From positions 94,488,001 through 94,552,000 of the forward strand of contig OZ024740.1 of NCBI GenBank assembly GCA_964016885.1: a stretch of 64,000 nt of DNA, given 5' to 3'. Position 1 is the first letter of the stretch, and every line of letters starts with the position of its first letter. The notes beneath the pieces were generated by a model that was given only the letters and a program-made list of their open reading frames with translations, searched no databases and had not been told where the DNA came from. The translations under genes and the position numbers were made by a program. This DNA comes from Eledone cirrhosa (taxonomy: Eukaryota). Positions 1-64,000 of the stretch are shown here, one piece after another.

Positions 1-1790
1 ACTGGAGTAGGCCACAGACTGTGAGATGGCGGGCGGAGTGTCCAGGGCCACCAAAGTGGCGGGCGATGGGGGAACTGCCCCCGAGACGAATATCCCGGAG
101 GTGCTCCGTGAGTCGGTCCGCCAGGCGACGTCCCGTCTGTCCGACATAAGTCGCGCTGCACTCCGTGCAACGAAGTCCGTAGACTAGGTTGGAGGATGTG
201 CAGCGGAAGGCATGCCGGACCGAGAGAGAGTGGCCGTTGGGACCCTGGAAGATGGTGGTGTTGGTGATGTGGGGACAGGTGTTGCAGCGGGGCCTAGAAC
301 AGGGGAAAGAACCGGGGGGGAACCGGAGCATGGCTTGGGGGGTAGGGACCTGTGGACGAGGAGGGTGCGGGGATTGCGTGCGCGTTTGAAGGAGGGGAGT
401 GGTGGGGTTGGGAAGATGTGGGAGGTGGAGGGGTCGGACTGGAGGCGTCGGAAGAGGCGGCGGATGGTGCGGTGGAGGGGTAAGGTGGAGGGGTGGTAGG
501 TGATGGGGAAGGGGAGACGGTGGGTGGGTGTGCGGTGGCGTGGGGTGAGGGTGGTGGAGCGGGGGATAGCACGGTTGCGGGTGAGAGCGGTGTAGACGAG
601 AGAGGGGGGTAACCTCTGCGGATGAAATGGCTGACTAGGGAGAAGGGCCTGGGACTCGAAGTCAGCATCACGGCTACAGAGGCGGCGGATCCTGAGAAGT
701 TGGGAGTAGGGAATGGAGAGTTTAGTGTGGGTGGGATGGGAAGAGGTGAAGTCGAGGTAAGAGTGGGAGTCGGTGGGTTTGAAGAAGGCGGAGGTTACGA
801 GGGAGTGGTGGGAGGGGTCGAAGGCGACGGAGATGTCTAAGAAGTGGACGTGGGTGGTGAAGATAGAGGTGGTGAAGTGGAGGGAGTGGTGGAAGGAGCA
901 GAAGAAGGAGAGAAAGGAGTCGAGCTGTACTCGGGTGAGGGTCGTGGCTCCGATACAGTCGTCAATGTAACGACCGTACAGTTCGGGCGTGGGGCCCGTG
1001 TACTGGGCAAAGATTTGGGCCTCAACATGACCAACAAAAAGGTTGGCATAGTTCGGGCCCATTCTTGTACCCATGGCTACCCCCGTGACCTGTTGGTAAA
1101 ACTCACCCAAGAAGGAGAAAGAATTTAGGGTGAGGACCAGCTCGGCGAGGCGAAGGAGGGTGGGGGTGGATGGAATGGGGGAGGGGCGAAGGTCGAGGTA
1201 GTGTTTTAGGGCGCGAAGGCCGTCGGCGTGGGGGATGACGGTATAGAGGGACTTGATGTCTAGGGTGAAGAGGAATGGGTGAGGGCCGGGTAGGTAGGTG
1301 AAGGAGTCGAAAAGGCGCAGGGCGTGGTTGGTGTCGGAGATGTGGGAGGGGAGGGTGGTGACAAAGGGGGCGAGGAGGGAGTCGAGAAAGGCGGAGATGA
1401 GTTCGGTGGGGCAGTTGCAAGCGGAGACGATAGGGCTGTCGTGGTTGTCGGGTTTGTGGAGTTTGGGGAGGAGGTAGATGGTGGGGGTGCGGGGGGTGCG
1501 GACGATGAGGTGGGAAGCGGTGGGGTGGAGGAGGGAGGAGGCGATAAGGTCTTTGATGGTGGAGGAGACTTGTTGTTGGTAGAGGGGGGTGTGATCGGAG
1601 GGTAGAGGGCGGTAAAAGAGGGGGTTACAGAGCTGCCTGAGGGCTTCGGCCGTGTAGAGGTCCGCGCGCCATACCACCACGGCGCCTCCCTTGTCCGCCG
1701 GTTTGATGACGATGTCATCTCGGCTACGGAGGGAGCGGAGAGCGAGGAGTTCGCCCCGTGAGATGTTGTGCCGTTTGGAACGGTCTGTGT
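1..1790 (-). mobile_element. GC-rich Penelope-like element (Neptune-like), RT plus frameshifted GIY-YIG; runs off the window start
   Basis: ORF 184..1680 has PLE RT motifs (LLPKLHKP, LDIKSLYT, GVAMGTRMGP, RYIDD, FLDI, KPTDSHSYLDFTSSHP). The minus strand of 1-185 reads YGLRCTECSATYVGQTGRRLADRLTEH, a GIY-YIG signature. Confidence 0.93.
184..1680 (-). pseudogene. PLE reverse transcriptase (frameshifted C-terminally)
   Basis: The RT motifs above are intact; the frame is lost after RRLCSRDADF. Confidence 0.9.
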
Positions 1791-2696
1791 GAAGTGTTAA
1801 AGTATTGGTTGATATATTTAATATTTAACAATGCCATTTCTTTATCTATTTATATATTTAATTATTGTCTATTACCGGTTTCTGCATTTATATGTTGTAT
1901 CAGATGATAGTGAAATGTATTAGCGTGGTGTCACACATGTTAAAGAGAAAGTGCAGAAAGAATAATGTTATATACGAACAAGGTTTAAGAAGTGAAAAGA
2001 AAAAAAGAAAAAGGAAAAAATAACGTGCATAATGTGGAACCTAAAAAGTCAATGTGGAAGAAAAAATAATAATGTTATTTACAAGCACAGTCATTGAAGT
2101 TAAGCAGTTCAAATTGTGTTAATATCGTAAGAGTGCTTAGTTGAACCATGGTTCCGTGAAGGAGGCAAATGGTGGACTGGGTCTTGATATGATTTCCCTT
2201 TTTAGAGAGTTAATATGCAGTGGGAAGCAATTATTGCTGGGTGATATTTAATTTATTTAAGAAAAAGGATTAGGTAGGATGTGAGGGAGCTAATTCTTGT
2301 AAATGTTTGATGGTTTGTTGCAATTTTAGATTGGACCGAATTTTAGGGCATTGAGTAGTGGTTGAAATTTATTAATGACATGTGTTTCCTTATTGGAGCT
2401 TTGGATGAAAGTAGCGTTGTTGATGAATTTTAAAGTTTGGATGTTGGTTAAGAGCACAATTGGTGATATGTTCACTAAATGCAATCTTTCTGTATTCCTG
2501 TATTTTGATTTGTGATTTATGGACGGACATACGTTGACGGAGGCTGTTTTTTGTATATCCTATATAGTGCTTTGACAACCTGAGCAGGTGAAAATATAGA
2601 TAAGGTTTACAGATGCACATGTAAAGTTGTGTTTAACTGTTAAACATTGTCCTTGTTTAAAATGAAATGATGATCTTTCTATTAGATTTATGCATT
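1791..2696 (-). mobile_element. AT-rich PLE 3' fragment (degenerate GIY-YIG plus 3' region)
   Basis: ORF 2390..2620 reads HYIGYTKNSLRQRMSVHKSQIK. Segment ~1790-1990 recurs at ~6345-6590. Confidence 0.8.
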
Positions 2697-3236
2697 TTGT
2701 CCTAGACATCAAGTCCCTCTATACCGTCATCCCCCACGCCGACGGCCTTCGCACCCTAAAACACTACCTCGACCTTCGCCCCTCCCCCATTCCCCCCCTC
2801 TCTCCTTCGCCTCGCCGAGCTGGTCCTCACCCTAAATTATTTCTCCTTCTCGGGTGAGTTTTACCAACAGGTCACGGGGGTAGCCATGGGCACAAGAATG
2901 GGCCCGAACTATGCCAACCTCTTTGTTGGCCATGTTGAGGCCCAAATCTTTGCCCACGGAGTGCAGCGCGACTTATGTCGGACAGACGGGACGTCGCCTA
3001 GCGGACCGAGTCACGGAGCACCTCCAGGTAATTCGTCTCGGGGCAGTTCCCCCATCGCCCGCCACTTTGGTGGCCCTGGACACTCCGCACACCATCTCAC
3101 AGTCTGTGGCCTACTCCAATGCCATGGAACACCCGCCCATCGCCTTACGGTCGAACAACGCACTATCTTCATCTTACAGACCCACACTCCCCCCGGCTTG
3201 AACTCCCCACCCTTATTCCTTTAGCGTTCTCCTACT
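2697..3236 (+). mobile_element. Internally deleted, inverted copy of the GC-rich PLE
   Basis: 2700-2956 is the reverse complement of ~1005-1263 and is joined directly to the reverse complement of ~1-166 (ECSATYVGQTGRR). Confidence 0.9.
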
Positions 3237-4098
3237 CAACAAGCAAAAACATAAAACAAAATATAAGTGCCTACAATGCATATAAATGTAAAAAAAACAT
3301 GAATATACCACCATTACATCAAACTAACCATAGTATCTCCTCGGATACAGGATTCACGAAAAGTTGTAACTGTAGAAACAAGGCAAACTGCCCATTAAAA
3401 GGAAATTGCCTTGTTAATAACATAGTATATAAATGTAAAGTTAACACTAAAGACTCAATTTATACATATATAGGGGCTACCTCTAACAAATTTAAGGTAA
3501 GATTTAATACCCACAAACATAGCTTTAAAAATGCAGCACTAGCTAATACAACATCTCTAGCTGAAATAATTAATAATTGTAGAAAGAGGAATATAGATTA
3601 TGACCTAGATATGAAGTGTGCTCAAAAGGGCCACCCCTTATCAAAATAATAGATATGAATGTAGATTATGTTCCCAAAAACTTTTTGAAATAATGAAATC
3701 TAAGGATATCCTATTAAATAAGCGACAGGAATTAATAATATCGTGTAATCACAAACTGAGAAAAACCTTTAAATATTATAAACCTAATTAATATACATCT
3801 TAGAAATTAATATATAAGCTGTTTTTAATTCAGTTAACCTATAATTAATATTCTACTACTGATGAACTACATAATTTTACTTTCCTTCTTACAACTATCA
3901 TTTCCTAAAACTGATACCATTAAGTAAACATATATAATGCTTTAATTTCAGGTTATGACTCTATGTTCCTTGAAATCTATATATATCTATTATAAATTTA
4001 CCCCCCCCCATAATTATATGTATGTGTATGTATGTATATGTGTATATATATATGTATGTATGTGTGTATGTATATGTATATATATATATGTGTGTGTA

Positions 4099-4147
<49 letters not shown>

Positions 4148-4842
4148 TTTATATTCTTTTAATTTCCCCTCATCTTTAACAGCACTCTTCAACTACATCT
4201 AACTCTTATTTATCATATCTATATGCATTAGTATAATTTTATCAATATAAATATACCAATCAATTAAATTAACTTATATTCTTTTCATGGATGTATTTTT
4301 TTCACTAACACTCTTATCCTAAAATTTTAGTCTCCTTAGATATTTGCATTGGCATTACTATTTATAACAGCAACTGTTCGTATACCTTTTACTGACCTGA
4401 CCTATTTTCACCCCTAAAATAACCTTCTCATTCTTCACACTCCATTCAAAACTGAAATCTACCTTCGTCTACCCCTAAAATAAACTTCAATTACTACTAT
4501 TTTACCATTTGGCCAATTATTAACTTTCTATTGGTTAATTCTAAACCTGTTACCAAACAGACAGACTATATCAAATCTTTGTTGGTTATATTCAATGAAC
4601 AAACATAATTATTTCTGAGGTCAGCATACGACCTATTTTCATCCCTAAAATAATCTTTCATTCATAATATTCTTTTCCATCCAAAACTGACATCTACCTT
4701 CCTCTACCCATAAGTTAAGGTTCTTTTACTACTAGATTACTATCTTGACCTTCACTATCTTTCTATTGGTCAATTCAAAACCTGTTCGCAAAGAGACCTA
4801 TTGTATTAAATCTTTGTTTTTTTTCAATAAATAAGTATCATT

Positions 4843-5025
4843 GGTGGATTGGCAGTATCGGTAGAGGGTCGGACGCCATGCTTTCCAGCATAGTTACTTC
4901 CCTTTACGATCTGAGTTCAAATCCCGCCGAGGTCAACATTGCCTTTCATCCTTACGCGGTCGATAAAATATAGTACCAGTAATACACTGGGTAATTGCTG
5001 GCCTTGTGCCTAAAGTAGAAACAAT
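4843..5025 (+). mobile_element. tRNA-derived Meta-domain SINE (octopod OK/OR-like)
   Basis: A-box-like tggcagtatcggtag, B box gagttcaaatccc, Meta-like gcctttcatccttacgcggtcgataaa and an (att) tail; several related copies occur in the window. Confidence 0.88.
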
Positions 5026-5160
5026 TATTTCTGAAGACAGCATATATATGTGTAGGTATGTATATTCCCTCTGATAGTTTGTATACATATGTTACATAGA
5101 TCTATAGAATATGCATACCAACACTAACACATATATATCCTAGAAACGATCGTAAAATGA
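5025..5160 (+). ncRNA. Type-I hammerhead ribozyme with long stem II
   Basis: ttattt-CTGAAGA-[~105-nt imperfect hairpin]-GAAA-cgatcg-TA-aaatga; stem III is the palindrome acgatcgt. Confidence 0.7.
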
Positions 5161-5342
5161 TGAATTTTTTTAATATAAGGAAATGTTTCTTTGTTTATTC
5201 CTTACTTTGACTCTTGACTCTTTTTTCCGTTAATTTTCACCGGAAATGGTTTTTGAATGCATCTTCTCTGTTCATGCTATCCGGATTACATTGACTTCTT
5301 CATACGGATTGGACACTACCGTAATTTTTTGGTAGATTTATC

Positions 5343-5379
<37 letters not shown>

Positions 5380-5804
5380 CTATGTATGGGTTATATCGAA
5401 CACTGATAATACTGTTCGATTCGTCTTTAATCACACGGCACAATTAGAAGAAGTGCCGTGCTGGTGACGGATCAACTCCACTTTTTCAACACTGGTTCTG
5501 AGGAACATTCAACATGTTTCTGTGACATTACGCTATATCAGGACTGTATACAGTAAAAATGATGTATTAAAAAGTGCGCTTAATATTTTATGTATAATAC
5601 TTTATTAACGATACAGGTGCAAATTGTAAGCAAATCATTATCTCCATTCACAGAATAAATACTGAAAGCGAATGTCTATATACAACCTTCAAATGTCTCT
5701 TTCCTTTTGATTGATCGGAGGATTCACGCATCTGATTAGTGAGCATTTATATCTGAAAATCGTTCACAGTTATTGATCCCTTATTTTGTTTTTAGAGGAT
5801 TTTT

Positions 5805-5841
<37 letters not shown>

Positions 5842-6590
5842 AAATTAAATTAAGGTTGTCATGTCTGAGAGACGTGCGCCATATTCACTGCAGAATAGGC
5901 TCAAACTTGTTTATAAAATGCAACACCTGGTTCGAGTCATTCACATATTTGCATTTGATGTGTAAACACTAATGGTTGGATCATCTCATTTGGTGAACAT
6001 CCACGATTTGACCGCTGTGATTTACTGGTTAATTGATGAAGTATATTTTTATTGACAGAAATATATATAAAGGAGATCAATCATTTTAAAAGGTGTCTAT
6101 ATTTGAAGTTCTGGTTAAAATTTAATTGGTTACCTACCTAGCTATGTGTGATTACATACTTTACACATTATTCCCTGAGATTTTTCATGTGTTTCTTTTA
6201 TATATATAATCTACGTCTACTTGATATATATATATATATATATATAAGTGGGGAGAAAAAGACAATTAGGAAGAAAAATATATTTTTTTCCTTATATTTT
6301 TTTCTCTTTTTTGGTTAGAAAATGTTTAAAGCAAAATATTTTACTTTGTGTGAAGTGTTAAGGCATTAGTTAATGTATTTATTAATTAACAATGGCATTT
6401 AGTTATTTATTTATTTTGATATTTAATAATTGTCTATTACCAGTTTCAGCATTTTATCCATTATCAAAGACGGGAATGTGTATTGGTTTAAAATGTTGGT
6501 GATAAAATAATGTGATGTTTAACATGTTAAGGAAATGGGAAAGAATGGATAATATTATTTAAAAACAAGGTATTTACAAACAAGGTATAA

Positions 6591-6642
<52 letters not shown>

Positions 6643-6741
6643 GAAGTAATTCCATCGGAAAAGTCCAGGAAAAAAGAGTGCTCTATGTAAGCAACAGAGC
6701 TTAATTATTATTATTATGTAATAAACAACATAAGGCAATTA

Positions 6742-6801
6742 TTCCATTTACCAGTGGTTTCTTAAAAGCAAAAGGTTTTGCTTTCAATCCTCAGAATGAA
6801 A
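6742..6801 (-). ncRNA. Type-I hammerhead ribozyme
   Basis: Minus strand: tttcatt-CTGAGGA-ttgaaagcaaaa.cc.ttttgcttttaa-GAAA-ccactgg-TA-aatggaa. Confidence 0.85.
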
Positions 6802-6904
6802 AATCCTGGTTTGTTTATTGAATATGGATTCTAAAAACGAAAATGCAATCTATATGAAAGTGAGGCTGGAAAAGGGAGAAGGAAAGGAAAAATAAAATAA
6901 AATA

Positions 6905-7016
6905 AAACTACACATGCAAACACACACAAAAAAACCCAAAAGCATACTTACACACACACACATATATACACATATAATTTGCACGCATACACATATACAC
7001 ATACACATACATATAC

Positions 7017-7057
<41 letters not shown>

Positions 7058-7158
7058 CACATACATACACATATATATATATAAAGAGCGTACACCTACA
7101 CACACATACACATATATATACACACATATACACATACATATATTCATACATACACACG

Positions 7159-7194
<36 letters not shown>

Positions 7195-7703
7195 TATACA
7201 TACACATGTACATATCCATACATATATATATATATATATATATACATATATACACATACATATACACACATATACACATATACATACACACACACACACA
7301 TGTGTGTGTACAAGCCTACACATACACACACACATATATATACACACACATATACATACATTCACACAAACATACAACGTACATACATACATACACATAC
7401 ATGAATGCACTCCACTACATATTAACACACGCAAATAAATATAAGAAAAAAATATATAAATAATATTAACAAATATTTGACAGCGATACATGCCCCAGCT
7501 AACAGGACAGACACGCGTGGTAAGTAATACACACATAAGCGCATATACATACGTTCGAAATAGTAAACACATACACACACTCTCACACATAAATATACAT
7601 ATACAAATACATAAACACGTACATACACATACATACGCAAACACGTACACGTATACAATATAAACACACACATGTATATGTAATTATATACACACACACA
7701 CAC

Positions 7704-7742
<39 letters not shown>

Positions 7743-8022
7743 CATACAAAATATAAAAATATAAACGCACACACACATATAAATACGTAAACACACATAT
7801 ACATACATAGCTAAACAATTATACACATGCAAATACGTATATATCAAAAGAACGCACAACCAAATACAAACACACACACATATATACACACACACACACC
7901 CACACACAAACCCACACATACATAAACATAAATAAAAACACACGCAACATATACATACATACACATACATATACATATATACATATATACATATACATAC
8001 ATATATATACACATACATATAC

Positions 8023-8062
<40 letters not shown>

Positions 8063-8490
8063 ACGTACACATACACACATGCATACACATACACACACAC
8101 ATATACATGTGTGTATGTGTAAAGCTCAGTATTAGATAAGACAAATGAACCTTACATAAACGTATATATAGTAGTAAAGTAATAAAGCCATACAAGGCAA
8201 TTAATCCATTCACCAGAGGTTTCTTAAAAGCAAAAAAAGTTTCCTTCAATCTTCAGAATGAAATATACAAATATATACACACATACAGACACGCACACAC
8301 ACATATATATATATACATATATATATATATATGTACATATATATATATATATATATACAGACATATATACATACACACATATACACACACATACATATAC
8401 ATACATACATACACATATATATACATACACAAACATACACGTACACATATACATATATACACACAAAAATACATACACATACACATAGGT
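6905..8490. repeat. Compound (CA)n/(TA)n/(CATA)n microsatellite field
   Basis: Read directly; it produces the spurious YI/HT/CV ORFs. Confidence 0.95.
8205..8262 (-). ncRNA. Degenerate hammerhead (same family as 6742)
   Basis: Minus strand: ttcatt-CTGAAGA-ttgaagg...cttttaa-GAAA-cctctgg-TG-aatgga. The cleavage triplet is GUG, so it is probably inactive. Confidence 0.65.
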
Positions 8491-8653
8491 ATGTGAAGGG
8501 CAAAACAAAAAGAATATATGGGGTGGGGGGCCTAGAGGAGGTAAAAATATAAAGGGAGGTAAGGGAGAAAAAAATATTTTTTAAAAACAAGAGTACAGAA
8601 GGTAGAAGCAGCAAAATAAAAGCCGTAGCAAAAGTAAAGAGCAGAGAAGGAGT

Positions 8654-9172
8654 TCAAGGCGGTTGATTTATCGTAGGAGTGTCAATCCAGTTACAGATCA
8701 GATGCGATTTCAGATGAGGACAGCATCTGAAGATCTCAGTCTTAGAGTTAAGGCAAGCGGAAGTGTCTCTCAAGTTTAGCAAAATCCTATACTTTTCTGT
8801 GGTACACAAAGAACAATTCTTTGTGCCCCTTTGGTACTCCCTCGAATGGTCTAATATAGACCAATCAATAGAGTACGGGATATTACTATCCTTGAGATCC
8901 CATACCTTACTTGCGAGGGCCGTTGATGTTCGTTTATCTGAGTGTTTAAAAGAAGCGACATGTGAGTAAAATCTGGTTTTAAACCTGTCCTGGGTCATAC
9001 CGACATATCGCTCGCTTCTGGCTGGCTGGTTGTTGATAACTGGCGTTATTTTAGCCTCATAAACGACAGATTTTGTTTTACATTTACCCTGCAATGGGCA
9101 TTCATCCGGCTTCCTGCAACTGCATCCTGGATTTATCCTCGTACGGTTTGAACTGGTGATTTTGGATTTCAT
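8654..9172 (-). pseudogene. PLE GIY-YIG endonuclease domain
   Basis: CSCRKPDECPLQGKC...VVYEAKI...YVGMTQDRFKTRFYSHVASF...CSLCTTEK...CCPH. Confidence 0.9.
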
Positions 9173-9356
9173 GGATGGACAACAAGAGTAGCTGATCTTA
9201 ACTACATTCCTATTAAAAATCTTATAATATCTATGAATAGGAGGAAAATGTTTGTCTAATAGTTCAAGGAATTTCCTTCCTACATTAGTTTTGACATTTA
9301 GAGAGAAGGGGGGTGTGAACCAAATAATCTTCCTTTTCCTGTTATTATGGTTAGTT

Positions 9357-9790
9357 TTAGGGGGGGGGAATAGGTAAATAAGAAATATTTTCTGTAAAAC
9401 CGCTGTTCTTAAGGGCTTTATTATAATAAGGGGCGGCTTTATTAAAAATGTCTATAGACGAAGATAAAGTAGAAATCCTACGGCTAATGTTAGGAATAAG
9501 ATTATTAAAAACTATAGGGGGATGGCAAGACTCTTTGTGTATATACCTAAGATTTTCATTAGGTTTATGATAGGGTTTAAAAGAGGCAGTAAGTAGATCA
9601 AGATTAATATCAAGAAAGTTAGCATTAGTAAGGTTCGTATCTATAGTAATTTTAAGGTTAAGATTAGCAAAGGTACTAATTAAATCTTTACGGAATTTAT
9701 CAAGATTATGGCCATTGGTGGTATGAGAAACTGCTAATCCGTCATCACGGTATAAACCGATATTATGGGACGGAAATTTCTCTTTGAGAA
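9357..9790 (-). pseudogene. PLE RT C-terminal fragment
   Basis: Motifs GLYRDDGLAV, FLDINLDL and YIHKESCHPP. Confidence 0.88.
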
Positions 9791-10132
9791 AGGGTGCCAA
9801 CTTCACCGGCGGATGCATTCATGTATATATGTGTGTGTCCGCATGTATCTGTGTGTTTCTAAATATATTAATAACTCCCTCTGGTCGAGCAATCTTTGAA
9901 GTGTGGGGACAACTGGAAAGCTTCCATTACTCATACTTCTCGCCTTCTTCACTACCTCTTCTACGGCCTCGATATGAATACCCCCTCCGCCTCCGTGGTA
10001 TTTTCTTCGTGGTTATAAGAGGCTTAGCTCTGTTTCTCGACCGTTATGTCGCGTGACTATCTCCCCCTCCGCCTTTTGGGATTCTTTCTCACGTCGTGTA
10101 GACGCGTTCTTGAGACTAGTAACATGAGGTAC

Positions 10133-10218
10133 CCTCTTGATAAGTCGGCAGACCTCGCAAGGACTCTATATCTTTGATATATTGTTTTTGTTTATGCCAC
10201 GAAACTACGTAGTCGAGG
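10133..10218 (+). ncRNA. Type-I hammerhead with U3-A8 variant core
   Basis: cctc-TTGATAA-gt(c)ggca...tgccac-GAAA-ctacgtag-TC-gagg; stem III palindrome actacgtagt; GUC cleavage site. Confidence 0.78.
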
Positions 10219-10288
10219 AATTTAGGAACAGTTTAGGTATGATACATTTTATTACTAATTATATCTAAATGTTTCTTCTCTCTTCATA

Positions 10289-10622
<334 letters not shown>

Positions 10623-10818
10623 ATATATATGTATAGACTAGAACTCAACACCCAATTTATAACTTGATAGACCATCTAGCCCCATACTTACTCCCCCTCC
10701 CACACACACGCACGCTTACACCTCCACTTATTCTCTCTCACACACACAAATCACACACAAAGACCAGTTCTAACACGATAGAACATATATCCCCCACATT
10801 TACGTAGAGACATATCTT

Positions 10819-10871
<53 letters not shown>

Positions 10872-11198
10872 ACACCTTCACGCATTCTCCCACACACTTA
10901 AACAGACATGAACAATACCCCTTTTAAAAGGAGACTACTCTTTATCCACCTAACCTTAACTCTTTGACAGTAGAGCTAGAACATATACTCTATACCATTT
11001 CCTGTCAGCATTACTTGGCAAGCTATTTAGAACACTGGTTTAACCGCTTTACTTCCCTCCGAGGAAGAGATATTATCTCTAAAATTAAGGACATTTAAAT
11101 ACATCTAAGATAAAAGACTAATTGTCAACAATATCTTTTGCATTTGCATTTTTATTCTATGTCCATACTAGCATTGTGTTAGCTTTCCAAATACAAAC

Positions 11199-11247
<49 letters not shown>

Positions 11248-11289
11248 TTCAAATATTAACAAAAATAGAACTTCTTGTGATCAAGGATA

Positions 11290-11352
11290 TGTTATTATAC
11301 ATATTTCAGGGGTACTGAGCTAACTTCAACAGTACCTCCTCATCAGATAAAA
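11290..11352 (-). ncRNA. Type-I hammerhead ribozyme
   Basis: Minus strand: ttttat-CTGATGA-ggaggtactg[ttgaagttagct]cagtacccct-GAAA-tatgta-TA-ataaca, about 50 nt from a (TA)n tract. Confidence 0.82.
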
Positions 11353-12064
11353 TAAGATGATGCATGACATACCCTGACATAGTAGATGGTTAAGACCCAG
11401 TCATGGTAGTGAGTAAGATATGATAACACTCAATATGTATATACCTTAAGACTGGGACATGAAAAAACTTACATATAATACATATAATACAGAGGGTGCC
11501 TGTGAGGAAGCTTACAAATACATAACACCAATTCATATAACTGTTAGAGATTCAAATAATTTAAATTATTGAAGAAAAAGAAAGAAAACAGAAAGACGGA
11601 GAGAAAACAGATGAGTTGATAATATAGCTAGTAGAAGTATAGGGAGCAAAAGATAATTGATCCAGGAAAGAGAGACAAAGAGAGATAATGTTTATGCTCT
11701 AAAACATAGGGAGGGATGAAATATATATATCTATACAGAACTATACATTTGGACATAGCTTCGCGAAAGAGTAAACTCGAATCTTTGAATTATTGAATTA
11801 TCTAGAAGTATTCATCTTATATATAACTGGGTGTAATTATATGAAGGTTAATTTCCAGTCCTTAGTTAATTAGTTGTATATACTATCCAAACGTAACCGG
11901 TTGACCGTTAACTTTCAAATCATTTTAATTAGTTCAGAGTAATGAATTAATGAAAGTGTATAATATTTCAGGCTATAAAAGTTTATAAATATCTGTATTA
12001 ATATTAAAGTATACTATCATATTTAATTCGTAAAATAATATTTCATGAAATCATATTTAAACTA

Positions 12065-13170
12065 TTTGCAAACATGAGAAAGAAGACATAATATTTTCAT
12101 ACTCACGAAGGTAATTCATATTAACTTTTATTATATTATATTTAATAATTTATATTATATTGAAAATAATTCACATTATATAATTTATAAAATCATTACA
12201 GTTATAATTTAAAAATTTCAGATTAACAATTAGAATGCCTTAAAACACCTAAAGGCCTTATAATTAAACTTAAAAAAGTGTATTGTTAAGTTAGATATAT
12301 GCATTTGTCTAAATATAAACAAAGATTATATTGTCTAAAGATTAAGATGATACCTATCACTTACATATAACATAATACAATAAATAAGTTACTGATAATA
12401 ATGTTAAAAATTAAGGTTTTAGATGAATTATTATAATAGGATCATGTAATACATATATACTATAAATATACAAGTCAAACTTCATGAAACATAACGATAA
12501 GAACCAGATTCAAAGTAAAAAATTGTGTTATTTGCGATCTTAAAAGTGCCCAATATCCAAGCTATATAGTTTAAAAATACAAGAACATTTTTTGTTTCAT
12601 ATAGTAGTATAATGTGTCTGCAAACATGAGAAAGAGAAAGCCTAAGAATTTCATTGACCCGAAGGTAACTCGAATTTCAATTAAATAAAATAAAATAATA
12701 ATCGTTATATAATTTAGAAAATTTAGAAAATATTTAGAAAATATTTAACGATTATGACACTAGAAAGTCATTAAAGTATCTAAAGTACTTATAAATGTAA
12801 CTAGAAACATGTTATAATACTAGATATGCAGATTTGTTCAAATATATATAGAGAGAGGGAGTATTCCAAATATTAGTGATCGATATACATATAATTAAAA
12901 ATAATAAGTTCAGTCATTGTTAGTAATGTTATAATTAAAGTTGTACATCAAGTTAAGTGGAAAAAAGGTTTGTCGACTAGTATCGTGTGTGACGTGTATA
13001 CCATAAATATATATAAATAAACATATATAAATCAAACTTACTGAAACGTAAAATATATTCCAAATGAATAAATATACAAAAACATAAATGTATGAAAGAT
13101 TTACGGTTCATTGTAACTGTTAAGGATCTAAGCCATATATAAAAAAAAAAATACAAGAATCCCTATCTAA
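12065..13170. repeat. Diverged direct duplication (~550-bp units)
   Basis: gcaaacatgagaaag...gaaggtaa occurs at ~12069 and ~12620; caaactt..tgaaac and atacaagaa also recur. Confidence 0.6.
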
Positions 13171-13866
13171 AATAAATATATCTAAACGATCAAATGATAT
13201 GCACATTCATCAAGAGATCATATTAGCAAATAATATGTTTATATACCTGTACAGGACCCTTTAATCTAACATTAATCATAGCATAAATGAATTTAAAAAA
13301 AAAAAATTATTAAAGTTTTATAATCTGTTAGGATTTAGGTACACATTTGATAAGAGACGTCAACAATTAGAACCTGTTTATTTAGTGTTTTTTCCTGATT
13401 TTTGCGAGGCTTGGAATGTAGATAAGGCTTTATAAAGGTAGTTAGAGAATAATTCACTTTTTAGGTTAATTAAATATTCTTAATTAGTAATTATTAATAG
13501 GGTCTCCATGGTAGAGAGGTTGCAGTTAGATGATAAATCTACACACATGAAAAAAACTACAAATCAAATAGCCAGAGATACATTGCTGTAAGTGAATATT
13601 AACGCTCCCAGCTCTCATGTTCCTGTTGAAACACAATGTCAGCCGTTGAGCTTGCCGATGACTGGAAGTATAATATGGTTTGTTTTTAAATTGATAATGC
13701 TTTAATCGATTAACATACAACAGCTCATTATATCTGCACAATATCGGTAAAAAAGTCCCGCAATATATGAATATTTATTATTGAAACAACAAACATAAAT
13801 ATTGCCTTAAAATAACACCATTAATATCTCTGCTTTCTCCTTTACTCTCTCTCAATCTGCATATCA

Positions 13867-13897
<31 letters not shown>

Positions 13898-13919
13898 GAT
13901 AGATATATATATATATATC

Positions 13920-14034
<115 letters not shown>

Positions 14035-14035
14035 T

Positions 14036-14115
<80 letters not shown>

Positions 14116-14166
14116 AAGTATGTGTGTATACGTACATACATATATGTATACAGACGTACAGTAGCA

Positions 14167-14215
<49 letters not shown>

Positions 14216-14244
14216 GTACACATGCATATATGCACGTATCAACT

Positions 14245-14306
<62 letters not shown>

Positions 14307-14937
14307 AAATAAATGTGTGTCTCTCAGGAGAGAAAACATATATATAACGAGAGTGAAGACAGAGAGAGAGAATAAGAGAGGAATCTATTTTTCAATTATT
14401 GGGCGTGACATTGTATCCATGTGTGTATATGTACATGTCAGACGAGATGACTACAATATCGTTCATGGAAAAGTGTTTTGGGAAATGATATAGATAATTC
14501 ATGTCACTTCCATATATTAGAAAATAACCTATTATCTTTTTATTTATTTAAAGTCTTCTTTGTTTTGTAAATATTATAGATGCGAAAGAACATAATATTT
14601 ACAAACTCAATATAGAAGTCAATAATAAATCCGTCAAATATATTTTATGTCGCCAGGTTTAGCGAAAGTATTAAAGAAAAGGCAATAAATTCTTGAGATT
14701 ATATCCCACCTTAAAACTAATAAACACTTTTACGATCCTCAGAGTATGGAAACATGTACATATAATTAAACAAATAATTGCGTAAATAGTTGCATAGAAA
14801 TGATTATTTTTGTCTACATGATGTTTCATGTAAATTAGATGCATACGCATGTGTTCATTCATTCACGTATCTATCATCTTTCTACGTGCATCTGTCTCAT
14901 CTCATTTTTTCTCATGTTATTGTTTCTCTCCCGCCAT

Positions 14938-14972
<35 letters not shown>

Positions 14973-15042
14973 TTGTATCAGCCCCCCCCCCCCTCTCTCT
15001 CGCTCACTCTCTATCACTCAATCTCTCTCTATATATATATAA

Positions 15043-15226
15043 AATTGTTTCTACTGTTGGCACAAGGTTAGAAATTAACCAGTACATTTCTGGTATTTTA
15101 TTTTATCGACCCCGTAAAGATGAAAGGCAAAGTTAACCTCGGCGGGATTTGAACTCAGAATGGCAAGGGTCGTAACTGCATGGGTCAAAGCATGGCGTCC
15201 GAACCTCTAGCGATACTGCCAATCCA
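15043..15226 (-). mobile_element. Meta-domain tRNA-SINE
   Basis: Reverse complement of the 4843-5025 family. Confidence 0.88.
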
Positions 15227-15248
15227 ATATATATATATACATATATAC

Positions 15249-15282
<34 letters not shown>

Positions 15283-15321
15283 TTATATAGATGTATATAT
15301 ATATATGTATATATACTTGTA

Positions 15322-15357
<36 letters not shown>

Positions 15358-15417
15358 GATGTATATATATATATATATGTATATATACTTGTATGTATAT
15401 ATATATATATATATATT

Positions 15418-15504
<87 letters not shown>

Positions 15505-15510
<6 letters not shown>

Positions 15511-16205
15511 TAAAATAACAGATTAAAGGTTAAGCAAAGAATCGCTGCTTTCGGGATCTTAACGGGATCTTCTGAAACTAACAAAGTCAATCTGTAAACG
15601 CAGAACTGGATATTTCAAAAAACGTTGCAACCGGAGGAAGACAGGAAGACGATACTTTGGTTCGTGGAAACGTTCGCTGGCAAAGAACGGGAAAAAACGA
15701 ATAAAACGTCATTAATAGGAGCGGTGAAAAACAATTACGCGCAAAGACAGAACCACGTTTATGGTATAAAAGAGGTCGTAGACTGATGTTCCCTTAGGTG
15801 GTGCATAGAGACGTTCTCTGGCAATGAACGAAAAAACGAAGATAATAAGTCATATGTGGAATGTGGAGAACAATAGCACGCAAAGACAAAACCAGGTAAA
15901 TGGTATAGCAGAAGTTGTAGACTCAAATTCGAACTAGACCAAATTAATAACCGCTTCAGGTTTAAGAACAAAGTAAATAAATACAATACAGAAGTAATAG
16001 AAACAAATAAATACATACACGCAAACAGATACGTACATACACAAGCATACGCAAAACCTTACCATAGGTATACAAAACCACGCACATATAAATATGTGTG
16101 TGTGTGTATGCTTGTGTACAAGTAAATAAATAATTATATAAACGTATATAAGTAAACAAATACGTATATAACCAGCGCACACACATACCTACAAATAAAT
16201 ACACG
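15505..16205 (-). mobile_element. PLE 3' region/pseudo-LTR fragment
   Basis: Colinear with 35275-36120, which is attached to GIY-YIG remnants. Confidence 0.8.
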
Positions 16206-16239
16206 ATTGTTGGATTTTAGTCTTCAATTTTATTATTAT

Positions 16240-16334
<95 letters not shown>

Positions 16335-17754
16335 TATATCTAAGGCGGGTAAAGTTACCGAGAACCATGGACGAGTTCTCTCCAGCGGTCTCTGTCCCTC
16401 ATTATCGCTGCCATGTCCTGCATCTCCAACAGACCAGTGTCTGTCCTTAGGGCATCAACATACGTTAGCGTTGGTCTTCCTCTTCTAGTGTGTCCATGTA
16501 GGGGCTGCCAGAGGAGTACTGAGTGCAATATCAACTCTGGATGTCGGTGAGCATGTCCAGCTAAACTCAGTCTCCTCTGTGTCACTTTTGAGCTGATTTT
16601 GGGATGCTCCCTTACAGCTCTGAGTTTCTCATCCTCAGTGTATACTGATCAATGTTCAGAGCCATTCTCAGCATTCTCGTGTAGCGCCCATCCACCATCT
16701 GAGTGAGTTTCTTGGTCAGTGTCCAAATCTCAGACACATACAGCAGCACAGACTCCACTACAGCAATGAAGAGGCGGATTTTCAGGTCTCTACGAAGGTC
16801 CGACTTCCACACCGATCTCAAGCTGCGGCACGCCGCCCAGGCCCTGCTCTTCCTCTCAACCACATCATCTTCCGTATTCCCAATCTTTGCTCCCAAATAC
16901 AGGAAGTCCTCAACCAATTCCAGCGGCTTCCCGCCTTCATTAGTGATCCCCTCTGGCTTCTCAACATTCTCTACCAGATATTTTGTTTTAGCCTCATTCA
17001 TTCTCAGCCCCACACTCATCGACACAGTCTCAACATCCCGCATCAAATCCTCTGCCTCCTTTACTGTATTTGTCACCAAAATTATGTCGTCCGCAAATTC
17101 AGCATCCGATACCTTTTTCGCCCTAACTCTACTGCTCTGAGCCGGTGCTACAGTAAAGCCAGAGTCCTGGTGTTTCTCCAGTGCAAGGCGCATACAATAG
17201 TCTACCTCGATGATAAAAAGGTAGGGAGCCAATGTATCTCCCTGGAGCACTCCAGCCAGTATCTCAAAGAACTCTGTCATCCCACCAGGTGTAATGACTT
17301 GGGCTTTGGTGTTGCTGTAGAGCAGTGATATCAGGTCCACTATCCTCTTGGGGATTCCATAAGCCTGTAAGATCTTCATCAGGCAGTAACGGTCCACAGA
17401 ATCAAAGGCCTTCCTAAAGTCAATGAAAACCATGACCGCAGGAAGGCACTTTGCTCTAGCTACCTCTAATATCCTCCTCAGCATCAGGATGTGACTGGTG
17501 GTTGATCTATCCTCTCTGAAGCCGTTATGGTTGTCCCTGAGCTTCTTCTCCATCTTAGGCTGGATCCTGTTAAGAATCATCCTGCTGAGGGTATTTGCCA
17601 CAAGTGACGTCAGTGAGATCCCCCGGTAGTTGTTGGTGTTAGAGAGATCTCCCTTCTTTGAAACTGGGACGATGTTATTGATACTCCACTGATTCGGGGC
17701 AACTCCTTTCACCAGTGCCCCGTTTCAGAACCCCAGGATGATATCAAAATGATA

Positions 17755-17755
<1 letters not shown>
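16335..17755 (-). mobile_element. 5'-truncated RTE-clade LINE (RT and 3' end), flanked by (TA)n
   Basis: ORF 16612..17712: NYRGISLTS, FIDFRKAFDSVDR, GVLQGDTLAPYLF, FADD, FLYLG. The next frame gives RRLSLAGHAHRH...RRGRP...DRDRWR, typical of RTE. Confidence 0.93.
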
Positions 17756-17831
<76 letters not shown>

Positions 17832-17841
17832 GTATATGTGT

Positions 17842-18082
<241 letters not shown>

Positions 18083-18220
18083 GTTAATTCATATTATATA
18101 TAAATATATTGTGATTCTCTTATTTTCTGTGACATATATGGAAATAATATATGCGAAGACTAAAATCCAAAGTGGATTCGATAAGGATAAATATATGTCA
18201 AATATATAAGAAACCTAGTG

Positions 18221-18305
<85 letters not shown>

Positions 18306-18339
18306 ATATATGTGTATATATATATAAATATATTTATAC

Positions 18340-18401
<62 letters not shown>

Positions 18402-18404
<3 letters not shown>

Positions 18405-18513
18405 AAAAAGTATGACCCCCAACATCAGAGCACAAGCCGTTTCGACAGCTATTTCTGGACAGAAGTAGCCGTCGAAACAGCTTATGTTCTGTCTTCGGGG
18501 TCATACTTTTTCC
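18402..18513. repeat. ~110-bp imperfect palindrome at the start of a short TA-flanked element (18402-18595)
   Basis: ggaaaaagtatgacccc...ggggtcatactttttcc; the core is related to 25190-25250. Confidence 0.75.
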
Positions 18514-18592
18514 GCTTTCCCTCACTACTACCCTAAGTATTGAGTACTCTGGTGCGTTATGGTCCATTTGGTTCTTTACAACAATACCTTTG

Positions 18593-18640
<48 letters not shown>

Positions 18641-18997
18641 CAACGTAAGATATGAAGTAATTTTAAAAAAAATGCCCTGAAACATTGGAGAAAACTGAAA
18701 AGGAATAATGTAGGTCACCATTATAAAAAAAGGAATTACGAAAAAAAAAATGTATAGTTGCTGTCAATAAGTAGCGTGTCACGAAGATTTTAATTAATAG
18801 TTATTGCTTTCTGTAAATAACGTATATTTGATTGCTTTTCATTCCACTCCGTAGATTCATATCAAAATAAATTATATTAGCATGAACGCCATTATACATT
18901 AATGAAGCGTCATAGCATCTGTTGTTGAAGTAAAAGAAGTAATTTTCTAATGAACGGTTTTGTATTCGCTGATGAATTCTTATAAGACACACACAGA

Positions 18998-19040
<43 letters not shown>

Positions 19041-19139
19041 ATATGTGTGTGTATATATACATATATGCATATATAAGTTTGATACATTTGATAGGTTTCG
19101 GACAGTATTGGCTAAGATCATGCTTAACTTCATAGCACC

Positions 19140-20550
19140 ACCTAGCGAAGTATTTCTAATCAGGATTTGTACACCATACCCTACTCAAGAAGGGGGTTAT
19201 AGTTTGAGGAGAAATATCCGGGATTTCTTGAACTTAATATGGTCTGTTTCTGTTTTGCTGTGTTTTGTCGCAATGTTAAAGCGTGCAGGGCCAATTGTGG
19301 TGAAATAACTGTGCCGAATTGTTGTTATGATGCGCAACATTGTTGTTCGACGTGGGCGGAAAGCAGGGGACCCAAGCCTTGAGTGCAGTTTAAAGGTAAT
19401 GCCAACCTCATTTGGGCAATGCTGAAGGAATATTTTCCACATCATGCAGATAACATAATGCTCACGACGACGTTGGAGAGAATAATGTTTGCGTTTGTGT
19501 AGTCGACCCCAATATACAAGGCCTAGCATGCCACATATTTTTTCGTGATTGACCTTTGAGGAGCTTCAATGTTCACGATACTTTGTTTCGTGTGGGAAGA
19601 CCACAGTTGACAACAGTATTCAACGTGGGGATGGACAAAAGTGGAGAAGAGAATTATAATACTGTGGATATCTCTTGACTGCGGCGTTCTGAGTATCCAG
19701 GAACACATTCTGCAAGCTATGTCATGATTGCTGTTTATATGAGTGGTCCAGCTTTTGTCATTTTTCATAATTACTCCCACGTCTCTGATGTTGTTGGATG
19801 CCACAAGATTCTCAGCTGAATGAAGGGAGTAAGGGAGTTCCAGGTATTCCTGTTTTCCAATGGCTATTAACTTAAATGTATCCTCGTTCAGCAGCATATT
19901 GTTCTTTTCCGTCCATTGGATAATATCCAGTAGATCTGATTGGAGGCATATCCTGTCACCCACGCCTTGTATGACCTTATAGAGCTCGGAAATATCTGCA
20001 AAGATTTTTATGCTGTTGTTCTTGGGGATATCAGTAATGTCATTAGTATAGATAATGAAAATATGTGGGCCCAACAGAGTGCCTTGTATGTCACCACAAA
20101 TGATTTTGACTGGGCTGGATTTTACTCTTTCGACTACAACATATCGGGCTCTGTTTGACAGGAAACACTTGATCCACTGCAGCAACATTCCAGTAACACC
20201 AATGTTGTATAGTTTTCTCAGTAGAATGTTGGGATCAGCTCCGTCAAAAGCCTTGCTGAAATGAATGTAGATGACAGCAGTGTTGGGCCCTCTCTCCAAA
20301 CTCTCAAAATGCCATCAAAGTAATGCAGTAGCTGCGTTAGGCATTCCCTTTTATTACAGAATCAATGTTGGTTGGAGTTCATCAGATTGTTGCTTTCAAG
20401 AACGTGAGTTATTCGTGATCCCACCCCCTCTCAAATACCTTAATGATATCAGAGGTGAGTGTGATATCGGATGGTAATTCACAGCAAGGGATTTGTTTCC
20501 CTTTTTAAAATACTGGGATAACAGATTGGGATAATAAGTTTTCTGGTATA
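19140..20550 (-). mobile_element. Degenerate CR1/L2-group LINE RT fragment
   Basis: FKKGNKSLAVNYHPIS; VIYIHFSKAFD, LLQWIKCFLSNR, QGTLLGP..FIIYTND, KIFAD, FVHPHVEYCCQLWS. Confidence 0.88.
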
Positions 20551-20645
20551 TATCTAGTATCATGTGTGCTTGTATTTCTGTGTGTATACGTGTGGGGCGT
20601 GCGTTTGTCTGCATGTCCTTGTATGTGTGATTATGTGACTGTTTC

Positions 20646-20685
<40 letters not shown>

Positions 20686-21299
20686 GGGGGGACGGGGGGT
20701 GAGTACACGTGTGTGTGTGTGTGCGTTAAGAAGGGCACTACGAAGCCGAAATTTAAGATAAATATATATTTGCATATATAGAGAATACATAGAAGAAACT
20801 GTGCCAATGTTTATAGAAATATAAACATTTTTACTATTTAGACAGGCAAACATGCAAGAAAACACGAATTTCCCGTAAAATGAATAAATGATAAACAAAT
20901 TAATCGATGTTTGGACATAGTACAATCATTTTCAGAAGTTGTATATAAACAGTCCCCAGGTTCCACTTGCAACGTGGAATTATATAACCCTTCGCTCATA
21001 GCTGTAATCAGAAAGGGACGAACTAATGTTTTCATATACTTAGAGCTCATGCCGGTTGTTAATTAAGATACATTTTACGAAGTGCGCTAAGCAGTCGAAG
21101 TGTACGATGAAGTTAACCAGTATATATGCATAACTTAACCGTAAATCCAACGAGGTCGAAGAATCGATCAGGCTTTTGTTCGATTTACGGTTATGCCCGT
21201 AACCACTGACCTGTTAACCTGTCCACATATGAAACATGTCCATATCTATATACTCATAGATGCAATGTCGTTTACCCACTGTGTATATATACATATATA

Positions 21300-22170
21300 A
21301 CATCACATTTCTTCAGATTTTCCTTGGTATTTGTTCTTCATAGCCTTTCGAACCTGCCACAGAAAGTTGAAATCGTATTCACCCTGGATGGTGTGGCTAT
21401 TTTGAATATATTCAATAAACTCAAGGCCTTTTGCATCCCAAGAAACTGAGGCCTTCAACATTCCTGCAGATGAAACAATATTGAAACTCATTGGAATCGG
21501 TGAGGAGGGGTTGTTTCCCTGTATAGATTATCTTTTGGTATTTTACTCATAGTGATCAATCCAATAATTATCCTATGTCAGGAAATATTAAATGAAACCA
21601 GTTGCAACTGGCTCAAACAATGTCTGGTTTTACTACGATGTGATCAGCTGGTGCGCTTATGATCAGGCATCAGAAGACTTGGTACCCACCTAGCAGAAAC
21701 TTCTGTAATTGTTCAGAATATTACCATAGCATTCTGTATATAATTTGAAGTCAATCGCCTGCCATGCATCACTGTCTGGTGAACACGATCTATGTTTTAT
21801 ACACTGGTCTCAGTTGCTGGACGTCAAATATTTGGGTCAGCTTCGATTCTCTCACTTCCCTTATTAAACTGGCGTAAGATTACTCTGCTGATAGAGCTGG
21901 TGCGTTATTGCCTAATTTAGTAACTATGTCTGCATGAGAGCCAAGCCCTTTCTCTGCAAGTAGGTCCTAACACGATGCAAATATTTGTCCATTATCAAGA
22001 GAAGTCGCTACTAGCTATAATTTAAGTATTTTTGAAAGGTCAGTTGGTAGTTAACCAGCAACAGAAGAGTTTATTTCATAACAGGAAGAGCGGAAATAAA
22101 TGGATGCCACATTTCACAGCTTTAGCATCACTCATTCTTTCTCAACCGATATGAAATATCAGCCCGGTAG
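21300..22170 (-). mobile_element. Mariner DNA transposon relic
   Basis: The minus strand gives VSARWVPSLL (WVP motif, ~21675-21700) and SAGMLKASVSWDAKGLEFIEYIQNSHTIQGEY...RKAMKNK. Confidence 0.8.
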
Positions 22171-22426
22171 GGCGTTTTGCTTAAGAAGGAAAAGCGATCG
22201 ATCGTTCAAGCTCTTAATCTTAGGATTGTAAACCCGACGCTCTTACCAGCAAGCAGCGCGTCTCCACTTGAGTATATATATATATATATATATACATATA
22301 TGAAGACAAACATAGAATATTCGAAAATATTCTGTATGTTTATAATAAACATTTTGAAGACCTAATCGCTATAGAATAGAATACGTCACGTATTACAATT
22401 TGAGATTCTCGATAAAAGCAAGGGAA

Positions 22427-22469
22427 GTAACCTACGCGTTTCATTCTTATTTGAAATCATCAGGATTAC
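22427..22469 (-). ncRNA. Type-I hammerhead ribozyme (canonical core)
   Basis: Minus strand: gtaatc-CTGATGA-tttc.aaataa.gaat-GAAA-cgcg-TA-ggttac. Stem I is extended by a 16-bp helix (22405-22420 with 22478-22493). Confidence 0.88.
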
Positions 22470-22727
22470 ATATCCAATGCTTTTATCGAGAATGACACAG
22501 CTAGAGACTTATAGAATACTTAGCTGTGTACAGGAACTGGTTTGAAAGAGCGGTTGCCGGTCCGGCAGAAATTAGAATTTGGATTTAATGCTCTGAAATA
22601 GCGATATATATGTGAAGACAAACATAGAATATTCGAAAATATTCTGTATGTTTATAATAAACATTTTGAAGACCTAATCGCTATAGAATAGAATACGTCA
22701 CATATTACAATTTGAGATTCTCGATAA

Positions 22728-22766
22728 AATCCTGATGATTTCAAATAAGAATGAAACGCGTAGGTT
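22728..22766 (+). ncRNA. Hammerhead, inverted copy
   Basis: aatc-CTGATGA-tttcaaataagaat-GAAA-cgcg-TA-ggtt. Confidence 0.82.
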
Positions 22767-23106
22767 ACTTCCCTTGCTTTTATCGAGAATCTCAAATTGT
22801 AATACGTGACGTATTCTATTCTATAGCGATTAGGCCTTCAAAATGTTTATTATAAACATACAGAATATTTTCGAATATTCTATGTTTGTCTTCACATATA
22901 TATCGCTATTTCAGAGCATTAAATCCAAATATATATATATATATATATATACTTACGTATATATAATATTGAGGCTACTATTTATAGTTATGTATGTACT
23001 ATACTATATACAACTATAAACAGGTAAGGTCAGTAATTTATTACTACCTTATTGCCAGTATGATAAATAGGTCAATGTAAGAACATCATTTGTTATACAT
23101 AGCAGT

Positions 23107-23487
23107 AATATAGAATACACAAGAATAAAAGCTATGTTAGCACATTTAATTGCTGACAATTGTTTCTTCCAAGCCTAGGCTTGGTGTCTTCGGAGAATTA
23201 TTAATAATTTACTAGACACTGTTGTATTATCTGTCACATGTGCTCCACCAAAAGCTTTTAATTTTAAAATGAATCTTGTTGTACAATTAAAGTATAACAT
23301 AATATATGTCGCATCCATGCAACACTGTTGTCCACAATATGTATCTGTATGATTTTCAGCGGAATAGGAGGCATATTATATGTACAAATATTATAAATAA
23401 TGTCCGAAGACACCAAGCCTAGGCTTGGAAAAACAATTGTCAGCAATTAATTGTTCTAATATAGCTTTGATTCTTGTGTATTCTATA

Positions 23488-23489
<2 letters not shown>
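23107..23489. mobile_element. Fold-back element with degenerate HHRs in both arms (23147-23200 minus; 23398-23449 plus)
   Basis: About 105-bp inverted arms containing CCGAAGA-caccaagcctaggcttggaa-GAAA-caattg-TC-agcaatta. Confidence 0.72.
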
Positions 23490-23547
<58 letters not shown>

Positions 23548-23641
23548 ATCTCCAAAGAAATACAGTTTTTGGAAGCCGTAGCTATGGAAACACGGGAGGG
23601 CTAAAGCTCCCTGGTGATGTCAAGCAGAAGCATTGGAGTCA

Positions 23642-23685
23642 ACCATCTATGCATTTCAGGCTTAACTGGCCTTCGTCAGGACGGT
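23642..23685 (-). ncRNA. Type-I hammerhead ribozyme (canonical)
   Basis: Minus strand: accgtc-CTGACGA-aggc.cagttaa.gcct-GAAA-tgca-TA-gatggt. Confidence 0.9.
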
Positions 23686-23994
23686 CCCTCGTATCGTTTG
23701 CGACTGCTGGACTAGAAGACAGCTAAGAATATATACTTTTCTTGTCTGTGTAAATGAGGTGATTAATCTCATTTGCATATGGAGTTGCATAAGTTGGAAA
23801 AAGGAAAAAGAAATAGGATTTCTCTTCAAGCAAATCTTTCTACATATTTATAAATATTTTGTATCTCCAAAGAAATACACTTTCAGGAAGCCGTAGCTAT
23901 GCAAAAAACGGGGTGTGTGTGTGTGTGTGTGGAGGGGGGGGGGGGGGGGGGGGCTAACGTCTTCTGGTGATGTCCAGCAGAAGCAAGGGGGAAA

Positions 23995-24038
23995 ACCGTC
24001 TATGCATTTCAGGCTGAACTGCCCTTTGTCAGAACGGT
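23995..24038 (-). ncRNA. Degenerate hammerhead (G8A)
   Basis: Minus strand: accgtt-CTGACAA-agggcagttcagcct-GAAA-tgca-TA-gacggt. Confidence 0.65.
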
Positions 24039-24724
24039 CCCTCCCACCGCTTGAGACTGAGGGACTAGAAAACAACTGATAATATATTCTTTTCTCTTCT
24101 GTGTAAATGATGTGAAAAAGCTATGCTTGAAGCGTTTTGGCTATATGTCAACATGCATTTATCTGGGATTGATTACTTACACATAGACCCACTTGAACAT
24201 ATTTACTATTTTATATTGTATGATACATCATACGCTATACTATACTATATATAATGTACCATAATGCACCATATTATACTACATTATACTTTATTATTAT
24301 ATTATTATATTTTATTATCTTATTATACTTTCCATCACTTAATATACTATCCTTCCTAGTTATGACAATTACTTTACCTAACTATATTTATCCTAGTTAT
24401 TTCCGTATATTTTATATTTCTTTATTTATATTTACCTAACGCCTCCATAAAACACAACTCAACATATATTTTTTGAATCCCTTTTTAAACTTCACTCCAC
24501 CATCTACATTCCACTATCAATACAACAATTCCTTTTCTTCATAGGTTCTTCATAGTAATTCTATTTTTAACATCCTTCAACGATTCCTTTCAAAAGATCA
24601 TGACCTTCATTAAAGTGAGTTATATTTCATCTTAACATCATATGGCAAAACACCATTTGATTGGTTTGTTCTTCAGCGACCTCAATAAGGTCATATAACT
24701 CAATTTACTATTGATTTTGAATAA

Positions 24725-25050
24725 AATGTTTATTGCTTTTGCCAACGGCTCACGATATACACGTAGGTAAATATATTCCTTATTTTATATTTTGTAACTA
24801 CCCTTACATAGGTCGATAACGAAATATGCGTAGGATGTATTATTATCATCTAGAAACGATCGTAAAGCTGTGACGTATATTTCTAATAACTTGAATTTTC
24901 ATTTCATTGTTTTAGCTTATATCATGACTATGTTTTCCTTTTAATGTTTTATTGTTTTTCGGGATTTATCTTAACCTACAACATTTTCAACATATGGATT
25001 AGATTGAGTTATTCATGCAGACTAGACCCCACAACTTACCGTGGATACCT
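24725..25050 (+). mobile_element. Diverged pseudo-LTR related to 5025-5345
   Basis: Shares ctagaaacgatcgtaaa, gtaggt..tatattcc and ggatta.attga..t.ttcat; the 5' HHR core has decayed. Confidence 0.55.
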
Positions 25051-25139
25051 CTGTGTATAATATATATATATATATAAACAGACCGACATATATAGGCACA
25101 AACACAAACTTGTACAAGCATATGTATATAAACCCAAAC

Positions 25140-25193
<54 letters not shown>

Positions 25194-25261
25194 AGAACAA
25201 GTAGGACCCCGACGGCTGAGCTCAAGCCGTTTCGACGGCTAATTCTGGATATATATATATA

Positions 25262-25840
25262 TATCGTTTCTGAATTTGTTTAGTAATATTCTTTATGTGA
25301 AAACGTGTGTTGAAACCGATATTGTTATACTTTGGGATGGCCATGTTGCTAATAAGAAAAAATACGCACCAGTTGCTTTCACTTCAATTTATTATAATAA
25401 ATTTATAAATTTAGGAATTTATAAATTTCCGGTTGGTTGGTTGGTTCCACAACCAGATGGTTGTTTATATATTGTCAAAGTTCTTTTGTCACAGACTCTG
25501 TAACTTCTTCAGTGACTGGGGATTCTTTTCTTTGTTTTTGTGCCTCTCCTTTCTTCTGTCCTACGCCATCTTGTTTCTGTGTGAAACAAGATCGCGTAGG
25601 ACAGAACAAAGGAGAGGCACAAATAAAAAGATGCAAATCCCCAGTTCTGAAGGGGTCACACAATGTGTGACGAAATATCTTTGACAATATATAAACAACC
25701 ATAACAACCATCTGGTTGTGTAACCAACCAACCAACCGGAAATTTATAAATTCCTAAATTTATAAATTTATTATAATAGATTGAAGTGAAAGCAACTGGT
25801 GCGCGTGTTTCTTATTGGCCACATGACCCTCCCAAAGTAT

Positions 25841-25846
<6 letters not shown>
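25262..25846. mobile_element. ORF-less fold-back derivative of the PLE at 26603-27992
   Basis: 25321-25530 and ~25635-25846 are inverted arms homologous to 27715-27930, with decayed HHRs in both arms. Confidence 0.82.
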
Positions 25847-25887
<41 letters not shown>

Positions 25888-26002
25888 AATATATATATAT
25901 ATATATATATAACTGGTGCGGGATGCTTAAAGCGTGAGTATGCGAGTATGCGATAGGCCGTTTGAACACTCGATGCTGTTACAGAGCAATGTATAAGATC
26001 AC

Positions 26003-26580
26003 ACGAGAACGGAGAATAAGTGGTGCGACGAAATAAAATGTATTAGACATATTACAGTCGATTCTCTGGCGACCAGCTCGACGCACGAACAATGCGATGA
26101 TCGAACCTGACTCTGAAATGGCATGATCCTCAGTTTCGTCTGAATCCTTCGAAAATCACAGTAAATATTTAATACTTACACTGATTTTCGTACATAATAC
26201 AGTTGCGGGTGTGTATGTGATTGTTGTGTGTGTATAAATACCCACATATATCACACCTGCGCGAAACATCGACACGTGTGTGGGTGTCTACAGGCCTAGA
26301 CGGCTGCGGCTGTGCGCGGGCGTTTCACCTCTACAAACCCTTACCTCCTATGGAGCAATTCCGCTAAAAGGAACTTTCATTGACAGGTGACATATGAATG
26401 GAACCAGAAAAATGAACGGCCATAGAGTGGTCAGAAATACCGATTACGTGTACAATTCTCGACCAATCGTCGACCGACAAGATCAGAATAGATCCTGGCC
26501 AGCGAAGGTCGCCAGAGAAACGATATTGTAATATGTCTAATAAATTTTAATTCGGTACACAACTGATTCTCCGTTCCTTC
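26003..26580. repeat. Element with ~70-bp imperfect terminal inverted repeats
   Basis: gaacggagaat...tattagacatattaca...ttctctggcgacc pairs with ggtcgccagagaa...tgtaatatgtctaata...attctccgttc. Confidence 0.6.
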
Positions 26581-26766
26581 TCTGATATATATATATATAT
26601 ATATTGTTATACTTTGGGAGGGTCATGTTGCCAATAAGAAACACACGCACCAGTTGCTTTCACTTCAATTTATTATATATTTATATATTTATAAATTTAC
26701 AAATTTACAAACCTATACATTTCTGGTTGGTTGGTTGGTTCCACAACCAGATAGTTGTTTATATAT

Positions 26767-26811
26767 AGTCATAGTCCTTTCGTCACACACTCTGTGACCT
26801 CTTCAGTGACT
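26767..26811 (-). ncRNA. Hammerhead ribozyme
   Basis: Minus strand: agtca-CTGAAGA-g-gtcaca.gagtg.tgtgac-GAAA-ggac-TA-tgact. Confidence 0.8.
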
Positions 26812-26905
26812 GTATAGGAGCAAATTTTGGAATAGAATAGAAAGAACTAGGAACAAGGCTAATAGAATAAACTCATGGTATGATAGCAATAAATACCAGA
26901 GTGTA

Positions 26906-27487
26906 ATGTTCATCAATACAACCCTTAGAGGCGAACTAGCCTACAAATTTAGAAAGGCCCTAAATAAACATAATCTCAATATTAAGATAGTAGAAAGACC
27001 TGGTACCTCCGTAAAAACACTTATTAGCAAGACATACCCGTTCCACAGACCCTCATGTATAGATAAGAAATGTATAACCTGTAAAATAAGCCCCCATATT
27101 AACTGTAAAACTAGAAATGTAGTGTATAGCATAAGATGTACTGAAGGACAATGTAGAAACAAAAATATAGTGTACATAGGTGAGACAGCTCATAGTATAG
27201 GGGAACGAATAAATGAACACTGGCGAGACCTCCAAGATAATAAAGAATCATCTGTGCTCTACCAACCTGCTAAGATAGAACACAGTGGTAGATTAGAGAG
27301 CATAGAAATAAAAATAGAATCCACACACAGAAAATACGCAATGTTTAGGCAAATTACAGAGGCAGTAAGCATAAAAGAATTAAAACCAAAATTAAATAGA
27401 AAATATGAGTTAACAGCAGCATCACAACTTACAATTAAGGACAAAATGAAAACACACACACACATAGAACAAACAACTTACAATTAA
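26906..27487 (+). pseudogene. PLE GIY-YIG endonuclease (C-terminal fragment of the PLE ORF)
   Basis: CIDKKCITC...NCKTRNVVYSIRC...YIGETAHSIGERINEH...RQITEAVSI...PKLN. Confidence 0.9.
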
Positions 27488-27553
27488 GGACAAAATGAAA
27501 ACACACACAAAATGAAAACACACACACACATAGAACAAACAACCAACCAACAA

Positions 27554-27584
<31 letters not shown>

Positions 27585-27724
27585 ACAAATAGAAAAATGA
27601 ACACAAACACACACAGACACCCGGATGTGGCGCTTGCGCAAACTGAGCACACAACACACACACAGAAACAAAATGGCGTAGGATAGAAGAAAGGAAAGGC
27701 ACAGAAACGAAGAAAGGAATCCCC

Positions 27725-27769
27725 AGTCACTGAAGAGGTCACAGGGTGTGTGACGAAAGGACTATGACT
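27725..27769 (+). ncRNA. Hammerhead ribozyme
   Basis: agtca-CTGAAGA-g-gtcaca.gggtg.tgtgac-GAAA-ggac-TA-tgact. Confidence 0.8.
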
Positions 27770-27989
27770 ATATATAAACAACTATCTGGTTGTGGAACCA
27801 ACCAACGAACCAGAAATTTATAGGTTTGTAAATTTGTAAATTTATAAATTTATAAATATATAATAAATTGAAGTGAAAGCAACTGGTGCGTGTGTTTCTT
27901 ATTGGCAACATGACCTTCCCAAAGTATAGCAATATCGGTTTCAACACACGATTTCAGATAAAGAATCTTGCTAAACAAATTCAGAAACG

Positions 27990-28019
<30 letters not shown>

Positions 28020-28023
<4 letters not shown>

Positions 28024-28619
28024 AAAAAAAGGATAAAATCGAAAATGCAACTACAGACTTATTTAAAAAAATATATATATCTATTTAGTTGGTTCCTTAT
28101 TCTGTAGCCTTTTTAGAGAATTTTATGACAAGCAAAATATAATGGTCCAGAGAAATGAGATGGGAGAATTGTTTCTGGTTCAGTGAATATGATTATTTCG
28201 CTGGGGTGTCAGCATTCAGATTTACTATTGAAATAAAGAAAGTAAAGATAGGTATTTTTATTTGTGTGCTTGTGTGGGTGTGTGTGTTGGTTTGAATTTC
28301 TTTTTACTTAAAAAAAGGGGGCTCACGAAGTCTTTGTTTTTCATAAACGTAATTTGATTTGTTATAAATAAATTTATGGCTGTCACGTGAGCAAGTTTTC
28401 ATTAGATTTCGCCCCCGTATTTGGAAATTTATTCTGTAGCCTTTTTAAACAATGTTATGACAAGCAAAAGATAATGGTCAAGAGAAATTGGATGGGAGGA
28501 TTGTTCTGGTTCAATGAATATGGTTAATTCGCTGGGGTGTTAGAATTCAGATTTTCTATTAAAATAAAGTAAAGATATGTATGTTTATGTGTGTCCGTGT
28601 GTGTATGTGTGTGGGTGTA

Positions 28620-28693
<74 letters not shown>

Positions 28694-31445
28694 TGTGTGT
28701 GTGTGTGTGTTGTGCGTCTGTGTGTATAGGAAGATGATTCTATTGGTAGAAATGGGAGAGGGAGATGTGTGTGTGTGTGTGTATATGGGTGTTATGTGTG
28801 TGCGTGTGGGAGTATGTTAAGATGGAGAGAATATATATATTTTGTGTGTTTGTATATATATTTGTAGGAAAGAGATTCTATTAGTAGAAATGGGGGAGGG
28901 AGTTGTGTGTGGGAGTATGGTTAGCATGTTAAGATGAAGAGAATATATTTATATTTTGTGTGTGTTTGTATGCGTGTAAGAAAATGATTCCGTTAGTAGG
29001 ATTATTTTTGAATGAACATATTTTCCTTACTTATTCGTATTTGTTCTGTTGTATCGTCAGCGCAAAAGTATGTTAAGGTTTATTTAGTTCGGGTTTTTTT
29101 TTCTAAAGTAGCAGTTGTTGTGTGTGTATGTGTCTGTTTGGATGGTTAGCTTGTTATGGTGTTGACATAATTATGGCTGTCACGTTACCATGGAATACAG
29201 CCAAGATCAACTCCTATTTCTGGACATATTAATCTTTAAAACAGTTTTAATCTGACATACACTACAAACCAACAGATTCCAAACAATACCTGCTATTCAC
29301 CTCCAACCATCCAAAGCACACGAAGTCGAGCACTCCTTTTAACATAGCAAGAAGAATTTGCACAATTGTCTCCAATTATGAAACGCGAAATAAAAGACTT
29401 CAAGAATTAAAGGAAATTCTACTCGAAAGAGAGTACCCACCATTACTAATAAATAATTGTTTCTACTTTAGGCACAAGGCCCGCAATTACCCAGTGCATT
29501 ACTTGTACTTTAATTTATCGATCCCGTAAGGATGAAAGGCAAAGTCAGCCTCGGCGGGATTTGAACTCAGATCGTAAAGGGACGTAACTATGCTGGAAAG
29601 CATGGCGTCCGACTCTCTACCGATACTGCCAATCCACTGGCCTCAATTACTAAATAATGGAATAGAAAGGGCCAAAGCAATAGCCATTGATTAATTAGGA
29701 AAACAGAAACAAAAACAAGATACGTCCAATATTCTATCATATATCTCAACACACAACCCTAGAAATGCGGAAGCTTACAATACTACTAACAAGAACATCC
29801 CACTAATAAAACAAGACCCAAGAATGACAAAAACCCTTGAAACACACAAAATAATCAAAAGCAAAAGACAACCAAAATCACTGAAAACATTACTCACCAA
29901 TGCCAAATTACCTACCACAAACCTACAACCAACTGTCAACACATGTGGTCGCTCTAATTGTGGAACCTGCACTCACCTCATTGAAGGCAACACGTATACA
30001 TTTAAATCAGGACAAAATGTTGCTGTAAAAAATCACTTCACTTGCACATCAAAAAATCTACTTTATGACATTAAATGTAAAGGATGCAATGAAGATTATA
30101 TAGGACAAACTAAACTCACACTCAGAAACAGAATGACAGTTCATCGCCAACAATTACGAGATCCAACCACGAGACAGATACCACTAAGCGCACATCTAGA
30201 CATATGCTCAAGTAATAAGACACCCACATTCCAAATCTTCCCATTTTACCTTTTGTGCTTACAATACAACATAACAAATACGAATAAATGAGGAAATAAG
30301 TTCATTCAAAAAAATAGACCAGCATTAAATATAGTATAATATACATTATGTCAACCTCATAACATGCTAACCATCCAAACAGACACATACACACGCACAC
30401 AACACCTTCTACTTTAAACATTAAACACCCGAACTAAATAAATCTTGAGATACGTTTGCGCTGACAATAAAACAACAAATACGAATAAGTAAGGAAAATA
30501 TGTTCATTCAAAAACATTCCTACTAAAGGAATCATTTTCCTACACACACACAATATATATATGCTCTTCATCTTAACATGTTAATCATACTTCCACACAC
30601 ACAAAACACCCATACACACACATAACAACACCCACTCACACAGCTCCCTCCCCCGTTTCTACTAATACAATCACTTTCCTACAAACATATATACACACAC
30701 ACAAAATATATATATTCACTCCATATTAACATACTCCAACACACACACACACACACACACATAATACCCATATATACACACACACAACTCCCTCCCCCAT
30801 TTCTACTAATAGAATCATCTTCCTATACACACACACAAACACACACAAACACACACAAACACACACAAGCACACAAATATACATACATATCTTTACTTTC
30901 TATATTTCAATATACAATCTGAATTCTGACACCCCAGCGAACTAACCATATTCACGGAACCAGAACAATTCTCCCATCCCATTTCCCTTGACCATTATCT
31001 TTTGCTTGTCAAAAACATCTCTAAAATGACTACAGAATACATTTCCAAATGCGGGCGCGACATTTAATGAAAACTTGCTCACGTGACAGCCATAATTTCA
31101 TTTATAACCAATCAAATTAGGTTTATTAAAAAAAGCCTTCGTGAGCGCCCTTTTTTTTAAGTAAAGAGACATTCAAACTCACACATACACACACAAGCAC
31201 ACAAATAAACATACATATCTTTACTTTCTTTATTTCAATAGAAAATCTGAAATCTGACACCCCAGCGAACTAACCATATTCACTGAGCCATAACGATTTT
31301 CCCATCCCATTTCTCTTGAACATTATCTTTTGCTTGTCATAAAATTCTCTAAAAAGGCTACAGTATAAGACCAAATAAATATATATATATATTTTTTTTA
31401 AGTTAGACTCTAGTTGCATTTTGGATTTCATCCTTTTTTTCTTTA
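28020..31445 (+). mobile_element. 5'-truncated Neptune-like PLE with ~1.1-kb diverged inverted arms (28020-29172 and 30344-31445)
   Basis: The central part encodes FLDI...YKPTDSKQYLLFTSNHPKH...ARRICTIVS and CGRSNCGTC...YIGQTKLTLRNRMTVHRQQ. The arms are reverse complements of each other. Confidence 0.9.
29452..29644 (-). mobile_element. Meta-domain tRNA-SINE inserted in the PLE ORF
   Basis: Full-length copy with a probable TSD attactaa(t)aaataat / attactaaataat. Confidence 0.9.
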
Positions 31446-31509
31446 TACATTCACTCGTGTAGGATAACACGGTTATTTTTCATTTCGTAAAAATAAAAAC
31501 ATCAATTTC

Positions 31510-31599
<90 letters not shown>

Positions 31600-31707
31600 A
31601 TAATAATAAATGTGAAGACTAAAATCCAATGAGGGCCCGATAACGATAAATATATATCAAATATATAAGAACCGTAGTGCAAATATTTATTAAACTTTAA
31701 TCTGTTA

Positions 31708-31786
<79 letters not shown>

Positions 31787-32121
31787 TACAATAACAGAGA
31801 AAGTTTAAAGCTAGACTCTAATTGGTAACCATCTCACTCAACAAACTTTAGATTATATTAAAATATAAACCCAATTTAAGTGTTTGGGGAGCTAACAAAA
31901 TGTATAACGTGGAAAAACAAGTTGTATTATTTTATGAGATATAATTAAAGTTTAAATATATCTCTCTTTCCAAACAATTGTTTCATTATAAGTTTTCTAC
32001 AAGTTTGGGAGAATGTTTCCTGTTTATGTAGAAGCCTAATATATATTCATGTAAAATATATTTAGGTGGGCACTTATAAATCTTCAGTGGAAGCTCATTA
32101 AACATTGATATAAGAAAACAC

Positions 32122-32290
<169 letters not shown>

Positions 32291-32440
32291 GAAAAATGGA
32301 ACGGGAACAACCCAGAGAGGCAGTACGAACAAAGGTTTATTAGTTCCACGCTCTTGAGAGTGGCGGGAGGAACATATATATATATACATATATATATAGA
32401 ATAAGGGGAAGCGAAGTAGTTTCAGATGTTCTAGTCCTTT

Positions 32441-32607
32441 AATAATAAGTGTTTCTACTTTAGGCACAATGCCACCAATTACCCAGTGCATTATGGTACT
32501 TTATTTTATCGACCACGTAAGGATGAAAGGCAAAGTCAACCTCGGCGGGATTTGAACTCAGATCGTAAAGGGACGTAACTATGCTTGAAAGCATGGCGTC
32601 GGACACT
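32441..32607 (-). mobile_element. 5'-truncated Meta-domain SINE
   Basis: Matches the family but lacks the A-box head. Confidence 0.88.
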
Positions 32608-32681
32608 GCTGTGATATATATTTCAATGGCGACAGTGGCCACACTGTTGCGTGCGCCAGTACCGCGACATCGTCAGACAGC
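32608..32681 (-). ncRNA. Type-I hammerhead ribozyme
   Basis: Minus strand: gctgt-CTGACGA-[~45-nt imperfect hairpin]-GAAA-tatata-TC-acagc. Confidence 0.72.
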
Positions 32682-33532
32682 TTTTTACATAATAATGTTA
32701 TGTTTGCGAGGCAATACAAATTGAATCGACATGGGGAGGGACGAAGTCTGTGCTTTGGGTTTTTCATCCGTTCCTTGTGAGTAACAAGTCACCCCCACCG
32801 GTCTGCGCCGGCGCAGGTCCGAAATAAGTTGACCATTAGCTACCGCAGAGTTCAACGAAATTCGTCTAGGCAGTTTCACCTCTGAACCAAATAATGACCT
32901 ATTCAGGCCTGCAACATATACCTCACTGCTAGCCGTCAGTGGCAGTCAGCCGAAAGCTAGTGGATGTGGGAGAATATGAGTATTAATAGGTTCAAAAACT
33001 ACCCCACATTAAGAATGAACAGTATAATTGACCATCAACCTCTAAGAGAAACTATACTTAATTCTATATATTATGGTTTCACAGTGGAAATTATGAATGA
33101 GAGTTGGAAAAATAAAAATCGAAAATCAGAAATCAAAAATTAAAATTAAAAAATTAAAAAATTGTATAAGTGAGAATCTAGTTTGAAGTGAGTAAACATA
33201 TAGATTAAAGTGAGTAAAAAAAAATGTGGACCTATACTTTATACTACGTAGGGAGATATTTAATTAAGAAGCTTTGAAAGGGGAATTCATGTTACAGATA
33301 CATTATCTACAGACTGATTGATAGTACCATACAGTAGAACGGAGGGTAAATTACAGTATGAAAGGTAGTAGTTAGTCGGTACATAGTTAGAATTTCCATC
33401 ACATGGAAGAACACCTAAAAAGAACACAAATATATACTACTTATAGAAGAAACCCACAAAAAATATCCATTAAATACAAAAGATACATACAGTACATATA
33501 TGCAAAAATGAGATACATGATTAATATGATTG

Positions 33533-33573
<41 letters not shown>

Positions 33574-33583
33574 ATATATAAAT

Positions 33584-33614
<31 letters not shown>

Positions 33615-33640
33615 ATTATATATATATATATATATATAAG

Positions 33641-33769
<129 letters not shown>

Positions 33770-34044
33770 GGAGGTGAGTTTTATTGTAGTAAAATAAAGC
33801 AATGCAGATATCGGATAAGAAGCACTCTACAGTTTGTAGGACTGGAGTATACATAATATAAGAACAATTCTTTATCAATTTAGAATCTTTTATCTTTTCT
33901 CAAAGGCACATACACATATAACTCTTTAAAATATACCCATCTTCCTACCTTACTTCAAAGGGCATTATACACTCTATAATACTTGTTTACTCATTACCCT
34001 CATTCTATCTTCACCTTGTAAAATCCTTCATAACATATACATTT

Positions 34045-34947
34045 GTTTTTTTTGACGTTAGAATATTCATCCGCAATTATTATTATTTTTTCTCTCTATC
34101 ATAAAACTTTTTAATCTCAATTTCATCCTTAATTTATTATTTTTTCTCCCCATCAACGAACTCATTCTTAATACATATTAACTCTTTCTTCGAACATATT
34201 ATCAACTCCATCAATATAGAAACCTTAACTTCACATTATTTTTCTCAAATCATCTAATACACAAATCTTAATAAATTTTAATACATATTAACTCTTTCTT
34301 CGCACATATTATCAATTCATTCAATATACAAACTTTAACTTCACATTATTTTTCTCAAATCCTTCTACACACAAACCTTAATAATTTTTTCTCTTCGTTA
34401 ATGTTGAAATTGCCACAATACTTATCAACATACACCTTTTTGACGTTAGAATATTCATCCGCAATTATTATTTTTTCTCTCTATCTTCGTACTTAAACTC
34501 CCTTTCTTTCCTCGTACATATTTTTCCCTTCGTTAATTTTCAAATTCTTTTAATTTATACATTATCTTCCAACGGTTCTCAACCTCTCTATGTAAAACAA
34601 TATATCTTTTCTCAGTTATAAAAACTATCTCTTTCTCTCTATCACCCATCTCTCCCTCTCCACCTTCACTCTCATCTCCTCCCCTTTTTTCATCCTCCCC
34701 CCCTCCCTAAATAAAATATTTTTTCTTCGTACATATTTTTCCCTTCGTTAATTTTCAAATTCTTTTAATTTATACATTATCTTCCAACGGTTTTCTACCT
34801 CTCTATGTAAAACAATATATCTTCTCTCTGTTATAAAAACTATCTCTTTCTCTCTATCACCCATCTCTCCCACTCCACCTTCACTCTCATCTTCTCCCCT
34901 TTTTCATCCTTTCCACCCCCCCCCTCCCTAAATAAAATATTTTTCCC
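34045..34947. repeat. Nested direct duplications upstream of an HHR (probable PLE 3' region)
   Basis: ~245-bp duplication at 34483/34724, ~110-bp duplication at 34167/34277, and tgacgttagaatattcatccgcaatt occurring twice. Confidence 0.75.
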
Positions 34948-35041
34948 AATATCACACATCAATCTAAAACCACTTTTCATATGTTGATTTAAAACTGCAC
35001 TATCCACAAGTGTTTTTTAGCCTTCATATCATGTTCTCCTG

Positions 35042-35108
35042 TTTTATCTGATGAACACACAAATATTATTGCATGATGATGTTTGTTTTTGAAATGCGCA
35101 TAATAAAA
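35042..35108 (+). ncRNA. Type-I hammerhead ribozyme
   Basis: ttttat-CTGATGA-acac.acaaatattat...atgatgtttgt.tttt-GAAA-tgcgca-TA-ataaaa, about 35 nt before (TA)n. Confidence 0.78.
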
Positions 35109-35140
35109 TACATGGAACTCCTTTAACCATCTTTTGATCT

Positions 35141-35184
<44 letters not shown>

Positions 35185-35195
<11 letters not shown>

Positions 35196-35975
35196 TGAAT
35201 TTGAAGACTAAAATCCAAAGAGGGTTCGATAAGGATAAATATATATCAAATATATAAGAACCGTAGAGCAAATATTTATTAAAATAACAGATTAAAGTTT
35301 AAGCAAATAATCGCTGATTTCACCCTTAACGTGATCTTCTGAAACTAACAAAGTCAATCTGTGAACTAAGAAATGAATATTTCAAAAAAACGTTGCAACA
35401 GGAGGCAGACAGGAAGACGATACTTTGGTTCGTGGAAACGTTCCCTGGCAAAGAACGGGAAAAAACGAATATAATACGTCATTATTTAGAGCGGTTCAAA
35501 TCCCGCCAAGGTTAACTTTGTCTTTCATCCTAACGGGGTCGATAAAATAAAGTACCAGTAATGCACTGTTTAATTGCTGACCTTGTGCCTAACGTAGAAA
35601 CAATTATTTAGAGCGGTGAAAAACAATTACACGCAAATACAAAACCACGTTTATGGTATAAAAGAAGTCGTAGACTAATATTCTATTAGGTGGTTCATCG
35701 AGACGTTCTCTGGCAATAAACGGAAAAAAGGAAGAAAATACGTCATAAGTGGAGCGCGGAGAACAATTGCACGCAAAGCGAGAACCACGTAAATGATATA
35801 ACTGAAGTGGTAGACTAAAATTCTAACTAGGAAACCGAATGATTCTCGGCTTCAGAGTTAATAATACAGTAAATAAAATACAGAGGTAATTGAAATTAAA
35901 TAAAGACATACACGCATCCATATACGTACATACACAAGCATACGTGAAAACACTCGCCATAGGTATACAAATACA

Positions 35976-36024
<49 letters not shown>

Positions 36025-36890
36025 ATGTGTGCGTGTATACAAATAATTAAATAAACGTATATAAATATAGAAATACGTATATAACAAGCGCGCACACATA
36101 CCTACAGGTAAATACACATATGTTCGGAGAGCGTCAACCAAAACACGAAGTAGACATATACACACACCCTACATACGTACGACCCAGCATACTCGCACAG
36201 ACGCAAAACTCACGTGTACACATAACCAAGCATATGTACCTGAATATATAAAATATACGCCATAACATATACAATCAAATATACGTACGAGAAAGTATAC
36301 GTGCCTTCACAAAACATACGGGTAATATATACTTACCTATACAACTAAGTAATCGTATAAACATAACATATACTTAGCTACCACATCAAGACGTAAAATA
36401 TCCGCGTATATAGCGTACTATCCGTTAGGGCATAATGTGTGGCTGTAATACAGGAAAGTGTTGTGCAATTTATGTTTACAAGCCGAAATGGCCTCAGATA
36501 TTTTGTTTAAGATATGATCTTTGGCGTACATTATTTCCAGGGGAGAGGCCACATGGTCTTTTATTTCCGTTATACGATCTAGCCCTAGCTAGGATCTCCC
36601 AGTGTAACTTATATTGGGTGTGGTTATATTTTAGGCTCCAGATATAAACTGATAATGTCGTCATATTCCTTCTTAAAGGGTAACGAAAAGAATGGGTATG
36701 CATGGAGCTGTGATGTTATGTGCAACGTTAGGAGTCGTAGAGTAAGAAATGTTAATAGTATTTCTATTAAACATTTTATTATATTTATGTGTAGGGGGAA
36801 AATGATTCGTAATAAGGGAGAGATAGTTCTTACCTAATGGTGTGGCCACCTCCATATTATATAGTGGGTTATACCAAATGATGCGTCGTG
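35185..36890 (-). mobile_element. Deleted Penelope-type 3' fragment plus pseudo-LTR
   Basis: FPPTHKYNKMFNRNTINISYSTTPN and HTHSFR...TTLSVYIWSLK...LHWEILARARSY. Pieces of its terminus recur at ~18150, ~31605 and ~52715. Confidence 0.82.
35496..35602 (+). mobile_element. 5'-truncated SINE with 15-bp TSD
   Basis: TSD attatttagagcggt at 35481 and 35603; the paralogous empty site is at ~15711. Confidence 0.9.
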
Positions 36891-37867
36891 ATCTATTCTA
36901 AATTATATATATATATATATAAATAATTTAGAAAAATTCACTGTATATTTGTTGTCTGAATATGCTGGTGTCAGCGATTTTAGGTTCAGTGGGATTATAC
37001 ACTCCATTTTTCATTTTCCCTAATTCATTTACTCAAGATATGTCGAAGTTTTCACTTGAACTTTAATCTTCTTTCGCAAGTATTATAATTAAGCGATACT
37101 CGAATTTCGCCGAAGTGATCAATTAATTGTAAATATGCTGAACGAACTGCTTGTCGAGTTGGGCCAACCTGAATAACGCATATGTATAATATTTAAGGTA
37201 AATAATATTTTTCTCCATCATTTGAACAAGCGATCATTACTCATGTTTTTTTTTTATTTTCATATCTACAAATATACTATGATTGGTACATATATATTGT
37301 CACATTAAATACACTATAAGGCATATTAAAGAAAGGAAAAACGAAATCTGAGATGATTATAGTTTTTGTCTCTTTATTTCTAATCATTTTTAATATCTTC
37401 TGTAAAAACAGATGTTTAATTGATTGGTTGTCACTCATTTCTGTAGATTCGAATCTTAGTAATGTATGTTGGAAAAATATGCTAGCATTAATACAATCAT
37501 AAAATAGTTGTTTTTGTAATTGGAGGAATAATTAACCAACGTCTGCTGTTTCATACTGCAGAAAAGGAGAGAAAGGTAAAAATGATCATATACATAGCTA
37601 TCATGTGAATACGACAAAATGTTTCCCTAACAGCCTAAAGTGACTTACCCGCTTTTACACAAGAGAAGCTTAGACACGTTCATTTAATCGAGTTGGTATA
37701 AAAGATGATAAATAAAAAAGAAATGGTTCGTAATTAAACTCAGAATCGCAAATAATCCAATGTGAAAAGAATAGACCTTCAGCTAGTATATCGATTATTA
37801 AAAGTATATTGCAGATCAACAACATCTTATTCGAGTATTCAAGTATGTACACATACACACACACACC

Positions 37868-37987
<120 letters not shown>

Positions 37988-38067
37988 TAAATATATACAT
38001 ATCTATATGTTTATATATACATATATATATATATATATAAATATAAATATATACATATCTATGTGTA

Positions 38068-38256
<189 letters not shown>

Positions 38257-38880
38257 GTATATGTATATATATATGTATATTTAGCTCTAGACTTAGCTAT
38301 TGACCAGTTAATTTTATTGTCCATTTTTTGTCGATTCTATTAAATGATGAATAGCCCCTGTCTATTTTAACATGTCTATTGAGCACTCTTATTCGATATG
38401 TGTTTTTGCCATATTTTTCCGAATATTTTTGCGGATATAAAGGTTATCTCCCTTGCTGAAATCCATGTGCGTATTTTTAGCTTGGGTCCTGTCTTTTCAT
38501 CCATTCGGACAAAGCTCGTTGATGAAGTATCTCCAGTCCCCCGTTTGTCTGTAAGTTTTATATTTTTATGTGAGCTGATAGATGACGGTTTAAGGATTTA
38601 CAGAAACCCAAGAAGCTAGATATTCCATCTCTCTAGTGGGTCCGGGTATGCTTTATACATTCATTTCATTTATTGATTTATTGATAATTTATCTGAGTGT
38701 CCCGAATCTTCCATATCGAACTTTTCGGTCATTTGGTTGATTATAGACATATTCTCCCTGTGACGGTATTTTAACGATAGTTATAGCTCTGATTTATTTG
38801 AATTATAGAGCCCTCTGCCGCTCATCTCGAATTGTGTTTATCGTGAACTCGTGCGCCGATTTTTCGATACTCGATTATTC

Positions 38881-38941
<61 letters not shown>

Positions 38942-39019
38942 CAATAATAATTAGTTCAAATCTCAGGCGATCATTTACAATGAAATAGCTCGAAGAAAGA
39001 GTATTTCTGAGCCGTGTAA

Positions 39020-39326
39020 TATAGGCTAATATAAATCAATATATTTGATAAACACAAATATCCACATATTTATGTTTGTATCATAAATGACCAAGTTAGG
39101 TAGATAGAAATATACTAATAATAATATTACAGTTTGCCTATCTTGACTCAAGATAATACATCATACATCAACAAAAACAAATTGTATTGGCATTGGCCGT
39201 AGTGCTTGGACAAATTTAAATTTCAAAATCAAACTTTTCTGTACACACACACACACATACACACACACACATACACACACACACACACACAGAGACACAC
39301 ACACACACACACACACACACATACTC

Positions 39327-39404
<78 letters not shown>

Positions 39405-39694
39405 TTATACATATATATATATATACATATCTATATGATTATATATACATATATATATATATAAATATAAATATATACATATCTATCATAAATCAACACA
39501 AACAAATTTTATTGGCAATGGCTATTGCCAATAGAATTTGTTTTTGTTGATTTATGATGTATTATTTTGAGTCAAGATAGGCAAACTGTAATATTATTAT
39601 TAGTAGATTTCTATCTAGCTAACTTGGTCATTTACAATACAAACATAAATATGAGGTAATTTGTGTTTATCACATATATTGATTTATATTAACC

Positions 39695-39700
<6 letters not shown>
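39020..39700. repeat. Inverted arms (~39020-39200 and 39485-39700) around a microsatellite; related sequence at 52330-52570
   Basis: ataatattacagtttgcctatcttgactcaa pairs with ttgagtcaagataggcaaactgtaatattat. Confidence 0.75.
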
Positions 39701-39749
<49 letters not shown>

Positions 39750-39750
<1 letters not shown>

Positions 39751-40031
39751 AAGTAATTCCGTCGGAAAAGTCCAGGAAAAAAGTGTGCTCTATGTAGGTA
39801 ACATAGCTTAATAGTTATGTAATAAACAACATAAGGCAATTATTCCATTTACCAGTGGTTTCTTAAAAGCAAAAAATGTTGCTTTCATTCCAAAGAATGA
39901 ATAAATCCTGGTCTGTTTATTGAATTTAAACAGACCAGGATTTTTTCATTCTGAGGATTGAAAGCAAAATTGTTTGCTTTTAAGAAACCACTGGTAAATG
40001 GAATAATTGACTTAAGTTGTTTATTACATAA

Positions 40032-40032
<1 letters not shown>
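39750..40032. mobile_element. Fold-back pseudo-LTR of the 6640-6850 family
   Basis: Palindrome centred at ~39922; decayed HHR in the left arm and an intact one in the right arm. Confidence 0.85.
39944..40003 (+). ncRNA. Type-I hammerhead ribozyme
   Basis: tttcatt-CTGAGGA-ttgaaagcaaa...tttgcttttaa-GAAA-ccactgg-TA-aatggaa. Confidence 0.85.
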
Positions 40033-40062
<30 letters not shown>

Positions 40063-40136
40063 CATATATATATTATATATATATATGTATATATGTGTAT
40101 ATAGTTATATATATATGCATATATATATATATATGC

Positions 40137-40174
<38 letters not shown>

Positions 40175-40202
40175 TTTTATTTTTTATATATTTAAGAAAA
40201 AC

Positions 40203-40248
<46 letters not shown>

Positions 40249-40334
40249 GTATTTATATATATATATATGTATATATATCTATATCTATAAGTAAGTATGC
40301 TTTTGAAAGAGTAAACGAGTTGGAAATTAGAAAT

Positions 40335-40555
40335 ATAAGCTATCACTCTATTTTGCCTAAAGTAACTTTTAGCCTGAAAGTGGAGTTTAGAACCGTCAGA
40401 GAAATGGAAAAAGATGAGTATTGAACAAAAGATGAGTATTGACATACATGGGACCCATTTACGTCGATACTCATCTTTTTATATTTCTATGAGGGTTCTA
40501 AACCCCATTATCAGTCTAAAAATTACTTTAGTCAAAATGCGGTGAGAGCTTATAA
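40335..40555. repeat. Imperfect ~220-bp palindrome
   Basis: tataagct...taaagtaa...tttagaacc...aaaagatgagtat pairs with atactcatctttt...ggttctaaa...ttacttta...agcttata. Confidence 0.7.
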
Positions 40556-40856
40556 ATGTATACATATATATATATTTATATATTCCGCTCATCTCAATTA
40601 TATATGTATATATATATATATATATAAACATAAATTATCGAGATTCGCATTTCGGTCCACGAAATAACGAAAATCAACCTTCGAGATGTGAGGCAAGTGC
40701 GCAAATGTTCAGATGAACCAGAGCTATAACAAACGTTAAACGCCAAACACACTGAGACGATGGTTAAACAATCATTCGCATAGCCCCAAAAAACTATCAA
40801 GTAATTCGGGTATTAAAAATGTATATATATATATATATATATATTCCGCTCACCTC

Positions 40857-40912
<56 letters not shown>

Positions 40913-40924
40913 TATATATATATA

Positions 40925-41782
40925 TCACATTTGAATTCGATCCTGAAAGGTCTTTTTTCTAAGCGCTCATATATTCACCTAGCTTATGCTAACAGAATAA
41001 CTATGAAGCTTGTTCCCTTCCTTCTACGGTTAGCTATCCTCTTTGTTGTTATCTTGTTTCACTCGCTTTACGCGTTTTAGTTGTCCTAATAACTTAATTT
41101 AGTTATTATTGCACCGACGTGAGGTATATGATTTTTAATGCAATGAAATATCTATGATCGTCGGCAAATCATTGATGAGGGACTTATTTTATTACATGTT
41201 ATCCATGTGCAACCAGCAGTATTCTTCTCCCCATTTTTTCACATATATTTACCTACTGCGATTCTGTTTTTTTCTCTCGCTCTCTCTCTCTTACTGCTCC
41301 CTCGCTCTCTCTGTTTCTCCTACTTTCTTTAGCCCCCTCTGTCATGTCAGTTAACTCTTCCTCACACTTCCACTCACTCACTCACCGTTTCTCCTCTTCT
41401 CACTTCACCCCGTTCGCGACGAAATCATTTTCTCTCTTTCTCACATTTGAATTCGATCCTGAAAGGTCTTTTTTCTAAGCGCTCATATATTCACCTAGCT
41501 TATGCTAACAGAATAACTATGAAGCTTGTTCCCTTCCTTCTACGGTTAGCTATCCTCTTTGTTTTTATCTTGTTTCACTCGCTTTACGCGTTTTAATTGT
41601 CCTAATAACTTAATTTAGTTATTATTGCACCGACGTGAGGTATATGATTCTTAATGCAATGAAATATCTATGATCGTCGGCAAATCACTGATGAGGGACT
41701 TATTTTATTACATGTTATCCATGTGCAACCAGCAGTATTCTTCTCCCCATTTTTTCACATATATTTACCTACTGCGATTCTG

Positions 41783-41866
<84 letters not shown>

Positions 41867-44800
41867 TGCTCCCTCGCTCTCTCTGTTTCTCCTACTTTCT
41901 TTAGCCCCCTCTGTCATGTCAGTTAACTCTTCGTGATACTTCCACTCACTCTCTCACCGTTTCTCCTCTTCTCACTTCACCCCGTTCGCGACGAAATCGT
42001 TTTCTCTCTTTCTCACATTTGAATTCGATCCTGAAAGGTCTATTTTCTAAGCGCTCATATATTCACCTAGCTTATGCTAACAGAATAACTATGAAGCTTG
42101 TTCCCTTCCTTCTACGGTTAGCTATCCTCTTTGTTGTTATCTTGTTTCACTCGCTTTGCGCGTTTTAATTGTCCTAATAATTATAATTTAGTTATTATTG
42201 CACCGACGTGAGGTATATGATTTTTAATGCAATGAAATATCTATGATCGTCGGCAAATCACTGATGAGGGACTTATTTTATTACATGTTATCCATGTGCA
42301 ACCAGCAGTATTCTTCTCCCCATTTTTTCACATATATTTACCTACTACGATTATGTTTTGTTCTCTCTCTCTCTCTCTCTCTCTCTTACTGCTCCCTCGC
42401 TCTCTCTGTTTCTCCTACTTTCTTTAGCCCCCTCTGTCATGTCAGTTAACTCTTCCTCACACTTCCACTCACTCACTCACCGTTTCTCCTCTTCTCACTT
42501 CACCCCGTTCGCGACGAAATCATTTTCTCTCTTTCTCACATTTGAATTCGATCCTGAAAGGTATATTTTCTAAGCGCTCATATATTCACCTAGCTTATGC
42601 TAACAGAATAACTATGAAGCTTGTTCCCTTCCTTCTACGGTTAGCTATCCTCTTTGTTGTTATCTTGTTTCACTCGCTTTACGCGTTTCAGTTGTCCTAA
42701 TAACTTAATTTAGTTATTATTGCACCGACGTGAGGTATATGATTTTTAATGCAATGGAATATCTATGATCGTCGGCAAATCATTGATGAGGGACTTATTT
42801 TATTACATGTTATCCATGTGCAACCAGCAGTATTCTTCTCCCTATTTTTTCACATATATTTACCTACTGCGATTCTGTTTTTTTCTCTCGCTCTCTCTCT
42901 CTTACTGCTCCCTCGCTCTCTCTGTTTCTCCTACTTTCTTTAGCCCCCTCTGTCATGTCAGATAACTCTTCCTCACACTTCCACTAACTCACTCACCGTT
43001 TCTCCTATTCTCACTTCACCCCGTTCGCGACGAAATCATTTTCTCTCTTTCTCACATTTGAATTCGATCCCGAATGGTCTTTTTTCTAAGCGCTCATATA
43101 TTCACCTAGCTTATGCTAACAGAATAACTATGAAGCTTGTTCCCTTCCTTCTACGGTTAGCTATCCTCTTTGTTGTTATCTTGTTTCACTCGCTTTACGC
43201 ATTTTAATTGTCCTAATAACTTAATTTAGTTATTATTGCACCGACGTGAGGTATATGATTTTTAATGCAATGAAATATCTATGATCGTCGGCAAATCACT
43301 GATGAGGGACTTATTTTATTACATGTTATCCATGTGCAACCAGCAGTATTCTTCTCCCCATTTTTTCACATATATTTACCTACTGCGATTCTGTTTTTCT
43401 CTCTCTCTCTCTCTCTCTCTCTTACTGCTCCCTCGCTCTCTCTGTTTCTCCTACTTTCTTTAGCCCCCTCTGTCATGTCAGTTAACTCTTCGTGACACTT
43501 CCACTCACTCTCTCACCGTTTCTCCTCTTCTCACTTCACCCCGTTCGCGACGAAATCATTTTCTCTCTTTCTCACATTTGAATTCGATCCTGAAAGGTCT
43601 TTTTTCTAAGCGCTCATACATTCACCTAGCTTATGCTAACAGAATAACTATGAAGCTTGTTCCCTTCCTTCTACGGTTAGCTATCCTCTTTGTTGTTATC
43701 TTGTTTCACTCGCTTTACGCGTTTTAATTGTCCTAATAACTTAATTTAGTTATTATTGCACCGACGTGAGGTATATGATTTTTAATGCAATGAAATATCT
43801 ATGATCGTCGGCAAATCACTGATGAGGGACTTATTTTATTACATGTTATCCATGTACAACCAGCAGTATTCTTCTGCCCATATTTTCACATATATTTACC
43901 TACTGCGATTCTGTTTTTTTTCTCTCTCTCTCTTTCTCTCTCTTACTGCTCCCTCGCTCTCTCTGTTTCTCCTACTTTCTTTAGCCCCCTCTGTCATGTC
44001 AGTTAACTCTTCGTGACACTTCCACTCACTCTCTCACCGTTTCTCCTCTTCTCACTTCACCCCGTTCGCGACGAAATCATTTTCTCTCTTTCTCACATTT
44101 GAATTCGATCCTGAAAGGTCTTTTTTCTAAGCGCTCATATATTCACCTAGCTTATGCTAACAGAATAACTATGAAGCTTGTTCCCTTCCTTCTACGGTTA
44201 GCTATCCTCTTTGTTGTTATCTTGTTTCACTCGCTTTACGCGTTTTAATTGTCCTAATAACTTAATTTAGTTATTATTGCACCGACGTGAGGTATATGAT
44301 TTTTAATGCAATGAAATATCTATGATCGTCGGCAAATCACTGATGAGGGACTTATTTTATTACATGTTATCCATGTACAACCAGCAGTATTCTTCTGCCC
44401 ATTTTTTCACATATATTTACCTACTGCGATTCTGTTTTTTTTCTCTCTCTCTCTCTCTCTCTTACTGCTCCCATTGCTCTCTCTGTTTCTCCTACTTTCT
44501 TTAGCCCCCTCTGTCATGTCAGTTAACTCTTCCTCACACTTGCACTCACTCACTCACCGTTTCTCCTCTTCTCACTTCACCCCGTTCGCGACGAAATCAT
44601 TTTCTCTCTTTCTCACATTTGAATTCGATCCTGAAAGGTCTTTTTTCTTAGCGCTCATATATTCACCTAGCTTATGCTAACAGAATAACTATGAAGCTTG
44701 TTCCCTTCCTTCTACGGTTAGCTATCCTCTTTGTTGTTATCTTGTTTCACTCGCTTTACGCGTTTTAATTGTCCTAATAACTTAATTTAGTTATTATTGC

Positions 44801-45476
44801 ACCGACGTGAGGTATATGATTTTTAATGCAATGAAATATCTATGATCGTCGGCAAATCACTGATGAGGGACTTATTTTATTACATGTTATCCATGTGCAA
44901 CCAGCAGTATTCTTCTCCCCATTTCTTCACATATATTTACCTACTGCGATTCTGTTTTTTTCTCTCTCTCTCTCTCTCTCTCTCTTACTGCTCCCTCGCT
45001 CTCTCTGTTTCTCCTACTTTCTTTAGCCCCCTCTGTCATGTCAGTTAACTCTTCCTCACACTTCCACTCACTCACTCACCGTTTCTCCTCTTCTCACTTC
45101 ACCCCGTTCGCGACGAAATCATTTTCTCTCTTTCTCACATTTGAATTCGATCCTGAAAGGTCTTTTTTCTAAGTGCTCATATATTCACCTAGCTTATGCT
45201 AACAGAATAACTATGAAGCCTGTTCCCTTCCTTCTACGGTTAGCTATCCTGTTTGTTGTTATCTTGTTTCACTCGCTTTACGCGTTTTAATTGTCCTAAT
45301 AACTTAATTTAGTTATTATTGCACCGACGTGAGGTATATGATTTTTAATGCAATGAAATATCTATGATCGTCGGCAAATCACTGATGAGGGACTTATTTT
45401 ATTACATGTTATCCATGTGCAACCAGCAGTATTCTTCTCCCCATTTTTTCACATATATTTCCCTACTGCGATTCTG

Positions 45477-45552
<76 letters not shown>

Positions 45553-47045
45553 TGCTCCCTCGCTCTCTCTGTTTCTCCTACTTTCTTTAGCCCCCTCTGT
45601 CATGTCAGTTAACTCTTCGTGACACTTCCACTCACTCTCTCACCGTTTCTCCTCTTCTCACTTCACCCCGTTCGCGACGAAATCATTTTCTCTCTTTCTC
45701 ACATTTGAATTCGATCCTGAAAGGTCTTTTTTCTAAGCGCTCATATATTCACCTAGCTTATGCTAACAGAATAACTATGAAGCTTGTTCCCTTCCTTCTA
45801 CGGTTAGCTATCCTCTTTGTTGTTATCTTGTTTCACTCGCTTTACGCGTTTTAATTGTCCTAATAACTTAATTTAGTTATTATTGCACCGACGTGAGGTA
45901 TATGATTTTTAATGCAATGAAATATCTATGATCGTCGGCAAATCACTGATGAGGGACTTATTTTATTACATGTTATCCATGTACAACCAGCAGTATTCTT
46001 CTGCCCATTTTTTCACATATATTTACCTACTGCGATTCTGTTTTTTTTCTCTCTCTCTCTCTCTCTCTTACTGCTCCCATTGCTCTCTCTGTTTCTCCTA
46101 CTTTCTTTAGCCCCCTCTGTCATGTCAGTTAACTCTTCCTCACACTTGCACTCACTCACTCACCGTTTCTCCTCTTCTCACTTCACCCCGTTCGCGACGA
46201 AATCATTTTCTCTCTTTCTCACATTTGAATTCGATCCTGAAAGGTCTTTTTTCTTAGCGCTCATATATTCACCTAGCTTATGCTAACAGAATAACTATGA
46301 AGCTTGTTCCCTTCCTTCTACGGTTAGCTATCCTCTTTGTTGTTATCTTGTTTCACTCGCTTTACGCGTTTTAATTGTCCTAATAACTTAATTTAGTTAT
46401 TATTGCACCGACGTGAGGTATATGATTTTTAATGCAATGAAATATCTATGATCGTCGGCAAATCACTGATGAGGGACTTATTTTATTACATGTTATCCAT
46501 GTGCAACCAGCAGTATTCTTCTCCCCATTTCTTCACATATATTTACCTACTGCGATTCTGTTTTTTTCTCTCTCTCTCTCTCTCTCTCTCTTACTGCTCC
46601 CTCGCTCTCTCTGTTTCTCCTACTTTCTTTAGCCCCCTCTGTCATGTCAGTTAACTCTTCCTCACACTTCCACTCACTCACTCACCGTTTCTCCTCTTCT
46701 CACTTCACCCCGTTCGCGACGAAATCATTTTCTCTCTTTCTCACATTTGAATTCGATCCTGAAAGGTCTTTTTTCTAAGTGCTCATATATTCACCTAGCT
46801 TATGCTAACAGAATAACTATGAAGCCTGTTCCCTTCCTTCTACGGTTAGCTATCCTGTTTGTTGTTATCTTGTTTCACTCGCTTTACGCGTTTTAATTGT
46901 CCTAATAACTTAATTTAGTTATTATTGCACCGACGTGAGGTATATGATTTTTAATGCAATGAAATATCTATGATCGTCGGCAGATGAGGGACTTATTTTA
47001 TTACATGTTATCCATGTGCAACCAGCAGTATTCTTCTCCCCATTT

Positions 47046-47050
<5 letters not shown>
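40925..47050 (+). repeat. Tandem array of ~520-bp units (11 full plus one partial), flanked by (TA)n
   Basis: tcacatttgaattcgatcc starts at about 40925, 41441, 42013, 42536, 43052, 43572, 44093, 44613, 45135, 45699, 46219 and 46741; the internal (CT)n varies in length. Confidence 0.97.
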
Positions 47051-47091
<41 letters not shown>

Positions 47092-47217
47092 AAAGTTATA
47101 TTTAAATTGTTGGGTTACAACTAGTAAATATTTATAACTGATATAAAAGCACTCAACAAGTATTTGGAGTATATTTACGATATTAAATAAATGGAAAATA
47201 TATTTATAAAACAATAT

Positions 47218-47284
47218 TTATTTCATTATATATATTTCAGTGATATCATATTAACAATATGTTATGCCTTCTTCAGACAAAATA
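47218..47284 (-). ncRNA. Type-I hammerhead ribozyme
   Basis: Minus strand: tattttgt-CTGAAGA-aggcataacatatt.gtt.aatatgatatcact-GAAA-tatata-TA-atgaaaa. Confidence 0.7.
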
Positions 47285-48599
47285 CAATATAGACAGTTTT
47301 ATAGATAAATAGATTTGACATACCGTTCAACATCGACTTGTATTTGAAAAAGTTGATTTGGCAGTGAAAAATTGTAAACAGAAAGAAAGAAAGAAAGAAA
47401 GAAGGAAAGAAAGAAAGAAAACGAAGAAAAAGAAGAAAAAGAAGAAATGCATGCAACAAAATAGAGAGATGGAAAAATAGATAAAGAGAAGAACTTCATG
47501 TAAAGAAACAGAGAGAGATATATAGAGAGAGGAAATAGATAGAGATAGATAGATATAGAGAAAAGTAGGTAGTTGAACGACGTATCAATGATACATTTAT
47601 TTATTTATTTATTTATTTAGCTCTAGTATTAAAGTAAGGGAGATATATGTGGTTAGGAAAGAAACCAGCCGTTATATAGAGAGAAAAATGAAAAGTAACC
47701 AGACATAGGCGAGGCAGAATTTAAAAACCCTATGTTTTAATGTAGAAATATTAGTTCGTATAAAAACCAGGCACTATAATGTAAATATCAGTATTCCTGA
47801 CGCGTATCTATAATGTGTGAAAGTAATGATCTTATGTCTAGTTTTAAAAAATTCATATGTTTATATGATAACTACAAACATCGATGTGAATTTACGTGAT
47901 CAACTCTGCAAACCCTTATTTCACACGGAGAACATTCTCATTGTGCTATAAAAATTTAAGTATACATATATGTGTATATATACACATATATATAGAGTCT
48001 ATATTAATTTTAACAATACTATTCTTGTCTTTACTCTACATGATTATCTATCAAGCAGAAATAGAGGACAGATTTCAATATATTAATTAAAATATCAGAA
48101 ACAAAAACAAAAAATAATAATAATAATAATAATAAACAAATAAATAAAATAGAAAACTAAAAAATATTACATATTAAAAATGAAAATATTAAAAATATTA
48201 AAAAATATTAAAATAATAAAAATAAAAAACATAATATGCCACGCAAATCGACCACAAAGATCAACCCTTCAAAATTAATTGACAATATATTGCCAAGTTC
48301 ATTATAAGCATCAGAGTCGAAAACAGATAAAGCTAAACATTATTTACCAAATCGCGTCTAGCAGAAATCATTTCAAAAGTTTAGGATGCCCATGTGGTCT
48401 ACATATGTTCTTATATTTAATATAGAAGTTTATCTAGTGTAACGTTTATTCGATATATTTGGAGCATCAACTTTTAGGGAAGTTTAATTTTTCATGAAGA
48501 ATGTTTAAAATAAAAAAAAAAATAAAAATAAAAAGAAGAATAAAAAGAAGAAATCGAAAGATTTATCGGCTAGTTTCCCAAATAATTACAAATCAAACT

Positions 48600-50720
48600 T
48601 AATATACTACATTTTAAATTTAAATTTATATTTAAAAGTTGAGTTCAATCTATGTTTGCAGCAACTGAATAAATTTGTCCGTAGATTAAGGGAATTTTTA
48701 GATTTTAGTATAAAGAATATCTCCTCCGCGCAGAGGTCACATGTCTCAGAGGATGAATTAAAAGGAATCCCTCTTGGGACTATATTCCAAGCCGTCGAAT
48801 ATCTAACGATATCTTGCCTAGGTTGCCAGAGTACGCCTGATAGTGCTGTTGAAGATTTTTTGCTTGGATCTGTAAAAGAATTCTTGTGGTTATTATAGCG
48901 AAGTTTAAATTCCGTCGATGTGGAACCGACGTAGTTAAAAGAATTAGAGTCCGTTTTAACATTACAGTTGTATATTATATTTTTAACTAAGCAGTTGTTA
49001 TTTAACGGACATTTAGATCTATCTCTACAGTTACATTTGTTAACTTGTATATTATTTATGCTATTATCGCTAGGTTTTAAGTTCTTATTATTTATTCTAT
49101 TAATATTTTGTGCTAAATTTTTGGTGGATGAGTAGGTTAATTTTATAGTATGTCTATTGAAAATTGAGTGATACCTATGTGTTCTAGGGAAGCGATTATC
49201 AAGAGCTTTAAAAAATAGTTTAGCGATGTGGGTTTTAATGTTTAGTGAGAAAGGGGGGGAAAACCATATTATGTTCCTAGTTCTATTTCTTTTTTGGCTT
49301 TTGGAATTATTGTAATGCTTTCTATTATAGTTGTTAAGGTTGTGGCCGTATTAAAATAGTTGTTATTTTGTTTAGTTTGTCTATCATTATCTATGTACCT
49401 AATCGTATCACTATATCCTGCTCTAGCTAACGCTTCATTGTAGTACTGGGCTTTTTCGTCGAAAATCTTTCTATTAGACGAGATTCTAGAGATACGTTTT
49501 TGAACAGAGTTTACTATAGTGTTTTTGACAGATCTGGGGTGGTTAGAGTTTTAGCTGACATAGTTTAAGTTTTCATTCAACTTGTGAAATGGATAGTGAA
49601 GACATGTGTTGAGATTTAATGTTATATCTAGGAAATTGACTATTCTATGGTTGTTCTCAATTTCTATTTTTAGATTAAAGTAATTAAAAAATTGTGTAAT
49701 TTGTTTTCTTTTTCTATTTAGTTCAGAGTTATTATTATCAATAAGTAAAAGCATGTCATCTCTATATAAACCTCCGGTAGTACCAGGTATTTTCCTATGT
49801 AGCGAATTGATTAAAAATAAGCCCACAAGGTCAGTTACCTGAGCTGAGTCGGATGATCCCATAGTAATGTCAAAATTGCTATCTCTATCTGCTCTGGTCC
49901 ATAGTTGGTCTTTAAATTCTATCAATGTTTTCCTAGCCGATAATATAATGTGCATTTCATTGCTAGTTAGGTCTGTATGTTTGAATGCGTAATTTAGTGC
50001 CTTATTTAGTAGATTAGAGGTAATAGAAGAATAATAGTTAGCAATATCAAGTTGAATAAACTTATTATTATTGTTATATTTAATTTGCTTAAACCACTCA
50101 ACAACTTCTCCAGTTCCCTTCCACAAGCTCAGGTTAGGTAAACAATCCAAGTTTTTAATTTGCTGTATCACCCTGTCAAGAATGTTTTTGCTTAATTTGC
50201 CCAGGTCCGATTTTGATGGTGCGATCAATCTAACTGGCAAGTCATTTTCAAAATTCCTTTTGTGATCTTTCATACTGATCTTCGGTTTCCTGGGCACGAA
50301 AGGTTGTGTTCTGTTCTCAATTTCCAACTCGTGCATTATACAAGATGCTTCAACATTCATTTTCTCAAGCTTGGCCTTATCTGCTACCTTGTACTTTTTC
50401 CTCAGTTCCTTCAGTATGAGGCCATTATACATGTCTTTCTGCACTCCATAGAGGTTGTTGGTCTTGTCAGATTTCACCAAGATCTTCTCAGTTTTCTCTA
50501 AGCTCTCAATATTATCCTTAATGCCTTTCAGATATTCCTGGCCTTTGAAGTTTCTCTTGAATTTGACCCCTTGTATGATAGAAATTATATCGTTTTCAAA
50601 GTCAGATAAAAGTTTGTTAGGGGGTGGATTTCTTTTAGATTTGAAAACTTTCTTTAAGTCCGAGACATTTTCATTTATATTAGATTTATCAAAGTGGAAT
50701 GCTCGCCACCAGGTGCACAA
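48600..50720 (-). pseudogene. PLE polyprotein (RT plus GIY-YIG) with a stop at 49551 and a downstream frameshift
   Basis: IQLDIANYYSSI, DITMGSSDSAQVTDLVG, LYRDD and NFLDITLNL, followed by WFSPPFS, CNCRDRSKCPLNNNC, YVGSTSTEFKLRYNNH and CDLC. Confidence 0.92.
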
Positions 50721-52570
50721 ATATATCGAATAAACGTTACACTAGATAAACTTCTATATTAAATATAAGAACATATGTAGACCAAATGGGCATCCTAAAC
50801 TTTTGAAATGATTTCTGCTAGACGCGATTTGGTAAATAATGTTTAGCTTTATCTGTTTTCGACTCTGATGCTTATAATGAACTTGGCAATATATTGTCAA
50901 TTAATTTTGAAGGGTTGATCTTTGTGGTCGATTTGCGTGGCATATTATGTTTTTTATTTTTATTATTTTAATATTTTTTAATATTTTTAATATTTTCATT
51001 TTTAATATGTAATATATTTTAGTTTTCTATTTTATTTATTTGTTTATTATTATTATTATTATTATTTTTTGTTTTTGTTTCTGATATTTTTATTAATATA
51101 TTGAAATCTGTCCTCTATTTCTGCTTGATAGATAATCATGTAGAGTAAAGACAAGAATAGTATTGTTAAAATTAATATAGACTCTATATATATGTGTATA
51201 TATACACATATATGTATACTTAAATTTTTATAGCACAATGAGAATGTTCTCCGTGTGAAATAAGGGTTTGCAGAGTTGATCACGTAAATTCACATCGATG
51301 TTTGTAGTTATCATATAAACATATGAATTTTTTAAAACTAGACATAAGATCATTACTTTTCACACATTATAGATACGTGTCTCATTCAGGAATACTGATA
51401 TTTACATTATAGTGCCTGGTTTTTATACGAACTAATATTTCTACATTAAAACATAGGGTTTTTAAATTCTGCCTCGCCTATGTCTGGTTACTTTTCATTT
51501 TTCTCTCTATATAACGGCTGGTTTCTTTCCTAACCACATATATCTCCCTTACATTAATACTAGAGCTAAATAAATAAATAAATAAATAAATGTATCATTG
51601 ACACGTCGTTCAACTACCTACTTTTCTCTATATCTATCTATCTCTATCTATTTCCTCTCTATATATATCTCTCTCTGTTTCTTTACATGAAGTTCTTCTC
51701 TTTATCTATTTTTCCATCTCTCTATTTTGTTGCATGCATTTCTTCTTTTTCTTCTTTTTCTTTGTTTTCTTTCTTTCTTTCCTTCTTTCTTTCTTTCTTT
51801 CTTTCTGTTTACAATTTTTCGGTCGTGCCAGTTATTAAGCCATGCGTGAGATCGCACGCATTTGCGATAGATCAGCCTGCCGGTTCTAAATCCAAGGTTT
51901 TGCTGTATAGGATATATTGGTAAAAAAAGTCCAGTTTTGGACTTGACTGGGGTGGCATATTGTGTCTCTCGCTATTATCCCCTCCTCTCACCAATTCCAA
52001 GTTCACACGCGACTGGTTAAGTACTAAGGTCTGTCCCCTCTTTGTTTGTTGTTATATGTAGTAGGGGTCGTTTCGAGCTTAGATGGTGGTCGTATTATCC
52101 ATGTTGCTTCTATAGCCCGTCAGTTATGCACATTCAAGATATATCACGGTGTGTATGCAGATATTTGCGGGTATGGTCCGGCCTCTATGCTATCTAAAGG
52201 ATCTCTCTTGTGGCATTTTCAAATTCGCATCCGAATTTGAAAATGCCACAAGAGAGAAACTTATTTGGGTTTTGAAATTCAAATTTATCTGCGGAACAGG
52301 TTTGGATTTTGAAATTAAAATTTCTCCAGGTATCACGGCTATTTGCCAATCTGGGTTTGTTTTTATTGATTTATTATTTTAAAACTAGACAGGCAAAGTA
52401 TATTTTATTTGAATTAGTTTATTTCATTCTAGCAAACTTCGTCTTTTGCAATACAAACACTTTGGTGTTTATCATATATTAATTTATATTAACTTGTATT
52501 TCTCGGCTCAGAAATAATTCTTTCTTTGAGCTAATTAATTGTAAAGGACTGTTTGAGTTTATAACTCTGA

Positions 52571-52617
<47 letters not shown>

Positions 52618-52795
52618 TAATTGACATGAGCGGTAGAAGCAAACATTACACAATGTTTAAAATAAATTAAATTACGGTTTAAATATTCACCTGCCCAAAA
52701 TGCTATTACCGAGTATTTAACATATATTTGTCCCCATCGAGCACTCTTTGGATTTTAGTATTTACATTTATTATTATGACTACATAGATAAGTCT

Positions 52796-52883
<88 letters not shown>

Positions 52884-52899
52884 CTGTGTGTGTAGATAA

Positions 52900-54170
52900 A
52901 TCTACCAACATATATGGTAGTGTCCAATCCGTATGAAGAACTCACTGTAATCCAAATATCATGAAAGGAGATGTATTCAACAATTTTTTCGATGAAAATC
53001 ACAGGAAAACAGTGTCAAGATAAATTAATAAAAAGAATGAATAAAAACAAAGAAACAGTTCCTTATATTAAAAATATTCTTCATTTTATGATCGTTTCTA
53101 GGATATATATGTTAGTGTTGGTATGTATATCATATAGATCTATGTAAAAATTGTACAAACTATCAGCGGGAATATACATACCTACACAAATATATGCTGT
53201 CTTCAGAAATAATGATATTTGTTTATTGAAAAAAAACAACAAAGATTTAATATAATAGGTCTGTTTGGGAACAGGTTTTTAATTGAACAATAGAAAAGCA
53301 GTAAGTGGTCAAGTTGCTAGATTAGTAGTAGTAGACATTTAATTTAGGGGTAGAGGGATGCAGACTTCAGTTTTGAATACAAATAATATTTTGAATGAAA
53401 AGATTACTTTGGGGATGAATAGAGGTCAAGCGGGGTGAAAGGTACATTAAAATTAGATGTTATTAAAGAATAATGCTAATGTTAACATCGAAGGAGAATA
53501 ACATTTCATGATAAATGTGTTAGTGAGAAATACCAATCTTATTTAAAACATAAGGAATTTAGATCTATAAAAAGAAATTAAATTAATTTATTTCATAGAT
53601 ATATTTATACGGATAAATTTATATTAATTCATATAGATGTGATAAATAAGAGTTAGATGTTATTAAAGAATTTTGTTAAAAACGAAGGAAAACATTTTTT
53701 GGGGGATAAATGTATTAGTGAGAAATAACAAACTCATATAGACTACAAGGGATTTAGATTTATAACAGGAAATTAAAATAGTTTATATGTTTAATTATAG
53801 GTATTAATTCTAGAAAAAGATAGCTGTAAAAGGGAAATAAAATTATGAAGTTCTCAGTAGTAAAATAGTAATTATAGGTTAACTAAATTTAAAAAAAAGA
53901 AAAACTAATTATAATAATTTGTAAAATATAAGTGTATATTAATTAGGTTTATAATTTTCGAAATTTCTACTAATTCTATGATTGCACGATATAATTAATT
54001 CTTGTATATTCCCTCTGATAGTTTGTAACATTTTTACATAGATCTATATGATATACATACCAACACACACATATATATCCTAGAAACGATCGTAAAAAAA
54101 AAAATGATGAATTTTTTAATATAAGGAACTGTTTCTTTGTTTTTATTTATTGTTTTTATTAATTTATATA
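52900..54170 (-). mobile_element. PLE 3' end (family of 3237-5345) with a short inverted 5' copy (54004-54170)
   Basis: Reverse complement of ~3730-5330 without the SINE; the inverted piece starts inside HHR stem II. Confidence 0.87.
53081..53215 (-). ncRNA. Hammerhead with long stem II (uninterrupted paralogue of 5025)
   Basis: Minus strand: tcattattt-CTGAAGA-cagcatata...tatatccta-GAAA-cgatca-TA-aaatga. Confidence 0.68.
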
Positions 54171-54186
54171 TATATATATTTTATTA

Positions 54187-54220
<34 letters not shown>

Positions 54221-55129
54221 GCATGTGAGTGGGTTTTTGTGTGTGGGTGTATGTATATATATATATATATGTGTGTATGTGTATTCAATTCAAATTGTGT
54301 TTGTTTCTTTTTGTACATACAAATGATGTAATATGTGACGTTGTTGATAACTTTAGAAACTAATCGTTGAAACTCTTGTTTGTCCATATTTAATTTCCGA
54401 AAAAAATGGAATAACTTTAAAGAAATATATAATTGAAGTGTTTGAAGTATTTTCTCTCTAATATTCAACTTCTCATTTACTGATGCACCATTATCAGTAT
54501 TAATTTACAACGTGTTTGCAGATTCTGTCATCGATGATGTTGATGATATCAAAGATGAAAAATGTATTGTTTGGTCTTCTGAAATATTTCAGAGGACAAT
54601 TCAATCGGTCTTCTATTTGAAAATGATTTCCGAATCTTCCAAGGGTGGAAACAAAATAACTCTCATAAAATAAATACAGCAAATCTTTGCTTTTTTCAAT
54701 AAATAAAACAGAATATTGTAATTACAATTAATCTGACTTTGATTATCATTTTATGAATAACGATTTGACCGATTTACAACATAGCTGTAATGTGATAATT
54801 CTTTCAACTTTAAACATTTTATGAACATGCAAACAAATTGTGTTCCTCATCTTTCTGTTAGCAACCTATGGAGATTATATGAAAAAAAGAAGAAAAAAAC
54901 AAAACAATCGGATTATCAAAGAACTCTACATATGAAATTCAAACGATATTTAAGGTAATATACAGATTCACACTGCTTTATTCTTTTTTACTGAATGGAA
55001 GCATGACATAAATAAGTAGAGAATATATATAAAAACATGCCAATCGATGTCTTTAATCTGCAGCGTAAAGAAGGTATGATATACCGTATATTTTCATAAA
55101 TATAATACAAAGTGCTCCGAAAAGCGATA

Positions 55130-55240
55130 AGGGAATGACATGTAAATCGACCTGTTTGGATGGTCTGCCTTACGAATTTACCCAGGCATGCAATATCTTT
55201 TCCGATATCCTCGAAGATGTCTAGTGCAACTGGCAGGACA
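55130..55240 (+). mobile_element. Small L1/Tx1 ORF2 fragment
   Basis: gtttggatggtctgccttacga...tgcaactggcag matches ~62890-62980. Confidence 0.65.
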
Positions 55241-55626
55241 GTGATAGATTTTGACATTGATTTTGTCATTTTTGTCCATATTTGTGTCATCGCTGTTGTT
55301 GTTGGTGGTGCTGCTGTTGCCGATAATGCATAATGTGGTGTTGACGTCCATAATTGTTATAGGAGGTTGACCTTATTCATCCCAATGTTCGAGATACTCG
55401 CAAATGACAGCTAGCTGAAATGTGTGGGGCGTGATCCTTCCATGTTATTTTATTTAGAAAAATATTTTTCAAGAAATTGAAGTTCATATATCTGTGCCGA
55501 AGGCCCAAATATATGGGGTTGCCTTATAAACCGTTTTTACAAAAATATAATGATCAATCCAATGTGAATTCCTGAAAATGGACAAACGTACAGAGCATTA
55601 TTCAAATACGTCTTGGCAGACCAAAC

Positions 55627-55753
55627 AATAATTATAATTGTTTCTAATTTCGGGACAAGGGCAGCAATTATGCCACTGCATTACTAGTACTTTATTTTAT
55701 CGACCACGTAAGGATGAAACGCAAAGTTAACCTCGGCGGGAGTTGAATTCAGA
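55627..55753 (-). mobile_element. 5'-truncated Meta-domain SINE
   Basis: Matches the family and abuts a second copy. Confidence 0.85.
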
Positions 55754-55754
55754 C

Positions 55755-55947
55755 AATAATAATAATTGTTTCTACTTTAGGCACAAGGCCAGCAATTACC
55801 CAGTGCATTACTTGTACTTTATTTTATCGACCCCGTAAGGATGAAAGGCAAAGTCAACATCGGCGGGATTTGAACTCAGATCGTAAAGGGACGTAACTAT
55901 GCTGGAAAGCATGGCGTCCAACCCTCTACCGATACAGCCAATCCACC
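55755..55947 (-). mobile_element. Meta-domain tRNA-SINE
   Basis: Near full-length match to the family. Confidence 0.9.
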
Positions 55948-55949
55948 GT

Positions 55950-58900
55950 CAGACAATCATAATAATGGTTTCTGATTTGGAGACTTATCTCCAGATCAAT
56001 TCTGAAGTACTAATGAAAACCCTGCTGCAGATTCGTCTCCAAAACAGGACGGTTCTACAAGTAATGACTGTTGGCAAAATGCAGCACTCTTTCGGTTGCG
56101 GTGAAACAACACACTTGCGATCCTTCTGCCCTCAGTTATTGGAAAATGCAAGGTGTCGACAGTTTACTCTGCTGCCGATACCAGGGCCTCAACAACAGCT
56201 AAACATAACAGCACCAAATTCCGCAGCAGCAGGACCAGTGACAGCACCATCAAAATCAACAATACCACCGGAAACGGCCACAAAACACCGAACACAACAG
56301 CAACTTCAAAGACCACCAAGACCACCCGGTGTCCACTCCAAATAAGATCTCCAGCACATACATAGACATTGAAACACAAACACCAATACTCACATTCCCA
56401 CTTACATCTGGCAAAACGAAGAAACCTCTTCATCACAGATCGAAGATTGCGAAAAACCTAAAAAGTCAAAAAAAGAAAACAACAGCAAACAAAGAAGATA
56501 CACTCGCACCAAACACAGACACACATATTACAACACTCATCCCCGCACAATGTCAACACCGACAACACAACCACTGGCACAAACAACTAAAATAAAACAC
56601 ATACAGCAACAATTCAAAATCACAACACCTACCTTGGTGTTAGAAAATCGAACGAAAACTTACTGAACACGAAGGAAGGAAATAGAGAAAGATGGGGAGG
56701 CATTTAGACCCGCCACCTTCAAAGTGACAAATTCACTTTTGCTATTGCGGATGCCATTAGACAATTACGACACAAATGGGCTCAGCTTCCGCAACGACGT
56801 GGGAACACCAGTGTAAAAGACATGTTTAGTATTTTAAAAGGGCTCCCATAGGAACCCAACTAACGAGGCATGAATATCGAAACACCCGACCTTCAAAAGC
56901 TACCAGAGACTAAGTTAACGCTCCTTTTCACCTTTTCGTTAGCGACATGGAGGTGTTAAGAGTTGGATGCATAACTATTCGTGACCAGCTGTCGGCCAGG
57001 ATGCAGTGCAGCTTGTTCATCAATCCCAGTTCACTAGTCGTGGATGTGACAGCCGTCAGTGAGACGAGGATTTCTGACATGCACGCACTAGCCCCTATTT
57101 GTAATGCCTTTTAGATCTACGCATCTCTTAGTCGGCCTGAAATGGGAGGCGAGATGGCAGTGCTGTTTAGGAGAAGCCTGAGTGTCGAGGTACGGAATAT
57201 CTTCCAGGACTCGGACGGTAAGCTGAAGGATCTAGATGTGAACAATAGTGAATGTGGTACTTTCAGACAGGTTGACGTCTACGCTCCGACTGGGGCAGGT
57301 CAGCCATTATTTCTTTAGGCGCCTGGAAGTATTTCTAGGAATTTCTCGCCCTTTAGTGTTAGCGGGAGACTAGAACGGCATTGTGGACGCACGCTGGAAC
57401 TGTGGGGGAGTAGCCGATAGAAGTAGGGATTGCAAAAGCCTCAACAATGTGATCAGCCAGTTTCAACTGTCTGACAGGTATCGACTAGATTTCCTTAATG
57501 CAGTAATATGAACCTGGACAAACCTTTTAAGGACATCTAGATCATACGTAGATAGGTTTCATTATAATGATAGAGTAGTGTGTCCACAATTACATACGGT
57601 AGCCTATTCAGACCACACGTTGTTGATCTGCATGGTCGACCTAAATAAAACATGCAGACAAGACCCGAGTACTGGAAGCTTAACGCGTCATTCCCGGCGC
57701 GTAAAGTCTACAGTGACCGGATTAGCAATTAGTCAAGCTACAGTTGACAGAGGCCATCGTCATCAACAGGTGGTTGGGTGCTCTCTTGAGAGCGGTTAGA
57801 GTAGAAACCATATAATTCAGTAAAGAAGTATCGATTGGAAAAAAATGAAATGGAAGTGGAGTTAGTAACTAATGTAGATGTGGCGATTAGGAATGGCATT
57901 GAACAGACGTGCTAGTTGCGTGAATGGAAATAGACGATTTCTTCAATGCGAAATAATAAGGCCGCATTGTCACATTCAGACGTCTCCTCTAAGAAACGAC
58001 GGAACGAAAGCTGTTCCATGGGTACGAGTTTTGGAGGCGCAGTGTGGTAACAAACAACAATTCGGTCTTTGACGGACCGCGACGAACTATTGCTGAACTA
58101 TTCCTGACAGATCTGTCAGGCCTTTCACCAGCACTTTGCTCGGTCCTTGGGGGGAATTGGTGTACGGAAATGGTGGCGGATCTCTGTCCCTAACTCGATG
58201 GCCTGCCACGTCTCTTTTCCGGCCGATGATGGACGATACGATAGGCTGAAAACTTCGGCCGAAATACGGGATGCCCTACACGGCTGCGTGAGGCGCAAGT
58301 CACCTAGTTTGGATCGTCTGCCCTACAAGTCTTACGTACACATGCTAAACTTGTTCTCTGATCTCCTCTATGCGATGTACTGCAACTGGCACCATAATGA
58401 GATATTCCCAGTTCTGTGAGCCGGGGCGTAGTAATGTTGATGAGGAAAGACGAGAGCAAGAAGGATGTTTAGGTAATTGCAGACACATAACCTTGCTCAA
58501 CACAGAGTTTAAACTGATTTCAAATGTGTGAGCCAAGAGTTTTGCCGCTTGTCGTACATCATTTGGTTGAGGAGGCGCAAATGTGCGCAATCCCGCCTAG
58601 GTTCATACACGACAAACTGCACCTCATGAGATGCATCATAGGGTAGTTTGTAAACCTGGATTTGATGGGGCTCTGATCAATTTAGATCAATCGAAAGCAT
58701 TTGATAGGATCGACCAGCGGTACCTGGAGGCTGTCCTCATGGCTTCGGTCCCGTCCTCAGAGCCAGGATCACTGCAATGCACAAAGGCATGTGCTCGTTG
58801 GTGAAAGTTACTGGCCACCTCTAAGAACCGTTTCAGATCTCCCGATCGGTCGGTCAAGGATGCCTATTCTCGACTCTTATGTACGTATTGACTCCCGAGT

Positions 58901-59500
58901 CTTTACTGCAGAAGCTGGAGCTGTTGCAGGGCATCCCGCTCTAACCAAGACGCGGAAGGGATGTGTCGGCATAAGGGGGTGACATCACGCTGATGGTGTA
59001 GGACACCTCGGAAATTGAGGTTGTCGGCAGCTAATGGAGGAATATCAAAAGTTGACAGGCGAGAAACTAAACCCGAATAAGTCGGTGGGCTTACAATTCG
59101 GCACCTGTAGAACTACATTCATCCCATTCAACTGCGTCGTCGAGCGCTGGACGGATGGAGTGGTAAAGTTGCTCGGTGTTTGGTTCGGACTAGACCTCCA
59201 AGTGGATAATAATTGGGACGAGATGATCAAGTTAGACACTCTCACCCAGAAATGGTCACGCAGAAGCTTTCCCTGAATGTTCGGCTGGTGGTGGTGAATG
59301 CCTAATTATTATTATTGGTCTAATCGGTCGTATTTTGCTCGCTCCCTGTAAGTCGCTTTATTTGCCTGTTAAAATTATTTGGTGTTAAATATGTCTTGTT
59401 TTGTAAGTGATATAAGCCATTAGACTTTGCCCTGTGAAGGGGAAAGTATAATATTTGTGCTTTTGGCCCACCTATTTGTACTCATTTTAAATTAAAAAAA
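55950..59500 (+). mobile_element. Degenerate L1/Tx1-group LINE (ORF1 3' part, APE-RT ORF2, probable 3' UTR)
   Basis: Zinc knuckle remnant FGCGETTHLRSFCP; VYAPTG, YSDH, LDQSKAFDR and VKLLGVWFG; colinear with 60500-63900. Confidence 0.88.
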
Positions 59501-59519
59501 ATTTACGGAGAAAAAAAAA

Positions 59520-62500
59520 ACATGGCTGAGCCACACACCCCTAGCGATATCTCTGCTGTCGTGCGACAATGTCGTAGAAGTTGAGAGAAGCGCTACACGA
59601 AATTAACACAAATTGATAACACAAACACCACCACAAACAATGTAAACAAAGACACCAATGATACCAATGAGAATTCTAATTTTGAAAAAAATGACAGTAA
59701 CAGCGACAACGAAAATACAGATAACAAAAAAAAATGACAAATGCAACGACAATATCAACATCACTAACATGAAAACAAATAGCGTCAACACCAACAGCAA
59801 CAATACCAACTGCCACGAGAACAACGGTGGCAACAAAGACAACAATGATAACAGCGACAGTGATAACAACAACAACAACAAAAACAACGACAATGACAAC
59901 ACCCCAACGAAAACAAGAAGAACACTTTCGCTGCGACAGCAGCATAAAAGAGACAATGCTTCAACATGGACCTCTCAAACAAAGATGAAAAGTTGGCCCA
60001 GGCATGGAAGCTTATCAAGCAAGAGCAAACCTGGGCCAACCTAACTGTCCCGGTAGAAGCTATTGTGGCAGTGGAGCGCAGAACGGTGCATTATAGATGC
60101 ATCTCAGCACAAACCAAAAGGGCAGCTTTAATCCCACAAGAAGATGTCGAAGTCGCGCTGAGGTGCATCAGAGAAGACACCGAATACATAGAGAGGGGCA
60201 GACAGCCGGCACCATTTCGGTGTTGTTCAAGTCAGAAACCCTTGCTATGAAACACGCTATGTTTCCTTGCAGACTCCTCCCACATGGGAAAAAGAACGGC
60301 ACGTCTCCGCATTCCCAGAATCCCACCTAGACTTGACATGTGGTGGCTTCTGGGATGTGTGAGTATGGAGGGGACGGATACCGTCTCTATAGAAGTGACC
60401 AGAACGGCCAGAGAGGAATGGTCTGGGGTTGACCTGGAGATCCTTCACCAGATCAGGCCCGAGAATGTGAAGACAATCCCGGATCACATCCGCCTTCAGA
60501 ATGAGACGGTCATTCACATTGTGACCGAAGGCAAAAGGCCGCAGTGTTTTGTTTGTGGGAAAAAAAAACATTTGCGAGCCTTCTGCCCTCAACCGCTGAA
60601 AGAGGTAAGGGGTCGAAATTCTCCACTGCTGCCGACGCCTGGGCGAGGACCACAACCAAGACCAGCAGCGGCAAAACCAACAACAACAACACCAACAGAA
60701 AGACCACCACCAACATTGACCACCCAGGGGGGAAAAGAGGAAAGCTGTCAAATACCCCCCACACACACACACACACACAAAAAAAATACACACACCAATA
60801 AAACCATAAACATACACACAGACACACTTGCAGAGACAGACTCCTCATCTACCAGTATTGAAGATAAGGCAAAACCCAAATCCCCAAAATACAAAAAGGA
60901 AACACTAAAAGAAATAAAATCTAATAAGCACAAAATCACACAATAAAAAACGCAGACACCACCCACGCAAACATCTCTCCAATAACACCAACATCAACAC
61001 CACCATCACCATCACCAGAATCCCTCAAACGCAAACAACCTAAACAGATGCAAGAACAAATATACGCACAAACGTCTGAAACCACAGACACCGCACACAG
61101 AGCAAATACAGACACAACCGAAACAACACCACCAAAACCATCACCACCACAGCCACGCACAAAATACAATAACTCCAACAAAACGTACAAAACTTCGTGC
61201 TCGTCAGGAGGGCCAACAAGGAACTGATGGCCCTCGTAGCACGAAGTGAAAATATACAAAAAGATGGGGACATTTATAAATCGAGCACATTTCGCGTGCC
61301 GGAAGATTTGTTTCTGGTGCGAATGTCGCTCGATTTATACAAATAATTACGAGACTGCTTTCCTAGGGACGTGGGAACCCCGAATGTAAAACCCACTTCA
61401 AGAATTTTAAAGGGGTTCCCAAAAGAAACCCCACCAACTATGGAGGTCGAATAACCCGACCATCACAAGAGCCCGGAAGGTAAGTACACCTTTCCTCTCT
61501 CTCTTTTTAACCTGCCAACGTGGCCGTATTAAGAGTAGGATGTTTAAATGTTCGAGGCCTGGGGTCGTGCTGGAAGCAGGGTTAACTGCTCAACGACCTC
61601 AGGTCTCTAGAAATGGATGTAATTGCCGTCAGCGAGACCAGGTTACGACACGCGCGCACTAGCCGCCATTTTCGACGACTATCAGATCTTTGCATATGTT
61701 AGTCGGCCGGGAATGGGAGGCGGGGTGGCACTGCTGTTTAGGAAAGGCCTGGTACTCGAGGTAAGGTCGATTTTCCGGGACCCGGACGCGAAGTTGGTGA
61801 TCCTGGATGTGAACAATAATGAAGGTGGTGCCTTTAGACTGGTGGCCGTCTATGCTCCTACTGGGGAAGGACGGCCGGACATCATAAGACGCCTGGAAGA
61901 CTTTTTGAGTAAGTCTCGCCCTTTACAGTTAGCGGGGGACGGGAACGGCATCTTAGACGCACGCTGGGACTGTGTGGGTGCATCCGATAGTAGCGGGAGG
62001 TGCAAAAGCCTCAAGAACCTGATCAGCCAATTCCAAATGTCTGACAGGTACGGACTAGTTTTCTCTAATGCGCCAGTGTAGAGCTGGACTAACCGCATAG
62101 AGTCATCTATATCGTAGATTGCCAGTGTATTCATTAGGAAAATAGACATAAATAGTGTAAGCTGTCCACGTTTTGAGACGGTCGCCTATTCAGATCACAT
62201 GTTTGGGATCTGTATGGTTGACCTAGATAAGACGCGTAGGTTAGGACCTGGTTACTGGAAGCTAAACATGTCATTTCCGGCAGGTAAAGCTTACAGGGAC
62301 AAGGTCAACAATTTAGTTAAGAAAAAGTTGACAGGGGGAGTCGTCAACAATAGATAGTGGGGGCTCTCAAAAGAGAGATTAGAGTAATGTCGATAGAGTT
62401 TAGCAAAGAAGTAGCGATAGAGAAAAATAGAAAGGAGGGGGAGTTGGTAGATAAGATAGACGAGGCTATTGGTAGTGGCATTGCAGCTGACGTGCTAGTG

Positions 62501-64000
62501 GCGAGAATAGCATTAGAATATTTCTTCAATGCGAAACACGAAGGTTGCATTGTCAGAGCTAAGGCGCGTGCTCCGAGCAACGAGGAAACCAAAGCTGTTC
62601 GATGGGCCCGCGTGGCAGAGGCGCAGCGTGGTAATAAAACTACGATTCAGTCATTGACGGACCGAGATGGACACGAGCTGAGCGATTCCAAGCGGTTGTG
62701 TGTGGCTTTTCGTCAACATTTTGCTCGGTTGTTCGGGGGAAGTGGCGGGTAAGAGATGGTGGCGGACTTCAGTCCCTACCTCGATGGCTTTTCCGCAACT
62801 CTCGACGGTTGACGATCTGTGCTGCTAAAGACCAATTACTTCAGCCGAGATTCAGTATGTCCTTGTCGGCTGCATGAGGGGCAGGTCACCCGGTTTGGAT
62901 GGTCTGCCCTACGAGCTTTACTTAAATATGCCAGACTTGTTCTCCAAGATCCTCGAAGCACTCTACTGCAACTGGCAGCAAAACGGAAGTATTCCTAGTC
63001 CTGTGAGCCGGGCGTAGTGACGCTGATAAGGAAAGACGAGAACAAGAGGGAGAAATTAGAAAAGTTCAGCCCCATAACTCTGCTCAACACAGAGTTTAAG
63101 ATTTTGGCCAGTGTGTTAGCGAAGAGATTGGCGCTTGTCGTCGGGGATTTGGTTGAGGAGGCGCAAACTTGCGCAATCCCAATCAGGTCCATACACGACA
63201 ACCTCCACCTAATGCGATACATCATAGAGAGGGTAGGGTGTAAACCTTACTTCGGTGGAGCTCTGATCAATTTAGAACTTTCGAAAGCATTTGATAGGGT
63301 CGACCATCTGTACTTCGAGGCTGTCCTCAAGGCGGCTGGCTTCGGCCCCGCATTCAGAAGCTGGATCACTGCAATGCACAGCGGCACCTGCTCGATGGTC
63401 AACATTAATGGCCACCTCTCGGAATCGTTTCAGGTCTCCCGATTGGTCCGTCAAGAGTGCCCTCTCTCCTCCCTTCTGTACGTATTGACTCTCGAGCCTT
63501 TACTACGAAAGCTGGAGCTATTGCAGGGCATCCCGCTTGAACCGGGACGCGGAAAGGCTGTGTCAGTCTTATGCGGACTACATAACCGTGATGGTGTCGG
63601 ACACATCAGAAATCGAGGTGGTCGGCAACTTATTGGAGGAATATGAAAGGTTTACGGGAGCAAAACTTAACACGGAAAAGTCGGTGGACCTGCAACTCGG
63701 CACCTGGAGAGGCCAGGCCTTGCCATTCAACAGCATCGTTAGGCGCTGGACGGACGGACCGGTAAAGTTGCTCGGCGTTTGGTTCAGGCCAGACCTCCAG
63801 GTGGATAATAATTGGGACGAGGTGACGGGCATTCTGACCCCGAAATCGGCTGGAATGAAGCTATCATTAAAAGGTCGGGAAGAGGTGGCGAACGCGTACA
63901 TCGCTTCCATCATCTACTACAGTCTGACCGTCGTCTCTTGCCCCCGTTCGCGCCTCGCCAACTTGGAGCGGCTCCTCTTCAAATTCTTGTGGAGGGGTCA
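59520..64000 (+). mobile_element. L1/Tx1-group LINE (ORF1 with CCHC knuckle; ORF2 APE endonuclease plus RT), disrupted, runs off the window end
   Basis: CFVCGKKKHLRAFCP; CLNVRGL, GGGVALLFRK, RLVAVYAPT, YSDH, PGYWKLN, SPGLDGLPYE, PITLLNTEFKILA, SKAFDRVDH and VRQECPLSSLLYVLTLEP. Confidence 0.93.

Follow-up and report, generated by a model that had tools for sequence, protein, structure and literature searches.

Animal non-LTR retrozymes have been described as tandem repeats of AT-rich units of about 300 bp, each without an open reading frame (ORF) and each with a type I hammerhead ribozyme, in genomes where Penelope-like elements (PLEs) are co-resident (available text of PMC7229834 and 10.64898/2026.07.22.740005). 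The accessible accounts of animal retrozymes describe tandem organisation only, the word 'inverted' occurring 0 times in that of PMC7229834, and their PLE origin has been argued from co-occurrence and from similarity to PLE pseudo-LTRs (pLTRs), the mechanism being left open in the accessible part of 10.64898/2026.07.22.740005. For PLEs, the available sections of PMC8557442 describe an inverted, 5'-truncated arm and a tail of 30-40 bp at one end, with (TA)n targets in the Hydra clade. In the accessible account of Frangieh et al. 2024 (PMC11167929), the Poseidon PLE of Anolis has in vitro two adjacent internal start sites downstream of its hammerhead, the tail is the stretch between the two start sites of the reverse transcriptase (RT), and the RT, a predicted dimer, cuts and extends both strands, with no strand preference for the start site and no need for target homology. 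PLE ends have so far been explained by self-priming, proposed for PLE inverted repeats in the available text of PMC3846280, or by nuclease resolution, and both the mechanism of retrozyme mobility and the origin of the one-sided PLE tail are open questions in the literature.

A family of this known kind was found in Eledone cirrhosa, whose genome is TA-rich and 3.0 Gb in size, through a window of 64,000 nucleotides (the whole stretch of DNA analysed; contig OZ024740.1, positions 94,488,001 to 94,552,000). Its unit (312 bp, 34% GC) falls within the range given for retrozymes (tandem units of about 150-450 bp, GC below 50%), but the family is unlike the published ones in that its arms lie head-to-head, its outer ends are fixed at two sites, A and B, far from the ribozyme cleavage site, its target is (TA)n, and no pLTR homologue occurs in the five PLE families examined. 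From EN+ PLEs of the Hydra clade, as set out in the available sections of PMC8557442, it differs in its lack of an RT or GIY-YIG ORF, its unit of 0.3 kb and its arms of up to tens of units; from Anolis Poseidon, in that its ends pair A with B and the AU repeat of site A matches the target. The non-autonomous PLEs of Chlamys, such as MRC1, are likewise non-coding, multicopy in head-to-tail order and made by PLEs, but according to the accessible part of PMC8557442 they resemble their autonomous partner at the 3' end and belong to a clade without canonical hammerheads. Head-to-head retrozyme arrays and a counted rule of one site per end were absent from the open literature searched (papers outside subscription, without supplements), in which the head-to-head A/B architecture is therefore undescribed for retrozymes. 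This fixed rule of one short and one long end, together with the size of the superfamily, is the main point of the present analysis, and both were missing from an earlier note made from the window sequence.

The window copy consists of 1.39 units followed by an inverted copy of 203 nt, with (TA)n on both sides. Its features are given below, unit positions being counted from the cleavage site and the ends at sites A and B being termed short and long, respectively.

22273..22301, no strand: left (TA)n target tract (TRF and sequence); its last bases overlap the AU repeat at the element's site A.
22296..22729, minus: left arm, 434 nt or 1.39 units, running from unit position 16 (5') to site A (3', short end), with element-specific sequence ending at 22301.
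22292..22603, minus: a single 312-nt period of the non-coding unit.
22627..22664, minus, repeated at 22315-22352: twin conserved hairpins just 5' of site A, the second with a UUCG loop here.
22405..22493, minus: perfect 16-bp extension of stem I, 22493-22478 pairing with 22420-22405.
22427..22469, minus: sole complete type I hammerhead; stem I is 22469-22464 with 22432-22427, and the core is 22463-22457.
22577..22611, minus: internal copy of the 'tail' segment, comprising site A (AU repeat, 22611-22604), an invariant 13-nt motif (22602-22590) and site B (22577).
22728..22729, no strand: head-to-head arm junction with 2-nt microhomology.
22728..22930, plus: right arm, 203 nt, running from unit position 278 (5') to site B (3', long end); contains a truncated hammerhead (22732-22762) and the tail motif (22905-22917).
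22930..22951, no strand: right (TA)n target tract (sequence).

The unit is without ORFs, as the earlier note held, the longest that start with ATG being of 34 aa (sense) and 22 aa (antisense). The spacing given there as 310 bp is in fact 312 bp, with copies starting at 22301 and 22613, and only 1.39 units are present. The near-identical inverted copy that it reported stands (22728-22930, 98-99% identical), but the start of this copy right at the hammerhead is attributable to chance, because junctions are spread across the whole unit in 31 loci of the family; nor is the supposed 'fold-back end' a local fold-back, the inverted copy being the family's insertion signature. One complete hammerhead (minus strand) and one truncated hammerhead (plus strand, with the outer 2 pairs of stem I gone) are present, fewer than the two consecutive complete hammerheads by which Li et al. 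define an 'active' copy and which are found, in that number or more, at many loci of the family. With a single complete ribozyme the window copy would release no monomer by itself, and it is likely a dead end. A MITE-like short element with long inverted termini, of high copy number by read depth, lies nearby (23104-23470).

For the 312-bp family 42 insertions were mapped, of which 34 consist of two head-to-head arms, nearly all in (TA)n, and 8 are single-armed. Arms end outward at one of two sites: A, at unit position 137-141, has an 8-nt AU repeat matching the target, and element-specific sequence stops there at 132-133; B is at 162-173. The sites are about 30 nt apart, 133-168 nt downstream of the cleavage site. 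In 31 of the 42 insertions an antisense arm, a junction and a sense arm follow one another with one A end and one B end, and 3 more have one irregular end; A+A or B+B combinations number 0 among the 42. TA adjoins 61 of 65 A or B ends, and a target T replaces the adjoining C at 22 of 31 A ends; target-site duplications are unreadable in such a (TA)n target. As these 42 loci had been chosen by score, samples in genome order were tested also. The first 20 loci of sister families on contig C1 comprise 15 with A+B ends, 1 irregular and 4 single-armed. With exact end patterns for the 310- and 311-bp families, 1,253 ends of type A and 1,006 of type B were identified, and all 54 adjacent end pairs in the first 218 Mb of C1 are A+B (24 and 30 by orientation; P about 2e-17 under independent site choice), a count from which unpaired ends (46 A, 24 B) whose partners missed the exact patterns were left out. 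The single apparent A+A span in this sample proved to be two neighbouring A+B insertions. Among 13 two-arm loci of the oldest family, 11 have one B end and none has two; one locus (L131) ends near A on both sides, and one is irregular. The one-sided tail has been noted qualitatively for PLEs; counted here, the rule of one short and one long end holds for all 54 adjacent pairs, all 31 regular pairs and all 9 pairs of a coding PLE described below.

The exact ribozyme core occurs in 124 copies genome-wide, in 312-bp steps, and tandem arrays of the 312-bp family reach 19 units per locus; L028, for example, has runs of 11 and 8 complete hammerheads. The DNA search yielded 450 candidates, of which 40 were scored. 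Private differences amount to 113 in 47,418 bases (0.24%), and 223 unit pieces hardly vary in the hammerhead core. The counts exclude a distinct 92% piece in L053, alignment pieces shorter than 22-30 nt and, in variant calls, TA-tract positions. Two gapped motifs taken from the unit's conserved part have 18,038 and 21,081 matches in the genome, with 0 in reversed controls, indicating a superfamily of about 20,000 related units with periods of 310-320 bp, which would total about 6 Mb. Sister families are 94% or about 60% identical to the 312-bp family, at least five subfamilies of similar age coexist, and for the oldest family there are at least 2,469 candidates, about 91% identical. The unit was recovered as one closed-loop contig in runs X3 (342 nt) and X6 (340 nt), a shape that a tandem repeat yields as well, the kind of run not being on record. 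No contig with an empty insertion site was present among four sequencing runs of uncertain host DNA content, and a sigma-70 promoter scan, with a bacterial model unsuited to an animal, gave matches at chance level.

The hammerhead (core CUGAUGA...GAAA...GUA, minus strand, 22463-22433) is of type I, with GUA at 22435-22433 and predicted cleavage between 22433 and 22432. Canonical type I features that it retains are C3-A9, G12-A14, A15.1-U16.1, the NUH triplet, the 6-bp stem I and a short palindromic stem III (2 bp, 6-nt palindrome), whereas the canonical G10.1-C11.1 closing pair is replaced by U10.1.U11.1 and stem II has 3 bp instead of 4 (4 bp in the 293T subfamily). The ribozyme called canonical in the earlier note is not fully so, and in a local scan with Rfam Hammerhead_HH9 (RF02275; gathering cut-off 52) it scores 20.1 bits, sister families scoring 24-30 bits. 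An Rfam scan of the whole window gave 113 matches, all below cut-off, nearly all to simple repeats and none to a hammerhead. According to the accessible parts of two reports, U10.1.U11.1 is a natural variant that keeps some activity (PMC3088659), and animal type I hammerheads that act as dimers typically have a short palindromic stem III (PMC4209133). In the predicted minimum-energy fold (-35.6 kcal/mol, versus -19.3 kcal/mol for the constrained catalytic monomer) the GAAA core is hidden.

The 6-bp stem I does continue into the perfect 16-bp helix reported earlier, and this extension is stable (z-score -7.0, with 0 of 200 shuffles equally stable), but it is not distinctive, since all sister families share an extended stem I, and all nine units compared have a helix of 13-25 bp and differing sequence at the same position. 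The MAFFT alignment misplaces this helix, and register-free counts of compensatory pairs within it are valid only for L053 (6/16). Stems II and III covary across families, C3-G8 becoming U3-A8 in the 316-bp group, and compensatory changes preserve the ribozyme and the hairpins between families that are about 60% identical. The twin hairpins and the 13-nt motif near the insertion end are conserved across sister families, where the second loop is GCAA or GCCA; the hairpins are a candidate RT-binding signal.

Other hammerhead repeats were noted also. A repeat at 23594-24122 of the window (minus strand; two copies 353 bp apart, 80% identical) ends in (TA)n and matches the superfamily profile weakly. 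Hammerhead-like cores that adjoin (TA)n at 6794, 11346, 18969 and 39951 are probably solo pLTRs, and a small head-to-head pair with unequal ends lies at 39700-40030. The genome contains at least two more tandem hammerhead families, of about 500 bp and about 430 bp, one of which includes a (TA)n tract; they are represented at L033:3100-4150, L111, L056:3650-4480, L059:7900-8800 and L119:5100-5600.

It is considered probable that this element is a young non-coding retrozyme for which the RT/endonuclease of a PLE, probably Hydra-type, cleaves the target and uses its two DNA ends as primers on a single retrozyme RNA. The inner junctions of 31 loci are spread over the whole unit, and 24 of them overlap by 0-5 nt. 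A cleaved linear monomer was rejected as the template: arms run through the cleavage site, and over 569 crossings just one inner end out of 126 is found at 5 nt or less from it. Arm haplotypes are discordant at 1 of 31 loci, through a private change, versus a mean of 18 and a minimum of 11 when arms are shuffled; both arms cover a derived allele at 12 loci, and the one that differs does so by a private change. At L028, L031, L043, L114, L230, L234 and L236, locus-private alleles are fixed in every unit of both arms, extending over up to 25 units, versus single-unit differences of 0.035-0.24%, and such fixation points to a bottleneck of one unit, as a circle would give. At L232 both arms contain, from the outer end, two units of one subfamily and then another, a mirrored order from which it follows that both arms took one template path; a multimer, or a joint template switch, fits this locus better than a monomer circle. 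These sequence comparisons favour a single template for each insertion. Arm length is not a pure measure of the RT, because alleles present in some units only (9 of 36 loci, and L227) indicate later duplication or conversion, and higher-order duplication is visible in the longest array, an arm of 46 units.

The main rival keeps the same two-site priming by a PLE but takes an uncleaved linear multimer as the template, with a weak or dispensable ribozyme and no role for circles. It would account for the mosaic mirrored in both arms of L232, and it accords with the U.U pair of stem II and the inactive minimum-energy fold, as well as with the independence of the Anolis PLE in vitro from hammerhead cleavage (available text of PMC11167929) and with the cleavage of only 1 of 9 Xenopus retrozyme dimers (accessible part of 10.64898/2026.07.22.740005). 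A linear multimer does not, however, provide the one-unit bottleneck required by private alleles fixed over up to 25 units of both arms, nor does a dispensable ribozyme sit well with a core and stems conserved through compensatory changes; recurrent inner junctions number 0 in the 31 family loci, and the one recurrent junction pair in a sister family is located on a 16-bp inverted repeat. This rival is accordingly thought rather unlikely, though it deserves to be kept in mind.

Priming of each DNA end on a separate RNA, with the choice of site set by the asymmetry of an enzyme dimer, would make strand displacement unnecessary, and the agreement of haplotypes could reflect a single source locus expressed at a time. 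Separate RNAs are nevertheless hard to reconcile with alleles that are private to a locus yet present in both its arms, with the mirrored order at L232 and with arms that remain unmixed while at least five subfamilies of similar age coexist, and this possibility appears quite improbable. Less credible still is a fold-back, in which the second arm is copied from the first by self-priming (the model in the available text of PMC3846280): palindromic junctions are reported for rotifer PLEs and the L031 junction is a 17-nt palindrome, but that is 1 of 31, arm 5' ends lie within 20 nt of each other at 4 of 31 junctions versus 4.1 expected by chance, either arm may be the longer (the right in 14 loci, the left in 16), and the outer ends are unlike, A and B, instead of matching.

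The priming of both ends by a PLE enzyme, the reading preferred here, agrees with the insertion features of PLEs, which the 312-bp family shares: a head-to-head truncated arm in 34 of 42 insertions, a tail at one end and a (TA)n target. Young Hydra-type PLE families with intact ORFs of 714-785 aa are present in the genome. The coding 785-aa PLE has the RWK, DKT and CxCx5C motifs of the Hydra clade, and among 10 head-to-head pairs fetched, all 9 with both ends found combine a short end with a long one, at a distance of 115 nt, and lie in (TA)n. The retrozyme thus carries the integration signature of the resident PLEs. Without an RT or GIY-YIG ORF between pLTRs, it is not itself an autonomous PLE.

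No pLTR matching the unit was found by BLAST or a profile HMM of 7 units in five PLE families, a small part of those present, whose measured tails are about 60-115 nt long versus about 30 nt in the retrozyme. The candidate partners considered (the 745-, 785- and 714-aa families, an older family and the family at 26.6-28 kb of the window) were rejected, having other ribozymes and tails. That the unit might be a mere pseudo-LTR of a coding PLE is suggested by the inverted arm, the tail and the (TA)n target, all PLE features, and by L024 and L123 (L024:2498-4812 and L123:2600-4964), where retrozyme arms are joined in sense to PLE sequence without a TA tract. This is most unlikely, since up to 46 units without ORFs occur in one arm, and since among 286 motif copies in 167 stretches a PLE ORF lies directly upstream only at L024, where the PLE belongs to another family with its own ribozyme. 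The rule that the earlier note set as its refutation, a unit always at the terminus of a coding PLE, does not apply at the roughly 100 insertions inspected, none of which has a coding PLE attached apart from the two ambiguous joins, which may be template switches or later deletions; the joins to PLE sequence at L024, L107 and L123 are ambiguous single cases. With 124 exact cores, 0.24% private divergence and tandem arrays, this supports the earlier proposal of a young non-LTR retrozyme family mobilised by PLE machinery. Amplification as a DNA satellite, or an assembly artefact, has in its favour only the higher-order duplication in the longest array and is scarcely believable for dispersed loci that have two fixed, unequal ends in (TA)n and junctions at random positions, and whose rule is also followed by a coding PLE.

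Several PLEs and other retroelements were noted besides. The 785-aa PLE forms full-length tandems at 3.6-kb spacing as well as head-to-head pairs (L167/L168, L173/L174, G000:C22:12045920-12054654), and this coding element too may be copied from a circle. In the window, a frameshifted Hydra-type PLE of the young 745-aa family (47050-50741, minus strand) has a ribozyme at 47276, its long end in (TA)n and a tail of about 90 nt. A fragment at 8237-9818 (minus strand) belongs to the very young 714-aa family, of which dozens of copies are 100% identical over 198 aa and the 3' region is mostly simple repeats. A 5'-truncated PLE (GIY-YIG end) at 26601-28020 has inverted pLTRs with hammerheads at 26806 (minus) and 27730 (plus) and a tail of about 60 nt on the right side only. 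Remnants of another PLE and of several LINE-type RT/endonuclease elements are found at 184-1824, 16612-17724, 19523-20314 and 60251-63646, and blocks that recur at intervals of about 1.6 kb and show TC tracts and a strong strand skew at 41787-46612.

The ends, their pairing rule, the junctions, the haplotypes and the conserved folds are established at the level of sequence, and a mechanism may be proposed around them. Multi-unit arrays would be transcribed and their hammerheads would cut as dimers, as the palindromic stem III suggests; the monomers would then be ligated into circles, by analogy with the retrozymes in the available text of PMC7229834, some templates probably remaining multimers. 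An RT dimer would bind the hairpin and tail region, one DNA end priming at A, aided by pairing of TA with the AU repeat, and the other at B. Both cDNAs would be extended in rolling-circle fashion, the strand begun at B displacing the one begun at A, until their 3' ends pair through microhomology and start second-strand synthesis; the RTs of PLEs are not known to have RNase H. Long arrays would later expand as satellites. In the twin priming of L1 attributed to Ostertag and Kazazian, two DNA ends are likewise said to be primed on one RNA, giving head-to-head arms joined by microhomology, but the arms reportedly derive from different stretches of a linear RNA, with a second site that varies, whereas both starts of the retrozyme are fixed within about 30 nt and the same sequence is copied many times.

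More generally, PLE integration may be an obligate coupled double priming, in which one dimer on one RNA, in retrozymes a circle made by the ribozyme, elongates both ends of the broken DNA as a tandem rolling-circle pair from two fixed sites, a proposition for which the arguments appear evenly balanced. With hundreds of young, countable insertions, fold-back is rejected, a strict rule of one site per end is found and a single template is indicated. The model can be tested directly with a 312-nt RNA, a (TA)n target and the intact ORFs of resident PLEs. Builders of RNA-templated insertion tools would take an interest in a protein that copies a small circle into long tandem cDNA at the two ends of a break. 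If true, coupled double priming would account for the inverted pLTR of all EN+ PLEs, as well as for their one-sided tail and their partial tandems; the superfamily of 20,000 copies would be its genomic record, and for the first time an animal retrozyme would be linked to PLE enzymes through the chemistry of its insertion.
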